From the NCBI GenBank assembly GCA_008632985.1, contig QPGO01000072.1:1-64000 (forward strand): 64,000 nucleotides of DNA, written 5' to 3'. The stretch comes from Psammoneis japonica (lineage: Eukaryota). Under the pieces are notes generated by a model that saw nothing but the letters and a program-made list of their open reading frames with translations, did not search any database and was not told the origin of the DNA. Positions 1 to 64,000 of the stretch are shown piece by piece (position 1 is the first letter of the stretch; each line of letters begins with the position of its first letter). The translations under genes were made by a program, and so were the position numbers.

Positions 1-1456
1 CCAGCCTTAATCAATCGGCGGATATCATTGCAGCGACCGACAAAAAATGCAGTAGGATTTGAAACACATTGCAGACAACAATCATGTCACACCACAGCAT
101 TTAGTAGTTTGCTTTTTCGAGGAGGTTCCACCGAAGTGGATCAAGAGGAGGAATACGATGAGAGTGAAGAAGAGAGTGAATTGCTTGATATTGATGAAAA
201 CGAGGAGGAAGAAGAGGAACTTGACGACGAAGATGAGGAGGAGAATCCGCTCGACAGTGTCATGCCCTCAAAACCCATCAAGGTTACCGTCAAGACCAAC
301 ATGGGATCGGCCATGGTGGATGCTTCGATGGAACTTGACGTGTCGCCTTCACGTACGATCGCAGACGTGAAAAAATCGCTATCGAGACGCATGACGGGAC
401 GACCACCGATACACGTGCAACGACTCGTCAAGGACGGTCGGGTATTGGACGATGATGTGTTGGTGAATGAATTAATTGATCACGAAGAAGAAGAAGAAGA
501 GGATGATGAAGAAGAGGAGGATGACTCACTGACACTCACGCTGGATATTATACCACCCGTCGATCCCAAATTTGGTGTCGATCTCAGCATGAATCACGTA
601 CTCAACGACATGACCACGGGCGAACTTCTCAAAGCCTACGCCACCAATGCAGCCGCCATGTATCGAAATTCACAACTTTTATCCAATGACAATAAGGATG
701 AACAAGATACAAGTACTACTCTTGAATCGGTACGATTGCGACAAGAAGCACACATGATCCAAGAGCAATTGCTGACGGGTGTCGACGAATCCATTGTCTC
801 GGCCTTGGACGAACCACCCCAATCCAAACAACAAGCGTATTTGCAACGTCGTGGGCAACGGACACGACTCGTCGGTGGACGTGGTGGTGCCAAGCAAAGT
901 GTAAAACGAACCTTGCAAAAGAATCTCAATATTGTGAGTAACAGTAGTTTGCGCATGCTCTTGTTGTGTGCATACCTCCGTATCGGAGTGCTTGATTTTT
1001 TGCCTGCAATGATTTTTATTCAAGGCTCACGTTTTCTAATCTCTCTACTCTTGCTTTCGTCAGAATTGGGCCGACACACTCCGCAACGTTGTCTTGTTTT
1101 TCTTTTTTGGTTTCTTTGGTGGCCGCAGTACCATTTCGCGCAACTTGCTCTTTTTGGGAGCACCGCTCTGCTTTTTGCTGCAAGCACGAGCCGTCAAAAT
1201 GTACACCAAGCTTGGATTTTATCTTTTAAAGGATCCACCAAGTGTGTTTTTATCGCTTCTTCCGGCACCACCGCAAGCTATACTGAGTTTTGATCCAGAC
1301 AAGGCTCGTGTTGCCATTTACGGAGAATCAACAACAACAACAGAAGAGGAATCTACTCCACAAGAGGAGGATGAGGAGGACGACGTGGATGACGAGTATA
1401 GCGAGGATGAGACAGAAGAAGACGAGACAGATGAATATGGTGAATACGATTATTAG
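1..1456 (+). CDS. Ubiquitin-like-domain membrane protein with acidic tracts (5'-partial; exons <1..933, 1064..1456)
   Basis: Frame open from base 1. UBL-like segment (PSRTIADVKKSL...HVQRLVKDGRVLDDD). GTGAGT donor at 934 and CAG acceptor at 1061-1063 join in frame to ORF 1094..1456, which has hydrophobic helices and an acidic tail. Confidence 0.7.
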
Positions 1457-1945
1457 TTATTAGTGATCCATTGCTTGTTTTCCTTTTCTTCAAACTTGTT
1501 CCAGCATAGCTGTTGTTGTTCGTCAATGCTCAGTGCGACATGTCTACAATGCATTGTCGACATCAACTGTGAGGGCTGATGCCGCCAAAGCCTGAGCTGG
1601 GGCCACCATGCCTCTGCAACATAAAATCAAATAAACAGAGCCCGAACCAGGGCTACCTGGGTTGTGAGAGATGCACGCCGGGCAAAGCAGGAGACTGAAC
1701 GCCAGTCTCGTCGCCGTGGCAACCGGTCCCCACTGTTCAACCAGCACTGATGGGAAACCATCCCCACACCATTTTGTCTGAAGTGAGCACATGCCAAGGC
1801 ACACTGCTCCACACTGCCATGTTCAGCACCTGCCATGCATGCTGAAAACAAGATGAATCACAAGCGTCAAGATGAATCACAAGCGCCACACCATTTCAGC
1901 TGTGGCAATTCTCATTGTGAGTTCTCTTTTGTGTGATGTTGTGCA

Positions 1946-1969
1946 ACACACACACACACACACACACAC
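1946..1969. repeat. (CA)n microsatellite
   Basis: acacacac... run seen directly. Confidence 0.9.
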
Positions 1970-2940
1970 GCAAAACCCAGCACTCTTTCTGCAGCTGACC
2001 CCTGAGCATTCTTTGCAACAACGAGTGGTGGCCATGCATGTTGTTTGTGTCAACACCACAGCACCCTTGCCCTTGTGTCTCAAACCCGGTGTGTTGCAAG
2101 AGCATCTGTGTGTCACCACTCTGGTGGAGATTGCACATCATCGCCTGCTTGCTGACCAACACACATCTGCTCAACCATGCCACCAGAGTGTGCTTGGCCA
2201 GAGCAGGAAAAGCAGCTCTTGCTTTTCACTCAATTGCACTTTTGTTGCTCCCAGACCTCTTGCAAGAGCTGAGATGAGCTTGGCATCATGTGAAGTTGCA
2301 TGCAGGACTCACCCAATCTCATGTGCATGCTCCATCCACACAAACACACCCAGCGCCAGCACAAGAGTTGGAATGCGGAGCTTCAGACTGTGGTGGTCAA
2401 ACATTTTTGACAGCATCAACACTTCTGACCAGTCTTGACAATTGTTTGAAAGAGATTTGTGTCACTTTTTTCAAGGCAAACTGCATGTGTCAATGACACA
2501 AAATGGACCTTGCAATGGCACTGCTGCTTGCACCGCTTTTTTGCTTGTTGTTGCTGGGATCATCTGTTGGTGCCTCTCCTTCTTCATGTCACATTCTTGC
2601 CACTCTTTTTCTTTGACACATTCATTTTCTTTTGCGCTTGCAGAGCAAATGATTTGACCCTGTGTGCACAGCCTTGAGAGGCAACATCAGCTGACAAATT
2701 TGCAATGGGGCGCACTTGCCCCACCCCTCAGTCATGGCAGCCAGAAGCATTTCTTCTTTCCTCAACAATTGGAGCGGGTCTGTTGCATGTCATGTTGGCT
2801 GTGATGGCAAACCCCCACAACCAAAGCAAAAATTTAAAACATCAAGCCACAAGTCTGTGACACAGAGGTGGTCCATCTGCCAACTCTCATCTGTTTTGTG
2901 TTTGTTGTGCATCAAAGGTTGCACGTGCACCAAATGTTTG

Positions 2941-3216
2941 TGACAGAAATTGAAGGCAAATGGCAAGAATTCAAACAATGACTCCTCACTGCTGTCTAAA
3001 TGGCAGATGAGTCTCCGCTCAGAGACCGTCACAGGAGCCGAAAGACGTGTGAGTCGGTGCAATCGGGCTGCTGTTGTTATTCTTGTGAGCCTTGTGGCTC
3101 GAAAGCAAACTGCATCGCGCGCGAACGTGCGGAACTAAAGCACACAAAACTGTGCGCGGTAAACTAAACAGTGCACGACATTTCGCGTGCACCCAAATCC
3201 TGTTCAAATCCTGTCA
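2941..3216 (-). repeat. 3' LTR of the Copia element
   Basis: 276-bp direct repeat of 8057-8333 with TG...CA termini. Confidence 0.97.
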
Positions 3217-6200
3217 CTCCCCAGTTTGCTTGAGGAGTCACAGAAACAGATTCGACTTCGGATGGAATGAAGTTCCAGAACATGAGGGGGCGGAGAAGGT
3301 CCCCAGATTTGGGAGCAACCCCAATGCTTGCTGAGAATGTCAGCAGGGTTGCGGGAGCCTTCGATGAAGTGGAACTCTGGGCAACCAGACGCAATTGCCT
3401 CACGCACACGGTGGAACGACAGTGCGGTGTGTCGCTTGTGTAACTTGGAGTGCGGGATGGTGGCACTGTCTACAACCGACTTGTTGTCACCGAACATGCA
3501 ACTGACATTGTGGATCGGGACGCCAAGGCAGCGCAGGGTGATGCGCAGGTCAACAATCTGCTCGACACAAGTCCTTGCGGCAACAAATTCAGACCCGCAG
3601 GTCGCAGTCTCCACAGTGGCTTGCTTCTTAGAGAACCAATCAGCCGGGAATTTGTTGAGGAAGTGGAGCATTCCCATGACAGAGCATCCGGTGAGCATGC
3701 AATGGCACAAGTTTGCATCGACGTAGTGGGTGGCAGTGACGAACTTGCCAAGGGGTGGTGGAGCGTCCTTTGGGATCATCTCTTCTGCTTCGCTGTACAC
3801 GGAATGCATCCATTCACAGGCCGGAGCAGGGAGATCCAAACAGCCGGGCTCTTCCGTACGAACGCGGAGAGCGCCGTGTCACATCTTGGAGAGGCAACCA
3901 CAGACGCGTTTGGCACGGTCCAAGTGACCTTGACGGGGCGCAGCTCGGAAGCTAGAGAGTGACATGACGGCCGTGGTGATGTCAATTCGACCAAGGGACA
4001 CTGCCCACTGGAGTGAACCAACAAGAGACTGGAACTTGTGAATGCCATCGGGCCCCAGCAGTTTGGAAGTGTCCAGTTCGGGGTGGTCACCCTTCTCCAG
4101 AGGTGACAGGGCGTTGGTGGCAGGTTTCTCCCCAAACAGTCGGGTGCAGCTGTCAACCATGCGCTCGATGCACTTGCGCGGAGACAGGCACAAGGTTCCG
4201 TCGGGATCCCGGGAAAAGTCACAACCCAGATGGAACTCAATGGGTCCCGCACCCTTGAGCTTGAACTTGCACTTTTCCGTGAGAGCATCGACGAAAGATT
4301 GAGGGTCCTTCATGGCAATGGCGAGGTCATCCACACAAACGGCAATGTGTTCACAGTGGTCGCCGTTCCTGCGCATCCAAATGTCGGGTTCAGCGCGGCA
4401 GGGGAAGAATCCTTCAGCTCGCAGGCAGTCGGCGAAGCGCTCGTGCCAGCGGAGACCAGAGCTGCGCAGTCCATGCAGGGCCTTGTGGATGACAAGGATG
4501 TGTCCTTCGAGTTTGCCAAATTCGGGTCCGGCTGCAATGTAGAGCTTCTCCTTGGTGGTGGCTTCAAGGCAGGCATTGCCAATGTCGGTGGCCCATGTCT
4601 CTAACTCGTTGAGTTCGGCCAGGAAAATCATCAGCCGAAGGCCACGGAGGGAGACTGCTCCGGAGTGGACACTGTCGATGGGTGCGTCCGTGAGGTGCCC
4701 ATCGGCTACGAGTCGTGCCTTGTGGCGACCGTCGTGTTTCACGTCGTGCACCAGGTGCACTCGGATCTTCTTGTGTCCCGCAGGAGGAGTGGAAGACTCG
4801 AAGGGCCCGCAGTCATGGAAGACTTCGCACTCCTCGAGTTGGTCCATCTCGAGGTTAGTTGCGTCTCCCCATTTGCGGTTGCCGTTGCGTTCGTCTGGTG
4901 ACATGGCGTGTTTGCAGTTCCGGGGAACTTTGCATCCGCACTTGCAGCGAGGTGCAGTGCAGAAGGAGTGAAGCTTGGCTTGGTTGGCCATGCGAAACAG
5001 CTTCTTTTGGCGCCTCGCGATGGTGCGGAACCGCTTCCAGCCATCAGTGTCTAGGAGTCCGTTCTCTCGTGCACAGATGGCACAGGTGACGGGGTCATCC
5101 TTGGCGATGATGGCAAGAGGCTCGGACGTGATCTCCCCACTTTCCCATTCAAGCATGATGTTGTAGCTTGAGCCTTTCCAGGTTGGGTCATGAGGCTTCA
5201 GAGGTCCTTCGTGTGACACGATGCGTCGAAATTTCCAAACAGCAGTGTCTTCGTCTTCTTGCTCAATGTGATTCATGATGTCGTTGCAGGCAAGGACTTC
5301 CTCGTGTTCGTCGTTGTTGACAGAGCAGACGAACTTGGTGAGCTCGGGATTGCCGTTCACTTTCCATTCGTGGTCTTCGATGGCCTTGACGATGCGAGCT
5401 CTGTGGCGTTGTCCGTCCTCTTGTGGCTGCATGAGGAATGTGCGTCCAATGATGTCTTGCGGATCAAAAACTGGCATCTTGGGTGTCCTGATCTCCCCAT
5501 CAGGAGAATCGACGGGGTTGTCGTCATGGCGGGATTTGATGATGGGTTCAGGTGGCTCCCCATCAGGAGGATCAAGACGCAGGTTTTGAACGGCAGGATC
5601 GGTGGCAGCGGAGCGTACGTTGGACCGGCAGAGGATCTTCTGAGTCTCGTCAGAGAGAATCTTGAAGGTCATCTGGTGGCCGACGTGCTCAGCAATGCCA
5701 ACAAAGCGTCCGCACAACTCACGGGATTCGGACGGCCAATCGGAGTCATCGAGGTGGAAGCACACGGGTTCCCACCAGTGAAAGCGAAGCAATGGGCTGA
5801 TGTCCGGGGTGGAGCCAGTGAGAGTTTCGAGGGGCATGCGCCAGTGGAGACGTGGGGATGCTGCATGGTTGAGTGTGAAGCACACATGCATGAGCACCAG
5901 CAGCCATGTGTGGGCAGGCGAACCAAAACGATCCATGACAGTGTTCACCATGCGCTTCACGAATGTCGCTGTCAATGTCATAGAACACATCGTCGGACGG
6001 TTCCTCGGAGCAGACGTCGTGTGCGCACATGGCGCGTCGGGGAGCTCGAGGTGTCGTCTTGGGTTGAAACGCACTGTCGTTTTGAGCTGCCGCGGAGAGG
6101 AGCAAGCCACAGTGTTGATCGCATGTGAGGCTCTTGCCACTCTGCGCACGATGCTGATGAGCTTGGTTCTTGACAGCACGGAGTTCCTCGACAGGGTGCA

Positions 6201-7149
6201 CGGCATTCTCGAGCATGACGCGCTTCTGTCCTTCAGAGAAGTGGTCACTGGCCGGGATGAGTGCCTCGCACTTGCGCAACTGATCTTGCCAATGAAGGAT
6301 GAACCCGTGGGTCGGACCTTTCCAAGTGCCATCACCAAGACGTGCGGTGGTGAGGTGCGTGAGCAAGGTGGAGGACTCGATGGATGCGCGGGCAGAGGCG
6401 AGCGCACACTCAGACAAGGCGTGGCAGACGGTCTGGGAGTCAGAAGACCCCACATTTTCGCGAATGAGAGCCTTGCCCTTGTCGGTGAGAAGAATGCGTT
6501 CGAAGACGGCGAACATGCACTTTTGCTGTTCAGCAAAGAGCAGTTTGTCTTCGGGGCTGGTCGGTTTGTACGACGAGTCTAGAATGCACTTGATGTCTTG
6601 GGCACGGGCTTGTGCCACAAGTGAGGTGTGCCAAGTGTGCCACTGCTTGTCGGATTTGAGAGCCGTGAAAGCGGTGGGGTCACGCTTGATGCCTCGCTTG
6701 AAGTCTCGCACCGGGTTGCATGCCTTGGTCCGGTTGGTGACATGCGGAGGTGCGAGGGGTGAGCTGCTGACGGACACAGAAGACATGCAGTCGGGGCTGA
6801 GGCGGCAGGCAAGGAACTCGTCATGTGTGAACAACGAGGAGTCATTGGCAACGTCAAGACCTTTGTGTGCTTTGACAATGTGCAGACCAATTGGAGCTGC
6901 CAACATGTTCTTGTGACCGCGGGGCAAAGGGATCACATTGGTGCCGTTGTCGCACTCAAGCGAGTCGATTTGGGATGGCATGAACGTGAACAGTTCTTGA
7001 CACGAGTCCGTGCCGTCTTGGGTCAAAGCCAAACGAAGAGGGCTCCCAGCACCTTGGGCAAGCACGGTTCCAACAACGTGCTCGAAACCATCGGTTTGTT
7101 GCTGACGAGTGAGAACCATGGTGGACAAAAGTGGTGTCAGGACAAGCAA
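3204..7149 (-). pseudogene. Copia gag-pol remnant (gag ~7149-5962; integrase tail and RT ~5961-3882; RNase H ~3878-3300)
   Basis: Motifs VRDFKRGIKRD (gag); DVKHDGRHKARLVADGH, TDIGNA[C]L and AV[C]VDD (RT); YVDANL, GSEFVAAR, GDNKSVV and NPADILSKHW (RNase H). In-frame TGA at 3879-3881, probably from CGA. Protease and integrase core are missing. Confidence 0.93.
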
Positions 7150-8041
7150 TTCTTGTTGGGAAGCAAAGGTAGACTTGAAACTTGGGTGAGAACAGACTTG
7201 ACTTGAAATGGACTTGACTTGAAATCTTGAACTGCCTTGAAATCAGAAGTCGCCGGGCTGTGCCATCCCGTTCGTTGTCAAGTGCTAAACTTCCCATCCG
7301 GTCCGTAGAGTTGTGCCGGCACATCCGAACCTGCAGCCAGCGGCGCTTTGGGTTGCTTGTGAGCAGAGTGGTGGGTTGTAAACCCCTGCAGGTGAGCTGA
7401 CCAGAGGTGGACAAGACCCCCGAACCGTTCTTGTTTTACATCGGTTGGATTTCCCAATCAGGCTGGCCAGTTGACGCAGGCGTTGGGCGCTGTGGACGAA
7501 CGAACAAACTCGGGAAAACACCCTCGCCCCAACGCAGGCTGCAGTCATGGCTGCTTGCTCTCACAGTCGTCCTCGTGGACCCAGCAGAACTGCAGAGCAC
7601 CAGCAGTCCGGGGTGGATCAGGTGCAATGGACTCGGCGTGCTTGTAGAGTGGCAGCAAAGCCGCAGTCCAAAGGGTGGGTTCAATTCCTTGGCCGTGAAG
7701 ACATGCACATGCACATGTCTTCAGCGACGGAGATCCTTGAACATGTGGGGTTCTTGACCGTTAACCGTTGGGTGGGTGTGTCAAGGGATGAGGATCAAGG
7801 ACAGACTTGGGTGTGACCGTTGAATGCATGTCTTCAGCGATCAAAGGCAGCACAATCAATCCAGATGTCCAGCGGCAAGGAAACTTGACGGTGGCGTTAA
7901 CTTCCTGCCGATGCCCTGGCATTGAATGCGCGCAGACTTGCCGATGCACGCAGAACATGTGCGGAGGTCCACGCAGAATTGAGATGGCGTCGTCGGTGAA
8001 TCAACGACGACGATGGCGGTTGCTCAATGGGTTGACAATGA

Positions 8042-8056
8042 GCAAGACTGTTAATC
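8042..8056 (-). other. Putative primer-binding site complementary to a tRNA-Asn(GUU) anticodon arm
   Basis: Plus strand gcaagactGTTaatc abuts the 5' LTR and has the layout of an anticodon stem-loop (CAAGA-CT-GTT-AA-TC). Confidence 0.55.
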
Positions 8057-8333
8057 TGACAGAAAATTGAAGGCAAATGGCAAGAATTCAAACAACAACT
8101 CCTCACTGCTGTCTAAATGGCAGATGAGTCTCCGCTCAGAGACCGTTGCAGGAGCCGAAAGACGTGCAAGTCGGCACAATCGGGCTGCTGTCATTGTTCT
8201 TGTGAGCCTTGTGGCTCGAAAGCAAACTGCATCGCACGCGAACGCGCAGAACTGAAGCACACAAAACTGTGCGCGGCAAACTAAACAGCGCGCGACATTT
8301 CGCGCGCACCTAAATCCTGTTCAAATCCTGTCA
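8057..8333 (-). repeat. 5' LTR of the Copia element
   Basis: 277-bp direct repeat of 2941-3216. Confidence 0.97.
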
Positions 8334-9723
8334 GTTTGTGGGCGGACCACTCTGCGTTTTGGAGAAATGTTGAAACAAAATTGACACTGCAAAAAATCTC
8401 ATTTAAATGCCTCTGTAATTCCAGGACAAACAAGGAGATGACCCCCCTAAAAACTCAAAATTTCTCATGCCTCTTGTGTCCACGATTTAGCCGAGCCAGC
8501 TGCAGCGCTTGCTCTTGGTTTTCACGCTGGCATCAGAGTGCTTTTCATCATTTTGGTGCCATTGCTTCATCAAATTGGCTGCACCCAATGCACAGAGCAG
8601 ACTAAAAGAGATGTTGCAAGCAGCGAAAGACATTTGCACCAGCTTGCGATGTCGTGCCGGTGTTTGCATTTTTTCCACAGCAGGCATCATGGAGCACACG
8701 GAGCAAACCTCGGCGAGGAGTGTTTGATGCATGTGGGGCTGAGCACTTCAGCCCCTCATGCAAAGAAACAGAGAGATGACAGCAGCATGAGGAATGTCTT
8801 CAGCCAGCTGCTGGCTGAAGAATCCTGCACACTGCAAGGGTGCCGGTAGATAGAATCGAATCACCTCATGTCATGTTCAATGTCCGTCCGTCAATCAGTG
8901 CTGAAAGAGTCTGTCAATCAGTGCGTTTGGGAGGTTTTGGCCGCAAGCTGAAAGTGCCGTACACTAGAGTGACAGATTGCGCTGTTTGCTATTTGCTGTT
9001 GCGTTCGCCACGTCACGCGCGCGTCACGCCGATGACGTCAAAGGCAAACTGCGTGACGTAGGATAGTCAATTGCTTTCATAGATCCGGGTTACAGGCATC
9101 GCTGATCTAATCGAAATCGCGCAGCGCGCACATCTAGTGTTTATTGTTTTTCGTATTATTTCCGCGAGCATTGTATTGCTAATGAATAAAAATAATATTA
9201 TTTCCTATTTGACAGTAAATACAGTGTTTATTATTTTCATAAATAAAATCCGCGAGGCATGAAGACACGCCGGACATTTTCTTACGTATGTTGCTGACAT
9301 CAGCTTTGCTGTGTTAATTAAGCATTCGACGCCCAACGAGGCCATGTCAGGCAGTTCTGACGCACGCCTACCCAGAAAGACCTCTGTGACGTCATTGTGC
9401 TCAATGTTCGAATAAAAGTTACCCAAATGAAGTTGTCACCTTTCTTCGCCGACATTGTCTAAGCAACAAGTGATCGTCCGGCATGATAAATAATAAACAC
9501 TAGATCGGCGACCCCTGTATCAATTGCGTTCATCCCCGATTTGGCCCGATTTAGCAAACTGCTCCTCCCCGTAGAAGTGTGCGTATTTTTTGCACCAGTT
9601 TGCTGTTTGCTTCGCTGCACTTTGAGATTCCTTCGAGGTGCGCCATCGTCTCTCGTCTGAAAAACACCACACTCGCCTCTCGCCTGCCTGCAGCACAAGG
9701 ACATCAAAGTGCTTCTATCAACC

Positions 9724-10931
9724 ATGAGTGACGGCATGCGTTCGAATGCCAGTGCACCAGCTGCACAGCGTCATTTGGTCGATGGCGGTGTGCTGGCATC
9801 AATCGGGAATCAACCCGCCGCCCCCGCTCGGCCGAATGCCGCTGCTGCTCCTCGCAAAGCACAGCGATTCCCAAACACGGACAAGCTTGTCTCAGACGGC
9901 AGACATGAGGAGGTGAGTTTTCTGGCGTTGCTCTTCTCTGCTTTGCACATCATTTTTTCGGTTTCTTGCCACTTTGATCTCATCTTTTTTTCCCCCAACT
10001 TGTCTGCAGTTGCTTTCCGACATGCTTGCGATTGTCGAACAGTGCGATGCTTGCAGCGCTGTTGCACCCGATGCCAAGGATCCGCAGAATCCTTGGCACA
10101 AAGTGGGCCGTCTGTTGCATGCAGATGGCAATGGCATTGCAACGAAGCATGGGTTGCAGGCATCAAAAACTGCGAATCGCGTTGCTTTGACGAAACGCAA
10201 GTTCGTGATGGAGAAAGGCATTCTGCCGCGCCTCGCAAAGAAGCATGAGGACGAGTTTTCTCAGAAGAACTTCGGGGATGCAGACAACGAAAAAAGGGGA
10301 CATGTGCTTTGGGAGAAATGCCGAGACAGTGAAAAGAAATCCCAAGAAGGCAAGGATGAAGAACATGCCAGGAAAGTCCAACAAGAGCACACGGACGAAG
10401 CGAACGAGGAGCGTTGGAACCTCAACCCCCCCGGTGCTGTGAACTCGACTGGTTTGCAGTTCAGTGACCAAGTCATGCGCAACATCAATTTCACCGGCTC
10501 GGCTGCTTCTAAGTCGCCTGTTGTCAGAGATCCAGAGAGCGGCCCATTCGCTGCCACCAGCAACAAGAAGCACAAGAGTGACCCTGCTCCACCTTCTGTG
10601 GCCCGAGCATCTGCGCCTGGATCAGAAACGTCTCCATTGGATGTTGATGGGGAGCAAACAAAAAGCTTCAAAGATCAGGTGCAAGAAGAACCACGGGGCA
10701 TTGACGAATGTGCATGACAACTCTGCCTGCATCAACGACTCGTTTGAGAGGACTGTGGAACTCCTTGCCTCCCAGAACAATGCCATGGAGGAGTCTGTGA
10801 AACACAAGCGCAGCGCCACAATGCTTTCCTCCCTTCGCGAGGCTCGCAAAGATGCTCTGGACCGTGGAGATGATGTTGACTGTGAGAGGCATGACCGGGA
10901 AAATCAAGGAACTGGAGAACACATGGTGTGA
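9724..10931 (+). pseudogene. Harbinger accessory (putative DNA-binding) protein, degenerate
   Basis: ATG at 9724; intron 9913-10009 (GTGAGT...TGCAG) joins in frame to ORF 9974..10717; frame break near 10715. Convergent with the transposase inside the TIRs. Function is inferred from position only. Confidence 0.6.
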
Positions 10932-11153
10932 CATGGGCGGCAACTAGGTGGAGCATGATTCGGGGGCAGCAATGAGACTCCAGAGTGGCAGCCACAAAGC
11001 ACTGTGCAGGTGCACATCTACAAACCTGCCTGCAGTGCATGTGTGCACAGGTGTCAATTCCAGACAGTGTGGTCAGGCTCGATGCATTCACACGACACAT
11101 CATGTCAGATCTGTCATGTCAAAACTAAAGTGGAATCTATTTTGTTCTAAAAA

Positions 11154-12752
11154 TCACAAAATTTGTCCAGCTGGCAAGCAGTCTTCTAGCTCTGGGGCAT
11201 GCAAGCCAAGTCCATTTCCTGTTTGGGATCCATTCACGCACGTGTGGACATTGTGGAGAAGAAGACCTGCACGCAGCTGCGCAAGGACAAAATCGTGGTC
11301 TTGTTCGAGCTTGAATTGTTCCTTGCGATTCACCAAGGCGCAGATGTTGACCTCACCCGCGCATCCCCACTCCACAGATTGACGGCATTGCTTCATCACC
11401 CCATTTTCTTGAACTTGACAAAGAGGAAGAACAGGAACTAATCTCGTGGGCTCGTGTCCAGTGCAAATGCAGTGCCAGACACCTTTGAAGGCTGAGTCTC
11501 CGTAAAAAGCACACACCTTTCCTTGAAGTTCCGGGCACGCCTCTTGAACAACACAAAGGAAAGTGTCAATTTCACTCCTTGTGAGCGCTCCACTGTCGTG
11601 ACTGGAGAAACACGGAATGGCAAGAACATTTTAGACATGTGATGCGACGCAGCAGAACAATGTTGGAACTCGGATGCACTCACGGTTTGGATGACATGGG
11701 CCCACAAGCGTGCGCATGAACTCCATTTGGAAGGAACAAATTGAACATCTTGAGAGCATGCTTTTTAGACTTCCCAGTGTGCACACAACGTTGAGCCTCA
11801 TCATGTCCCGGGCGATGCATGCTTCCCTCGTAGTCTCCATCAGGGCCCGTTCGTGGTGTTGCAACTGCACAGTCTTTGCAATCGGCAGAGCCGCATGCCA
11901 CAAAAGAGCCGGGTGCAAAGTGAACTCCAGGACAAAAATGTTCCTCTTCCGTCTCGGGGTCAATCAACGTGACATCTCTTCCAACTTCCTGACAAATCGC
12001 CTCCACAAAATCTGGAAAGTGTGGCATCCACAGTCGCAGACCGTGTGGTCCAAGCAGACATCCATGTCTCGAATCAAAATGCCGCACGAAATGCTTGAAA
12101 CCATGTGACCATTTCATCGCTTCCCCAGAGATGCCATTGTTGGCTAACTCTTTGTGTGTCTCCCCTCGCTTGTGCTTGATTGGTGAACAGATCAGCAAGT
12201 TCTCGCGATGAAAATGCAAGTGGCCTTGGTTCCCAGGACGGGGCACACGAACAATGACTGGAAGATCCAGCAGATCCAACATTTCTTGGAGCTCAACCTT
12301 GGAAAACGTGGTAAAATCATTTGCCTCACTGTCATCTTGGAAGCTGTCAATTCTTGTGAATCGACAGATTTCCTTGTACGGAGTGGTTTCGAGTTCATGG
12401 TCTTGCAGGTCTCCGACCTCTGCATCAACCTGCACCGCGTTGTGGAAATGCAGCATGCACGTTCGACATGAGCCTGTGCACAATTGCAGGCAAACGTCTG
12501 CTTGAGCAATTTGGGGAGACATTTCCATGTCATTTTTGGATAAGGAGCTGCGACCTTTGTGCAACCAACATGATCGTGGAGTTTAGATGCTCTTGCGCGT
12601 TCTCCAGAGCACACATGGCCGCCGACATTGCTTCTCGACAAAGAAGTTGATCGTCGACATTAACTCCAAATGTCTTTCTCCTTTTCTGTGTTGTCCATCG
12701 TGTGGGCTTGCGACGTCTCTTACCCGTAAAGGGATTGATAAGCATCGCCATT
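11154..12752 (-). pseudogene. Harbinger-type DDE transposase (DDE_Tnp_4-like), hypermutated
   Basis: Motifs ADCK, AQRCVHTGKSKKHALK..FLPNG...CGP, FYGDSAF, RQSVEWG and LLHNVHTCVNGSQ. Intron 11602-11683 joins ORFs 11680..12564 and 11154..11516 in frame. N-terminal frame break near 12540. Confidence 0.85.
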
Positions 12753-13111
12753 GCGGCTCGACGAGACTGGAACAAGAAACAGAATGAGATGCGAGAAATG
12801 GCGCGCCACATTCATGTCGAAAAGAAGGAATCTAAAAACGAGCGTCTGATTAAAATGACTAAAGTTTGATCGAACGAAAGGAACAGGTCGCGAATTGAGA
12901 AATCGCAAAAAACAAAATTCCATTTTGTGACGTCGGCGCTTCAACTAGGGCTAAAAAAATCGAAGCCAACAGTGAATAGCAAATAGCAAACAGGCGCAAT
13001 CTGCAATCTGTCACTCTACTGTGTATCATGGTACAACAACAAACTGAAGAGAAAAAAGACGACCGTTTGGGCTTACCATGTAGTGAGAGTAATACCGTAG
13101 AACAGTAAGGT

Positions 13112-13672
13112 ATGCTATCCCAATGCTTCAGACGATCGCTACTCGCATGCTCCAAAGTGGACGGCGCGTTCATTGGAACACCGGCACGAACAACGGCAAT
13201 GGCAGCAGCAGCAGCCATCCAAAGTCGAAGTCTGGGTGGAGGGCCGCGAAACCTCGAGCACAAGAGACCAACGAGGAAACCGCAACTGAAGCCGATACCG
13301 TTGCCCAAGGAAGAGAAGAAATCAAAAGCACCAAAAGCTCCCCCTGTCTACATTCAGCTGCCTCGTACAACGTTAGAACAAGTACCCGAAAACCTTCAGC
13401 CGTACGTTGAAAAATTGAAGGTCTATATCACACAAGAGTGGCTCAAAAAGTATCCAGATGGCGCCAAACTCAACAAGCTGAGACGAGATATTGCGTTTCG
13501 AATGAAGAAGGGACCGAAAAGAAAGCTAACCGACGACGAGCTTAAAGCCGTTCTGGGGACGCTCGAGGAGGGAGCCTTTCGAATGCGCAAAAATAGGTCC
13601 AATGCTTTCGTTGTTCTTCCCCCGGAAAAGGGGCAACCTAGAGAACCTGAAGCACCTTTTACTGGACAATAG
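13112..13672 (+). CDS. Basic hypothetical protein with a probable mitochondrial presequence
   Basis: 186-aa ATG ORF; Arg/Ser/Leu/Ala-rich N-terminus (MLSQCFRRSLL...QSRSL); normal TA content. Confidence 0.6.
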   Translation: MLSQCFRRSLLACSKVDGAFIGTPARTTAMAAAAAIQSRSLGGGPRNLEHKRPTRKPQLKPIPLPKEEKKSKAPKAPPVYIQLPRTTLEQVPENLQPYVEKLKVYITQEWLKKYPDGAKLNKLRRDIAFRMKKGPKRKLTDDELKAVLGTLEEGAFRMRKNRSNAFVVLPPEKGQPREPEAPFTGQ

Positions 13673-14279
13673 ATGAGTAAAGTACTATCTATTTTGTGTT
13701 TTGATCGCCGCTGATTACGAGAAGGAGCATCACATATAGTTAGTCATTGATTTTGCGATTGCGCGTGATGTGTTCAGCAATTGTGCAGCAAATCATTTGT
13801 GCCAGGCGTATTAGGAACAGATGCATGGCCAGTAAGAAAAGTCAGTTCAGGAATATTTTCAGGACTGACACCAGCCAGTTTCATATCCAAGTCGCGGTTA
13901 AGCAACTAGCTCCTTCATCATCAAGCAAGGCGGTGTCAAAGAAATGCCCTTCCCGCAAATCTGAAAGAAGCACAACCAAACAGACAACATACCGTGCTCC
14001 TGTTTCATGGGCAACCAGACAAGAACTTTCAGTTCATGACACTCACGGATGGATCCAAACCAAAGGTTGATGACAGTCCTCAACTTCCGAAACGCCCGTT
14101 TCCTGAGGTCCAACGCAACCAAAATAATTTCCACCCAGACACAGAGAATGAATTAATGGCCACGATGGGTTCCTGCTGTCTCCTTCATTCAAATCCTGAT
14201 GCTTTGATTTCATTAAACACATCATTCTCAATCAACAGCAACTTATTTAGAGACTCAAAATCAACAGTCGAGAATTCTG

Positions 14280-14385
14280 CTCAACAAGAGGAGGAGGATG
14301 AAATGATGAATAGCGAGGACGATACAGAAGATGAAACAGATGAATATGGTGAATACGATTATTAGTTATTTGTGATCCATTGCTT
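14280..14385 (+). repeat. Diverged duplicate of the 3' end of the first gene (~1355-1476)
   Basis: Shared acagatgaatatggtgaatacgattattagttatt(a/t)gtgatccattgctt; both frames end DETDEYGEYDY*. Confidence 0.9.
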
Positions 14386-14596
14386 CAAAATCTCGTTCAC
14401 CAACTTTGTCCCTGTAAGAAGTGCGCTGTACCAGAGGGATTGCAATTATTTACATGTGGCGAGTACTTATCGTACGACTACGAGTATCCCCTTCGATACA
14501 TTTGAATGTGGAGTTGCCCTGTTACTAACATGCTTGCCTGGATGGCGAACCTAGCAAGGAAATTCTCACGAGTAGTCGTCTTGGAGACGCGTACTA

Positions 14597-15844
14597 CTAG
14601 AATCCAGACATTTCCGTTGGGGTCTCAGCTTCCTCACCATTCATGGCGTTGATGGCGTCACTCCATTCCTTCCAGTATTGCCTTTTCCTTACTACCACCG
14701 AGTCTTCTTCTTCTTCGTAACTCAAATGAGGAGACACAACCTCAATGCCTTGAGACGCATAATCCTGACAAGCCTGCATGACAGTAACGTGGGTTGCTTC
14801 ATCCGCCGCAATGTTTTCAAACACATCCAAAAGGTTATCACAAGGAGGACGACGGCTGCCAGGAGGACGGTTGATTTGAAAGTCGTCAAAGTAAAACAAG
14901 TCACCAGTAGAATAATAGCTCTTTGCCACAATCGGCGGTGATAGTTTCTTGAGGCGGTCTCGATTCTCACGCACAAATGTACTGTACGTGTCCACAGCGT
15001 GAGCTTCCAAGAGCTCCATAAATTGATAGGCTACCCTAGGTGAAAACAAAAACACAGCCACAAGGAACCAGTAGTACCCAATGGCGACATGATAGCCCAA
15101 GAAGCGATCGAACCACGCTCGGTTTCCGCCTAAAGACTCCATAATTAAAAGGTGATGCAACTCATTCCACTCTTGAGCGTTATGAACTCGACGAAGCTCA
15201 ACTCCTCTCCACCAACCTAGTGACTCATAAAAGTGTAACATGGTGACATAAGAAAAGTAGGGGATTCTTGCAATGGTTTCCAGAAACCAGAATCGCTGAA
15301 TCGGTCTCTCATCAAAGAGTTCATCGAGAAAGAAACATCCTACATCGTACAGCCACTGACTGACGGGATTCGCATCGACTCCTTTGCCGTCTGCAATTCT
15401 CTTTCGTTCCGTTTCCTTCACAGCCTCGTTGGACAGACGCAAACAGAGGCTTCCGGGAAGCGCATACGGATCCTTCTTGACAAGGCCAATCGTTCCGGCA
15501 ACATCTTCCAAGAGTCTGGCGCTCTGACGCTGAAAGTTATTAATGGATAGTTGAAATGCTGAACCAGGCTTGGATTGGACGCTGTAATTCTCATACACGA
15601 CATTGACATACTCGTCCTCACACGGCAAACAACCGTCTTTTTCCGTCTCCGTGCTTGCAACAAAGATTCTACTGCTGCTCGATGAAGTCTTGACTGGCAT
15701 GATTACTTGAGAAATCGACGGACGAACTACAAAAGCCGACAACGGCTTCATGATGAGACCCGCACTCACAAGGAACATAGCAAACTTGGGGCATACCAGA
15801 CGCCTCGTTATTGTCGGCATGCGACTTCCGCACGTCACCAACAT
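14597..15844 (-). CDS. PTOX: Plastid terminal oxidase (alternative oxidase family di-iron protein)
   Basis: RFWFLETIARIPYFSY, EWNELHHLLIMESLGG, ELLEAHAVDTY and IAADEATH; LSAF-type bipartite presequence. True start may be a downstream Met. Confidence 0.9.
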   Translation of the reverse strand: MLVTCGSRMPTITRRLVCPKFAMFLVSAGLIMKPLSAFVVRPSISQVIMPVKTSSSSSRIFVASTETEKDGCLPCEDEYVNVVYENYSVQSKPGSAFQLSINNFQRQSARLLEDVAGTIGLVKKDPYALPGSLCLRLSNEAVKETERKRIADGKGVDANPVSQWLYDVGCFFLDELFDERPIQRFWFLETIARIPYFSYVTMLHFYESLGWWRGVELRRVHNAQEWNELHHLLIMESLGGNRAWFDRFLGYHVAIGYYWFLVAVFLFSPRVAYQFMELLEAHAVDTYSTFVRENRDRLKKLSPPIVAKSYYSTGDLFYFDDFQINRPPGSRRPPCDNLLDVFENIAADEATHVTVMQACQDYASQGIEVVSPHLSYEEEEDSVVVRKRQYWKEWSDAINAMNGEEAETPTEMSGF

Positions 15845-16352
15845 CGTCTAAGCTAGGGCTAATCTCTAATCTTTGCGCTGGCTAATGTTGTCATGTTTCG
15901 CGCTCTAAAAAATCAAAATCTGGTTCGGAACAATGCCGGAACAACGTCGAATTCTTGTCTGTTCTGCCACGTCACTCATTGATGTTGAAGTATCATCCAA
16001 AGAGATGCGATTTTGCTCCAAAACCTAAACACACAACTACACTCTCTAGCTATAGACAGGTAGAGAGTACGAACCTATTTTCCGCAAAAGCTCTAATGTC
16101 ATGCTCTCTGGAGACAGAGCTAGAAGGCCCAGTTTTCTCGAGACTCACGACCGTCAATGAGAACTTCTTGGACCGTCGCGTGACCAAGGAGCAAGGAAAG
16201 CTCTGATGTGCTCTCTACTAGAGTAGAAGTACTGTAGCTGCATACCCTCTGTAAACATAGTACTAGAGTGGTTCTTTAACAGTTATAAATTTTAGTAGTC
16301 TCACATTGTAATAGTTCGTTAACACAATCACACAAGCATATTCTTTAGTCCA

Positions 16353-19300
16353 TCAAGCTGTCTTCATCTTTTGCGCCTTCACAAACAGCGAGGCAAATGC
16401 ATACGGTCCACATCTAGTATGCATTGAATCAAATAGAGCGACACTTCGATAGCCTTCCCGCATACACGAGACTGGAACAGAAGCAGCCGCAATAAAGTCA
16501 TCCACTCCATCTGATCGCTTCTCCCATACCGAAAACAAAACCATAGCAACAGAAGGGCTCGTGACGGTAAAGTTAAATTCGCCTGAATTCCACACGGGAT
16601 TGAGACCATTTCGTCGTGCCGTCTTGGTTACAAATACAGAATCTGATCTCATGGGCTTTCTACTCCCATCATGCAAGGAGACCTTTACAAAGGGACTGAC
16701 TGAATGAGCGGCTCCCACCACAGAAGAAACAGATTTTTTTCCCGCACATGATTCTGGCTTTGGAAGGCACACGCCACTGAGAACTTCAAATTTCCAAATC
16801 TCCTCAGCCTCGGCAACTTGATCCATTGTGTCGTCAATCAAGTACTCGGGTTTCAAAACGTACCCACAGGAACCATTCTCTCGAAACCGACCGTCATTCA
16901 AAAGCAGTTTCTCGTCGACACAATGAGAATTTATTGATACAAGTTGGGTACCCGTTTCCCACTGAAACACCGGGTCATTGTTAAGAAATGACATCCTCCG
17001 CGACGGAAAGGTCCTTAGCAAATGGTTCATAGTAAAGTCGATGCATTTCTTCTTCCACTCAGGGTCCTTCACCTGCTCTATCATTTGTTGTGGCATGTTG
17101 TGGGTGTGGGTAGTGGGTAAGGCTAAGCTTTTTGTCCACGACTTGTGTTTTGAAGTATGAAATAGTGTCTGGCTCGCAAGAGTCGTGGAAATGTGAGAGA
17201 TCTTGTCCATCTGATCCTTGTACTCCTGCGCAAGCTTGGCCGCTGTAATCTTTTCATTAGCGTTTTCCTCGGCCATATCTGCAAGGATCTTTGCTTGATC
17301 AGCCTGTTGACGAGTTATCAGAGCCTTGTCATAGGCGTGAGCAGCAGTCCGTTCCGCTAGTCGTTCAGCATTTGCTCGTTGAATGTCCAGGACCACTTCG
17401 CGTTTAGCATTTGAGAGGACCTCCGAGGAAGTGTCAAGGAGGCGTTTGGCATCTGCTGCTTTCTCATCCGCTTCTGCCTTCGCTTCCAAGGCGGCCTCGT
17501 AAGCCTTGGCTGCTTCTTCCTTTGCCTTTGTCTTTTCTTCCACGTTCTGTCGCTCTCTCGTGTGGTCCTTTGCTCTAGCAGCGTCCCTTGCTAGTTGCTC
17601 AGCGCGCTTGCGACTTTCCACAGCTACACTGGCTGCTTCTGCAGATGCGCGTTCTGCTTGTGCTAGCTGCTCTGCTACACTAGAACGTTGTGTCGTTCTT
17701 TGTTCGACTCCGCTCTTGGCTTTTTCGCGAGCCGTATGCCGAAGATTTGCAGCTTCTCGTTCTTCTTCGGCATGCTCAGCAATTTCCTCTGCCGCGTGCG
17801 AGCTTCGATCTGCCTTCCGCCGAGCTGCCATGGCCACATCAGCTTGTTTCTTCCATTGACGACATTTTTCTTCGTACTCAGCCTGTAGACGCTCATATTC
17901 CACATCTGCTGCCCTGCTTTCCTCCTTGGCCTCGTTAATCAAAGTTTCGCAAACACCTCGTTCTTCCACCTTGGCAGCGTGCTTAGCCATAAATCTGCTA
18001 GCATGGCGAGGAACAGACTCCAAATCATCCTGTACATTCTGCTCCGAAGCTTCTTGCTTCTCTTTCTGAAACTGTGTACTCGTCTCAATCAGCTTAATTT
18101 GCTCATTGACTCTGTCCAGCATTGCCACCGCTTTTCCCAGGCGATCTTTTGCATCCCTCGCTGCTCGTTGAGCATCAAAGCACTGGTCGTTACAAGCTGC
18201 TGCTTCCTTTTCTAACGTTTCTTCCTTGTGAGTTTCTGCGTCTGCTCGTCCTCGGTCCTTGTCAGCGGCAGCCATAGCACGTGCCGCCCGAGCTTCCAAT
18301 TCAGACGCTCGTTGCTCGCTAATTTTCGCTTCAGCCATAGCCGTGACAACCACAGTCTCAGCGCTTGATTCACTTTCCTTGTAATTGGTAAGTAGTTCTC
18401 GTACTGTTTCCACCCTCTGTCGCGCTGTATCTGCATGTTCTCGGTTAGCTCGGGCTTCTGCAGCGGCGCGTCGAGCGGCCTCTGACGTCTTGGCAGCCAT
18501 AATATGAGACTCCTCCAGCGCCACTTCTGCGTCTGATAGTTCCGTTTTGCATTTATTCAATTTCTGAAGCGCATCCGCACACCGCTCAGCAGCATCCAGC
18601 GCGCCGGCGTCAGCTTCCGTGAAACTCCACTTGGCACTGCTGACTGTGTTGGCAAAGAACTCTTGCACTTCCAAGCCCTCAGCATCGTTTCTCTGTTTGT
18701 TGAATGATTCCAGATCGACTTCTGTCCCTTCGCCTGGTGCCTCTCCCTCACTCGGGGACGAAAGGACTCCCTTTTCCCGCAATTCCTCGGGCGAAACATC
18801 AAGCTCTCCCATTAATTCAGCAGCCAGTGCTTCGGCTTGAGCAGCCTCCTTTAGCAGTTCATCAGCTCGCGCTTTGGCTTTTCTCATTTCGACCACTGCT
18901 TCCTCTTGTTCATGTTGTGCTGAAATCAGCAGATCACGAGGATGTCGCTCGTATTCACCTTCCTCAGTCGACAAAACGGGTCCTGACGACTCAAAGCCAA
19001 CGACGAAACCAACTTCTTCTTCTACCACGTCTTCCGTCACATTGGCATCGTATTCCTCCTCCATTACAACGTCGTTTTCGTCATCAAAATCGTCGTTAAG
19101 GACAGTGGCACCGTCCTTGATATCCTTGGGGCGCTTTCCTCGGACGACTACTAGACCCCTCAGATTCTCCGGTGTGGGTAGAGCCTTGTGACTGTTTAGT
19201 AATTCGGATGAACGAGGCACATAAAGCAAATTCGCCGCTCCCAAAATGTCATTAAGTTTGTGCGCCATTACTTCTTGAAATTTCAAGGTGCAGTGGTTTT

Positions 19301-20921
19301 CAATATTGAGAATAATGGGAAATGAGTCGGGGTTGCTTTCCAGAAATTCACGAACCAAAAGAAGAATCTTGGAAAAGGGAATCGCTGGATGCAGCTGTTC
19401 CCCGACGATTTCAGGTCGCCCGCTGACAACGGGTTCATTGACAGTTTCTCCATCCCATGTGACAAGCTCTAAACATCGTACACCACGATAGAGAGCCATT
19501 TGATAAGAGTGCAAGTCCAGTTCATGATACTCCTCTCCACCCTCTCTGGCGTGCGACAGTTTCGCTAGAAAAGTGTCGTGGCTAGTGTTGATCCAGTAAT
19601 GGCTGAGCGGCTGAAACATTTTGTTCTGGGTCATTGTGCCCTTGTGCGGGTCCATAATATCATTTGTATCCGACATCAAGTAAGAAAGAAACCGTGATTT
19701 GCTGATTCGCTGCGTCTTGGGATCATTGAGATGGTCTGCCTCGTCCTCCAAAGTTTGTTGTCTGTTTAGGATTCCAAAGGTATCAACCACATGCTCCAAT
19801 TGCGTCTTGTACTCCTTTTGGTTGGAACGTACAAAACTCAAAAACGCCACGGCTGAAACACTTTGCTCCACATCTTCGCCCTCAATTTCCAATTCCAAAT
19901 GGTCGCCCTTGTTTGTCGTCCCCATTTTCGACGTGGGAACAGGATCGGTATCGCAAATATCATTCCACACTCGCGTTAGAGGATCGTCGTCGGGCTTCAA
20001 ACCAATCACATGCAAGGAGGCAGCTTTCATATCATCCACCAACTCTCCCGTCTCCTCCAAGGTCAAGTCTTCCACCTCCAGCTCTTTTAAATAGTCTCGA
20101 TAAAAGTGATTCAGGTGAGACTTTTTCAGCGGCATATTCATCTTTTCTGCCAGCGTGCTCCATTCTCCTGCCGTCAGCGTGTGGTCCAATTCTTTGCCCA
20201 TATCAATCCAATGATACTGCATCAATAGCAAGTCATGATCGTAGCGTCTCTTTTCCTCGTGCCAAAGAGCCAGTAAATCTTCCAAGACGACAACCAACAA
20301 GTTGTAGTCGGACTCTCTCGGAACAACAATATCCAACGTTTCAAAGCGATTGGGAAACTTATTTTGTTTCGACCCTGCCAAACCTTCCATCAGAGAACCA
20401 TCCGATGATACACGATACACAATACTTAATGACTTGTTTACGTCCTTGGCAACGAGCGGTTCTTCCGAACTGCGCTCATAACAAAAAAAGAAGCAACAGA
20501 AAGTTAGAGTCAGACTTCTAAAAACACATGTTTGTTCTAAAGAATTCGTTTCTTACCAAGCATGATCAAACCGCTTCGTCACTTGTCCTTTATGAATTCG
20601 ATCAATCGTACTGACATCAATACCACGAGCTGTCGCTTCCATCCCCTTTCCTCGATTCATTAATCCCCGAAACGATTTGATGCGGTTCGTCGTCACGTAC
20701 AAACAACGATTGTCCGGACTGAGGGCGATTCGACGAGATTGTAACTTTCCGTACTTTGTCACCTTTAAGACATCAATCCCAGCCGTGGCACTGTCCTTCA
20801 TGGTACGACGTTCATCCACCTTGAGTTTCGATGCCGCTGCATAATTCTTGACAGTCCTTTTCGACGACGTGGCTGTCGGGAGCGGACGTAATGCCGCTTG
20901 ACCACTAAACGCGCTAGCCAT
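16353..20921 (-). CDS. Phosphoinositide phospholipase C-like protein (PH-EF-X-coiled coil-Y-C2); exons 20921..20557 and 20469..16353
   Basis: X box (PLSHYWINTSHDTFL, GVRCLELVTWDG, FPIILNIENHC), Y box (RTFP, NDGRFRENGSCGYVLKP), C2 (NGLNPVWN, MREGYRSVALFD). PH-like first exon spliced in frame. Confidence 0.9.
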
Positions 20922-21544
20922 TTGTTGATTTTTTTTTTAATGAAAATGAAAACAAACTTGAAGAATCCAGTAGAGTCAATCAATCCGTTGCTTTACATGT
21001 GTTGCACTTCTCAGGCCGGCAGTGAATACTGTAACAGCAACGTTGATGTGTTCGCAGTTCGCAGTGCCGGTTGAATTTTTTCGCCAAGCAGAAAGCAAGA
21101 AGGATCCCGCGTGCATGACGTGCGCAACTCGAGACTCAACGCATGTGTGAGTGTGTTTGATAACATTCATTTTGGAATAAATATCATTTATTTATGAAAA
21201 CTTAAGCTCTATTTACTTTACATTGAAAATATCGTTAAGTATGAAATTTCCTTCCGAGAACTCCTCCAATAGGCATCTCCAGAAATTTATGCCTACATTT
21301 CACTTCCGCATATCAGTTATTCTGCCATGAGGAAAGGATGGATTCCATCTGTGAGCGAAAATCTGTTGGCGCGCCAAGCTCTCTGCCATGATGGCGTTGT
21401 TGGCGTGCGCCTGAAATTCATTTTCCGAGGATGCGTTGATTGATTGTATCTGTTGCATTCCCTGCGAGCGACGAGTTGGGCATTGTGTAACATAATATAT
21501 TGTGACGCGCAACGCATTCAACATGAAGAAACTTTCAACAATCC

Positions 21545-22939
21545 ATGATTTTGCCACCGCGCTCTTGGTGGAAGAGGAGCGGAGGGTGCAAATTGCGATT
21601 CGTGTTTTTATTCTTGCAGCCACTGAAACGTTGTAGTATGCGATGCAATGGAGGACAGCAATGGCGATTTGAGCTTCTTCGATTGGTGATGGATGAAAGC
21701 TGGGACGAAGCCATGGATCTCGTGTCGAGAACAACGTCCCAAGAGGAGATTCGCAGGCTTGCCGTGACACCAGACCAAGACGGATTCGTGGCTCTTGATT
21801 TGGTGTGTGACGAAACGTGTCGGATGATTGCTTCAGCAGAGGAACTTCTCGTACTGTTACTCGAAAAGAACCCTCAGCTTTTGAATGTTGTCTTTAGCGA
21901 TGGTCTGATGCCTTTGGAAAGGTTGGTGTGGTGGGTGTCCATTAAAACATTGCGTATGATGTTGGAGATGATGCTTGAGAACACAATGATGAAAGAGAAA
22001 CTCGTCAAGCTCCATCGGGTTTATACAAGAAGAAATGGAGAGTTTTGTTCACGAAACGTCTATACAAACGCTTTGGTTGAGCTATGTGGCGACGACTGCA
22101 TGGGACGTTATATTTTGGAATCGCATTCACTCCTCGTCCGTGGCGAGGAACAAACAACAGACAATACGAACTGGACACGTTGTGCCGACTTTTGGACGCG
22201 TCTCATCCTAATGCTAACGGCTCTATACTATGGAACACTTTGCACATCCCACCTGGACGAGACACGGTTTGATTACATCCATGCCTGTGCTGGAATCGCG
22301 CATTGTCCGCCGCATTTGCTTCGTCTTGTTACTGTGGCGTTCCCGCAAGAATTGCGCAAAGAAGACGTCAAGGGAGATTTACCAATCCATGTGGCTGCTG
22401 CGTCCTCGTTTCCGTTCGGTATGAAATTCGAATCTGGACGCATGGGAGAAGCAGTTGACGAAGACGCAATAAAGCGCAACGAAGCGTCAGCAAGCTCGGG
22501 CGATCAAGGCCAAGTTGGAGAAACCCCGGATGAAGAAAATGACACAGTTGATAACATTGCTGATCCGACAAACAACATACATGTTTGTGGTACTATGAAA
22601 ACCACCATGGATATTCTGGTACAAGCCGACCCTGACTCAGCTCGAATTTGTAATCGCAGTGGACGGCTTCCTCTCCATTTGGCGATTGAAAGCGGAAGAG
22701 AGTGGGACAGCGGCATTGATACCCTTTTAGAGGCCTATCCTGAAGCTATTGACATGAAAGACAACAAGACGGGCCTCTTTCCCTTTATGCTTGCCGCCGC
22801 CGACAGCACTTCGTCCTTGACTACGGTTTACCAAATTGTTCGTGCATGCCCCGACTCCAAAAACTACACAATCCATGACGACCAATCGCGACATGAAGAC
22901 CATGCTCTTCCTCAAGCAAAACGTACAAGGCGTGAGTGA
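21545..22939 (+). CDS. Ankyrin-like repeat protein
   Basis: GDLPIHVAA, GRLPLHLAIESG and TGLFPFMLAA motifs; start codon uncertain. Confidence 0.75.
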   Translation: MILPPRSWWKRSGGCKLRFVFLFLQPLKRCSMRCNGGQQWRFELLRLVMDESWDEAMDLVSRTTSQEEIRRLAVTPDQDGFVALDLVCDETCRMIASAEELLVLLLEKNPQLLNVVFSDGLMPLERLVWWVSIKTLRMMLEMMLENTMMKEKLVKLHRVYTRRNGEFCSRNVYTNALVELCGDDCMGRYILESHSLLVRGEEQTTDNTNWTRCADFWTRLILMLTALYYGTLCTSHLDETRFDYIHACAGIAHCPPHLLRLVTVAFPQELRKEDVKGDLPIHVAAASSFPFGMKFESGRMGEAVDEDAIKRNEASASSGDQGQVGETPDEENDTVDNIADPTNNIHVCGTMKTTMDILVQADPDSARICNRSGRLPLHLAIESGREWDSGIDTLLEAYPEAIDMKDNKTGLFPFMLAAADSTSSLTTVYQIVRACPDSKNYTIHDDQSRHEDHALPQAKRTRRE

Positions 22940-23530
22940 GTTTTGCGCTCCAGTTCTAATCTCGTGTTCAGACGTTCTTCATACTGTAGTCTAGAAAGTA
23001 TGATCGGGAGATTGCACGGTGTTGTGAGCCGTGGACTTACCATACAAAACTGTCAACAAAAGTGCTGTTTAAACGCATCAATGGTATGATAATGGCATAC
23101 TAACTGAAGTTACAGGTTCCCCCTAGTTTCGGATACCGTTCAATCACAGCTAGAGGGCTGCGTGTACCGAGAGCCATCTGAGTTCACATGCAGGGAAGTT
23201 AGTGAAGGTCGTCTTACCCTTTTGTAAGAACAAGCGCTGCACTCGTATTCCATAGATGCATCAAATGGTATGATGATGGCATGAGACGACATTGTAGTTG
23301 CAGCCACCGCTGTATGTACCCCTAGTAACCCCAAGTTTGCATGCCCGGTGTAAGCAGTGTAGCTCATCTTACCACGCAGGAAGAAGTGCTCTTCAGACGA
23401 ACTGAACCGCAGTATGTTAATGGAAAGATATGAAATTAATTTCTTTGCTAGTTACAATCACAGTTACTTAGCAACCTAAGTTTTTATATGCAGATCGGGG
23501 AGCCTCCAGATTCCCAGAAACGCAGTCGCC

Positions 23531-24187
23531 TTAGACGCAGCAGCAGGACTGTTCTTCGTTGATGTAGTTCTCCTTGGACATGATTCCCATCTTGACCTCC
23601 TGTGAAACAAGCAAACGACAGAGAAACAAGCACGTCTGAAATGAGAAAGGTATCTTATGGGTATTGAGTAGTAGCTGAAAACACAAAATACGCACCCGAA
23701 TGAAGAAAACGTGAGGGTATGCAAAGAAGACCGCCACAAGGAGACTGGCAATACCAAAGGTGATAATGGCCATGATCGCCTCAATGCAAAAGGCAGCAAG
23801 ACCCACACCCACCAACCAAACGTTATACTTGACTGCTCCCACGATACCGCAAGCACTGCAAAGAGCCCGAATCACGGTAATACCAATCGCCACACCCACA
23901 CTCGCTCCGCTAATGCCCGTCATGGCTTCCTTGACCGAGTCATCATCGTAATTTTCGGGATCGACGGCGCTAAGAGCCGCAAGAGACAGAATCCCGAGCA
24001 AGGAAAAAACAATCTGAATGATATTGACGATAATGACAGCACGGCGCATGTCACAGCAACCGCCGCAACACTTGTGACCCTGCTTTCCAACGGTAGGAAT
24101 GTCACTGTCAATCACCTGTCCAGGAACAACCACAACAGGCTTTCCGTCAGGACCAGTCGCCGCGTAATCACTAGCCTTGCCACTCAT
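23531..24187 (-). CDS. Small ~4-TM membrane protein with a Cys cluster and C-terminal CCCV (intron 23600-23695)
   Basis: KCCGGCCDMRRAV, hydrophobic helices, 96-bp GT-AG intron, CaaX-like terminus. Confidence 0.75.
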   Translation of the reverse strand: MSGKASDYAATGPDGKPVVVVPGQVIDSDIPTVGKQGHKCCGGCCDMRRAVIIVNIIQIVFSLLGILSLAALSAVDPENYDDDSVKEAMTGISGASVGVAIGITVIRALCSACGIVGAVKYNVWLVGVGLAAFCIEAIMAIITFGIASLLVAVFFAYPHVFFIRVRILCFQLLLNTHKIPFSFQTCLFLCRLLVSQEVKMGIMSKENYINEEQSCCCV

Positions 24188-24608
24188 GTTTCTGTTTTGT
24201 ACAAGAGCTTCTTTTACGAATTGACGGCCTTTTGTGATGATGTTTGTGTGTTGACTGCGAAAATCGCATTGGCAGTCGTGATCTGTGAGTTCGCCAACAA
24301 AAATGCAAAATGCATGTATACATATCCGATTATATACAAAATTTGGAATAATAAATACTTGTAGTTCAATAAAAATTTGAATTTTATAACAATTCAGCTC
24401 CGAATATGCACATTACAGTTCCAAGACTGCCGCTTCAAAATCGAGCTCCAAAACATAGCTCGTGGAAGATCGCAAGATCTTTCATCTTTCATTTTGAACT
24501 TGCTTTCACCGCTTTCACCCGCGCACCCGCTCTATCTCTCGGCACAGAAGTTGCAAAGGTTGGCGTCAACGACAACGTTAGATTACCACAAACGTCGTGG
24601 TTTTGCTC

Positions 24609-25217
24609 ATGACGACACTCATTCACCGTTCCGTGTCTTGGTTGCTTTTATCCTTGTTCATCATTGCACCCGTTTCATCTTTCATCCCGCCAACCACTTT
24701 TGCCGCTGCATCCTCCTCCTCCAACACTTGTCTCCAATCATCATCATCATCGACCGAGATGGCGACACGTTGGTTTCAACACGAGGTTTCCATCACGGCA
24801 CCATCCCGTGGTTGCCACTTGATTACAAGCGACATCAACAAGGCCATTCAGAATGATTTGAAAAACATCAAAATGGGCATGGCAAATTTGTTTATTCAAC
24901 ACACGAGTGCCTCGCTTACCGTCAATGAAAACGCCGATCCCGACGTGCGACGAGACATGGAGGTTGCCTTGAACAAGATTGTTCCGGCGGAATGGAATCG
25001 TGATGGGACATTTCGTCATACTCTCGAGGGCGACGATGACATGCCGGGACATGTCAAGACAAGTCTCATGGGACCGTCGCTCAACATTCCCATTCGTAAC
25101 GGCCGATTGGCTCTTGGAACGTGGCAAGGCGTGTACCTGAATGAGCACCGTGATCAAGGTGGATGGGGTGGAGGGCATACGAGAAGAATTATCATTACCC
25201 TACAGGGCCAGGGTTGA
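24609..25217 (+). CDS. yjbQ: YjbQ/UPF0047 family protein, probably plastid-targeted
   Basis: FIQHTSASLTVNENADPDVRRD, HTLEGDDDMPGHVK and LALGTWQGVYLNEHR; signal peptide followed by SSFIP. Confidence 0.92.
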   Translation: MTTLIHRSVSWLLLSLFIIAPVSSFIPPTTFAAASSSSNTCLQSSSSSTEMATRWFQHEVSITAPSRGCHLITSDINKAIQNDLKNIKMGMANLFIQHTSASLTVNENADPDVRRDMEVALNKIVPAEWNRDGTFRHTLEGDDDMPGHVKTSLMGPSLNIPIRNGRLALGTWQGVYLNEHRDQGGWGGGHTRRIIITLQGQG

Positions 25218-25658
25218 GTAATTTGTGGCGTTTTGCGTTTGAAATAATCTCATGGATGTTTTAAAAAAGTTTACCATAGGTTGAAAGTAAGGCGTATGCG
25301 TAACTTTCTAGATATTTTGTTTCTTTCACTGAAACGAGACCAGGGAAATAGGTCAATACTGCAGCCAGAGCTCAAATCTTTGTCCGTCTCGATCCGTACT
25401 CGAACTTGCACTCCTCCGATTTTGAAGTGGTTTGCTACTTCTACTTGGATCTTCTTGTGCATCTCCGCTGAGGCTTTGAAAGAGAGTATCTCTCACATCA
25501 ATGTAGATAATGGTAAAATAGATTACGAAAAGTTGAAAGCCCGGTTTGATTTTCTAACATAAAACGTAGGGCCCTACTGGTATTTTCAGACACTCGTTTT
25601 TCACCGCCTTCTGAATTTAGTCAAACGAGTCGATTTATCGACATTCGCGCGGGAAACG

Positions 25659-25679
25659 TGACGTCAATACCTGACGTCA
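25659..25679. promoter_or_regulatory. Two TGACGTCA palindromes (candidate bZIP sites) upstream of the AKR gene
   Basis: TGACGTCA at 25659-25666 and 25672-25679, ~225 bp before ATG 25905. Confidence 0.4.
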
Positions 25680-25904
25680 CTTAACGGTTTGCTGATTTCG
25701 AATTCTGAATCGGGGTGAGAGACGTGTCGAAACAGCTCACAAAGTGATGGGATGAGCAAAGCAAACTCGTGTTATCTATGTTGTTCCGGAGAACAGATCC
25801 TAGCAAGTCACAACAAAAAAAAATACATACGTCATAACAGCTCAAGGGCTCTCACTCGCCTTTCACATCATCACAATTCTGCCAAGTACTACTGTACTTC
25901 CAAA

Positions 25905-27239
25905 ATGATGCCTTCTAAATTTGCAGTCGCAGCGCTGATCCTCGCCGCTTCAACGGATGCGTTTGCGCCCTTTACTGTCAACAAGCAAGCCAAAACATCC
26001 GACGTGACTCATATTGGAGATTTGAAAGTTCCGAGTGTTGGTATTGGAACTATATCATGGTCGAGCGACAGCAGTACGTTCGTTAACTTAGGTCGTTTTC
26101 TCCCGCATTTTTGACGACTCGCATATCTCAATCGCACCTGTTTGCTTTCTTTCTTTGAATCAGTTACAAAATTAGAAAATATGGAGCTTCAATCGCTGGT
26201 GGATACGGCGTATGAGTCCGATGCTGCCTTTTTCGATACAGCTGAACGATATGGAGGCAATCTCAAGACGGCACTCGGACTTGGGTGGGGAGAAACGGAA
26301 ATGCTCACCAACAAGTTGTTGGCTCGATCCAAAGCAATGGACACCTCTTCAAACAACAAAAACAGACTAGCCCCAGTCATTGCCACCAAGTTTACTCCTA
26401 GTCCCTGGAGAACGACGGCTCAGTCAGTAGTGGATGCATGCGAAGACTCTTGCAAGCGATTGGGCGTTGACAAGATTGATTTGTATCAGCTACACATGCC
26501 GGATATCGTGCAGCCACTGAAATTTATGGGATTCGGAGAATCAAAGGATGAAGTCTACTGGGAAGGACTGGCCGAGTGCTACAACCGTGGTCTCGTTTCA
26601 AACGTTGGCGTCTGCAACTACGGACCTACACTAATGGCGAAGTGTCAAGAAGCTCTCGACAAGCGTGGCGTTCCGCTGGCGTCGAATCAGATTGGATACA
26701 GTCTCATTGGAAGACACAATGGCGCGCAAGAAACTCTCGACAAGTGTAATGAGTTGGGAGTCAAGGTACTGGCTTTCTTTCCATTTGCCATGGGTCTCTT
26801 GACGGGAAAATACACTAGCGACTCGATTGAAACCATTGCCGAGGACACCATCACATCACTCACTTCCAGTAAGAAAACCAAACTCGAAGAACGCGACTTG
26901 CACCGCTACCTCAAGGGTGACGGTGTTACCATCCCCAAGGGTGGAATCAGGCCACTTTTAAAAGTCATGGAAACTATTGCGCAGAGACGGGAAAAGACCG
27001 TGTCTCAAGTGGCGCTCAACTACATTGTATGCAAGGGAGCAATCCCCATTCCGGGAGCAAGAACGGCTGCCCAACTTCGTGACAACATGGGAGCCATGGG
27101 ATGGCGTCTTGATGAAACTGAAATTGCAATGTTGGAAGCAGAAGCGGATAAACTCGGGTTTGGATTTGATGGCGCTGGATTCAAGAGAACGAGCGAAAAG
27201 TTCGTTGGATACGGTGTTGAACGGTGGACGCTGGATTGA
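25905..27239 (+). CDS. Aldo-keto reductase (pyridoxal reductase-like), plastid-targeted; intron ~26074-26163
   Basis: TDAFAP presequence; GIGTISW, FFDTAERYG, IATKF, IDLYQLHMP, VGVCNYG and IPIPGAR. Confidence 0.9.
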
Positions 27240-27358
27240 TATTCTTACGGCAACGAGTAGTCCCTTGACTTTTGCACAAACATTATACATCATTGAACAT
27301 AGCATCCATAGTACACACTTAATGCCCCGTGTATGTCTTAGACTACTGTCGTTACTCT

Positions 27359-29170
27359 CTACTCCTTCTCGCTTCGACCGCAGGAGACTCTGTAGACGCT
27401 CAAGTTGAAATCGCGCATCCACTCAGCAAGAGTGTATGCTTTTTGAAAAGGAGGAAGATCTTCGGTTGTCAAGTGCCAATAGTATGAATCTATAGTCTGG
27501 CATTCAAACGAGCCCCTACTCAGAGAGCATTTACTAGAGGATATGAAATTGTCGCCAGAAACTAGTGTGGGAGAAACCAAATGAACGTATTCTTCTTCTC
27601 CTCCAACACCACAATCCAAGTATGCGTTGATCGACCTATCCAGAACGGCAAAATCGGCTCCTTGTAGGTCCACGACAGGATACTCTGGACACCCACGTGG
27701 TTGCATTTGTTGCAAACACGTCTCATCCGAGTCAGCTTCCTCGCGTAAAGGACAAGAAGTGGCGGCTCCAACTTTGTCTGGGCTTTGTCGGGTAAGAAAG
27801 GATGGTGGCATGTATGTATGAAAGTACAATAGTGCTTTCGGATGATAATGATTGGCCTGACGTCGATTATTCAAGAGAGACCGAACTACTCCACCTTGAT
27901 GCAAGACTCCAAACAAGACAAGGAGAATGCAATTGAATACAATCCAAATGACAACAAATAAAAGACGTCGAAATCTGGTTGGGAAACAGACAAGCGATTC
28001 TCCAGCCAAGATTGCCACTGGGATTGTCAATGGAAGTAAGAAGCGTGGTTCTTGATGCGGCGCCAACGACAGCAATACCAGTCCCGATAGAAGGACCCAC
28101 CCACTGAGTCTTGTTGAGGTAGCTGTTTGACGTTGTTCCGGAGTAAGTGAGCTGGTTTTTTCTGGTCGCTTTATACTCTGAAGCAATACCTTCGATAGTA
28201 ACGTATAGCAAAGAATGACTGACGGACCAAAGAGTATATGCATATTGACCACCGCATGTGTCCACTTTGGATGTAAGCCGTGTTGACGTAAATTGTCCAC
28301 CTTGGAGTTGTACAGAAACGCATTGACGGGTGTCACAAAGGATGACCAAGCACCGCCGCTGTTGCTGCTTCTCGAATTGTAAAAGCTGTAGTCTGCATAA
28401 ATCGTACCAATGCTTGTCAAGGTAAAGCCAAACAAGACAGGTACAATAGCATCAAGGAAGACTTGTCCAGCGACCCTTGCAGGACTGTACCTGTCTGGAG
28501 CCTTGGTACTTCTCTTTCTGCTTCGTGCTTGATCTGCTGGCGCAGATACTCAAAACCCAACGGAAGAGCAAAGCATACAAAGGTAAACCGAGTAAAGACA
28601 CCCATGGCACAAACCATGCCTATAAAAATAGCTCGCTTTGTTGAGACTTTGTTCCTGCCAAGAGTTACAACCAGCCAGAACAAGAGGGCAAACCAAACTG
28701 TTTCCAGCGTGTTGGTAAACGGACGAGTCAACATATCATTGTGGGCCACGAAGAGGCTAGTAAAAGCATCGCTAATGGTACTGATCCGTTCGTCTTTTGG
28801 TACTCAGTTTCCAAACGACACCGTCTACCACAAGTATCGTCAACATGGCACAAAACACCCGAGGTACAACAAGCACTTCCAAACCAGAAACCGTAGTTTC
28901 TTTTCTCCGCAAACGAGAATAAATGACAAGCGGTATCTTGGTCATGATTGTGGGCGGAACAATGGATCGTAAGGCATGTTTTGGCTCAAATTCCCACGGT
29001 ACAAAGGAGGAGGAGCATCCATACCACAACTCTTGTCCTCCCTGAAAGAATTCATCCGGATGAACGTATCCTCCCAAGCAGAAAATTGCCGCCGACAATC
29101 TCAGAATCAAAAGAAAGATGTAGAGAGCCCATGATTTAGAGAACGGCTCCTTTATGATACTATCCGTCAT
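27359..29170 (-). CDS. PIGZ: GPI mannosyltransferase 4 (PIG-Z/Smp3), broken by three apparent 1-bp deletions
   Basis: GYVHPDEFFQG, PWEF, LRS, LLASSWP, TRPFTNTLE, RFTF, HGLHP.WTH and LSLAPHQEPRFLLPL across four consecutive frames; the breaks near 28795 and 28735 leave no room for introns. Confidence 0.85.
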
Positions 29171-29400
29171 GCTTGTGCCTCTTTTATAACATTATGAAGT
29201 GAGTACCATTGTCAAGCTGTATGGTGCACGTTGCGCTTCGCTTCATCATGACTCCATGGCGGAGTCTGAAAATGAAAAATGATCGCGAAGATCCCCGAAG
29301 CGCACGCGCACTTTCACGTAATGCATGTTAGACTTCTGTGCTTTATGTTTGACTCATTACCTGCCTCCGCCAATTTTCACAGAAAAAAGAGAACACCACC

Positions 29401-32400
29401 ATGGCGGCCGACGAGGAGAGCAATGGGCGTCACCGTGACAAGAACCGAAGAGAATCACTACAGGCCTTAGAACGGACATGTGAAGAAGACGAAGAGAATG
29501 ACGAAACATTCTTGGACGCAGCCTTGCGAGCCATTCCGTCGTTGCATCATCACAAATCCTCTAATGATGATTCTTTGGAAGCATCATCTTCTTCTTCTCC
29601 GCTAACATCAACAACTCTGTCGCAGAAACGACCGCCGTTGGAACGACGACGAAACAGCATGGCTTTAGCGAGAATTTTAGAATCACTATCCACAGTGGAT
29701 GATGCTTTGGACGAATCAGACCGACTACGACGAGGTGGTGTTTCCTTTGCCAACAAGAGCCGCCTATCGCATTCCACCAGCGGTTTTCCAAACAATTCAG
29801 ACAGCAACAGCACCCATCACGAACAACAACAAGATTCGTCTAGACGAATACACACTGTAGATAGTATTTATCAAAGCGATCAAGATTTGTTAATGAGTCC
29901 AGAGGTACGATCGTTTCTGCAAAGAGTGATTCAAGAGGAATTTCCAAAAGAAGTTCACCCCAATTTGAGAGATTTAATTCACATTGGCAAGTCAAGAGGT
30001 CGACAATGCTTGTACAAACCAGGTGGGTTTCTCGAGAGTTCAGAACGAATGTGATGGATACCCTGCTTAGTCTGAAATAGGAAAGCGATTCGCTGGTGAC
30101 CGCAGAACAGGGAAGCAAAACTCACTCTGGCGCCGCTCTCGTTTTAATTTATACAGGAGACTGGGTCGAGATCCAGGGCGGTGATATGAAGTGGAAGTTA
30201 GAAATGATAACCAGAGTGGTAAAACAAGCCCCACCCGATTGGGACTGGAATGACCCAGCCAATGCCGACAGGGATCCCCAGTGGGAATACTTTTTTCATG
30301 CGGGCCGCAAGCGCATGTTGCCACCTCAGGAGCTACGGTCGCCCAAGGAGGGATTGTTGCGCTTGTTTGGTACCCGACCGTTTCTGTGGCAACAATGGGT
30401 TTGTCTCAAGTTGGAACAAACGTGAGTGCGCGCTTCTCTCTGTATCTGTGACTGCGTCGCATGAACCAAATATGATAGTGTACAAATCAGATCTTTCTCC
30501 GACTGTTGTTCCTCCGCAGGCTACGATTCCAGAAAGGCCACCAGAATGATTTTGAGTGGAAGGACATTCAAAAGTTTGCGTTTGACTACTGGGAACGATG
30601 GCTGATTCACCCCAAGAATTCAGACTTTTACAACCATTTTCATAGCAACCTGATTGGCGACTTTGGACGACAACAACTGGTGGATCACATTATGCGTCCC
30701 TTCCATCTAATGGAGCAAATAAAGCATGATAAGGAGAGGTGGAACTTTCACGACGATGACTCTATTTCAGTCTACTCGTACCTCAGTATCTTTGGGACAA
30801 CGTTTTTCTTGCCCCTTGTCATTATCCTGCTACAGTTCTTCATTCCTACGCTCTTGTTTTTGCATTTGGATACAAAAGAAGAGTCAGGCAGCAGAGGAGG
30901 CGAATTGTGTAAAGGGTGTGTTTCGTATGCGCTGTATTTCCATATTGTGCTTTTTCTGGTTGTACCTAATTCGTTAGCTTTCTTTTATGTCCCTCTCGCT
31001 CTAGATTTGATAATTTGGTCTGGTATGGCACTGTAGGAGAGGAATGCGAGATCAGTCGTGTCGCACAAGGAATGGCCATTGTGGTATTGTCCTATTACAT
31101 GTGTAAGATCGTTCCTGACTCATTCGCTAGTTTCTACAATGTCCTTGGCGATGCCGACACAGCCTACTCGAAGCTTCAATCCATGAGGCATCAGATTTGG
31201 AAGCGTCATGACGATCGCTTCGGGCAAGTTGTGGGTTATCAGATGGATATTTACATGAACACTGCCTACGTTTGTGTCTTGTACATGCTCAACATTCTGG
31301 TCATTATCAATACAAATGACGCCTTTGAGATAATTTTAAACGCGCTCGCCTTTGAGTGGGTAATCCGTCTAGACCATGAATTTTCCAAGTCCAGATGGTG
31401 GGATTCTGACAAGAGATGGATACGAGCAGGTGCACTCGAGTTGGTACTGCAGAGAACTATTCTAAAGAGAACCTTGTCGTGCTCCCGGCTTTTTAGCGAC
31501 GAATTTAACGTCGATGAAAAGATCCTCAATGGCATTGAGCATCCAGAGGACTCCTCCGTCGTCACAAAGAATGGTCAGAGATGCCGGAAGACGGGAGGCC
31601 AGCTGCTAAAAGATAAAGCCTTGGCGGCGGAGGATGCCGAAAACGAAGACTTTATGACCAATGCCGAGAAAGTTAATTTCCAGTGCCGAAAGATATCTAT
31701 TGAGTTGGAGAATAAACATGCCATTGATGAATACGAAAAGCATCCAGTAGATTTCGGGGTTATCCGGAGTTTTATCAGGTTTGTCTCTGGTAGGCGTGGA
31801 GGCGGGCTGTTCAACAGGTAAATATCGAGAGAGAATGACGTCTCCGGGAATGCTTGTTTTATCGAGTCTAATTTGTTTTCCCCACAAAACTTCACTACTT
31901 TGCTATCCATTCAGGCACGCAGCCTTTCGAACATGGTCGAGGTGAGTTCTCGATCTCGCTCTGGCAAAGTTCTAGTATAGTCTGCTGCAACATCTCCAAC
32001 GCCTTTGCCCCCCTTGCGATGATTCTTCTCTAGATGGGAAAAGCTTTTGTTTCTGCCGCCAATACCGAATCTTGATGAAATCCTTGATGCGGATAGTTCC
32101 GGAAATGCACACGTCAAACGGGAACTGAAGGATATAGTTCCAACATCACATCTACGATTTGCTAATTTTTCAGAACGAAACCACAACACCAGCGAATGGG
32201 AAATGTTTCGAACGAATTACGTCAACGTCGTGACACTGAAATCTACTTGTTCGACTATCAAAGCTGTTTCAAAGGAAAAAGATCTCAGCTGGCGACGGTA
32301 CGTAGTTCTGGTTCGCAGCCGTGGATGTGAATTCTGGAGCTGGACATTTGTATGACATGGGTAGTTTGATCGTCATAAACCAATGCCTTACTACGCTTGA

Positions 32401-32553
32401 TCCGTTTCTCGCACTTTCAGGTCAATCGTCACTGTTCTCCTCGACGGTCCCGCGAAATGGCTGGCATTTGTTATACAGGGTGTGTTTCCGTTCTACAACA
32501 TCGTTTGCTTGATTGCTGTCGTTGTAGCAACTACCAGGGGGGAGGTACCTTGA
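29401..32553 (+). CDS. Multi-exon membrane protein of unknown function
   Basis: Colinear ORFs 29401, 30096, 30506, 31015 and 32047 separated by GT-AG introns; several TM helices; last exon ends at TGA 32551-32553. The junction near 30020-30150 is unresolved. Confidence 0.65.
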
Positions 32554-32773
32554 GAAATGAACATCGGTAACCCGCTTTAGTCCATGCATTCTCAAAAAGA
32601 AGACGTGCGACTCGATCTATTTGACAATTGAGAAGAACTTAGCCGACGGGAGACGCATCTATGGACGGCAAATTCTTGCGGTCGTAAGCGGTTGATCGTA
32701 GTGTTCGATTTACTTTATGAATAGGTAAATTGAGTTGAGTCTCGCGACTCGACACCGACTCTGGTGTTCCCTA

Positions 32774-35389
32774 CTAGACGCCATCTGCAGTCACCCCTAC
32801 AGAAAATACATGGTCTCCTTCGATGTAGAGGACGAACACAACGCCATTTGCCAACACATCTTTATTTGTGGAATCTTCGTGAGTGTGTGCCTTTACACTG
32901 TCTTGCCTGAGAATCTCTTGTCCATACGCAACGGCTGCGGCCCGCCCCTTGTCACTGAGTTTTCGGCGACTCCTGCTTTTCTCTCCTTGGCCGTGAAATT
33001 CAACAAGGGGCACAGAATTATGAATAATACCTTGTTCCTCTTCTTGCATGATCCGCCGTCTTTTGAACTCACACATATACGAATTGAGTGGCTCTGCCGT
33101 CCTATAGCTGACTTGATAACCCATATCCTCCAAAGAACCAATCGTGATTGCTGAGAGCGTCGAATTTAGACCACTAAGCTCCTCCACCCCCACTCCGGTC
33201 ATAATCTCGGAATCAAGGTAGAACTCGTTCCAGTGGACATAAATGTTGCCAGAGTCCCCTTTGTTCTCAATCGGTGGACATCCAGTACAATCAGTCACGC
33301 GTTCGTATTCCCTACAAGCTGCAGTACCCTGGTTGTACCTCATGACATTGTCTGGACCAAATCCGACCAAATCTAATGCTTGCCATATCGTTCCAATTCC
33401 CACAGCATGACCAAGCTCGTGAAGGATTATGTCCGTTAAAGTTCCATTCCTCTCGAACCTATCGACATCATAAGAATCTATTCTCATGCGTGCGGTAGCG
33501 GGGAGCCAACTCGAATTTCTATACGTCGTGACTCGAATGTCTCCACCAATTCCAAGTGGTTTGTCCATGGGTTCAACTGAAATGCAAACGAGAAGGTCAT
33601 CTACGATCCCCGGGGCTTTTGTACAACCACTCGGTATTCTACCACCGAGATTATACGACGGAAGGTCTCCTGTGATGACTTCTTCCCAACGAGCTACTGC
33701 ATCAGCTGTTGCCACCCGAAAACCAGGGCTGACGTTCCCAGTAATCTCAACATCAATGTTGTATTCGGATTCTCGACTCCTCGGAGCCGTTAGAACATAA
33801 ACAGATCCCGTATCTTCGCCATTCGCATCATGTCCAATTCCACCAACTCCAACCACTGTTCCATCCGCCGACAAGGACACGGAACCTCCAAATTCATCAT
33901 AGTCAGCACCACCATTCATATCATCACCAACCTGTTTCCATGTTGATGTGTTTGTGTCGAATTGAAAGATCCTAACCTGACCCGCATCGGTTAATCCCTG
34001 GTGATTATGATGATCACTTCCTACTGCTACCACATTTCCAGCTCCGTTCAAAGACACCGAACGCCCAAACCGGTCATCCCTCTGGTTACCCATTAGTGCT
34101 TGACCACGCTGTTTCCAGGTCGACGTTGTGCGGTCATATTCAAAAACAAAGCACCCTCCACGTTCAGGGGCACCCACTGCCATCACCAGGCCACTGTCAT
34201 CCAAAGAAATTGAATACCCAAAGTTACTCCTCCAGTCTTGTCCAATGATTGGATTGCCCAATGGCTCCCACAACCCTGTTGAGGAGTTGAATTCAAACAC
34301 AGACACCTGACCAGTACCATTATCCTCGCCCCAAGTAGCCCCATCATCGCCAACTACGTCAGACCCAACGCCAACGATGGTTCCCGAGCTGCTTAAAGAA
34401 ACAGACCAACCGAAAACACTGTCAGTTTGGCCAAGAAGCTTCTGTCCAAGTTCTTCCCATGATTCTACCATACGGTTGTATTGAAACAACCGCACCGATC
34501 CTGCTATCTGACCGTCGTCCATCTTACCAAAAGGAGATCCAACGGCAAGAATGTCTCCTGCTTTGGAGAGGGAGACGGAATGACCAAAAAGATCATGATC
34601 GTTTATCCCTTCAAGGTCACCACCAAGCTGGACCCAATTGCTGTGAAAGTAATTAAATTCGTAAACCCGAACACGGCCATAATCCGTCTGATGAGAACGG
34701 TCACGCCCCGGTGCCCCAACCGCCAGTATTGTGCCATCACCATTCAATGACACGGACTCCCCGAATCTATCTCCGTGAGACTCACTGTAAGCATCACTTT
34801 CAATGTAATTACCCATCCTCGTCCACGCCTCGGTGGCTTGATTGAACTGAAGTATATGCACGTAACCTTCCGATTTGGCATGTGGCCAACCTGTCACGCC
34901 GACAGCCACGACATTTGCGTCGCGTGACAATGAGACAGAGCTGCCATAAAAGTCAAACGGAGTCAAGCCATGCAATACTTCTCCAACGGGTTGCCACGGA
35001 CCGTGGCCACTGAGTGGGAGAGTGGAGGACGGTGTATGACTCGTAGACGACAGACCCGGCTTGTCTGTGTCGTTGTTGCTTCTGGGTTTTGTGTCGTCGT
35101 TGTTGTTGCTGGAAAGTAGAACCGGAACTGTCACAGCAACCGCAGCAACAACCAGCAAGAATGTAGTTCCCAGAGCAATCAAACGGCAGCGCTTCCTCGT
35201 CCTATCTTGATTGATAGATGCGTTATCGGTTTCGCTACTGGAAACCACGACTTGAGGCGCTTGTTCCTTCACGGCTTCTTCTTTTTCCCCGGCCGTTCCG
35301 CTTCCTTCCTGCTTGCCTCTATTGCCATGCCTGTCGCACATGTCATGGCTTTCCACCTTGTTTGGCATCGGTTTGCTGAGATGATTCAT
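32774..35389 (-). CDS. Type II membrane protein: FG-GAP-like beta-propeller plus leishmanolysin-like (M8) zinc metalloprotease
   Basis: N-terminal TM; seven FG.SVSL..G..(L/V)AVG repeats; ILHELGHAVGIG, HWNE and EIMTG. Confidence 0.85.
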   Translation of the reverse strand: MNHLSKPMPNKVESHDMCDRHGNRGKQEGSGTAGEKEEAVKEQAPQVVVSSSETDNASINQDRTRKRCRLIALGTTFLLVVAAVAVTVPVLLSSNNNDDTKPRSNNDTDKPGLSSTSHTPSSTLPLSGHGPWQPVGEVLHGLTPFDFYGSSVSLSRDANVVAVGVTGWPHAKSEGYVHILQFNQATEAWTRMGNYIESDAYSESHGDRFGESVSLNGDGTILAVGAPGRDRSHQTDYGRVRVYEFNYFHSNWVQLGGDLEGINDHDLFGHSVSLSKAGDILAVGSPFGKMDDGQIAGSVRLFQYNRMVESWEELGQKLLGQTDSVFGWSVSLSSSGTIVGVGSDVVGDDGATWGEDNGTGQVSVFEFNSSTGLWEPLGNPIIGQDWRSNFGYSISLDDSGLVMAVGAPERGGCFVFEYDRTTSTWKQRGQALMGNQRDDRFGRSVSLNGAGNVVAVGSDHHNHQGLTDAGQVRIFQFDTNTSTWKQVGDDMNGGADYDEFGGSVSLSADGTVVGVGGIGHDANGEDTGSVYVLTAPRSRESEYNIDVEITGNVSPGFRVATADAVARWEEVITGDLPSYNLGGRIPSGCTKAPGIVDDLLVCISVEPMDKPLGIGGDIRVTTYRNSSWLPATARMRIDSYDVDRFERNGTLTDIILHELGHAVGIGTIWQALDLVGFGPDNVMRYNQGTAACREYERVTDCTGCPPIENKGDSGNIYVHWNEFYLDSEIMTGVGVEELSGLNSTLSAITIGSLEDMGYQVSYRTAEPLNSYMCEFKRRRIMQEEEQGIIHNSVPLVEFHGQGEKSRSRRKLSDKGRAAAVAYGQEILRQDSVKAHTHEDSTNKDVLANGVVFVLYIEGDHVFSVGVTADGV

Positions 35390-35730
35390 TGTTGATTTCC
35401 TTTCACGTGACTACTTTTTTCTTTCTGAATTATGAGGTGATATTTTGAAACATGATTGTTATCGCGCAAACAAGGTTCGGGGTTCGGGTTCGGATGGAAC
35501 TCAACATCGATTTGAGTTCCGGGTCCGTTGCTTGTGACGATTCAACATGAACAGGAGCTGCTTGTCATTGACTTCTCTACTTTCTACTTGAAAGGATCAA
35601 AAGCTTGGCCATATCACCGACTGCAGTACATACCTTTCTCTTAGAAGAGAGCCGTTCTTCGTTCTCTTCTCCCATCTCGTTCATGGTGCAAGTTGCAAAG
35701 TGGCGGGTGGCGGGTGGCAATCGGCAAAAT

Positions 35731-38700
35731 TTTTGGAACAGAAAGAGCACGCGCGCCTGGACGAGAGCAAGAAAGTGATAACGGTTGATGGCGAATCCAG
35801 TCCGGAATCCGCGACCAAGGAAGCTGAAGAGACAGATCAGGGAGGAAACGGCACTAAAGATGATGAGTCACGAACGGAGCCACAGTTGGGAACGAGAAGG
35901 AGAACGAGAATGAGAACATTCTTGACATTGGGCTTTGGTGAGGGAAAGAGTGAAAGAGTTGTGCGAGGAGATCAGCTCCTCGTTGTCTGAGACAGACCCA
36001 GCCATTGACTGAGCACTCGTCAGAGTGCACTGGATCTTTTCAAAGGGGTCTTGTGATTTCACAAATCCAAGCCCTGGAAGCAGAGGCAGTTGTTCCAACA
36101 CATGGTTGTTTCAGAAATGCCACAACCATGGGAGAGAAAACAGTGGTGGTTGGGCAGACCCACCCAACAACCCACCTGCAAGGATGGCACCAAAGCCGGG
36201 TGACGGGTGAAATGGTCAGCAGCTGGACCAAGCCATTCAAGAACAAGAGTGGATTCAAGAAAGGGCCACAAAAGAACCAGACTGCGTTTAAAGGATGTGT
36301 GAAGGAACTGTGTGACTTTGCACATGACAAGACAGGCAGCACACAGCACAGCAACAAGATCCTGAGGCCGCTGCAAAAATGACACAAGAAGATTGTGTGC
36401 GCCACATGGGCCAGCTTTTTGACCCAGGCAACTGTGTGAAAGTGACAACAGAGCAGCTGGAAGAGCTGACCTCAGCAGCAAAAGGACGCTCCACCAACCA
36501 AAGACTCAAGTGGAAATGTGTTAATCAAACACCAGCCAGGCCTGGGGGCAGAAGAAGAGATCAACGACCACATGAGCTGGGTGCTGTGGTTGCTTGAAGC
36601 ACTGCAGAAAACAAGTCAAATGCTCCACACAGGATGTCAAGCAGGTGCAATTTGCCAGAACAATCCTGAAAACAGCTTGCAGGTCAAGCAAAAGGCAATT
36701 CATGGTGCAATCTGCAACAAAGATGGGCCAGCAGCAAGAACTGCCTGATCATGGTGCAGGATGTGGCAGTGGCCAAGGATGTCTTCAGTCAAGACATGGG
36801 ATCCATCAAGGGCAAGACAGTGAACAAACAGTCTCCCTGAGTCAAGGCATTGACAGCTGACATGCCTGCCCCAGTTGCAGTGCAATGTTGTTGATCCATC
36901 ATGCTCTCCTGTCCTCCAACATGATGAAGATCAATGGGCTGCCAACTGCTGCTGAGACATTGGCATTGTGCCATTTGGCACAATCAAGTGCACATTCAAC
37001 CAGAAGATCAAAACACTGCTTCAAAGCACCAGTCAAACACAGAAGGCCTGCAAGACACATGGATTTGTTGCAACTGCACAGTGCATGTTAACAGCCAACT
37101 TGAGCAGATGCCCGAACAGCTGAGATGGGACACAACCTCAATGCCATTTCACTGGAAGAGCCTGCGGCAGAAATTGAGAGACATGCTTGTCCTGTCAAGA
37201 ACTGCATGTGCTTGCAATGCCCCATGCTGCAATTTTGAAACTTTCCATGCTGGCTGACCACCGAGGTGGCAAACTGGGCCATGTTTTGGCCAAACTGCTT
37301 CACGGCCAAAGAGGTGGCATCTCTGAGTGGTGACATCCACACACCCTTGCAACCAGCCTCCAAATTGTGCACAACAAACATTGCCCTCTTGAGTTTGGAG
37401 AACATGCAGCACAGACCCACAAAGCACACGACAATGCCACAGTGAGCCACACCATCAGTGCCACCGCCCTGCATGGCCAACTGGAAATGCCCAGGGGGAC
37501 ACTTCTCATGAGCCTTGAGACAGGGTGCTGCATCAACCACAATCACAATGCATGGACTGTGCTCCCAATGCCCAACACCATGATTAACCAGGTGCGTGGC
37601 ATTTTGCAAAATGTGACAAGGCCTCCAAAGGCATTGGTTTGTCCATGGTTGGAGCAGGAATCCTGTTGCCAACAAAATTTCTGAAAGCTCTCAAAAAGAT
37701 GAAATGGCTGACATTGATGACAGGAATGACAGCAGCTGTGAGCCTGACAACAGCTCCCTGTTTGAGTTTGTGGGTCAGACATTGATGATGCCACCCCACC
37801 ACTGAACAACTTCAACACAATGCCAAGACCCTGGATGAACCAGCACAACAAATGCATCACAAAATGGTCTTCATGCAGGGGCAAATGCTGGACCGAACAA
37901 AGATCCTCAAACTGCAGGAGTGGACAGGGAACCACTGGAAACCAAGGAGAGGACCAAGACACTGCCAAAGCTGCCAAAGCTGCAGAAGTGGAGCAGGAGC
38001 CAACCAACAATCATGGTCAAAGAACAATGGACAATGCCAGGGACCAAGCAACAGCTGATGCCAGTGCCAATGCTGAGCCAGACAACCAAGCAAGATCTCA
38101 AACCAAAAAGGAACATGCACAAGAAATGCAGTGAATTGACTGGAGTGTGTGACCTGCACCAACAAAAGCCCAGGTCACATGACCACCTGCACCTTGCCAT
38201 GCTCAATGATGTTGACTGCACCCAATGCCCCATGAAAAAAGGGCACAAAAAAAAACTGGCACAAAGGGTGAACAGGCAGTGATGGAAGAAGTGGAGGAAC
38301 AGCTTTTGAAGTGATGGAGATCCTCAAGCCAATCAGCATCAACATGCCAACTGGGCACAACAACAAAAGAAGAAAGCACTGCAATGCTCATGTTCCTCAA
38401 ACAAAAACAATGTGACCATGTCTCAAGGGATGTGGTGCAATGATGGTTGACCTCAGAAGATCCGCGCAGCAAAAGAGGACATGTCATTGCCTGCTGCATG
38501 CATGGAATCCATTCTGCTGTCATGTGTCATCATCACAAAGAAAGGACAAGCAAGATGTTGCAAGCACAAACCTTTCTCATTTCTCAATGCAAACAGATGA
38601 GAAATGTGCAAAGTGCATGGCACATGAGACAAGTGGCAAAACAATGCCACATGTCAAACTGCTGAAGGTGCTCTGTGGAATGGCTGTGGTGCACTGCTGG

Positions 38701-40122
38701 TGTGTGGAAGGAGGAGCTGGCGGGGATCTCAAAAGTTGGGGAGTCAAAGTGAGCCCATGCAACATGTGCATGGCAAACAAGACCATCAATGGAGAGTGAG
38801 CAACACACCATCTTTTGGCACATGGGCCCATGGATGACTTGAAAACATTGCATGTGAAATGCAAGGTGGTTGCTTGATCAAATCATCAAGAAGTGACCAG
38901 AGAAGGTGCGCGCAAAACATTTTGGGTCAATGATTGCTTGGGGGACCTTCACAAGCACCTTGGGATGACTGTCAACTGCAGCTTTAAAGGGAAGGTCAAG
39001 CAGAGCATGTTTCACCAGCACATTGACAAGCTTGCTGACTTGCTGCCAAAGGACATGGACAGGAAAAGCCCAGCTCCAGTGGCAGCCAAGCTGCCTCCTG
39101 TTTGACACAAATGAGAAGGATCTGGGATGTCAAACACAAGAGGAACAAAAAATCTTCCATTCTGTGGTGACAAAGTCACTTTTCTTGTTGCTTCAAATGA
39201 CAAGGCTGGACATGCAGATGGTGGCATCCTTCCTGTGTGCCCAGGCTCAGGACACTGGGGCTGATGACAAAACATCATGATCTGCGATTGACCAAGGGCC
39301 TGCCACTCACACTGATTGCAGATGAGCTGGACATGACAACCAAGCATGTGCTGGTGGATTGGCACTTTTTGCACAGCCCACCCCAGCATGCAACACATTT
39401 AGCTTGACCAAGAGTGAGCTTGTTGTGTTGGGGTCCATGATGGCGCACGTCAAGAACTCTGCCATCATGGAGAGAAGGAATTTTGTGGAGGGTCAGGTGT
39501 TCAAAAGCTGGGAGAACAAGCTCTGCCAGCAGGACAATCAGTGCCATTCTGTTGGAGAAGAATGATCAGATGCTCAGCAGCACAAAAGGATCAAACACAT
39601 CAGAGTGCAGCATTTTTTCTTGACCGACCACATCAGATGCTCAGCAGCACAAAAGGATCAAACACATCAGAGTCGTGCAGCATTTTTCTTGACTGACCAT
39701 GCTCTGAAGGGTGGCGACCTGACCGCTGGACATTGTCCAACCGAGATTGGCTTGCAGGCTACTTCACAAAGGCACTTCAAGGACTCCTGTTCATCAAGTT
39801 TTAAAACCAAATCATGAATGTGGCGGGAAACACCCCAATTGATGACCTCAGCCATTGCAGGAGAGTGTGTTGGAGCAGAAGAGTGTGCACCTGGAGAGCA
39901 AGAAAGTGATGGGTCCACAACTGAGGAAGCTGAAGAGACAGATCAGGGAGGAAATGACAATGAAGATGACATGATGAATGGAACTGCAACTGGAAATGAG
40001 AAGAAGGAGATGAAAGTGAGAATGTTCTTGCATGTTGGCAAGGGGAAAGAGTTGAGTGACATTGGCTCATTCCAAGATGATTGTTGGTTCTAACAGCCAT
40101 CAGAACCCGCTGGATCTTTTCA
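35731..40122 (+). mobile_element. Old, heavily degenerate Ty1/Copia (CoDi-like) LTR retrotransposon
   Basis: Diverged LTRs ~35731-36042 and 39868-40122, both ending TGGATCTTTTCA. PPT-like GCAGGAGAG before the 3' LTR. Remnants of integrase (AEIERH; KHCPLEFGEH...WTVLPMP), RT (VKLLKVLCG, PCNMCMANKTING, MDDLK, KHLGMT) and RNase H (KHIRVQHFFLTD, HCPTE). No TSD found. Confidence 0.88.
39564..39700 (+). repeat. ~67-bp tandem duplication inside the RNase H remnant
   Basis: atcagatgctcagcagcacaaaaggatcaaacacatcagagt...gcagcatttttt occurs twice in succession. Confidence 0.85.
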
Positions 40123-40446
40123 TTGTTTTTTATTTTATAAATCCATGCCCCAGAAGTAGAGACAGCAGTTGTTCAACAAAAACAGTGATGGAATTGATGA
40201 GTCATTTCCTTCAGAACCTGGCATGATGTACGGAAGAGGAAATAAGAGAGCGAGAGTTCGTGCATTCAGACGTTTTTTTGAGTTTTATCCTCGCACCCGT
40301 TATGGGCGGCGTAGTTTGCCTGATTGCTGCCATCTATATCAATGTTCAAGTCGGGTAGTTCACCTCAGTACCAACGTGATTCAACAGGCTCATTCAACAC
40401 AAGAGGAAAGATATATGGATCTTGTGTTGGCAATCTAGAATATAAG

Positions 40447-41509
40447 TTAGCTGACTCGGAGGCTATCTAACTTTTCGTCCAATTCATCTTCTCGGACAAA
40501 GACAAGCACATGCGCACCAGTGTCTTCAAAAATATCTTGCCGCAAGCCATTCTCTGGCGGAACCACGGCAACAATTGCTTTCTCGTCGGCAAAATAGACT
40601 TGTAATCTGACTTTGCGAATGTTGTCTTCTGTTCCGGCGAGAATTTCCTTGCCAGCGCCGTCTACCATGCTGTCCATTGTAATGAGCCATGATGTTGCTG
40701 GGTCTCCGGGGGCCACAGAGCAGTCACCTTGGAGGGTGTTTCGAACATTTGGGAACGGTCCCAGAACGCGAATGACCTCCAACAACTCCATTCGGTTTCG
40801 TCCTTGCAGAGTCATGAAGACCTCCTGCAGTCGGGCCAGCGGTACTTTGTGCAAACCGGTTCCAATATGACAAACGGCATCGTCACTCCCTACCCATGCA
40901 AGTCGATAATCGTGACTACGAGCTCCCGCAGAAAGCGTTCTCAATTGTTTCCTTTCAGCTTGACGAGATCCCGAACGCAATTCAAAATGTCATCGATTGT
41001 AGCGCCCGATTTTTCTTCCACTAGGCTCTCGAGCTTTTCTACAGTACTGTCGATTAATTCATCTCGCTCCTGCTCTTCTGCCTTGCGCACAGACTGCTTT
41101 GCTCGTCGTTGGCTCTTTGATTTTTTCTTACTCTTGGGGCTTTCAAATGTAGCGTATGTAGGAGAAGAGTCAACGTCAACTTTAACTTCCTTGTCTTCTT
41201 TTGCAGTGTCTGAAGCCGATTGATCAGCAGGTGCTTCCTCCATTGCATTCGAAGCCCATTCTGCGAGGGACGGTGAAATACCATCGGCAGGAGTATTCTT
41301 GCTTCGAGAAGACGCCTTCTTTTTCTTCTTTGACGAACGCGTAGAGCTCGAAACATTTCACCCGGAGTCACGATTTCTCCAAGTTTCCCTCTCCTAGATT
41401 TACCCCATAGCCGAGTTTCACATTTTGAATTTGAAAGAACTAGAAATCCGTGGCAATTTGTCAACAACGCCAAACCAACCAAGAAAACCGTTGTTGTCGA
41501 GTTTATCAT
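40447..41509 (-). CDS. Probable plastid-targeted hypothetical protein with two apparent 1-bp deletions
   Basis: Signal peptide plus CHGF. Three overlapping ORFs merge if one A is added at gaaat (~41355) and at ggaaac (~40948). Confidence 0.65.
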
Positions 41510-42062
41510 TTTGTCAATCGCGAGTAGAGAGGGATTGACGAAAGCGAATAAAGTTTACAGTTGTCACCGTTCACCTTGAAATACCACCAATTCTGTTGAC
41601 TTACTCGTAGCTATCGACAGGGTCACCTCGATCTCCTCAAGAGATTCAAAAGAAGCGCCGAGTAAGTCGATGATGGAGGAAAGGATCTCAAGACACCACG
41701 CAAGTCAATGATGTGGACCAAAGAAAAAGCGCGCGAAAAGTCGTCGGGAAAGATTTGGTCTGGTCACGTACGTATGCGTACGTAAGTCAACTGCCTACGT
41801 GGCTTTCTGTACCAGACTCACGTACAAATTTTGAAAATTTGCTTTCAGTCGGATCAATCATGTGATCATGTCACCAAGGATACAGGCCATGTACAATTCT
41901 ACTTTGAATAGGAGGATATGATTGTATTCGTGTGCAAATGAGATAATAAATTTTCGCGTACGTGGTGAAGTGTGGATGAGAATGCAGCTTGTCAAAACGC
42001 ACATGAGGGCATCCTATCTTCAAGAGACGTCGTCTATTCACACCTAAAAGTTGGGAAGCAAC

Positions 42063-43637
42063 ATGATTTCCAGTGTGAAAAAGGCTCTAGTAGTTGTGGC
42101 CTTGGCCGCCACTGTTTCTTCGTCGGCCAGTGCCTTCATCCCAAGTGCAGCGTCGGTGAAGAACGTTGCTGCGTTCAACAATGGGGGTCGGCAGTTGCCT
42201 GTTGCCACCAAGTGAGTGATTTTCGACCCTTGATGTCACATACATTTTTTCTCGCATGGCTTAGTTTGTGTATGGTTCTAGGGGTTTAGATATTGTTGCT
42301 AGTCGGTTCCTCATGATTTTCAAACGAAGCAAGTAGAATTGAAGCAGTGATGCCGCAGACAATCTTTTTGAATCAGTGAGATTCGCTGGCGTCTTTGTGA
42401 TGGAAGCCGAGAATCTCACATAGTTGCAAAACAGCCATATCTGCTAGACCCATCTTTTCGTCGTTCTATGTATGCCACCAGCGAATGTATTTCTCACTGA
42501 TTGCCTGCTTGTCCATTTCCTGTCTCAGGGGGTTGAAACCAGATACAGCTCTTGCCTTGTCTACAGCGGGCGGAGCCAAGGTTCAGGAAGAGCCAGAAGA
42601 AAAGGGCGGGATTCTCGAAACGCTTCAAATCGGTTCATACTTTGCCCTTTGGTACTTGTTTAACATTGGATACAATATCTACAACAAGCAGGCCTTGAAT
42701 ATCCTCGACTATCCTTGGACAATTGCGTTTCTTCAGATGGCGACGGGAATCGCATACTTTGTTCCTCTGTGGCTCACTGGAGCGCGCAAGGCCCCAAAAC
42801 TCTCTACCGATGACCTCAAGACACTTTTCCCCATTGCACTTTGCCACACTGGAGTGCACGTTGGTGCTGTTATCGCTCTTGGTGCCGGCGCAGTTTCCTT
42901 CGCTCACATTGTTAAGGCTTCCGAGCCCGTTGTCACCTGCGGTCTCAACGCGTTGCTCCTTGGCGAAGTTCTTCCAGTCCCAGTATACTTGACTCTTCTT
43001 CCAATTATTGGTGGTGTTGCTATTGCCTCCATGAAAGAACTCTCATTCACAATCCTCGCCCTCGCTTCCGCGATGCTCTCCAACGTCTCCTCCGCCGCCC
43101 GTGGTGTTCTTTCCAAGAAGACCATGTCCGGAAAGAAGATTGGCGAGAATCTTGATGCCCAGAACCTCTACGCCGTGCTAACTGCCATGTCAACAGCTAT
43201 TCTTCTTCCGTTGATGCTTGCGCTCGAGGGAACGGGTATGTTCAAGGCGTTTGGCGAGCTTGTGAACGCTGGGGCACACACCAAGAAGGGTCTCAGTATC
43301 CTCCTTGCTCTAGGAGGTGCCACTTATTATGCATACAATGAGGTTGCATTCCTGGCGCTTGGAAAGGTGAGCATGATGGACGTTAATGCACGGCGCCTAT
43401 AGATTTCAATCTTGCCAGCCTCAATCTGTCACACTCTTGTGCGTCCTTCTTTTTCAACAGGTCAACCCGGTTACCCACGCTGTCGGAAACACCATCAAGC
43501 GCGTCGTCATTATTGTTGCCTCAGTCATTGCATTCAAGACCCCCATGAGCACTGGTTCCATTATTGGATCCTCCATTGCTATTGCCGGTACACTTTTGTA
43601 CTCTCTTGCTATGAACGCTTCAAAGGAGAAGAAATAA
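42063..43637 (+). CDS. TPT: Plastid triose-phosphate/phosphate translocator family protein (exons 42063..42211, 42529..43366, 43461..43637)
   Basis: Exon 1 MISSVKKALVVVALAATVSSSASAFIP (ASAF motif) splices in frame; WYLFNIGYNIYNK, SFAHIVKASEP and THAVGNTIKRV. Confidence 0.93.
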
Positions 43638-45042
43638 GAAGCTAGAATACCCCCCAAGTGTTGCGCGGAATATTGTGGAACATTTTTTTCGTGTTGTAGA
43701 CCATGCTGCATAATAGTAGGCCTCTGTAGTAAAGAATGCAACTGGGTGTTAATCTATAAAACTAAGAAGAGGACAGGTTACAGGAAGAATAATCTAGATC
43801 TGTTTTCTCTGTTTGTTGTGGCTGTTGGAGTTGCATAGATATCCTTAGGTGTAACTTTGCATATTGCTATTCATGCGTTTTCAACTACAGCTTTCTGCCC
43901 CGAGTGCTAGCTGCTGACGGTAGGCGTCATTAATCATCACTGATACCCAGTCCTCGCCGGCAGCACCCCCCAGAGCGCGGGATCACAACGAGTCTTCCGG
44001 TGGCGTATAAAACGTGAACGGTGTGGTTCTATCTTGGACTAAGAAACAGCAAGTCTCCAGAGAACAATGTGGCTGCATGAATTCAGTCGCATCATAGGAC
44101 TATCTGTTGACACCAATGGCTTTGTGCGTTGGTCGTAGGTTGGAGTAAGCATGCAAGAAAAAGGAATCTGCTTTCATGATTCATGATTGCGTTGACTCGT
44201 CTTGCCTCGTGGTTTGAGTTTCATCCCCACCAGCCTTCCTAGAGTGGTGTCCTGGGTCCCACATGGTCATTTGGGCGGAGAGGAACCATTTCGAGTCGTA
44301 TTTTGTTCAGTATAAGGCTGGTCCTTATCCCTTATCCAGGACCCAAAAACGAAACTCGATCATGCTTTCTCCGACCCTCGCACTTTGATCAGTTCTCCAT
44401 GACTCAAACTGATTCTTCAATCATGTGGTTGGCTTTCCGTTGGAGGTGCGGGACCGATCAACATTATGTGTTTCCAACTCCACGGTTGTGTGCAAGCCAA
44501 TATGGTATTTACCGGTAAGTCGTGAGGGGGTTCCAACTCCCTTTCTTTTGCTCAAAAGTCAAAAATGCTGATCGATCTCAGCCAATTTGCGGAATTAATT
44601 CCGCCCAAAATTTCAAAATTATATGTGTCACAGTATGACCAGATACTTTTTTAAATGATCATTGCAAAATTATTCGTTTCATAATACACAATGAATATCT
44701 AAGGGCTCATATAAATCTCTATACACCCGACTAAAAATCTTTTGAAATCTTATCAACGTTAATCCTAAACGGTGAAAACATGCGTTGGGTTAACTCGTAC
44801 TTGGCTGACCTGCTCTTAATATTTTTATTAAAGGGTTGAGGTCTGAAAATGATAGGCGCCACCAAGAAACGAACATCTATAGGAGTCGCACAATTACTTA
44901 ACGATCCATGATTCAATTCAAACGACCAAAAAACCAACCAGGTTTGCCCGGAGATGATGGATGCGCTCATTTTCTTTGCACACACAACGCGACAAAAGAG
45001 GTGCAGAGCATCACATACATCATCAAAAGCCCCATCACCACC

Positions 45043-48000
45043 ATGACAGCATGGAAGCTTGCATTGTCCGTCGGCCTTGGCCTGACAATGCTTCTTACAG
45101 TCCATAAGGGACTTGTCCGTATGGAGGCAAACAGTCTCACATCCATGGGAAACGCGACAGTCACTTCGACTTCTTCGCTTCGCAGCAGTCCTGCTTTTTC
45201 GAAACGAAAAGCGACGACTGACGAAGAATCTCAAGTACAACCGCAAGTTCTACGAAACGCTCTCGAGGTTGAATCACCCACGATTGCTCCCTCCAGACTA
45301 GTTCCCGACTGTGATACGCCGAGACCTAAAGTAATCTCATACTTCTTCCCTACCTCGTATCCCACGGTTGGCGATGCGGAAGATGATACAGAGCAACCGA
45401 CCTCATTACCGACAGTGGCCACAAACAGTCCTACGCTTGCTCCTACACCGGCTCCGTCGATGACGCCAGCCACCGATAGCCCTACACCGGCTCCTACCCC
45501 GAGTCCGACTCCAGCGCCAACTCCATCACCAACACCAGCTCCTACCCCGAGTCCAACGCCAGAACCAACGCCGTCACTTACATCTGCTCCGACTCCAGCG
45601 CTGACACCATCACCGACGCCTACTCCTACCCCGAGTCCGACTCAAGCGCCTACACCTGCGCCAACACCGTCACCGAGTCCGTCTCCGACCACTAGTCCAA
45701 CAACAGTACAGACGCCTGTTCCAACACCTGCTCCGACTCCAGCACTGACACCATCACCAACGCCTAATCCTACCCCTAGCCCGACTCCAGCGCCTACAAT
45801 GGCACCAACACCGTCACCGACACCAGGACCGACGCCGTCACTTACATCTGCTCCGACTCCAGCGCTGACACCATCACCGACGCCTACTCCTACCCCGAGT
45901 CCGACTCAAGCGCCTACACCTGCGCCAACACCGTCACCTACTCCAGCACCGAGTCCGTCTCCGACCCCGAGCCCAACACCTGCGACAACTCCGAGTCCAA
46001 CACCTTTACCTACAATGATCCCGACGACTCCCCCCTCAAACGCAGCAGACCCAGCTCCACCGAAATTGACCGACACTCCTTCTGTCTCCTCCTCTGGATC
46101 GCCCGCTCCTAGTGATTGTGGCACTCCTACAGAAATGACAGGCTCGCCAACTACTGCTCCTACTCTTGCAGCAGATTTGGCACCAAAAGTCACCGACGCG
46201 CCTACGAGTAGCCCGACAATGGCGGCATCGACCGTTGAACCTACTCGATCACCAACTGCTATGCCAGTTTCCAATAGTCCAACATCAAATCCCACTGATG
46301 TACCGGACCAGACAGAGTCTCCCACAAGTGAGGCAACTCCGTCGCCATCGGTTTCCGAAAGCTCTCTTCCGTCGGCAGCGCCCTCGTTTCATCCTGATCC
46401 CGATCCAATTGATACCCCCGCTCCATCCGTCGCCCCTGGAACGGCAGCTCCGAGCGATTGTGGTACTATGACGGGCTCGCCAACTACTGCTCCTACCCTT
46501 GCAGCAGATTTAGCCCCGCCAACCGACACTGTGGCGCCCACAAATGAGCCATCTTCATCTCCATCAGTTTCCGAATCTTCTCTTCCATCGGCAGCGCCCT
46601 CATTTCACCCTGATCCGATCGATACGCCCGCTCCTTCAGTCTCAGTAGGAACGCCGGCTCCCAGTGGGGATTGTGGCACTCCTACAGCAATGACAGGCTC
46701 GCCAACTACTGCTCCTACCCTTGCAGCAGATTTGGCCCCGCCCCAAGACACTGACGCACCCACAAATGAGCCATCTTCATCTCCATCAGTTTCCAAAACT
46801 TCTTTTCCATCGGCAGCGCCCTCGCTTCACTCTGGTCCCGATCCGATTGATACGCCCGCTCCATCCGTTGCCCCCGGAACAGCATCTCCGAGCGATTGTG
46901 GTACTATGACGGGCTCGCCAACTACTGCTCCTACCCTTGCAGCAGATTTAGCCCCGCCAACCGACACTGTAGCGCCCACAAATGAGCCATCTTTATCTCC
47001 ATCAGTTTCCAAATCTTCTCTTCCATCGGCAGCGCCCTCGATTCACCATAATCCCGATCCGATTGATACGCCGGCTCCTTCAGTCTCAGCAGGTACGCCT
47101 GCTCCTAGTGGAGATTGTGGCACTCCTACAGCAATGACAGGCTCGCCAACTACTGCTCCTACCCTTGCAGCAGATTTGGCCCCGCCCCAAGAAACGGAAA
47201 GGCCCACAAATGAGCCATCTTTATCTCCATCAGTTTCCGAAACGTCTCTTCCATCGGCAGCGCCCTCTGTTCACCCTGGTCCCGATCCGATTGATACGCC
47301 CGCTCCTTCAGTCTCAGCAGGAACACCGGCTCCTAGTGGAGATTGTGGCACTCCTACAGCAATGACTGGTTCTCCAACCACTGCTCCTACACTTGCAGCA
47401 GATTTAGCCCCGCCCAAAGACACTGAAGCGCCCACAAATGAGCCATCTTCATCGCCATCAGCTTCCGAATCTTCTCTTCCATCGGCAGCGCCCTCTCTTC
47501 ACTCTGGTCCCGATCCAATTGATACGCCGGCTCCTAGTGGAGATTGTGGCACTCCTACAGCAATGACTGGTTCTCCAACCACTGCTCCTACACTTGCAGC
47601 AGATTTAGCCCCGCCCAAAGACACTGAAGCACCCACAAATGAGCCATCTTCATCGCCATCAGCTTCCGAATCTTCTCTTCCATCGGCAGCGCCCTCTCTT
47701 CACTCTGGTCCCGATCCAATTGATACGCCGGCTCCTAGTGGGGATTGTGGCTCTCCTACAGCAATGACAGGCTCGCCAACTACTGCTCCTACCCTTGCAG
47801 CAGATTTATCCCCGCCCAAAGACACGGAAGCGCCCACAAATGAGCCATCTTCATCGCCATCAGCTTCCGAATCTTCTCTTCCATCGGCAGCGCCCTCGCT
47901 TCACTCTGGTCCTGATCCAATTGATACGCCGGCTCCTAGTGGGGATTGTGGCACTCCTACAGCAATGACAGGCTCGCCAACTACTGCTCCTACCCTTGCA

Positions 48001-51000
48001 GCAGATTTGGCCCCGCCCAACGACACTGAAGCACCCACAAATGAGCCATCTTCATCCCCATCAGCTTCCGAAACGTCACTTCTGACAGCTGCCCCCTCAA
48101 ATACTGCAGACCCAACTCCTCCCAATCTAACGGACGCTCCTTCGGTGTCTTCTGGAACATCAGCTCCTAGTCCGAGCCCTACCCTATTTGCTGGTCCGGA
48201 TCCAATCGATACGCCTTCTCCATCAATCGAGCCCATTACATCAAGCCCTTCGATTGATCCTCGACCAGATCCTGGCACGAATGAGCCAACTATGGCACCT
48301 TCGTCGGGCACTCCAGATAGTACAGAAACACCGGACTGCGGACATCACGTGCCGTCTGCTGAGCCCATCAATGTCCCATCGATATCCCCGACTAGTTATG
48401 CAGACAAGTTGCCGCCATCACCTAACTCGTGCTCCATTGATGTAAGTTTTTTCAACGCACAAACATTGGGAAGTACGTTATCTTTGATTTCATTGTTTCT
48501 CATGCCCTAGTATTCTTTCACATAATCCTTCTTATAGGTTCAGATTGGCTGTGTATCATGTGGAAGCGACGACGTCGCCAGAGGAACTAACTGCTCTGAT
48601 ATCCCACCTGTTGATCCTGTTTGTGGGAAAGACAACAAGAATCTTTCATCACTGTCCTTCAAATACAACCATCGGGTATGTAACGAGAGCGACAATGGCC
48701 AACAAGGCGACGCCTCATACACTTGCATGGATGACAGTGACGCTTGCGCTTTGGCCGGCGAAAGCCTCATTTCATGTAATGGCAGTGGTGGATTTATGTA
48801 TGAAGAGTTTGTTAAGGAAGGCGAGATCTTGGAAATCGAAGGAAATGTAGGAACTCTCCCCGATAACATTACATGCATTGTGAAGTCGACGGACGGTGCA
48901 TCAGTCTGTCAGGAGGTGAAATTCAGGCCGTCTGATATCAGCCTTCGACATGAGTATGGCAGTTTCACTCTACAAAGCTGTACAGATGAGGAAGGAAAAG
49001 AACACAGCTGCTTCATGAGCATTCGTTATAGCTATATTGTGGAGAACGATGGCAGAACCAGCATGGAGGTTGCCTTTCTCGAACGTACCCACAATGGCGA
49101 ATCGTTTGTTTTAACAGAGCTACTGGATACCACGTTCCTTGAGCCAGGAGAGAAGGGCGTTGCCAAAGAAGTCATCAAAATGGACAGATGCGAAGCCTCG
49201 TGCTTTGAAACCTTAGCTCAGGTAGAAGCTTATCCCCCACAAGGCACGAGTCCTTGCAGAGACACCGATTCGCACGGGTTTTGCGTGGGCGATACCTCCG
49301 CACCAACGTCTCCTCCTTCTCCCAGCCCAACCTCGAGTCCAACCCCAGCAGATGAGCTTGACGGAACCACGAGCCCAACATTGCCTCCTACTCCCAGTCC
49401 TACTCTTGATCTCAGCACCCCGAGTCCAACCCCAGCAGATGATGCCGATGGAACCACGAGCCCAACATTGCCGTCACCTACGTCTCCTCTCACTCCCAGT
49501 CCAACTCCTAATCTCGGCACCCCGAGTCCAACCCCAGTAGATGGGCCTGATTCAACTACGAGCCCAACATTACCGCTGCCCACGTCTCCTCTTACTCCCA
49601 GTCCAACTTCTGACCTCGAAACACCAAGTCCAACCCCAGTAGACGAGCCTGATGGAACCTTGAGCCCAACGTTGCCGCCACCAACGCCCCCCCCTACTTC
49701 TGATTTGCCGGACCCGACTCCTAAGCCTAGCGCCCCAGTCGAATGCGATGTTGATGTGAGTGCGTGGTGTGTTTACCATTGAAAAAGAAACGTTTTTATT
49801 GACCTAGTTTTCTGCCTATGATACACTCTTTGTTTTGTTCAGGTTGATTTGGATTGTGTCTCGGTAAACGATGGAACTCCCTGTCATGAAATCGAGCAGC
49901 CTTTAGATCAAGGCGACGAAGACGGTGACGTCACAGAGCTGGTGTTCAGGCTGGATGGGCGTCTATGCCTTGTCAGTGTCAACTCTCAAGGACCTGATGC
50001 CACTTGCACAGAAGATATCAGAGGATTACCTAGCGAAGATGGCGATGTTCTGTGTACTGGCACTAGCGGAGAGACTCTTTTCAACGGAACCCTTTCACAA
50101 GGTGATTTTTTCCTTGTGAAGCAAGAAGACGGCAGTGCCCTCCCTGAACGAGTCACGTGTGCGCTAACGAGCACAAATAATTTAACTACGCAGCAGGTCT
50201 CACTCAAAACTACAGGAAGCTTGGTTGTCGAGGACCAGTTTGGTAGTATTACTTTGGTGGGCTACAAACACGATAAGAAAACGCCCGTGTGTATTCACGA
50301 AGTCATGTACACCATGACCATCGGTAACAATGGCACAATCGATGTGTCCGTGGAGGTTACCGAGATTGACAAGGATGGAAACCTGACAGACGTTATTGAT
50401 CGTGTTCCATACACTTACTTATCACCTGGAGAGTCTACGAGTGTAACTGAAACGCGCCACATTGATTTCTGTGTTTCAGCGTCTTACAAGATTATTGCTC
50501 GTGTCGAAGCTGAGTCTAACGGTGGTGACATATGCGAAGCTACCTACGAGTACGAGTTTGAGACAGGAACTGAAAACTTGCCAGACCCTGCACCACCTGA
50601 ACAAATGACACCGGCGCCAACGGCAGCTGCAACACAAAGCCCAACAGCTTTTCCAACTGTTGCTTTACCACCGCCTAAACTTACGACATTGGCGCCAACG
50701 GCAGCTGCAACAAAGAGCCCAACAGCTTCTCCAACGGTTGCTCTGCCACCGCCTAAACAAATGACATCGGCGCCAACGGCAGCTGCGACAAAGAGCCCAA
50801 CAGCTTCTCCAACGGTTGCTCTACCAGATGCTGCTATATCATCGGCTTCTGGATCTACTGTGTCATCGGCTTCAGGATCTACTGTGTCATCGGTTTCTGG
50901 ATCTGGTTCGTCCGCATCCAATCAGATACCAAAGTTGACTCGCCAAGGAAAGGGGAAAGGTGGGAAGGGTGGTCAAGGTGATTCATTAAAAGCTGCAAAT

Positions 51001-51603
51001 GGTAGCAAAGGGGGCAAGAAAGGTGGAGGCGGGCTGAAACCCCAAGGCGACGAAGGGGCACCTGCCATGCTCAAAGCCCAAGGCCTCAGCACTGGTGGCA
51101 GTCTGAAGCAACCTGTTAGCAAGTTTGGCTCCGACGCCCAATCGCATGCTTCCACACAAGTCGACTCTGTTGGGGAAGTTACAGCGAGTGCCGCTGTCGA
51201 AGAAAAAGCCTCAAAACCAGCTGGGTTTAAAGCGGTTCCGGTAATAATCGTTGCTGTTGCCTTGGCAGCTTTGCTTGCTGGAGTAGTATTTCGAAAGTTC
51301 AGGCAATCTCCGAGAAATGAGACTCGAAGTGATGATCCGTGGGGTGTTAACCTTGCCCCTAGTGCTGATGGATACGAGCACGATGATTTCTCGAAATGCA
51401 CTTCACCGAACTGCATCATTTGTCAGCACCGCGTTTCATTTCTGCCTCCAGACGTTGGTGTCAACAACCCAGAGGGAACAAATAAGGGTTACTGGCCCTT
51501 CCCTTCCACGAATATTTCACTTTCTTCCCCTTCGTCGTCTCCCGCAACAACGACGCGTAAGTCTCGTTCTCCACTTGGTAAATGGGGAGGAGCCGAATTG
51601 TAA
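45043..51603 (+). CDS. ~2125-aa mucin-like Pro/Thr/Ser-rich surface protein with Cys-rich domains and a C-terminal TM (exons 45043..48441, 48538..49755, 49843..51603)
   Basis: N-terminal hydrophobic segment, PTP(A/S) repeats, two related Cys-rich domains, a KG-rich patch and [22 protein letters not shown]; both introns restore the frame. Confidence 0.85.
45420..48100 (+). repeat. Coding tandem repeats: PTPS/PTPA tetrapeptides, then 9 copies of a ~66-75-aa DCG...[10 protein letters not shown] unit
   Basis: Counted directly in the translation. Confidence 0.92.
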
Positions 51604-51783
51604 AGACGCAGCGCATTTGTGCATAAATATATACTCGTACATAAAAACTATTTCCGCATTGAAATAAGCAAGCAGCTTTTCTAGTAGGTACCGGTAGAGT
51701 GAAGTAGTCTAATGCACTTCTTCCTACTGGACCTGGTGCGGCTAGGTTACGCATATAGAGAGTCCAGAGTCAACCACAGTTTC

Positions 51784-54700
51784 TCAAACTGCTACCTCTT
51801 CTTCACAACAGTCCACCCCTCCTTCCGGTAACGAAGGCAACTCTTCAGACACGGGAGTTGCCCCGCCATTGTTGTCAGCTTTCTCCTGCGTGAATTCATT
51901 GTGTCCCACCGGCGAACATTTCGCTTCTTCGCTGACTTGTTCTGCTTCCAAATCTTGTTTACTGCCTCTCTTCCTATCGGCCTTTGCTTTTTTCTCTTCA
52001 TCGTCTTGAGCTTTCTTCCAAGGTAAGTATGCTGTGGAGAGTCGGTCAATCAGAACACCCAGTTCTTCCCTAAACAGTGCGATATCCTCCATGTCAAATC
52101 TAAAAGCTTCCGACTCCGTAATTGCCGAGTAAAATGGTGCGTTTTGCTGGGAGTCACCAAGTGTAAAATCTTCTTCGCGAAGGCAATACATCCCATAGGC
52201 GTAGCGACAAACGAATACACCACAGTCCCAACTATTGTTTTGGTAGGGGACTATGGAAGTCATGCAACGCAAAGAAGTTTCAGCGACATGACACGGCAGT
52301 ATCATTCGGTTCAAAATTGCCGAGATACCGTGAAACTTACCCATAGGATCAAAGACAGGCATCGACTTCTTTTTGAAGGGTTCCTCTTGTATTGCGTCGT
52401 CCATCCCAAGTCTAAGCCACTCTGCATTGAGCCATTTTCGGACCGCATTAGCAACTGCAAGCTTACTGTGCGCCTTGAGAGAATCAAAGAAGAGAATGCA
52501 AGAAAGCAAGGTGTCGGGCGACGCAACGCTTGTGTCCTGTTCTTGCCAAGCATGCATAATGGCGCCTGGGTTTACCACGACGCAAAGAGACCAATGCAAG
52601 CTCTTGTTAATGGGAATAAAGATAAACTTTTTGGTAAAGACGTCGATTCCCTTCTTCGCGGTCCACGAAGTAACACCAGAAGGGCCTTTTTCTTTCAAGG
52701 TTGTGTAGAAATGGGAGGTGAAAATATGAATGTCGGAATCGCCATTCGAAAGGTTCTTCTCCTTGCGCCACATCCTGCACGAACGAAGAGTATCACGACA
52801 TCATATTAAAAGAAATGCAAACATAATACACAACGATATACGACACCTGTTCTTACCATTGCATCCAGAAGTCAATCAAGGTATCGTTAAGGAATTCGCC
52901 TTCCGTTAACCTTTCGCGGTCTTCTTTATGAATGGTCAGTAAGTGCGTTCGACCTCTGCCCTTTCGGTCTTCATTATTTCCAGCATCAACGGCATCATCT
53001 GAATCACTGCTAGATTGAGGCATCTTCGCGACGGGACCAGCCTTGTCGTCGGCAAGCTTGCCACCAAATCTTGCCGCGAGCTGTGAAGTTCCATGCGCCA
53101 CCACCAGACCCTCGGCGGCGCTGTCAATTTTTTCTTCCGACTCACCAAAGGGAAAGACGAGCAAGAGTTCATTCGTCTCTTCCTTGCGTCCCTTTCCTCG
53201 TCGTTTGCGTGGCGACCCAATGCAACTTTCTCGCCGTTTCTTTTCATTCTTGGATTCCTCCAATAGAGACGCCGCAAACTCAGGAATCGCTGAAGCTTTA
53301 ATCCGACTATCTTCGCAAGCGTAGGCCACAAGCTGTGGTGTACGACGAAATCTCTCCAGCAGCTTCAGGAGGTCCTTGTTTGATCGGAACTCAACCACAG
53401 CGTACTTTGTCGTCGAGTCAACGTCTCCAAGTAGGGACTGCGCATATTTGTTGCTCAAAAATTGAAATTTGTTCTCCTTATTCGGGGTAATCCTCAATGA
53501 CATCAAGGTCATTTGTTCGCTCTCGTCAAACGAAGAGTCGGCATTGTTTGCGGTTTCGTCTCCAACCAAGTGGTACTTCATTTCTTCAATCTCCTCCGGC
53601 ACATGAATCGTATACTCGAGGTTCTCCTTTTTCTTCATTGCTTTTTTCTGGTACAGTAAGGTTAGCTCGTTCTTATCAGCTTTCCCCTCTTGGTACACCA
53701 CTCGACAATTCGACGCCACGACTTTCTTTCCAAATGCAATCCGCACGACATTAATTTCGAAAGGAGCCAATCTTGGCGACCTTCTCGGTGGGCTCGACAC
53801 GACGCTCGCGGTATTGACGACTTCTTCGGGTTCACTGTCCGAGCACAAATCAATAGTGCGTGGCTGTTGCTGCTTGTGTTTCTTGGTTTGAGATCGAGTG
53901 GAGGGGCGGCGAATTCTCGAATCTTTGGGGGTGTCTCTTGGTTGCCATTCGGTATCCTCTTTAGAGCTGGTCCGAGATCGAGTGGAGGAGCGGCTAGGGG
54001 TGTCTTCTAGTCGCCATGCGTTGTCCTCTTCATAGCTATCAAAGCTCCGGCGTCTCTTTCTGTTGTCTTTCTTGACTTGCTCCTTCTTCTTTTTGGTCGT
54101 CATCCACCCTTTGGACCCTTCACTTTTGTAGTTAGACATCTCACGTGGAGTGTTCATAAAACTACCATTGTCTGCAAAAAATTCCCCATCATCATTACTT
54201 TCTGCTGGCTTCCGGTGAAACGGGCCAGGGTCAACGCCAGTGTTCCCCAGCGATCCAGTCGACTTTCGCCTATTGTCGCGCTGCCTCCAGCCTCCTTTTG
54301 CTTCCTGCGAGCTATCGTCTTCAATCGGGTCATTGTGCAAGACGTTTGATTGAAAAGACGCCCCTGGAAGAATCCTGGTGCCCCCAGGTTTTCGCACCTT
54401 GGCTGCAACAACGAAAGAACATGGCGCGTTCGTGTAAGCAGAAACAAAGGAAAAGGGAGAGAGAAAGAAAGAAGGAGCACACATGTGTAGTCACGTACGG
54501 TTGTTTTTCTTGGAGAGATTCAGACTCCCTTTCTTCTTGCGGCCGCTACCGAATGAACGATCATGTTCAGGAACGCTCTGAAAGCAAGATTCCTGTATTG
54601 CTTGGAACTGTCCAGGTGAGAGTGCCGAATCCGGAACTGCATCGCTAGGAGTTCCTTCCAGCTCTGGGGATGAGTTCTCCGGAAAGAAACTACTGCTGGG

Positions 54701-55429
54701 TTTCAAGAGCAAATCATTAATAGAAAACTTGGAATCGTTTTGCAAGCTTGACGACTCGGAGTTCTTATGCGTTGCTCTGGATGTGTGTTTGGGTCTTGGA
54801 TTCATCATTTTTTCTACTGCTTGTTGTTCAAGAACCTGTACTTCTGCCTTATTATTATCCGAAGCTGAGGCAAAGGGTGTAGTAGACACCTCGACTGAAT
54901 CATCGCCTCCTGACGACGACGACGACGGCGCTGTAAAGCGCGTGTTGGATGCCCGTGACTTTCTCGCGGCAGGACGTGCTTGACTCTTTTTCTGCTGTCG
55001 CTGAGCTGCTTGTGCTGGCGGTCTGTTGCGACTCTGACCGCTGCTCCCTCCTGACGACACGATGTTACCTCTTGACGTTGGTCGACCTGCGTAGGTCTCG
55101 AGGATACCGCCATTCTGCTGCTTCACCCTACTACTCATACGTAAATTCGACACCAAACCAGAGCGATCTGGAGTGGCCTCTTTGGCTTTACGGGGAATAG
55201 ACTTCCTCTTTAAGTTTTCCGGAGGAGTCTTCACTTCATTGACAGAGTCAATCATATTTTGCGTCATAGTGATCTTAGCCAAAATGTCCATTTGCGGTGG
55301 CGTGTCCTCTTCCATCGAGACTGGAATATCGGAGTTATGGTGTCTTGCGTCGTTGCCATACCTCTTTCGTCGATTCTTTATCTTAGTCTTCTGGCTCTCA
55401 CCATAGGTTGTCTGAAAAGGAAAGCTCAT
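51784..55429 (-). CDS. Ulp2/SENP-like SUMO protease (peptidase C48), multi-exon
   Basis: EFLNDTLIDFW, HIFTSHFY, IPINKSLHWSL, FFDSL and QNNSWDCGVFV (His-Asp-Cys triad); long disordered N-terminus; start uncertain. Confidence 0.9.
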
Positions 55430-55909
55430 TCTTCTATACTGATACGATAACACGCATACAATTACAACAACGACAACGACGAGTGCATCAGGAACAACAA
55501 CAACAACATCTGCTCCGGCATGTTGTGTTGCCTGCCGTCGTCGCCGCTCGCGGTTTTTAGGGGAGTTCGGCCGCGCGCAAGGCTACGTCGCTACTGTACC
55601 AGAATTTGTGTATGTAGGTCACAGTAGAGATTGTACAAAGGGCTTTTGGCGCGAACCGTAAGAGCTCACATGCCCATTTCACATCTGAGAGTCTGGCCGG
55701 CTGACGGTTGATGTTGGGCCCTAACTCCCAACTTGGGAGGTCGGTCTGGGTCGATCTGGATGGAAAGGCAATCTCCCGCAACCTCTAATCTAGAGACTCG
55801 AGAGAGGAAATATTATAGCTGGATACAATTCATGCATCGTACAACATATCTAACTCTAGGTAGAGAGGACACGGCATTTAGCAACAAAATTGTAGACACA
55901 ACACAGAGG

Positions 55910-56605
55910 CTACTCTTCATCCAACATGGCATAACGAATTTCTTCCAAGACCTCATTAATCGCATCCACGCATTCCGATTGTTGCTTTTGTAGCGACTGC
56001 ACACTCTGTTCCAACAGTCTCATGGAACTTTCTTGTTGCGGTTCCAACAATCCCTCGCGACGCAAAATTTCTAAATGCAACGCTGCCGTCACGTTGAGTT
56101 TCGTTTCCTCGTATCGTTGCAACGACTGCAACAAGTGCTTTTCGTTGTTTCCCCGAAATAATTCCATGACGGACTTTATGAGACTGGATTGGGTCGCAAA
56201 GGACGCCGTGGCGGCCGCCACGTGAGAAGGATACGGAACCAAAGACCGTGTTTCGAGTACTTGTTGAAAGCCTTGTTCAAATTGACGATAGGTTGCAACC
56301 CGGTCTTGTTGAGTCGTCAAGACGACTTGGAGCAATTCACGTCGACTCATCTTTTTCAATTCATTCTGTATTTTGGAATTGTCTTTTTTCTTCACGTCCG
56401 TTTCCGCCTCTTCTTTGTTGTTGTTGTTGCTTGCCAACAAATCGATTGTTTGACCCATGTCCTTTGCATGATTGCCGTGACAAGCGCACGCTGATTTTTG
56501 ATGCTCCTTGTCTTGCATTCGTGTATTCAAAATGTCGAGGGCATCTTGAATGTCAATGCCTGACTGGCTCTTGGTGGATTGTGTTGCTGGCGTTGGTTCC
56601 GTCAT
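55910..56605 (-). CDS. REX1-B-like domain protein
   Basis: QQDRVATYRQFEQGF...Y...TASF...LQRYEETKLNVTAALH...INEVLEEIRY resembles the REX1-B family pattern (recognised from memory, not searched). Confidence 0.65.
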   Translation of the reverse strand: MTEPTPATQSTKSQSGIDIQDALDILNTRMQDKEHQKSACACHGNHAKDMGQTIDLLASNNNNKEEAETDVKKKDNSKIQNELKKMSRRELLQVVLTTQQDRVATYRQFEQGFQQVLETRSLVPYPSHVAAATASFATQSSLIKSVMELFRGNNEKHLLQSLQRYEETKLNVTAALHLEILRREGLLEPQQESSMRLLEQSVQSLQKQQSECVDAINEVLEEIRYAMLDEE

Positions 56606-56855
56606 GGTGGATGCTTGTTGGAGGGAGTTTTGAGCAAATCGAAAAGTCGAACGGCTTCGTTTCTACGTGGGGAAGGACAGACCGTTCTATGCTTTCGCGC
56701 GATATAGCGCGCGCTTGAAAACTGACTCACAAACTCCGCTCTCACAACGATGGTGCAGCAACCGACGACAGGGACATCACAATGACAATTCGAAAGACGC
56801 GTTTTAACTGCCATACAACGTGAACACCATCCGTATCAACAGTATTTCTAGACTT

Positions 56856-58292
56856 ATGCACTCTCGTTCGATTTTTTCGGCCGTTTTTATGCTTTCTAGC
56901 TCGGCATTTTCGTTTGGCATCATGAGCAAGAAACGACATCGCATCGGTACACCGTTATACTCCAAGCTCTCGACATCCGACACAATTGCCACAGTGTCCG
57001 AAACAACTGTCGCATCGTCTTCCGAAAGCGAAGATTTGTTGTGTGAAATTGGAATCAACACGGTCGATGAATGCAAGACTCTGGAACCGACCGAGTCACA
57101 ATTGAGTGTCATTTCCAATCTCTCCAAATGCATTTGTGGTGCAGGTAGTTTTGTCTTGCCCCACGTGTTTCTCAAGGAGGGTGTGCTGGGAGGCACGCTG
57201 GCCATGACGTTGTGCGGTGGTCTTGCGGCGTATACAATGACGAGTCTAGCTCAAGCCAAACAACGGACGCAATCCACGTCCTATGTCGAATTGGCACAAT
57301 CCGTGTTGAGCAAACGAGCCGGTATTCTCGTGTTTGCATTGACCTTGTGTGCATCGTTGGGAGTGTGTTCGACGTACTTAGTTTTTATTGGTCAAACCAT
57401 GGAGTCGTTGAGTATGGACGTCTCGAGCGAGAATCTCATAAGACAGATACTCCCCAACATTTCTTGTCAAACGTGGGAAGCCATGGTGGCGACCATACTG
57501 GTACCACTTTGTTTGATTCGTGATTATTCCATTTTTGCCTTTACCAGTGCACTCGGGGTGATTTGTGTCGTGGGTGGCATTCTCGTAACGCTGGCCTATG
57601 GAATAGGCGTTGATCCTGGTTGGCAAGTGGCACTGGAGGGCATGCACGATTTGCCACTCTGGCCAGAATCGCTGTCGGTCGCCTTTGGCGGATCCTTTGG
57701 GACGATTGCCTATTTGTTTTGCATCAATTTCTTAACCTTTCCAATCATGAATTCCATGAAGGAACCCGAAAAATACGGCAATGCCGTGTCGACCGCCGTG
57801 GCGGGAGTGTGGCTCGTCAATGTTGTGTTTGCTATTTTGTGTTTGGGATTTTACGGCAGCGACACTCAAGACTTGGTTTTGGCCAATCTAGACAATGGAC
57901 CGTACTTGTCGGCATTAAAGCTGTTGCTATGTGTCGATCTTTTGTTTACGTTTCCTATTGTGTTTTCGAGTGGGCGACAAATATTGGAAAATGCCGTGAT
58001 TGACAAGCAAGACGCAACAGTAGAACGGGCCGTACTGGTGGGCTCTGCCGTGACGGCTTGTTTTGGATTGGCACAGATTGGAGGGTTTGGGGCCGTTGCC
58101 AATCTTGTTGGAGGTGTCGCACAGGGGACACTGGCATTCATCATGCCACCTGCAATTGCAATTACTCTTGCACGTCAAAAGCCTAGCAATGCACGAGTAC
58201 AAGATGAAATTGGCCAATGGCTGGTTGGAGCATTTGGCGTGGTGGTTGTTTCTGCAGTCACGTACAGCACTGCGGTCGGAATGATGCAATAG
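56856..58292 (+). CDS. Amino acid transporter (AAAP/Aa_trans family)
   Basis: NLSKCICGAGSFVLPHVF, SYVELA, FGTIAYLF, IMNSMKEP and AFIMPP; ~11 TM; signal-like N-terminus followed by AFSF. Confidence 0.9.
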   Translation: MHSRSIFSAVFMLSSSAFSFGIMSKKRHRIGTPLYSKLSTSDTIATVSETTVASSSESEDLLCEIGINTVDECKTLEPTESQLSVISNLSKCICGAGSFVLPHVFLKEGVLGGTLAMTLCGGLAAYTMTSLAQAKQRTQSTSYVELAQSVLSKRAGILVFALTLCASLGVCSTYLVFIGQTMESLSMDVSSENLIRQILPNISCQTWEAMVATILVPLCLIRDYSIFAFTSALGVICVVGGILVTLAYGIGVDPGWQVALEGMHDLPLWPESLSVAFGGSFGTIAYLFCINFLTFPIMNSMKEPEKYGNAVSTAVAGVWLVNVVFAILCLGFYGSDTQDLVLANLDNGPYLSALKLLLCVDLLFTFPIVFSSGRQILENAVIDKQDATVERAVLVGSAVTACFGLAQIGGFGAVANLVGGVAQGTLAFIMPPAIAITLARQKPSNARVQDEIGQWLVGAFGVVVVSAVTYSTAVGMMQ

Positions 58293-59468
58293 CAAGTCGT
58301 AGCTTGTGAAACATTGTTCGCAAACGAAGGCTCATCCTATCTGCCAGCTACCTAGTATGTTGCTTGTGCATCAAAATTCATCTGTGTCACGCTGACACAG
58401 AAATGAACAAGTAGTTATTTTGTTAGTAGTACACCTTATCCTACGCGACTTTCCGAGAAATAGTACGCCTTATCCCACGTGACTATCTGAGAACGAGAGA
58501 CACGTTTTTGAATATAGGGAGGTGCCGATTGAATGAATTCATCTCTAGTAGCGAGAAAGGAAAATGCCCGTTCGGGCGGCCGTGACCCGTGACGCATCAG
58601 CAAGTAAACCAATTCCAGATGGTCGGAACCAAGAATTGTCACAAGCCTGGTCGGTGATGATTCTATGTCGCCCACTTTTACATTTTGCATGCATAGTATC
58701 GTCCTTCAAAGTCAAGGGCCAAGATTCAGGACAACCATGCTAAGATTTTCTGTATCAAAAAGTGGGCGTGGAGCGTGATGAATACGGTACAGTAGTCTAG
58801 GGCCCAAGGATTTATAAATCCTTGCTAGGGCCAACGTATTCATACGTACAGTACATAGCTCCAGTACTCGTTTCTCCGTGGCGGGAAAGATCCAGAAAGA
58901 TTGCAGTTTGCTCATCACCATGCTGCGACTACTCTATTATACCCGCACTTGTTGTACCACTACCATGGTATCGTTCTCTCTATTCTGGTCTTGCGAGTCA
59001 ACAGTGAGTTGTATGGCGATACTGTAGTGGGAAAGAGGCTTCGATCTCGTTTTCACATCCGACGGTATCTTCCATCATGGCTCATCGGATCGGTGAGTTT
59101 TCAATATCATATTGTATACAAGCTCGTATATATTTCATGTTTGATTTTCTCCTAAGATAGTGTTTTTTAGGCGTTAAATTGTAAATAGATAGAGTTCCGA
59201 CCTGTCGGTTTTTGGTGTTGCCTTTCAGGCTTATAAAGCACGATATAACGGTTATGTCGGTTAAATTTATCTTATTCGTATCCTCTAATAATATCATCTC
59301 AGGTAACGGCTTTCCACAACTCCGACAACAACAAGCAAGATCCGAATCAGCGAGATCGATCTGCTCACATACATCTCTTGATCGGCCACACTTTTTTGCT
59401 CATTTTTTCTCATTCTCTCTTGTTTGATACAGTGACGATCCTCTCAAGAAGAACTGAAGTCAGCCTTG

Positions 59469-62400
59469 ATGAAGTTATCGTTTTTAACCGCATGCCTTGC
59501 GCTGGGCTGGCAGCCTTCTTCCGCGTCCTTGCAAGTTGCAAAGGACGAGGAAGCAAAGACCCGTCATGAGCGTCGAAAGCATCGAAAGAGGCACTTGATC
59601 GACGTGCCTTCTCAAGGTCGCCCCAAGGACAATGGGATAAGCCAAGCTCATACTTTGATTTTTGGAGAAGAAGTTGAGTCGTTCTGGAACCGATTCTTGC
59701 AAGACGTCGCATCTACGGACCAGCCCGGCGAAGAGAATGATCAGTTTTGGGAAGATCTGTTGAAAGATATGTCTGGACCTCGACCCGCTGACGCGACGCC
59801 CGGCAATAGAGCTTTAAAGCAGGATCAAATTAGAGACCAACACGCTGAAGCTGATTCATTCTGGGATCGACACCTTCAAAATCTTTCTGGACCTGCCACT
59901 GGTGACGAGAGCGATGGAGGTAGAACTTTGAACCAAGATCAACGAGCAGAAGCCGATTCCTTCTGGGATCGACACCTCCAGAATCTATCTGGACCCACCA
60001 CTGGCGACGAGAGCGATGGCGATCGAGCTTTGAACCAAGACTTACGAGCAGAGGCCGGTTCCTTCTGGGATCGACACCTTCAGAATCTATCTGGACCCAC
60101 CACTGGCGACGAGAGCGATGGCGATCGAGCTTTGAACCAAGACTTACGAGCAGAAGCCGATTCTTTCTGGGATCGACACCTTCAGAATCTATCTGGACCT
60201 TCCGTTCCTGACGAGAGCAACCGCGGTCGAGCTTTGAACCAAGACGAGCATAGAGAAGCCAATTAGTTTTGGGATCGACACCTTCAGAATGCATTGTCTG
60301 GACCTAATCGAGCATTGACGGCGGAACACGTCGCAGACGAAGACAAAGCCAACTCGTTTTGGGATCGGCATCTTCAAACCATGTCTGGTCCTAACAGAGC
60401 CTTGAAACAAGAAACGGAAGCGTTTTGGCATCGGCATCTTCAAACCATGTCTGGACCCAGTAGAGCTTTGCAAAACGAAGCTGACGCGTTTTGGGATCGG
60501 CACCTTCAAACATTGTCTGGACCGAGAGTGTTGCATCAAGAAGCCGAAGAGTTTTGGGATCGACATCTTCAAGCACTATCTGGACCCACGAGAGCCCTCA
60601 GTAAGGAGCACACAGCAGGTCAGGAAGAGAGCAAGACGTTTTGGAATCGGCATCTTCAAACCATGTCTGGACCTAAAAGAGCATTGACCGAAGAAAACGC
60701 GTTTTGGGATCGACATCTCCAAGTCATGTCTGAGCCCAATAGAGCGTTGATTCAAGATCCTCCTGAAGATCTGCAAGAAACCGATGCGTTTTGGGATCGT
60801 CACCTACACGTCATGTCCGGACCAAACAGAGGCTTGAACCGTAATTTGATGAAAGACAGCACGACTGTCGGCAAACGTGATTACCCAATTTATTTCCTAC
60901 ACATTCCTAAGTCTGGTGGGACGTCTCTAGACCAGCTCATACCGGCTGTCACTGGTCGGAAGTATCATGGCTACGAGCATTTTGACTGGTCCTATATTGA
61001 GGCACAAGGCATTATTCCGGGGACAAACGTGGATGTCATTACTTTCCTTCGAGATCCGGTTTCCCGTGCTGTCTCACAATTCCACTTTTCCCAAAAGCTA
61101 GACTTTGCGAGAGACATGAAATTCAGCAGCCAATCCCTTGAAGAGTTCTTAGACGATCCGGGAAGCATGAAGCAGTTTAAAGATTTCCGGGACGGCTTTG
61201 GGTCAGTTAAATGGCTGGCCGGTACTTTTGAAAGCCCTACTTGGATTACGACTGATGAACAAAACCAAGGCCTAAAACGCGCTCTCAATCAAAACAGGAC
61301 CGCCTTGTGTCTCGAAGCAGCTAAAAATCTGGAGAAAACAGCGTGGTTTGGTCTCATTGAAGACATCCCTCGAAGCATGAAACTTCTCCAATTTTCCCTC
61401 GGTCTTGAGGACTTGCCCGAGTTTCCGTTTTCAAACAAAAACGCTCACGATAAGCCGCGAACTGAGATTGTGGAAAGATTGAGGGCGTCTATGCCAATGG
61501 ATGTCTGGCTTTTCGATTACGCCAAGGCACTGTTTGAAGCACGATGGAACTTCCACATGGGAGATGGGGAGTATGTTCGTCCCGAGCTCCCAGAGTTTCC
61601 ATGGAATGAAGCGGCTGAACAGTCGCACACAGCTGCCAGGAAGAAGCTAAGAGGATATCATAGAGGAGTGGAGTCGGCGAGAAAGTCATTGCTGTCGCAG
61701 CATTCGTTACAAGCGCTCACGATTTATTGGATCAATCTTGACAAGTCAGTTGACAGACGTATCAACATGGATCAGATGTTCTCAAATCTCACAATCTCTC
61801 AGCGATCTTTGTTTAATGCTACGCGTATTTCGGCGGTAGATACTGATGAAATCCGACAGTTAATTTCCACAGACCGATTCATCCCCAACGGAATTGATGT
61901 TGTCCCTCCAGGTGGGGACGAGCCCGATTGGAAGAAGCATCTTCGACAAGAATACACTGAACCCGAAGCAGCCATACTTGTGTCTCATCTCAATGCTATT
62001 CTTGAGGCGTACAACGCTGGACATGAGGTTGCATTAATCATCGAGGATGACGCTGTCCTTACGCCTCTATTTCTAACTCATTGGAAGTCATACGTGAAAC
62101 TAGCCCCGTCAGACTGGAAGGTCTTGCAGTGGTCGACGAACAACGAGGCCGTGACGAAGCATAATCATAATATGGAAGGTGATGCGTGGACGGATTGGCA
62201 TGCAGACCACTATGCTACTACCGGATACATGATCAATAGAGACGGTATGAAAGAGATACTTCAACATACGTACTCTCAAGGAGTCAACGGTGAAGCGTAC
62301 TAGCATGTCGATGCGCAAGAAATGGTTGTTTCCGATGAAGTTGTCTACTACCTCGGAAGAAGGTCTTACACGTCCACAGTTCCATGGATTGGTACGTCAG

Positions 62401-63476
62401 GACTCACCAGCACGTTCGAAAAAGGTCATTCGGCATTCAAAATTGATCTGGGCAACCGGGACGATTTCGCTAGGATGAACGCTTCGCCACGAACTGAAAG
62501 TATTCTTGTCCTCACGAGCTGCCGGTTGGAGAACGAGAACGCCATTGCGACGGAGTTACAACGACTCGAAATCGACGTAAAGGCGCTTTCTTATTGGCAG
62601 CCCAAGTCGTCCTGGATTGTCAATGTTGTTGTCGTGAACGACCAACTAAAGGAGACGTTTTTACGCTCTTCCATTGGCCTACCCAGCTCTGTCAATATTC
62701 GAGTTCACGTCAAGGAGGATACATTCAACAAGTATTCCTTCGTTGTGGATTCCATGAATGACTTTCTTCTGTATGACTACGTCCTCCTCAAAGACAACGA
62801 TATGAGAGTCGCTGGATTTCCTTGGAATACATTCATGGAGCGCAAACAAAACTCCATTATTTCGGGTCCCCTTCACGAAGCAATTGAAGAGTCTCTGTAC
62901 AGAAGTGTTGGCAAACCCAAACGTCAGTGGTATCAGTTCCACGAAGCCCAGCTTTGGAGGAAGCTTCAGCTTCCAGAATATGTTGACATTACTCCGATCC
63001 CTGCAATGTTCATTGAACAAGCTTTCACTTTGATGAGAGGAGATTTCGCCCACTGGTTCTTCGAGCAGGTTTTGACGCCTTGGTTCGTTAAACAGCCCAC
63101 CGACTGGGGAGTGGACAAGCTCTGGTGTGCAGCTGCTAGAGAGTTCCGCCCTGAAGAGACGTCGTGCTTGATTGTGCCAGTCGTCACCATGCACGAAGAT
63201 ACAAGGCAGATCACGGTTGGCGATGAATACACGGGTCAGGGCCGAGAAGTTGTGAAAAGGTTCCGAAAAGACCGTCGGTTTAGAGCTTGGCTCGACGCCA
63301 CCATTGAATGGGAAAAGTTGCTCGATGACTCGGCTGACGTCCTTACGGTGTTGGAGCGTTGTGGGCGCCTTCTGGCATCCGAGAAGCCCAGCTTAAAGAA
63401 GTGCGCAACTCTGGTCATCTCTGGCTTGTTGGAAGAACTCAACACGCCCCAGTCCGCTCCCACCAAGATTTCTTAG
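59469..63476 (+). pseudogene. Secretory-pathway fusion (FWDRHLQ repeats + sulfotransferase + GT25 + third GT-like domain) with two in-frame TAG codons
   Basis: ORFs 59466, 60294 and 62322 share one frame, separated only by TAG at 60264-66 and 62301-03. Motifs FLHIPKSGGTS and FLRDPVSRAVS; YWINLDKSVDRR and IIEDDA; YDYVLLKDND and DWGVD. Confidence 0.75.
59675..60850 (+). repeat. 14 coding repeats, consensus FWDRHLQx(M/L)SGP...RAL
   Basis: Counted in the translation; 12 copies carry RHL. Confidence 0.92.
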
Positions 63477-64000
63477 AATCGTTGAATAGAGTACAGTAGA
63501 GAGTTAAAACGACGATACATTGACAAATAGAAATCAATTACAAGTCTCACTACTTTTGTGGCGCACTCTTTAGGTTGATGTAGGAGTAGAATCGCGCTAC
63601 GGTAGGCAATCGAAGTTGGAGATGACTCGACGCGTCTATTATCTGCCATCTACCGGTACTCGGCAAAAAAATTGACGCTACTAGACTACTGCGATCTGAC
63701 CACCACAGCACTCTAGTAGAGAGAAGTAGGCACTCGAAGGAGGAGATGATCTCTCCCACTCCGTACTCAAAACTCACGCACATTTTATATTTATGTTAAT
63801 TTAAAATCCCTATGCAAGCTGGCGACGTCTACTCCGCAACAATTTGACGCAACAACCGCGATCTGAACACCACAGCAATCGCACACCCCATTGCTTCTTT
63901 CTTGACCGACTAATATCCTGTTCTACTTGGCCAAGAAACTTAGCCACTCATTCTTGGTCCATTCACTGGAAACATCTTTAGATTCTCTACCATTGACCAT

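Follow-up and report, generated by a model that had tools for sequence, protein, structure and literature searches.

The 64,000-nucleotide window analyzed here (positions 1 to 64,000 of Psammoneis japonica contig QPGO01000072.1, assembly GCA_008632985.1) carries integrated elements in which the dinucleotide TpA has been nearly erased and converted to TpG or CpA. The changes arose in DNA after integration, depend on sequence context, and are confined to the elements. We are highly confident that a TpA-specific hypermutation did act on the elements after they integrated. The account that we find probable for the findings as a whole is a TpA-to-TG/CA DNA hypermutation of integrated elements, most likely by enzymatic adenine deamination.

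One target is a complete retrotransposon, with the following parts:

2936..2940, no strand: target-site duplication GTTTG, left copy
2941..8333, minus strand: complete Ty1/Copia-type LTR retrotransposon, TpA-hypermutated (RVT_2 match, LTR pair, TG..CA termini)
2941..3216, minus strand: 3' LTR of the Copia element (from the LTR pair)
3204..3878, minus strand: C-terminal part of pol, in a different frame
3879..6578, minus strand: pol ORF (integrase plus reverse transcriptase), 899 aa, 2 Tyr, no internal stop
4326..4337, minus strand: catalytic YVDD, now CVDD, with the Cys codon TGT at 4335-4337
5746..7242, minus strand: upstream ORF, 498 aa, putatively gag-like, by position only
8057..8333, minus strand: 5' LTR of the Copia element (from the LTR pair)
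8334..8338, no strand: target-site duplication GTTTG, right copy

Assignment to Ty1/Copia follows from the RVT_2 match of the pol ORF at 3879-6578 (Pfam, E = 6e-23), the LTR pair with termini TGACAG...CTGTCA, and the 5-bp GTTTG duplication, intact on either side, which also counts against a recombinant element. These landmarks fit exactly the coordinates given by an earlier, sequence-only reading, which had also counted 2 Tyr in the pol ORF correctly but had made it 885 aa long; counted from stop to stop it has 899. The C-terminal part of pol, which we take to be RNase H, was placed by by-eye alignment with the last ~220 residues of homologues and also lies within the tblastn match; Pfam gave no family for it or for the 498-aa ORF.

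TA occurs only 34 times in 2941-8333, where about 150 would be expected at the control ratio. The observed/expected ratio (o/e) is 0.13, compared with 0.57 and 0.58 in the control stretches 13000-35000 and 40500-64000, which agrees with the earlier statement that TpA is nearly absent from the element and common in flanking genes. The remaining o/e values in the element are 0.85 for CG, 1.39 for TG, 1.49 for CA, 1.17 for AA, and 0.85 for AT. Its GC content, 55.6%, exceeds the 48% median of relatives, and we estimate that TA loss accounts for only about half of this excess.

At the protein level, the loss falls on tyrosine, which makes up 0.22% of the pol ORF; across 120 homologues the median is 4.12%. 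Of 24 columns that are Tyr in at least 70% of 114 homologues, the element retains 1 Y and has 14 C, 6 H, 2 F, and 1 W; other residue classes are mostly kept (72 to 100%), with lower values for Q (4/8) and T (11/19). Over the full pol, the 39 Tyr positions of homologue P0003 correspond to 4 Y, 22 C, 7 H, and 6 other residues, and Tyr-to-Cys changes continue into 3204..3878 at ATCGSEF, LRCLGVP, SCMFGDN, and HWGC. All the motifs in which Cys or His had been proposed to replace Tyr are present in the translation, which reads AVCVDD, GNACLEA, KALHGL, SVHSG, PRCKCGCKVPRNC, CAICARE, and RVCGCL where the homologue consensus has YVDD, GNAYLEA, KALYGL, SVYSG, PKYKYGFEVPRNY, CAIYAKE, and RIYGYL.

The relatives have normal TA: among 80 related Copia loci, TA o/e has a median of 0.71 and a minimum of 0.33. 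Conserved Tyr columns that are now Cys or His, together with relatives of normal TA content, indicate that TA is the ancestral state, as had been argued from the sequence alone. It is hardly credible that the family is naturally TA-poor, or that an ADAR-like activity edited its RNA ahead of reverse transcription. The first form of this idea, which the sequence-only reading had itself raised as natural Cys or His at these sites, conflicts with relatives that all have Tyr and of which 0/80 fall below a TA o/e of 0.33. Partial versions of the signature do occur: in homologue P0111, 31 columns include 13 Y, 5 C, and 7 H, and in homologue P0089, 27 columns include 12 Y, 7 C, and 5 H. Among the other 114 homologues, the 11 that rank lowest have 0 C and at most 2 H. 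In 7 of 80 metagenome Copia loci, Cys plus His reach at least 25% of Tyr sites, and across these loci TA o/e and the Cys-plus-His share are inversely related (Spearman rho = -0.47, p = 1e-5).

The LTR pair dates the process relative to insertion. In a 270-nt ungapped register, 20 positions differ between the LTRs, all by transitions and all inside pyrimidine-purine (Y-R) steps, and 0 of 130 positions outside such steps have changed. The 15 variable Y-R columns comprise 5 in which TG in one LTR faces CA in the other (TG/CA doubles), 4 of TA versus TG/CA, and 6 of CG versus TG/CA. The last 6 are explained by ordinary CpG-to-TpG/CpA decay, which ran concurrently with TA loss but more slowly. By maximum likelihood, each LTR has lost 0.73 of its TA and 0.16 of its CG, or 1.33 and 0.17 events per site, so that CpG decay is ~8-fold slower; it would predict only ~0.28 TG/CA doubles, where 5 are seen. 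Set against the 0/130 changes elsewhere, 1.33 events per TA correspond to a more than ~50-fold excess per base, a figure that is a 95% Poisson bound only. Since LTRs are identical at integration, now differ, and are flanked by an intact target duplication, the mutations occurred in DNA after integration. The doubles further support TA as the ancestor, and with the 14 Cys and 6 His they bear out the claim that both strands are hit.

Three further tracts of the window are also TA-poor:

1655..2940, no strand: tract T1, left part, unassigned sequence hosting the Copia insertion; TA o/e 0.02, CG o/e 0.26
8339..8959, no strand: tract T1, right part; TA o/e 0.17, CG o/e 0.52
9585..12583, minus strand: tract T2, degraded PIF/Harbinger-type DNA transposon; TA o/e 0.09, CG o/e 0.72
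11683..12582, minus strand: T2 transposase ORF, 300 aa, related to DDE_Tnp_4 proteins
35643..40090, no strand: tract T3; TA o/e 0.04, CG 0.19, TG 2.05, CA 1.68

The T2 transposase has 212 relatives (best E = 4.6e-48); PF13359 was matched (E <= 0.001) in 11 of 12 scanned relatives, 7 of which reach the 24.8-bit curated cutoff. Its 8 conserved Tyr columns now have 0 Y, 3 C, 3 H, 1 L, and 1 F. As a Harbinger-type DNA transposon is also stripped of TA, an RNA stage is not required. T3 has degenerate terminal direct repeats ~4.1 kb apart and is therefore probably an old LTR-type element. A Pfam scan of T1 and T3 gave no match and no recognizable transposon protein, so that targeting of transposable elements is demonstrated for two of the four tracts. 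The proposal of confinement to transposable elements is borne out by the two identified elements, the Copia and the Harbinger-type transposon, and their normal flanks. At >=80% likeness, contig depth is 58 to 85 for T1 (about single copy) and 108 to 137 for T2 (about two copies).

TA density changes within 100 bp at 1654, 8960, 9584/9716, 12584, 35642, and 40091, and the ORFs flanking the tracts are ordinary host genes. Across the tracts, TA o/e is 0.02 to 0.17, TG and CA are 1.4 to 2.05, CG ranges from 0.19 to 0.85, and AA and AT are normal. TA, CG, TG, and CA together make up 0.24 to 0.26 of dinucleotides in tracts and controls alike, indicating conversion inside the Y-R class. With AA and AT normal and the LTR changes restricted to Y-R steps, the earlier claim of TpA specificity is upheld.

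These observations bear on two of the alternatives. ADAR-like editing can draw on a 5' U next to the edited A, a known ADAR neighbor preference (also cited in bioRxiv 10.64898/2026.01.13.699255), but LTRs copied from one template and identical at integration would not then be unlike at TA-derived sites, a DNA transposon shows equal loss, and TAG is among the surviving sites although ADAR favors UAG. The LTR differences and the affected DNA transposon likewise contradict pre-integration ADAR/APOBEC-type editing of RNA or cDNA. Pol-eta-type error-prone repair synthesis in heterochromatin, with gradual changes of A in TA through its WA hotspots, is quite improbable. The A>G errors of Pol eta do fall at WA sites, with TA the most frequent, and elements bearing 5-methylcytosine could draw repeated repair. 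AA should then be struck as well, yet it is intact (o/e 1.08 to 1.24 in tracts and 1.12 to 1.15 in controls), and A>T and A>C would be expected, whereas the LTRs are distinguished by 20 transitions alone, each inside a Y-R step. Of the three processes first put forward, a deaminase, a modified base, and Pol-eta-like repair, the last fits worst, with AA intact and no transversions seen.

Loss also depends on the neighbors of TA. Relative to the control, survival is 0.03 for RTAY, 0.05 for YTAY, 0.12 for RTAR, and 0.35 for YTAR, and this predominance of YTAR among the remaining TAs suggests a single-strand preference for 5'-TAY-3'. The ratio (RCAR+YTGY)/(RTGR+YCAY) is 1.31 in tracts versus 1.12 in controls (p = 0.009). 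Tyr codons following Y became 9 Cys and 1 His, and those following R 5 Cys and 5 His, a difference that is not significant alone (Fisher p ~0.14).

The bases themselves recur in Logan contigs of run X1 (single-copy k-mer depth ~61), which match 2378-2903 with 0 other letters; their matches to 10200-10702 and 10674-11129 likewise contain 0 other letters but have one gap apiece. Runs X1 to X4 all derive from a single sample in one study, have no recorded library type, and may be the assembly's own reads, so this base check is not independent. A sequencing or assembly artifact, in which base calling misreads a modified base at TpA within elements, is very improbable. The stretch is present only in runs of that one sample, which would suit it; on the other side, the contigs reproduce TA-poor single-copy stretches with at most one gap, a systematic miscall should give neither context-graded loss nor TG versus CA between LTRs, and partial versions occur in unrelated records. 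Comparable mutations in Bigelowiella natans, moreover, were called from Illumina reads, according to bioRxiv 10.64898/2026.01.13.699255.

Other copies of the Copia element vary mainly by transitions (749 of 932 variable places), TG/CA pairs among them. At 4336, 83% of their summed contig depth has T, giving TAT for Tyr, and at 4171, 4336, and 7998 they keep TA in 83 to 100% of depth. Summed depth for the family is 66,000 to 128,000, against 61 for single-copy sequence, although depth is not copy number. That other copies retain TA at several sites indicates a process not uniform across the family, and their TA at sites mutated here hints at intermittent activity.

We infer the following course for the process. 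In integrated elements, 5'-TA-3' would be converted to TG or CA, i.e., by A>G on either strand, through many separate events near saturation that halt at element borders and spare host genes. For the chemistry taken by itself, our judgment on adenine deamination is evenly divided. Adenine in 5'-TA would be deaminated enzymatically to hypoxanthine, ~3 times faster in TAY than in TAR, and the following round of replication would read it as G. A candidate enzyme is a nucleic-acid deaminase, of the TadA/ADAT type or another, that would be brought to silenced or foreign chromatin. Tyr codons (TAY) would become Cys or His, disabling element enzymes, and ORFs remain open because A>G and T>C cannot make a stop codon. 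TadA/ADAT and ADAR convert A to inosine, read as G, in the manner proposed here, but they act on RNA, whereas the diatom change is fixed in DNA. The tRNA substrate of TadA/ADAT is U33-A34, with a 5' U at the target, and TadA turns UAC Tyr into Cys in bacterial mRNAs; the TAY preference is closer to bacterial TadA (UACG) than to eukaryotic ADAT2/3.

The main rival to adenine deamination, although unlikely, is a modified base that is placed at TpA in silenced elements and is mutagenic: 5-hydroxymethyluracil (5hmU; from oxidation of thymine by a TET/JBP-type enzyme) or N6-methyladenine (6mA; from a TA-specific methyltransferase) would mispair on replication and yield T>C or A>G. It predicts the both-strand signature, the confinement to marked chromatin, and the sharp borders alike, and CpG decay shows that the tracts bear at least one DNA mark, which favors it. 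Dinoflagellate 5hmU lies mostly at TpA and TpC. Sequence offers nothing to tell such a base from deamination; 5hmU and 6mA are weakly mutagenic, whereas loss here is at least ~50 times background.

A process of this kind has been measured in mutation-accumulation lines of B. natans, where integrated giant-virus and virophage DNA undergoes TpA-only hypermutation (Mettrop et al., 2026, bioRxiv 10.64898/2026.01.13.699255), the only earlier report of such a scar and a very recent one. Of 231 mutations in the viral regions, 230 were A>G or T>C, and each of these 230 lay at TpA. The B. natans type is further characterized by a rate ~1000 times the genomic background and by intermittent activity in only some lineages. 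The diatom signature is the same kind as this process, and the kind itself is not new. The phenomenon as such has therefore been described. For diatoms, the earlier reading knew of no description, and our literature search found no TpA-erasing hypermutation in them; the preprint has 0 occurrences of "trinucleotide," "context," and "diatom."

Common to both organisms are A>G/T>C changes only at TpA, to TpG/CpA, on both strands; confinement to non-host DNA beside a normal genome; and TpA-poor clusters rich in CpA plus TpG. Among TpA-depleted coding sequences of B. natans, DDE endonuclease and reverse transcriptase domains are overrepresented, and both classes are found in the diatom. The hosts differ, a stramenopile versus a chlorarachniophyte (Rhizaria), as do the targets, a high-copy Copia and a Harbinger-type transposon versus a single-copy viral insert. 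Loss is near saturation in the diatom (TA o/e 0.02 to 0.17) compared with rho 0.45 in the B. natans viral region, and the diatom offers a historical scar where B. natans gives a measured rate. The TAY-over-TAR preference and the LTR test belong to the diatom analysis and are absent from the preprint. The diatom elements also carry C>T and G>A at CpG. This CpG decay alongside TA loss is a feature of the diatom tracts, unlike the B. natans type. Deamination of 5-methylcytosine at CpG, present in the same tracts, also turns a palindromic Y-R step into TG/CA but cannot remove TA.

Fungal RIP of ascomycetes resembles the diatom process in its element-confined, near-saturating DNA transitions in a dinucleotide context, which inactivate elements and blur homology. 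Its direction is opposite: RIP converts CpA to TpA by C>T, so that GC falls and stops arise, whereas in the diatom TpA is lost, GC rises, and stops cannot form. RIP was rejected here, as TA is lost rather than gained and GC is 55.6% against the 48% median of relatives. RIP also depends on duplication and on a sexual stage. Diatom tract T1 is about single copy, and the B. natans insert is single copy according to the preprint.

Tentatively, and with some doubt, a dedicated TpA-specific DNA adenine-editing defense might be common to distant SAR algae, namely, diatoms, the chlorarachniophyte, and the environmental relatives with partly converted Copia elements. It would be a marine-algal counterpart of RIP, acting through a natural DNA adenine deaminase that prefers 5'-TAY and is directed to silenced foreign DNA at any copy number. 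The TA-erasing scar likely marks a little-known genome defense. If so, as no stops are made, long "ghost" ORFs would remain behind and mislead the annotation of genes and transposons.

The Copia element flagged by the sequence-only reading has the following features.

2941-8333, minus strand: complete Ty1/Copia-type LTR retrotransposon (LTR pair, RVT_2, target duplication)
2941-3216 and 8057-8333: LTRs of the minus-strand element, with termini TGACAG...CTGTCA
both sides of the element: target duplication GTTTG, 5 bp, perfect
3879-6578, minus strand: pol ORF, 899 aa stop to stop, with an RVT_2 match (E = 6e-23)

Between 2941 and 8333 TpA occurs 34 times, an observed/expected (o/e) ratio of 0.13, compared with 0.57 and 0.58 in host-gene controls (13000-35000 and 40500-64000). 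The deficit is specific to TpA, as had been proposed: ApA stands at 1.17, ApT at 0.85, and CpG at 0.85, with TpG at 1.39 and CpA at 1.49. TGA accounts for 124/150 stops in the three plus-strand frames of the same region and 89/109 in the minus-strand frames (444/834 in control DNA), and across 2000-9500 the two strands contain 27 ORFs that reach 100 aa or more. Loss of TAA and TAG thus leaves longer chance ORFs on both Copia strands, which could pass for genes.

Tyrosine loss in pol is as extensive as the reading had claimed. Two Tyr residues remain (0.22%; the median of 120 homologues is 4.12%), while Cys makes up 4.1%, versus 1.2% in the homologues. The alignment comprised 114 of the 120, without the two Tyr-poor sequences and four others, partly duplicated, at 48-49% identity; columns with Tyr in at least 70% of the 114 were called conserved. 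At these 24 columns the window protein has 1 Tyr, 14 Cys, 6 His, 2 Phe, and 1 Trp, and retention of most other residue classes is 72-100% (lower for Gln, 4/8, and Thr, 11/19). All motifs quoted in the reading were found in the translation, each matching a Tyr-bearing homologue consensus. Over the whole of pol, the 39 Tyr positions of the intact homologue P0003 correspond to 4 Tyr, 22 Cys, 7 His, and 6 other residues. At position 4336, T accounts for 83% of the depth that contigs from sequencing run X1 sum over other copies; with T the catalytic YVDD regains its Tyr codon, TAT.

The Copia family is not naturally TA-poor. Among 80 related loci on metagenome contigs, TpA o/e has a median of 0.71 and a minimum of 0.33, with none below 0.3, and median GC is 48%, versus 55.6% in the window element. 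Among the ways in which it could fail, the reading had named a family that encodes Cys and His by nature; the relatives carry Tyr. Judged from their residues, the database homologues P0111 and P0089 are partly converted, with 13 Tyr, 5 Cys, and 7 His at 31 conserved Tyr columns in the former and 12 Tyr, 7 Cys, and 5 His at 27 in the latter; of the other 114 homologues, the 11 ranked lowest have no Cys and no more than 2 His at Tyr columns. Cys and His occupy at least 25% of P0003's Tyr positions in 7/80 metagenome loci (for example 8 Cys and 10 His beside 7 Tyr at 32 positions in locus L076), and TpA o/e is inversely related to the Cys-plus-His share (Spearman rho = -0.47, p = 1e-5). Loci L052, L063, L065, L069, L076, L077, and L079 have TA o/e of about 0.27-0.54 (whole locus or matched region) and Cys or His at 10-18 of 22-32 Tyr sites (31-64%); as intermediates they could help to establish in which order and context the hits fall.

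An insertion starts out with two identical LTRs. In the Copia pair, 20/270 aligned positions differ, 20/20 by transitions and all within columns that have a pyrimidine-purine (Y-R) step (TA, CG, TG, or CA) in both LTRs; the 130 positions outside Y-R steps show 0 differences. The changed columns are 5 TG-versus-CA doubles, 4 with TA versus TG or CA, and 6 with CG versus TG or CA, and those without change are 2 TA/TA and 16 CG/CG. A TG/CA double results when an ancestral palindromic step has been hit more than once, independently. CpG decay was rejected as the source of the doubles, as it predicts 0.28 where 5 are observed, and their ancestor is therefore TA, which bears out the ancestor proposed from sequence. 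The proposal that both strands are hit is upheld as well, and a single site can read TG in one LTR and CA in the other. Maximum-likelihood loss per LTR is 0.73 for TA and 0.16 for CG, and per-site events are 1.33 for TA and 0.17 for CpG, making TA loss ~8x faster; by our arithmetic it is also more than ~50x faster per base than change at other LTR positions (95% Poisson bound). The Copia change arose in DNA after integration. The target duplication, being intact, speaks against recombination between two elements as the element's origin. LTR-divergence dating badly overestimates insertion age unless Y-R steps are masked.

A scan of the window for TA-poor stretches gave three further tracts, T1 to T3, of which T1 is the sequence that received the Copia insertion.

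1655-2940: T1, left part; TA o/e 0.02, CG o/e 0.26
8339-8959: T1, right part; TA o/e 0.17, CG o/e 0.52
about 9585-12583: T2; TA o/e 0.09, CG o/e 0.72
11683-12582, minus strand: T2 ORF, 300 aa, with DDE_Tnp_4 relatives
35643-40090: T3; TA o/e 0.04, CG o/e 0.19

TA density changes within 100 bp at every tract edge. The summed share of TA, CG, TG, and CA is 0.24-0.26 of dinucleotides in all tracts and controls alike, as interconversion by transitions within this class would give. Across the four tracts TA is nearly gone in all while CG o/e spreads from 0.19 to 0.85, indicating that TA loss is the first to saturate. At 1655-2940 and 35643-40090, where TA o/e is 0.02-0.04 and CG o/e 0.19-0.26, TG and CA rise to 1.7-2.05; combined TA and CG loss makes old elements recognisable without homology. 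T1 also holds a short (CA)n-type microsatellite (1999-2274, around 1990-2010; translation HTHTHTHT). The terminal direct repeats of T3, about 4.1 kb apart, are degenerate and carry indels and non-Y-R changes, a decay too great for a tally like that of the Copia LTRs. At 39565-39673 T3 contains a perfect 42-nt tandem-like duplicate (spacing 67 nt), which, amid such heavy decay, is younger than most of it.

Pfam searches over 88 ORFs of T1, T2, and T3 returned chance-level matches only (E at least 0.012, all below curated cut-offs), with no recognisable protein in T1 or T3, and no match to the T2 ORF came from a word-indexed search for homologues; both methods missed a Harbinger transposase. An exhaustive HMMER search with the same ORF recovered 212 relatives (best E = 4.6e-48); of the 12 scanned, 11 match DDE_Tnp_4, the PIF/Harbinger transposase family, at E of 0.001 or less, and 7 reach its curated cut-off. 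The 8 conserved Tyr columns of the T2 ORF have 0 Tyr, 3 Cys, 3 His, 1 Leu, and 1 Phe. The hypermutation thus extends from a retrotransposon to a DNA transposon, and because the latter has no RNA stage, the process acts on DNA. That the pattern is native composition, or RNA editing before integration, is accordingly extremely improbable: the relatives, with no TpA o/e below 0.3, speak against the former, and the LTR comparison and T2 against the latter.

Loss lies in the elements and not in their neighbours, as the reading had it, with the Copia and Harbinger-type tracts low and the host-gene controls normal. Proteins encoded by the flanks are of ordinary host type (AOX, PI-PLC, TPT transporter, amino-acid transporter). 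The window's DNA is that of a diatom: the best named relatives of an aldo-keto reductase ORF (26115-27239) are from Attheya, Striatella, Extubocellulus, Cylindrotheca, and Pseudo-nitzschia (67-75% identity among those listed). It does not come from Bigelowiella natans, whose genome is intron-rich; genes in the window are long uninterrupted ORFs. An open frame of 1202 aa at 44902-48510 (GC 55-57%, normal TA o/e of 0.57-0.81), a possible host gene, matches no Pfam family and is followed by two ORFs with DUF7467.

The TAs that survive in the tracts (n = 70) are unevenly distributed by context, with 39 in YTAR and 5 in RTAY (control shares 19% and 30%). Survival relative to control share is 0.03 for RTAY, 0.05 for YTAY, 0.12 for RTAR, and 0.35 for YTAR, which is roughly additive if the A of each strand is hit ~3x faster before a pyrimidine (5'-TAY-3'). 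Tyr codons are always TAY on the sense strand. Two independent predictions of the TAY model hold in direction: Tyr codons after a pyrimidine became 9 Cys and 1 His, versus 5:5 after a purine (Fisher p about 0.14), and the ratio of RCAR+YTGY to RTGR+YCAY is 1.31 in tracts versus 1.12 in controls (p = 0.009). Strand-processive editing found no support, as runs tests of TG and CA gave z of -1.05 to +1.88 in four tracts, with outcomes unclustered. By our own count Cys and His form 8 runs along pol, versus about 9.4 expected. Such interspersed outcomes make many separate two-strand hits likelier than one processive pass.

Base accuracy was checked with Logan contigs of X1, from the one sample of one study in which the stretch occurs. 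Contigs at k-mer depth about 61 match unique flanks without any difference, TA-poor 2378-2903 is matched letter for letter and without a gap, and the matches to 10200-10702 and 10674-11129 each have one gap but no differing letter. The TA-poor stretches are reproduced, by reads that may be the assembly's own (library unrecorded). A shared origin of this kind would favour a sequencing or assembly artefact, which is nonetheless very unlikely, because a systematic miscall would yield neither context-graded loss nor TG in one LTR facing CA in the other. Summed X1 depth over Copia is 66,000-128,000, which does not equal copy number and indicates a very abundant family, with 932 variable places, 749 of them transitions. 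Among 40 of the 940 variant rows, 12 form six adjacent TG/CA pairs, and other copies have TA in 6 and CG in 9 where the window has TG or CA. Contigs exact over 2378-2903 and 10200-11129 have a depth of about 31-35, roughly half the single-copy ~61, and several contigs join 2909-2942 to 8352-8377, bypassing Copia, at a depth of about 66; two haplotypes, or paralogous copies, may not be alike in the insertion or in what surrounds it.

The change is a TpA-specific A:T>G:C hypermutation that follows integration, is confined to elements, strikes both strands, prefers TAY, and outpaces CpG decay. LTR, Tyr-column, and DNA-transposon evidence support the overall interpretation of the sequence-only reading, which also knew of no description of the phenomenon in diatoms. 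For diatoms this stands, in that a full-text literature search, with most subscription journals outside its coverage, found no report of TpA hypermutation. The signature is, however, of the same kind as one very recently described in B. natans, and its novelty is reduced by that 2026 preprint (bioRxiv 10.64898/2026.01.13.699255). According to the preprint, an integrated giant virus and virophage mutate in mutation-accumulation lines at ~6e-7 per site per generation, ~1000x background; 230/231 viral-region mutations are A>G or T>C, all 230 on TpA, and hypermutation occurs in some lines only. TpA-depleted coding sequences are there enriched in DDE endonuclease and reverse-transcriptase domains, and the authors suggest an ADAT2-like DNA adenine deaminase. 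Diatoms, trinucleotide context, and LTR comparisons do not come up in the preprint; its subject is viral inserts, whereas ours are ordinary transposons in a new major lineage.

By analogy, there is about an even chance that the chemistry is adenine deamination, in which a TadA/ADAT-like or other deaminase would convert element adenine to hypoxanthine. A mutagenic modified base at TpA, the main rival, is unlikely, and Pol-eta-like repair is improbable. We infer that silent chromatin or small RNAs, not duplication, would guide the targeting, because the B. natans target is a single-copy sequence and T1 approximately so. The process is probably a defence, which would destroy Tyr codons, including that of the catalytic YVDD; stop codons are never created, so dead elements keep long open frames.

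Converted elements lose Tyr, gain Cys and His, rise in GC, and evade homology searches with their frames open, so that transposon content is under-called and ghost ORFs may be mistaken for genes. Laboratory adenine base editors were evolved from TadA; direct interest would attach to a naturally occurring enzyme or DNA mark able to change A to G in DNA at TA. If our interpretation is true, a mutational defence known from one preprint on one alga extends to diatoms, major marine primary producers, and its scope widens from viral inserts to ordinary transposons. This breadth suggests a process that is old, or widely distributed across the SAR supergroup.

What the first reader, a model, noticed from the sequence alone, without database searches (positions are those of the whole stretch)
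8057..8333. LTR pair indicates the mutations arose after insertion, independently and on both strands
Seen: aligning 2941-3216 with 8057-8333 by eye gives one 1-bp indel and 15 differing dinucleotide sites, all within the TA/TG/CA/CG set. Five are reciprocal TG vs CA (aacaaTGact/aacaaCAact, cgtCAcag/cgtTGcag). Four are TA vs TG or CA (aacTAaag/aacTGaag, cggTAaac/cggCAaac). Six are CG vs TG or CA. There are no transversions. Known: LTRs are identical at integration. Inference: the insertion is young (TSD intact, no background substitutions) yet heavily mutated at TpA, so the process is fast and acts on chromosomal DNA rather than by RNA editing or RT error. LTR-divergence dating would badly overestimate TE ages in this genome.
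Basis: partly seen in the sequence, partly recalled or inferred. Interest (0 to 1): 0.85.

Follow-up and report, generated by a model that had tools for sequence, protein, structure and literature searches.

The report
TpA hypermutation of diatom transposons
A copia retrotransposon in a diatom genome had most of its TA dinucleotides turned into TG or CA after it inserted, the DNA-level hypermutation so far reported in only one unrelated alga, and this makes LTR-based dating of such elements far too old.

Summary
The two LTRs (2941-3216, 8057-8333; 5-bp target duplication GTTTG) differ by one indel and 20 substitutions at 15 dinucleotide sites. All 20 are transitions inside pyrimidine-purine (YpR) dinucleotides, and none of the 132 other aligned positions differs.

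The element is a Ty1/copia retrotransposon on the minus strand of a diatom genome. TA observed/expected is 0.13, against about 0.6 in the genes. Of 26 conserved pol tyrosines, 3 remain; 16 are Cys and 4 His (TAY to TGY or CAY), while 394 of 419 other conserved residues are kept. Contigs of other family copies show TAT/TAC at two of these codons, so the direction is TA to TG/CA. They also show CG where this copy has TG/CA at 12 sites, so a slower CpG decay runs alongside.

A Harbinger DNA-transposon remnant in the same TA-poor block is also tyrosine-depleted. Two environmental copies of another copia family show the same pattern, including 20 reciprocal TG/CA sites that fit independent TA loss.

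The signature matches the TpA-only A/T-to-G/C hypermutation shown by mutation accumulation in Bigelowiella natans (2026 preprint). I read this as a new member of that kind, in a diatom, acting on transposons and close to saturation. The enzyme is not identified.

The parts
2936..2940 (.). Target-site duplication GTTTG, left copy
   Evidence: A paralogous empty site with a single GTTTG appears, table 5c.
2941..3216 (-). LTR (the 3' LTR in the element's sense), 276 nt, TGACAG...CTGTCA
   Evidence: family D8; 92.4% identity to the other LTR.
3217..3227 (-). Purine-rich tract (reads ...ctggggag on the minus strand) abutting the 3' LTR; polypurine-tract-like
   Evidence: Read directly. Its function is inferred.
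3303..5960 (-). pol (integrase C-terminal part, RVT_2 reverse transcriptase, RNase H region). It has one in-frame TGA at 3879-3881 and its tyrosine codons are converted to Cys/His codons.
   Evidence: tblastn gives a single HSP at about 60% identity to homologues. Pfam RVT_2 6e-23. Tyrosine test. Stop codon.
4335..4337 (-). Tyr codon of the reverse-transcriptase Y-V-D-D motif (motif name recalled), now TGT (Cys). Other family copies read TAT at 0.83 of depth.
   Evidence: residue 748, homologue consensus Y 97%.
4170..4172 (-). Conserved Tyr codon now TGC (Cys). Other family copies read TAC at 0.90 of depth.
   Evidence: residue 803.
4959..4970 (-). Two Arg codons hit by CpG decay: CGC to CAC (His, 4968-4970) and CGC to TGC (Cys, 4959-4961). 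Other copies read CGC at 0.98 and 0.93 of depth.
   Evidence: residues 537 and 540.
5746..7242 (-). Upstream open frame (gag-like region), Tyr 0.4%, no Pfam hit
8057..8333 (-). LTR (the 5' LTR in the element's sense), 277 nt
8334..8338 (.). Target-site duplication GTTTG, right copy
1501..12800 (.). TA-poor block that holds the copia and older repeats. TA o/e is 0.03-0.23 in ten of the eleven 1-kb windows from 2001 to 13000; 9001-10000 is above 0.43.
11683..12582 (-). Remnant of a PIF/Harbinger-type DNA transposase, Tyr 0.67%
   Evidence: 212 homologues, best E 4.6e-48. (DDE_Tnp_4 in 7 of 7 top hits tested)..
35701..40300 (.). Second TA-poor block, unidentified. TA o/e 0.02-0.05, CG o/e 0.09-0.15, CA+TG 1.8-2.0.
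   Evidence: No Pfam hit in the 9 of its ORFs tested.

Best explanation
A Ty1/copia retrotransposon inserted into an older repeat of a diatom chromosome. Afterwards it was hit, as chromosomal DNA, by a process that turns 5'-TA-3' into TG or CA, an A-to-G change on one strand or the other. The process is confined to transposon DNA and runs at least about 100 times faster per site than background substitution. About three quarters of the TA sites in each LTR, and about nine tenths of the tyrosine codons, have been converted. A slower CG-to-TG/CA decay runs alongside; this is the usual fate of methylated CpG. Each LTR was hit independently, so an ancestral TA now often reads TG in one LTR and CA in the other.

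Shown here: the spectrum, the TA-to-TG/CA direction in the coding part, the symmetry between strands, the restriction to transposon DNA within this window, and the same signature in a DNA transposon and in environmental relatives.

Inferred: that the chemistry is enzymatic deamination of adenine at TpA, by an ADAT2/TadA-like enzyme as proposed for Bigelowiella natans, and that the process serves as a defence against mobile DNA.
For: (1) LTR pair: 20 of 20 differences are YpR transitions and 0 of 132 other positions differ. Genic tandem repeats in the same window give 51, 54 and 90 for YpR transitions, other transitions and transversions.

(2) Composition: TA o/e is 0.13 in the element against 0.47 for the whole window and 0.4-0.7 in genic 2-kb windows, with CA 1.49 and TG 1.39. 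The pol DNA of 50 related metagenome loci has median TA o/e 0.67 (range 0.16-1.2), against 0.11 here.

(3) Polarity: of 26 Tyr columns conserved in 55 homologues, 3 are kept, 16 are Cys, 4 His, 2 Phe and 1 Trp, while 394 of 419 other conserved columns are kept (the same result with 40 and 120 homologues). Tyr content is 0.22% against 1.73-5.56% in 120 homologues.

(4) Family contigs (classified): others read TAT or TAC at two conserved Tyr codons (shares 0.83 and 0.90) and CTA at a conserved Leu codon where this copy has CCA (0.90).

(5) Both strands: products of palindromic contexts number 107 (sense A to G) against 113 (sense T to C). Cys or His outcome follows local context.

(6) No RNA stage is needed: the Harbinger DNA-transposase remnant at 11683-12582 has Tyr 0.67% against a mean of 4.62% (minimum 2.57%) in 44 homologues, and 0 of 6 conserved Tyr are kept.

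(7) Independent data: metagenome loci L029 (0 of 11 conserved Tyr kept; 6 Cys, 5 His), L035 (1 of 10) and L021 (9 of 14), and database proteins P0082 and P0096.

(8) L029 and L035 are two copies of one family. They differ by 73 YpR transitions, 14 other transitions and 12 transversions. Column counts are TA/TA 5, TA against TG or CA 25, reciprocal TG/CA 20, CG against TG or CA 8, CG/CG 97. Independent TA loss with p = 0.75 per copy predicts 4.4, 26.3 and 19.7 for the first three. CG-derived reciprocals would number about 0.1. The same model predicts 1, 6 and 4.5 for the LTR pair, against 2, 4 and 5 observed (my arithmetic).

(9) Precedent: in B. natans mutation-accumulation lines, 230 of 231 new mutations in integrated viral regions are A to G or T to C, all at TpA (preprint 10.64898/2026.01.13.699255; Results and Discussion read).
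Against: The ancestral state of the 15 LTR sites was not observed. Only 40 of 438 variant places were shown, and only one pair of them (2987/2988) lies in an LTR.

At two places (3858, 4602) this copy has TA while 0.96-0.98 of family depth has TG or CA, which is the opposite polarity if the depth-weighted majority is ancestral. At five adjacent pairs the family majority carries the other product (for example window CA against others TG at 0.87, 4286/87). So either partly mutated copies kept amplifying, or the majority is not ancestral.

Depth shares are not copy numbers. All four runs are one sample and may be the assembly's own source.

Among the 40 places, CpG decay in this copy (12 single sites) outnumbers TA loss (7), so some reciprocal LTR sites could derive from CG.

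Two Tyr-to-Phe changes and one Tyr-to-Trp change are not explained by TA to TG/CA.

Nothing in the window bears on the enzyme, on base modification or on what marks the target. Adenine-targeted and thymine-targeted chemistry cannot be told apart, because TpA is a palindrome.
Confidence: 0.78

Rival explanations
1. Ordinary decay of methylated CpG alone. All TG/CA states, including the five reciprocal sites, descend from CG, and TA is derived or irrelevant.
For: Family contigs show CG where this copy has TG/CA at 12 single sites, 11 of them at a share of 0.93 or more. Two Arg codons became His and Cys. Phaeodactylum LTR retrotransposons are reported as methylated, with preliminary bisulfite data (not shown there) pointing to a CpG context (PMC2806351, passages). 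Six LTR sites are CG against TG/CA.
Against: It cannot remove TA (o/e 0.13) or turn 20 of 26 conserved Tyr into Cys or His. CG o/e in the element is still 0.85 and 16 CG/CG columns remain in the LTRs, giving a per-copy CG loss of about 0.16 and about 0.3 expected reciprocal sites against 5 observed (my arithmetic). Related loci that are CG-depleted (L027 0.05, L048 0.11) keep normal TA, so the two decays are separable.
Confidence: 0.06
2. Editing of the element's RNA (ADAR- or TAD-like A to I), or reverse-transcriptase error before integration, inherited through rounds of retrotransposition.
For: A to G with a 5' U is the ADAR preference (as stated in the preprint's Discussion). Cys outnumbers His 16 to 4 at Tyr codons, which is a sense-strand excess.
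Against: Both LTRs are copied from one template, yet they differ at 15 sites with an intact target duplication. Sense-strand T-to-C products are as common as A-to-G products in strand-symmetric contexts (113 against 107). The Cys/His ratio tracks the neighbouring base. A DNA transposon shows the same loss.
Confidence: 0.03
3. Sequencing or assembly artefact. Heavily modified bases at TpA or CpG in silenced DNA are miscalled as transitions by a long-read base-caller, so the real DNA still has TA.
For: The platform of the assembly and of runs X1-X4 is not on record. Only 0.53 of the sampled words of the stretch are held by the best run.
Against: The same Tyr-to-Cys/His signature is in metagenome contigs from at least two other sources (L029 and L035; L021) and in two database proteins. 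In run X1, 2585 contig pieces are 99% or more alike to this copy, and the flank-junction pieces have 0 differences. A random miscall would not leave 394 of 419 other conserved residues intact while hitting only TA and CG.
Confidence: 0.04
4. Untargeted, genome-wide hypermutability of TpA in this species, with selection preserving TA in genes. Transposons merely show the neutral outcome.
For: Background TA o/e in the window is lowish (0.4-0.7).
Against: The borders of the TA-poor blocks are sharp, and adjoining intergenic DNA is TA-rich (for example 40120-40400; TA-free gaps). Genic tandem repeats diverge with an ordinary spectrum. In B. natans the process is region-specific by direct measurement.
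Confidence: 0.05
5. Same phenomenon, different chemistry. Thymine at TpA in silenced DNA is modified (5-hydroxymethyluracil or base-J-like; recalled from dinoflagellates and kinetoplastids) and mispairs with G, giving T to C, rather than adenine being deaminated.
For: TpA is a palindrome, so T-targeted and A-targeted events give identical sequence outcomes. Only transitions are seen.
Against: No evidence for such bases in diatoms was found or sought here. The only experimental precedent proposes adenine deamination, itself unproven.
Confidence: 0.12

Closest known systems
TpA-specific A/T-to-G/C hypermutation of integrated viral DNA in Bigelowiella natans (Mettrop et al., bioRxiv 10.64898/2026.01.13.699255; abstract, Results and Discussion read)
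   Same: The outcome is the same: only TpA to TpG or CpA, on both strands, in chromosomal DNA, confined to foreign DNA, orders of magnitude above background and GC-enriching. That paper also finds TpA-poor, CpA+TpG-rich clusters and low-TpA coding sequences enriched in DDE-endonuclease and reverse-transcriptase domains. Seven of the 64 1-kb windows here pass its two cut-offs.
   Different: The host is a diatom (stramenopile), not a chlorarachniophyte (Rhizaria). The paper has 0 occurrences of 'diatom', 'stramenopile', 'LTR' or 'retrotransposon'. The targets here are a very high-copy copia family and a Harbinger transposon, not a single-copy giant-virus insert. The depletion is far deeper (TA o/e 0.02-0.13 against 0.45). 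CpG decay co-occurs here. The evidence here is comparative, not from mutation-accumulation lines.
Repeat-induced point mutation (RIP) of fungi
   Same: It is a DNA-level burst of transitions only, specific to a dinucleotide context, on both strands of mobile or repeated DNA, much faster than background, and it inactivates elements after insertion.
   Different: RIP is C to T, mostly at CpA, and so creates TpA, raises AT content and makes stop codons (recalled; C-to-T nature also in the abstract of PMC7296669, search listing). Here TpA is destroyed, GC rises (56% against about 47-50%), and no TAA or TAG can arise: pol keeps 1 stop in 1093 codons. Genic tandem repeats are spared.
5-methylcytosine deamination at CpG in methylated transposons
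   Same: It accounts for the CG-to-TG/CA component (12 polarised sites). Phaeodactylum LTR elements are reported as methylated (PMC2806351, passages).
   Different: It does not touch TA. It is slower here than the TA process (per-copy loss about 0.16 against about 0.75 in the LTRs; my arithmetic).
ADAR and APOBEC3 hyperediting of retroelements
   Same: Deaminase-type transition clusters with a neighbouring-base preference; ADAR favours a 5' U (stated in the preprint's Discussion).
   Different: These act on RNA or on nascent cDNA before integration and mark one strand, which leaves the two LTRs identical. Here the LTRs differ, both strands are hit equally, and a DNA transposon is hit too.
Ty1/copia LTR retrotransposons of diatoms (CoDi lineages, PMC2806351)
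   Same: For the element itself: TG...CA LTRs, 5-bp target duplication, RVT_2 reverse transcriptase, and 55-69% protein identity to many marine and freshwater metagenome copia elements.
   Different: This copy is dead: Tyr codons are lost, there is one in-frame stop, and other copies diverge from it at 5961/5962 (table 7). Assignment to a named CoDi lineage was not tested.

Membership tests
Ty1/copia LTR retrotransposon | Direct LTRs ending TG...CA, flanked by a 5-bp target-site duplication | tested here: met
   TGACAG...CTGTCA, with GTTTG on both sides.
Ty1/copia LTR retrotransposon | Copia-type reverse transcriptase (Pfam RVT_2) | tested here: met
   PF07727, E 6e-23, 82 bits (cut-off 31.6).
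Ty1/copia LTR retrotransposon | Integrase encoded upstream of reverse transcriptase | tested here: inconclusive
   Homologues align over query residues 207-560, upstream of RVT_2, but Pfam reported no integrase domain. Other family copies diverge from this one at 5961/5962 (table 7).
TpA hypermutation of foreign DNA (Bigelowiella type) | Changes are A to G or T to C at TpA, giving TpG or CpA | tested here: met
   Tyr to Cys or His at 20 of 26 conserved codons. Others read TAT/TAC/CTA at three polarised codons. TA o/e is 0.13 with CA and TG enriched.
TpA hypermutation of foreign DNA (Bigelowiella type) | Acts on integrated chromosomal DNA, on both strands | tested here: met
   The LTRs of one insertion differ at 15 YpR sites. 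Strand-symmetric products number 107 against 113. A DNA transposon is hit as well. That LTRs are identical at integration is established knowledge, not tested here.
TpA hypermutation of foreign DNA (Bigelowiella type) | Confined to foreign or mobile DNA; host genes spared | tested here: met
   Within this one window only.
TpA hypermutation of foreign DNA (Bigelowiella type) | New mutations observed in real time at about 1000 times the background rate | not testable with these tools
   Only a bound is available: per-copy TA loss of about 0.75 against under 1.2% at other sites (my arithmetic).
TpA hypermutation of foreign DNA (Bigelowiella type) | Candidate ADAT2-like adenine deaminase in the host | not tested
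   No genome is held for this window. No deaminase domain was found among the 18 window ORFs scanned.
Fungal RIP | C to T at CpA (or CpG), creating TpA and raising AT content | tested here: not met
   TpA is depleted, not enriched, and element GC is 56%. Tyr codons are lost rather than stop codons gained.
CpG methylation decay | CG ancestral, TG/CA derived | tested here: met
   12 single sites, 11 of them with a family share of 0.93 or more. Arg to His and Arg to Cys.
CpG methylation decay | Cytosine methylation of the element | not testable with these tools
   No methylation data were available. Phaeodactylum precedent only.
RNA-stage editing (ADAR/APOBEC type) | One-strand changes fixed before integration, LTRs identical | tested here: not met

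The most novel reading that the evidence does not exclude
TpA-to-TpG/CpA hypermutation is a shared, enzyme-driven genome defence of distant algal lineages (Rhizaria and stramenopiles), either ancestral or spread by gene transfer. In diatoms it would be the main route by which transposons of both classes are killed. It would saturate an element before a single background substitution accrues, leave open reading frames intact because it cannot create TAA or TAG, and systematically falsify transposon age estimates and annotation in diatom genomes.
Probability: 0.35. Interest if true: 0.85.

Novelty: new member of a known kind. Interest (0 to 1): 0.7.

Why it matters
1. The only report of this mutational process that my searches found is one 2026 preprint on one chlorarachniophyte. 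Finding the same signature in a diatom, in both an LTR retrotransposon and a DNA transposon, and in environmental contigs, would show it is neither a curiosity of one species nor restricted to viral inserts.

2. The LTR pair is a natural before-and-after experiment. It places the process after integration, on DNA and on both strands, which complements the mutation-accumulation evidence.

3. There is a practical consequence. LTR divergence here is 7.25% (Kimura two-parameter distance 0.078), yet non-target sites show none. Diatom transposon dating by LTR or consensus identity, as used for example in bioRxiv 10.1101/2025.10.24.684338 (passages read), would overestimate ages wherever this process acts.

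4. Hypermutated elements keep long open frames and lose tyrosine, which can mislead gene prediction and homology searches. The word-based search missed all homologues of the Harbinger remnant, whereas HMMER found 212.

5. Several diatoms can be transformed (recalled), so the enzyme and the targeting signal become testable.

Tried and rejected
- Dinoflagellate origin: I tested it with a recalled spliced-leader fragment. One 1-mismatch match turned up against 0.67 expected, which is uninformative. Named homologues of the triose-phosphate transporter are diatoms.
- Sequencing runs: no RNA holder is listed, so nothing can be said on expression.
- Pfam on 20 ORFs of the TA-poor blocks: no family at E up to 0.05. 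Pfam on the Harbinger region at E up to 10: nothing meaningful.
- LTR-pair controls from related metagenome loci: the 7 terminal repeats found are mostly 100%-identical contig-end overlaps. Only L001 (6 differences) and L008 (4) vary, which is too few.
- The diverged direct repeat at 35.8 and 39.9 kb as a second LTR pair: the alignment is too gappy to score.
- Earlier notes of this scan: none by place, by words or by sequence.
- Literature: searches found no report for diatoms. One search found the Bigelowiella preprint and one search found nothing further.
- RIP in the classical direction was considered and rejected on composition and on the tyrosine test.
- UV photoproducts were considered and rejected by reasoning, because no change occurs at dipyrimidines outside YpR.

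Full report
**What is at the coordinates.** The two stretches are the LTRs of one element. 2941-3216 (276 nt) and 8057-8333 (277 nt) both begin TGACAG and end CTGTCA, and both are flanked by GTTTG (2936-2940 and 8334-8338). A contig from a sequencing run joins 2919 to 8352 across letters that hold a single GTTTG. This is a paralogous copy of the flanking repeat without the insertion (tables 5 and 5c).

Between the LTRs, on the minus strand, lies a copia-type pol. Pfam RVT_2 scores 6e-23. A single tblastn HSP at about 60% identity to homologues runs from 5960 down to 3303. A purine-rich tract abuts the LTR at 3217, so the element reads on the minus strand.

The host is a diatom. The window's triose-phosphate transporter is 79-87% identical to proteins whose named members are Cylindrotheca, Chaetoceros, Rhizosolenia, Eucampia and Cyclophora. 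The other long ORFs are ordinary, mostly intron-free eukaryotic genes.

**The observation.** There is one 1-bp indel and 20 substituted bases at 15 dinucleotide sites: five reciprocal TG/CA, four TA against TG or CA, six CG against TG or CA, and no transversions.

All 20 differences lie in pyrimidine-purine dinucleotides, which make up 52% of the aligned positions (P about 6e-5 for 15 sites). The other 132 positions carry no difference. Units of genic tandem repeats in the same window differ by 51 YpR transitions, 54 other transitions and 90 transversions. The spectrum is therefore special to the element.

**Direction of change.**
- Composition. The element is nearly free of TA (o/e 0.13; CA 1.49, TG 1.39, CG 0.85), against 0.47 for the window as a whole. 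The pol DNA of 50 related elements fetched from metagenomes has median TA o/e 0.67 (range 0.16-1.2), against 0.11 here.
- Conserved tyrosines. Of 26 tyrosine columns conserved in 55 homologues, 3 are kept, 16 are Cys, 4 His, 2 Phe and 1 Trp. Of the other conserved columns, 394 of 419 are kept (the result is the same with 40 and with 120 homologues). Tyr to Cys is TAY to TGY and Tyr to His is TAY to CAY. The tyrosine of the reverse-transcriptase Y-V-D-D motif (motif name recalled) is now Cys.
- Other copies of the family. The family is very abundant in the one sample that holds it: 11,482 contig pieces in run X1, with summed depth of 40,000-290,000 in the element against 180-1,570 in the flanks (depth is not a copy number). 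At two conserved Tyr codons the other copies read TAT and TAC at 0.83 and 0.90 of depth. At a conserved Leu codon they read CTA (0.90) where this copy has CCA.

So TA is ancestral and TG/CA derived.

**CpG decay is also real.** The call showed only 40 of the 438 variant places, and it chose them by support. Among these 40:

| Class | Places |
|---|---|
| Others CG where this copy has TG/CA (11 at share 0.93 or more) | 12 single sites |
| Others TA where this copy has TG/CA | 7 |
| This copy TA where others have TG/CA | 2 |
| This copy CG where others have CA | 1 |
| Differences that are not YpR transitions | 8 |
| Adjacent TG/CA pairs | 5 pairs (10 places) |

Two Arg codons became His and Cys.

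The element still has CG o/e 0.85, and 16 CG/CG columns remain in the LTRs. The older repeat it sits in (2001-3000) and the block at 36-40 kb have lost both TA (0.02-0.05) and CG (0.09-0.18). Related loci can be CG-poor with normal TA. The two decays are therefore separate, and TA loss is the faster one.

**Origin of the reciprocal sites.** Two environmental contigs, L029 and L035, are copies of another copia family, 94.5% identical over 1,722 bp. Both are tyrosine-depleted: 0 of 11 and 1 of 10 conserved Tyr are kept, and the rest are Cys or His. They differ by 73 YpR transitions, 14 other transitions and 12 transversions.

| Column type | L029/L035 observed | Model (p = 0.75) | LTR pair observed | Model (p = 0.75) |
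|---|---|---|---|---|
| TA/TA | 5 | 4.4 | 2 | 1 |
| TA against TG or CA | 25 | 26.3 | 4 | 6 |
| Reciprocal TG/CA | 20 | 19.7 | 5 | 4.5 |
| CG against TG or CA | 8 | not modelled | 6 | not modelled |
| CG/CG | 97 | not modelled | 16 | not modelled |

The model assumes that each copy loses TA independently with probability 0.75, with either strand equally likely. The observed CG loss would yield only about 0.1 reciprocal sites in L029/L035 and about 0.3 in the LTR pair. All of this is my arithmetic on those counts. Most of the five reciprocal LTR sites therefore most likely descend from TA, but this is a model result. The consensus at those sites was not seen.

**DNA, not RNA.**
- LTRs are copied from one template, yet these differ (established knowledge).
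- In contexts that read the same on both strands, the two products are equally common: 107 against 113.
- The 16-to-4 excess of Cys over His follows the neighbouring base. With a pyrimidine before the codon the counts are 10 Cys and 1 His; with a purine they are 5 and 4.
- The ORF at 11683-12582, in the same TA-poor block, has 212 homologues (best E 4.6e-48). The top seven tested all carry DDE_Tnp_4, so it is a PIF/Harbinger DNA-transposase remnant.
- That remnant has 0.67% Tyr, against a mean of 4.62% and a minimum of 2.57% in 44 homologues. None of its 6 conserved tyrosines is kept (3 His, 1 Leu, 1 Phe, 1 Asp), and it has excess Cys and His. A DNA transposon has no RNA or reverse-transcription stage.

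**Rate and targeting.** A per-copy TA loss of about 0.75 in the LTRs, and 23 of 26 Tyr codons lost, stand against 0 of 132 non-target differences (under 2.3% pairwise at 95%). The TA process is therefore at least about 100 times faster per site than background. This is inference from small counts.

TA-poor blocks (1501-12800 and 35701-40300) have sharp borders. Genic tandem repeats are spared. What marks the target (repetition, silencing or foreignness) is open.

Among 90 surviving TA sites in the blocks there are none in ATAC/GTAT or ATAT contexts, against 289 and 109 in the background. CTAA and TTAA are enriched about threefold. This hints at a wider sequence preference, but the original composition is unknown.

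**Comparison with what is known.**
- Six literature searches found nothing for diatoms.
- One search found a 2026 preprint, 10.64898/2026.01.13.699255. I read its abstract, Results and Discussion.
- In mutation-accumulation lines of Bigelowiella natans, 230 of 231 new mutations in an integrated giant-virus region and a virophage region are A to G or T to C. All are at TpA, at about 6e-7 per site per generation against 3.5e-10 elsewhere.
- That paper also reports low-TpA coding sequences enriched in DDE-endonuclease and reverse-transcriptase domains, and proposes an ADAT2-like adenine deaminase.
- It has 0 occurrences of 'diatom', 'stramenopile', 'LTR' or 'retrotransposon'.
- The signature here is the same. 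The host lineage, the targets (high-copy transposons of both classes), the depth of depletion and the accompanying CpG decay differ.
- Fungal RIP is the functional analogue but runs in the opposite chemical direction.

I therefore file this as a new member of a very recently described kind.

**Weak points.**
- The four runs are one sample and may be the assembly's source.
- Only 40 of 438 variant places were shown, chosen by support.
- Depth shares are not copy numbers.
- At 3858 and 4602 this copy keeps TA where nearly all other depth has TG or CA. At five adjacent pairs the majority carries the opposite product. Partly mutated copies may therefore have gone on amplifying, or the majority may not be ancestral.
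- The enzyme, any base modification and the trigger are untested.
- The supplements of the preprint (its tables of mutations and contexts) could not be seen, and they may bear on the context rule.

Noticed in passing
window 35701-40300: Second TA-poor block, also stripped of CG (TA o/e 0.02-0.05, CG 0.09-0.15, CA+TG 1.8-2.0). It is bounded by a diverged direct repeat (35818-35924 against 39924-40030, 75% identity) in which the left copy keeps CGs where the right copy has TG/CA. No Pfam family in the 9 of its ORFs tested, and the element type is unknown.
   Followed up: partly
window 1501-2940 and 8334-9000: The copia sits inside an older repeat. 2001-3000 has TA o/e 0.03 and CG 0.18. Summed contig depth at 2700-2896 is about 1,570, against about 180 at 8413-8600. 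A paralogous copy without the insertion is present in the reads.
   Followed up: partly
window 11683-12582 (-): Remnant of a PIF/Harbinger-type transposase (homologues carry DDE_Tnp_4), tyrosine-depleted. A word-based homology search found nothing, whereas full HMMER found 212 relatives. This shows how the mutation hides such genes.
   Followed up: yes
window 5961-5965: Contigs of other family copies stop matching this copy here, with loose ends on both sides in all four runs. The homologue alignment also ends near 5960. This copy probably carries an internal deletion or rearrangement that removes the protease and integrase N-terminal region.
   Followed up: no
L029, L035, L021 (metagenome loci); proteins P0082, P0096: Related copia elements in public environmental data carry the same Tyr-to-Cys/His signature to varying degrees (0 of 11, 1 of 10 and 9 of 14 conserved Tyr kept; P0082 7 of 20, with two Tyr-to-Arg changes that imply a double hit TA to CG). 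The process is therefore not limited to this assembly.
   Followed up: partly
TA-poor blocks 1501-9000, 9601-12800, 35701-40300: The 90 surviving TA sites are never in ATAC/GTAT or ATAT contexts (289 and 109 in the background) and are enriched about threefold in CTAA and TTAA. Most surviving TAs in the LTRs are in TAAA. This is a possible extended target motif.
   Followed up: partly
window 2941-8333, all six frames: Because TA is destroyed, TAA and TAG are rare (46 in total) and TGA dominates (213). Long spurious ORFs therefore open in many frames of the TA-poor blocks, which is a trap for gene callers.
   Followed up: partly
window 45436-48225, 49311-49698, 50591-50826, 59832-60846: Several genes hold long in-frame tandem repeats (units of 12-36, 78, 102 and 201-228 nt; Thr/Pro/Ala-rich or FWDRHLQ-type). 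They have normal TA content and an ordinary substitution spectrum.
   Followed up: partly
window 1332-1476 and 14256-14385: A 145-nt direct repeat (78% identity, TA-rich, ordinary differences) brackets the whole transposon island from 1.5 to 12.8 kb. It may be the 3' ends of duplicated genes.
   Followed up: no

Follow-up and report, generated by a model that had tools for sequence, protein, structure and literature searches.

To our knowledge, every natural system of DNA hypermutation that has been well characterised (AID/APOBEC, fungal RIP) works by deaminating cytosine. RIP is triggered by sequence duplication, and the animal deaminases APOBEC3 (C to U) and ADAR (A to I), which hypermutate retroelements and viruses, have single-stranded cDNA or RNA as their substrate, such that the genome is reached only via reverse transcription. 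In ascomycete fungi, RIP converts C to T, mainly at CpA, and creates TpA (PMC2621366; 10.64898/2026.01.13.699255), and ADAR favours a U on the 5' side of its target, equivalent to the TA context (10.64898/2026.01.13.699255). Hypermutation of TpA itself has been reported in a single preprint, for the chlorarachniophyte Bigelowiella natans, where integrated NCLDV and virophage DNA is targeted, the main target being single-copy (Mettrop et al., 2026, 10.64898/2026.01.13.699255). Two regions of integrated viral DNA in this organism yielded 231 de novo mutations, 230 of which changed A to G or T to C, always at TpA, and the rate in the viral regions of mutation-accumulation lines was about 6e-7 per site per generation; DDE endonuclease and reverse transcriptase domains are over-represented among TpA-poor coding sequences, and the cut-offs for TpA-poor and TpG/CpA-rich DNA were 0.43 and 1.52, respectively (10.64898/2026.01.13.699255). 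The preprint does not mention diatoms (10.64898/2026.01.13.699255), and the open-access literature searched contained no account of diatom transposons losing TpA. The locus described below, at which both transposon classes are hit, is the first diatom case that we found.

The DNA analysed here comprises positions 1-64,000 (forward strand) of contig QPGO01000072.1 from the Psammoneis japonica assembly GCA_008632985.1, hereafter the window. It carries a PIF/Harbinger-type DNA transposon with terminal inverted repeats (TIRs) at both ends (8962-13023) and, to the left of it, a copia-type retrotransposon:

2941-3216, left LTR of the copia-type retrotransposon (self-BLAST, 92.4% over 277 nt)
3217-8056, minus strand, copia-type internal part with an RVT_2 reverse transcriptase; TpA rho 0.11
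8057-8333, right LTR of the copia-type retrotransposon (self-BLAST, alignment to the left LTR)
8962-9007, left TIR, starting with CAC, TA flank at 8960-8961 (inverted-repeat pairs, end alignment)
9044-9519, nested segment in the left subterminal region, absent from other copies, high-copy, 35 TpA, rho 0.87
9585-12540, TpA-depleted core with both genes, their introns and the intergenic spacer (TpA positions, composition)
9724-10947, plus strand, gene 1, an accessory ORF; exons 9724-9912, 10010-10678 and 10749-10947, introns 9913-10009 and 10679-10748, both GT..AG
11154-12751, minus strand, transposase gene, a relative of DDE_Tnp_4 / PIF-Harbinger transposases; intron 11602-11683 (GT..AG), stop TGA at 11154-11156, frameshift at about 12531
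12961-13023, right TIR, ending with GTG, TA flank at 13024-13025 (inverted-repeat pairs, end alignment)

A sequence-only reading of this DNA had flagged the span 9600..12720 and described the TIRs, target-site duplication (TSD) and splice sites as intact. A DNA transposon is indeed present there; its true extent is wider, and the TIRs, whose arms (8962-9007 and 12961-13023) are 81-95% complementary, lie outside that span. The PIF/Harbinger superfamily produces a 3-bp TSD, TWA. The present element is preceded by the three bases GTA and followed by TAT, such that the two flanks share TA only and there is no 3-bp TSD, contrary to the earlier description. A contig joint 8929 -> 13079 was considered as an empty site and was not used for defining the TSD because 157 other letters stand between its sides. 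Three predicted GT..AG introns fit the two genes; among public sequencing runs, one matched the window, with two more from the same sample, and no RNA run was listed. This copy is not fully intact: the transposase gene, which is convergent with gene 1, carries at about 12531 a 1-base shift of the frame absent from another copy, and an extra base near 10897 throws gene 1 out of frame. This extra base, which shifts the last 16 codons of gene 1, is missing from both run contigs that cover the place and may be an assembly error. The nested segment carries its own inverted arms (9127-9152 / 9485-9510), the joint 9043 -> 9520 of copies without it was found in 2 contigs, and its word depth, which is a sum over contigs and not a copy number, is 528-778 versus 31-35 for contigs identical to the window. 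The undepleted ends of the transposon, together with this segment, count against a process aimed at the whole repeat.

TpA is scarce over both convergent genes, as had been noticed from the letters. The core 9585-12720 (3136 nt) contains 19 TpA versus about 108 expected at the background rho (Poisson P = 5e-26); its rho values are 0.10 for TpA, 1.55 for TpG, 1.48 for CpA and 0.73 for CpG, and TpA has a rho of 0.56 and 0.58 in two background stretches elsewhere in the window. TpA is lost and TpG and CpA are gained, with ApT in the core at 0.91, the same as in the background (0.91-0.92), and ApA/TpT at 1.20-1.23, slightly above the background 1.12-1.16. In gene 1, exon 1 and the 97-nt intron are free of TpA, and the remainder holds 2. 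The transposase span (11154-12760) has 15 TpA: the stretch 11154-12540 contributes 9 (rho 0.10), and the other 6 fall within the 220 nt with which the coding sequence begins (rho 0.45). The three introns carry 0, 0 and 1 TpA, and the rho of the intergenic spacer is 0.29; given that introns and spacer are depleted too, the loss is not due to selection on the protein. The ends of the transposon are undepleted, with rho of 0.50 (8961-9043), 0.58 (9520-9584), 0.45 (12541-12760) and 0.41 (12761-13022). CpG is also lowered in the core (0.69-0.77) compared with the ends (1.17-1.75).

An exhaustive search with the 300-aa transposase exon yielded 212 relatives at E <= 1e-3 (best E = 4.6e-48, 39% identity); a word-indexed homologue search with the same exon gave no match, and Pfam assigned the window's own transposase exons to no family at E <= 0.1. 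Among 14 relatives scanned for PF13359, 9 pass the curated cut-off, 4 match below it and 1 has no match, and the putative membership of the window transposase in PF13359 (DDE_Tnp_4) is by transitive homology. The spliced reading, 508 residues long and aligning through the conserved block GPxSARRxD, contains only 3 Tyr alongside 30 His and 27 Cys, versus a Tyr content of 2.6-6.9% in 47 homologues of at least 400 aa. In the alignment with these 47 homologues, the consensus Tyr is lost in the window at 9 of the 10 columns where at least 50% of the homologues have Tyr: the window has His in 4 of these columns (T to C on the coding strand), Cys in 3 (A to G), Leu and Phe in one each, and Tyr in one. 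The binomial probability of at least 7 His/Cys at these 10 columns is 2e-5, and the codons at the His and Cys columns are CAY and TGY. Other conserved columns are largely kept, namely 9 of 9 Asp, 16 of 21 Gly and 15 of 23 Leu, and the (I/V)EW motif retains its Glu, the assignment of particular Asp and Glu columns to the DDE catalytic triad being our assumption. All three remaining Tyr occupy columns in which the homologues most often have Tyr.

Four motifs had been singled out as sites of Tyr loss, and three of them are borne out by the homologues, which have Tyr at the His of QRCVHTG in 33, at the final Cys of VEWGC in 34 and at the Cys of LEDCL in 38 of 47 cases. The Cys of HACGP aligns mainly with Phe (23 of 47; Tyr in 12), so this position is aromatic and not specifically Tyr. 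Furthermore, 8 Cys/His of the window are in columns where Arg is the commonest homologue residue; together with six CpG-type changes in the LTRs (see below), these show that a second, ordinary process also acts. The loss of TpA is not a property of the transposase family: the homologues have normal Tyr content, and eight related transposase loci from metagenomes, found with a 6-sequence alignment, have TpA rho of 0.38-0.60. A metagenome scan with the window's own transposase protein gave 41 pattern matches, none of which was confirmed.

The copia-type neighbor, in whose 899-aa ORF Tyr makes up 0.2%, His 4.6% and Cys 4.1% of the residues (the polyprotein had no match in a PDB sequence search), provides information on timing. 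The two LTRs of a retrotransposon are identical at insertion. Those in the window show 20 mismatches, all of them transitions within the 142 YpR columns, with no transversions and no differences in the 133 non-YpR columns (Fisher P = 1e-6). The differing sites include 5 TG versus CA, 4 TA versus TG/CA and 6 CG versus TG/CA, and among the 11 sites with TA in at least one LTR or with TG versus CA, 9 changed in at least one LTR. A descent of the TG versus CA pairs from CpG rather than TpA is unlikely, since just 6 CpG sites in the LTRs have changed, each of them once, as against 16 that are intact. Given that the LTRs, identical at insertion, now differ at YpR only, the process acts after integration on the retroelement too.

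Other copies of the transposon differ by 12-14%, with 443 variant places in all and 97 transversion places, and most of this divergence does not come from the TpA process. Among the 40 of the 443 variant places that were listed, adjacent double differences (CA versus TG or TG versus CA) are found at 11459/60, 11462/63, 12384/85 and 8997/98; these are independent mutations in different copies.

Two further depleted blocks are present in the window:

1655-2940, TpA-free block left of the copia LTR; 1 TpA, CpG-poor; no Pfam family in its 4 ORFs
35856-40090, TpA-free block; 8 TpA, rho 0.03, CpG rho 0.14; no Pfam family in its 25 ORFs

Altogether, the window contains four TpA-poor blocks, with rho of 0.03-0.11 for TpA and 1.5-2.1 for TpG/CpA, which are more extreme than the cut-offs set for B. 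natans. All four consist of mobile or repeat DNA, and twenty host ORFs of at least 250 aa have TpA rho of 0.42-0.68, with lower values, 0.23 and 0.33, in two repeat-rich ORFs (55913-56662 and 59436-60263, respectively). Within the 64-kb window, on the basis of these four blocks, the depletion is restricted to mobile DNA. Tandem repeats in a host ORF (45400-48100) are spared, with rho of 0.66. Because the transposon ends, the high-copy nested segment and these tandem gene repeats are undepleted, copy number alone is probably not the trigger, although the cases are few. The earlier suggestion of a chromatin- or repeat-directed DNA process is supported as to the DNA level, and of its two forms a chromatin-directed process fits better than a repeat-directed one, given the sparing of the nested segment (0.87), the ends (0.41-0.58) and the tandem repeats (0.66).

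The signature most closely resembles that of B. natans, where likewise only TpA is changed, to TpG or CpA, with a gain of both, and foreign or mobile DNA rather than host genes is targeted; the single-copy main target reported there also fits the absence of a copy-number effect in the diatom. The two cases differ in host (a rhizarian versus a stramenopile diatom), in target (viral inserts versus an LTR retrotransposon and a cut-and-paste transposon), in extent (rho 0.45 in the NCLDV region versus near saturation at 0.03-0.11) and in the kind of evidence (de novo mutations versus comparison alone), and CpG decay accompanies the TpA loss here. With RIP the diatom locus shares genome-level transitions in one dinucleotide context that cripple mobile DNA, hit both copies independently and leave a dinucleotide skew. 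The direction, however, is opposite, in that TpA is lost while TpG and CpA are gained, and in contrast to the duplication trigger of RIP, the high-copy segment and the tandem repeats are spared, few as these cases are. APOBEC3 and ADAR are similar in being deaminase-type editors deployed against mobile or viral nucleic acid, whereas here a DNA transposon and integrated LTRs are affected on both strands.

Taken together, these observations make it probable that the host applies a targeted, DNA-level mutation of TpA to TpG or CpA to silenced mobile DNA. Such a process would be enzymatic and defensive and would amount to A:T to G:C transitions that, TpA being palindromic, could fall on either strand; it would act after integration, on both transposon classes and nearly to saturation. 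In coding sequences, TAY (Tyr) would become CAY (His) or TGY (Cys), and TAA and TAG stops would be erased, so that the frames would stay open even though the proteins are damaged, while ordinary CpG decay, with the same TG/CA products, would run in parallel in the same domain. The simplest chemistry would be deamination of adenine to hypoxanthine in the 5'-TA context, by a putative enzyme guided by chromatin state or small RNA and not by copy number. A transcription-coupled, strand-asymmetric process was considered and is not supported: His and Cys products number 4 versus 3, TG and CA in the transposase gene are about equal (146 versus 154), and the first 220 nt of the coding sequence are spared.

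Two alternatives dispense with a mutator acting on the element as a defence. Decay could be passive and depend on context, with TpA simply mutating faster where DNA is methylated or heterochromatic, through modified thymine or adenine or poor repair. The sharing of one domain by TpA and CpG loss, which suggests a chromatin or methylation domain, and the loss of both dinucleotides from the two oldest-looking blocks speak for this possibility; nevertheless, it appears unlikely given that TA-type LTR sites changed at a rate far above the invariant non-YpR background, in a young insertion, and that the same signature in B. natans occurs in bursts, in only 11 of 15 lines (10.64898/2026.01.13.699255), which looks regulated. 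Alternatively, a living transposon lineage with working proteins could have purged TpA and Tyr codons under selection, escaping a TA-reading nuclease, TA-targeting insertions or a mutator. The retention of all catalytic-type Asp columns and of most other conserved residues, the position of the three remaining Tyr in columns where this residue is the commonest, and the existence of another copy in frame where the window copy is shifted would all be compatible with such a lineage. The introns and the spacer, however, are depleted as strongly as the exons, the lost consensus Tyr include those of the most conserved motifs, the transposon ends retain TpA, and the occurrence of TG versus CA at the same site between LTRs and between copies betrays independent events and no inherited design, which makes selected avoidance decidedly improbable.

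The remaining two alternatives concern transcripts and data rather than the genome. Editing of RNA by an ADAR- or ADAT-like A to I enzyme with 5' U preference, fixed via reverse transcription, agrees with the TA context, which matches the ADAR preference (10.64898/2026.01.13.699255), and retroelements could account for two of the four depleted blocks. Because the transposon is a DNA element, with TIRs, three retained introns and a DDE_Tnp_4-type transposase relative, editing of retro-intermediates cannot explain its TpA loss, and it is no retrocopy; one-strand editing of RNA is unfit because the coding strand shows both T to C and A to G products; and the LTRs diverged after integration. The sequence-only reading is thus upheld in its view that the signature is not specific to retroelements and that editing of retro-intermediates is excluded, and we regard RNA editing as hardly tenable. 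An artefact, by which dense base modification at TpA in silenced DNA would make the base-caller misread A as G or T as C, is only marginally more credible. Small assembly errors do exist, as the base at 10897 indicates, and the matching public run may be the source of the window's own data; yet contigs from this run match the core with no other letters over 455-520 nt, 44 of the 156 contigs compared are at least 99% alike, and the changes make consistent sense in the protein and show a fixed difference between the LTRs.

If targeted mutation of TpA by the host is the correct interpretation, an A:T to G:C process acting on a single dinucleotide would parallel, in nature, the adenine base editors of the laboratory and would give genome defence a new arm. 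The diatom signature at saturation widens the host range across SAR beyond one chlorarachniophyte and adds transposons to viral inserts as targets, and the combination of an LTR pair with a DNA transposon offers a clean argument for action on integrated DNA. Given that TAA and TAG stops are removed and none are created, dead elements would keep long open frames, and as they lose Pfam matches yet resemble intact genes, the annotation of diatom genomes would be misled. It is conceivable, although rather doubtful, that diatoms possess a chromatin-guided DNA editor (with adenine deaminated or thymine modified at TpA in silenced mobile DNA) that is the same system as in Bigelowiella and is old in SAR or wider, with transposons evolving TpA-free genes for Tyr-poor proteins that escape it as substrates, and with the sharp inner boundary of the core marking where the guiding chromatin or small-RNA domain ends.

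Two further points deserve mention. The relationship of the transposon to PIF/Harbinger is indicated by homology to transposases with DDE_Tnp_4 (PF13359), by the TIRs and by the presence of another gene that converges on the transposase gene; it departs from this superfamily in that the window exons are without a Pfam match, the flanks are TA instead of a 3-bp TSD, and gene 1 is without a detectable Myb-like domain. The second ORF of PIF/Harbinger elements encodes a Myb/SANT-like DNA-binding domain. No such domain was detected in gene 1, which has no Tyr in 346 codons, by Pfam, homologue search or Atlas: Pfam assigned its pieces to no family, apart from a chance-level match to C2c1 (E = 0.039), the word-indexed homologue search found no sequence relative, Atlas gave a weak match to GCR1_C clusters (score 0.85, under the 0.9 level), and none of the 8 related metagenome loci encodes a relative. 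The other point, which in view of the small numbers is only a lead, is a neighbor preference among the 62 surviving TpA, where ATAT and ATAC/GTAT are absent and CTAA/TTAG and TTAA are 3.7-fold over-represented.

The core of the PIF/Harbinger-type element (9585-12720) contains 19 TpA dinucleotides in 3136 nt, an observed/expected ratio (rho, used throughout) of 0.10 compared with 0.56-0.58 in the rest of the window, i.e., TpA is about six-fold rarer; the Poisson probability of this count at the background rate is 5e-26. Both TpG (1.55) and CpA (1.48) are raised in the core, ApT is the same as in the background, and ApA/TpT is slightly above it. The sequence-only reading had described TpA as scarce over both convergent genes, and this holds for the exons, the three introns (0, 0 and 1 TpA, respectively) and the spacer that separates gene 1 from the transposase (rho 0.29). 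The span flagged in that reading (9600..12720) is the inner part of an element of 4062 bp (8962-13023) that encompasses two convergent genes:

Features of the Harbinger element
8962-9007 and 12961-13023, imperfect terminal inverted repeats (TIRs) bounding the element
9724-10947, plus strand, gene 1, modeled with GT..AG introns 9913-10009 and 10679-10748, 346 codons open
11154-12751, minus strand, transposase gene, one GT..AG intron 11602-11683, frameshift at ~12531

The TIRs, target site duplication and splice sites had all been taken as intact; the TIRs are present, if imperfect, and the GT..AG introns fit, but the flanks share only TA on each side. The last 16 codons of gene 1 are put out of frame by one extra base near 10897, which is missing in both contigs of a public sequencing run that cover this place and may therefore reflect mis-assembly of a run of A. 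The transposase of the window copy carries a 1-base frameshift at about 12531; the respective base is absent from one contig (depth 73 of a total depth of 107) and retained in the others, so this frameshift is real and copy-specific, with the window copy broken and other copies in frame. The spliced transposase reading continues through a conserved block (GPxSARRxD in homologues). A Pfam search with the element's own exons yielded no match. An exhaustive search with the 300-aa transposase exon yielded 212 relatives (best E = 4.6e-48), and of 14 relatives scanned, 9 pass the Pfam cut-off for DDE_Tnp_4, 4 fall below it and one has no match. Given these relatives, the element is read as a PIF/Harbinger-type transposon, with the reservations that its flanks are TA only and that gene 1 has no domain or relative recognisable by Pfam, by homologue search or in related metagenome loci.

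The depletion spares the left 150 nt and about 480 nt at the right end of the element, where the initial 220 nt of the transposase CDS are among the spared sequence; in these ends, TpA is near background (0.41-0.58) and CpG is high. The boundary could mark where a chromatin or small-RNA domain stops or, alternatively, the ends could have been converted later by the many short derivatives of this family. Among 62 surviving TpA sites, and assuming the ancestral composition, the ATAT and ATAC/GTAT contexts are fully erased and TTAA and CTAA/TTAG survive best, which provides a lead on the preference for neighboring bases. The stretch between the LTR of the neighboring copia element and the left TIR (8334-8960) is TpA-poor as well (rho 0.17); it includes a repeat (8700-8853) whose summed depth is very high (about 2040), and the run contigs show several alternative joints there.

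At the protein level, the transposase reading (508 residues) contains 3 Tyr, 30 His and 27 Cys, and none of the 346 codons of gene 1 encodes Tyr. In 47 homologues (all proteins of at least 400 aa among the 150 relatives listed), Tyr accounts for 2.6-6.9%, and in the host ORFs of the window for 1.4-4.6%, except for 44902-48507 (0.3%) and 59436-60263 (0%), both of which contain repeats. Among these host ORFs, one encodes a GPI-mannosyltransferase whose closest named relatives (37-38% identity) are from Bacillariaceae, Cylindrotheca, Pseudo-nitzschia and Fragilaria, which identifies the window as diatom DNA. In the 10 alignment columns where Tyr is the consensus in at least 50% of the sequences, the window has Tyr once, His 4 times, Cys 3 times, and Leu and Phe once each; of the columns with other consensus residues, Asp is retained in 9/9, Gly in 16/21 and Leu in 15/23. 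The Tyr positions named in the sequence-only reading mostly survive this alignment: Tyr is found in 33 of the 47 homologues at QRCV(H)TG, in 34 at VEWG(C) and in 38 at LED(C)L. At HA(C)GP, only 12 have Tyr and 23 have Phe, so this site is aromatic and not specific for Tyr. The replacement of Tyr by His or Cys establishes the direction of change as TA to CA or TG. Part of the Cys/His surplus derives from CpG decay rather than from TpA loss: at 5 Cys and 3 His of the window, the commonest residue in homologues is Arg.

The neighboring copia-type retrotransposon (2941-8333, minus strand; RVT_2 domain, E = 6e-23) extends the argument beyond the Harbinger element and establishes the timing of the process. 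The two LTRs of a retrotransposon are identical at insertion. Those of the copia element (2941..3216 and 8057..8333) differ by 20 mismatches in 275 aligned columns, all of them transitions within YpR dinucleotides, whereas the 133 remaining columns are identical between the two LTRs (Fisher P = 1e-6). The mismatch sites include 5 of TG versus CA, 4 of TA versus TG/CA and 6 of CG versus TG/CA. Since 16 CpG but only 2 TpA are unchanged in both LTRs, the TG/CA pairs are best read as two independent changes at one ancestral TpA, although individual sites might descend from CpG. Pairs of the CA/TG type also distinguish the window copy of the Harbinger element from other copies in contigs of the one public run (11459/60, 11462/63, 12384/85 and 8997/98, found among 40 displayed of 443 variant places). 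Together, the LTR divergence and these pairs show that DNA already integrated is the substrate of the process, that either strand can be hit and that each copy is changed independently of the others. The earlier proposal of a DNA-level process, as opposed to editing of retro-intermediates, is thereby strengthened; the window demonstrates the signature of the TpA loss as well as its direction, its timing and its local specificity. The 899-aa ORF of the copia element displays the same Tyr loss (Tyr 0.2%, His 4.6%, Cys 4.1%), and its polymerase motif reads CVDD where YVDD would be expected for this family.

Two additional blocks in the window are nearly devoid of TpA:

TpA-free blocks
35856-40090, 8 TpA sites, CpG also lost
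1655-2940, 1 TpA site, CpG also lost

In these blocks, CpG rho is 0.14-0.18 and TpG reaches 2.4, and a Pfam search with their 29 ORFs detected no family; they probably represent older, more decayed elements. Weak terminal direct repeats (35818-35924 and 39924-40030, 75% identity) are found at the larger block.

A trait of the transposase family does not account for the depletion, given that eight related metagenome loci show TpA rho of 0.38-0.60. In four of these (L003, L004, L007 and L008), transposase TpA is somewhat low (0.38-0.40, with TpG/CpA of 1.45-1.67); the flanks are at 0.55-0.65, except for that of L003, which likewise has little TpA (0.27). Either ordinary coding bias or a milder version of the process, acting in other diatoms, could underlie these values. 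RIP was rejected as well because the dinucleotide skew in the diatom core has the opposite direction. Nor would an enzyme that acts on cytosine account for the TpA loss; according to PMC9998398, diatom DNMT4 is a relative of RID, the RIP enzyme of fungi, and has no known function. Copy number is probably not the trigger, because two repeated sequences are not depleted, namely segment 9044-9519 (rho 0.87), which other copies lack and for which the summed depth among run contigs is higher than anywhere else in the Harbinger element, and the tandem repeats at 45.4-48.1 kb (0.66). The former, TA-rich, CpG-rich and with inverted arms of its own (9127-9152 and 9485-9510), may be a miniature element nested within the larger one, either inserted once the hypermutation was over or able to escape it. 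The latter belong to a host ORF of 1202 aa (44902-48507) with ~200-bp repeats that are 78-85% identical across 46321-48171; this ORF has a strongly negative GC skew and very little Tyr, His or Trp, but its TpA is normal (0.63). Two host-like ORFs, 55913-56662 and 59436-60263, have lowish TpA (0.23 and 0.33) and are Gln-rich or repeat-containing.

We consider it likely that TpA of silenced mobile DNA is converted to TpG or CpA by a targeted process at the DNA level, with ordinary CpG decay running within the same domain. Adenine deamination would be the simplest chemistry; the case for any one particular enzyme is much weaker. We infer an enzymatic nature, a guide and a purpose for this process. 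TAA and TAG are removed and stops are never created, so damaged elements retain long open frames.

The open-access full-text literature searched yielded no account of transposons losing TpA in diatoms, and the one direct precedent found is a 2026 preprint on Bigelowiella natans (10.64898/2026.01.13.699255). According to this preprint, 231 of 302 nuclear mutations in mutation-accumulation lines fell within two integrated viral regions. All but one of these 231 (230) were A-to-G or T-to-C changes, each of them at a TpA, and the rate was ~6e-7 per site per generation; only 11 of the 15 lines showed the hypermutation. Its main target was single-copy and transcriptionally silent, TpA-poor coding sequences were enriched in DDE endonuclease and reverse transcriptase domains, and a DNA adenine deaminase was proposed, with an ADAT2 homologue as the candidate; the preprint mentions neither diatoms nor stramenopiles (10.64898/2026.01.13.699255). 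The diatom case appears to represent the same kind of hypermutation in a different host lineage and with a different target class, and the depletion is much stronger, with rho of 0.03-0.11 compared with 0.45 in the NCLDV region of B. natans.
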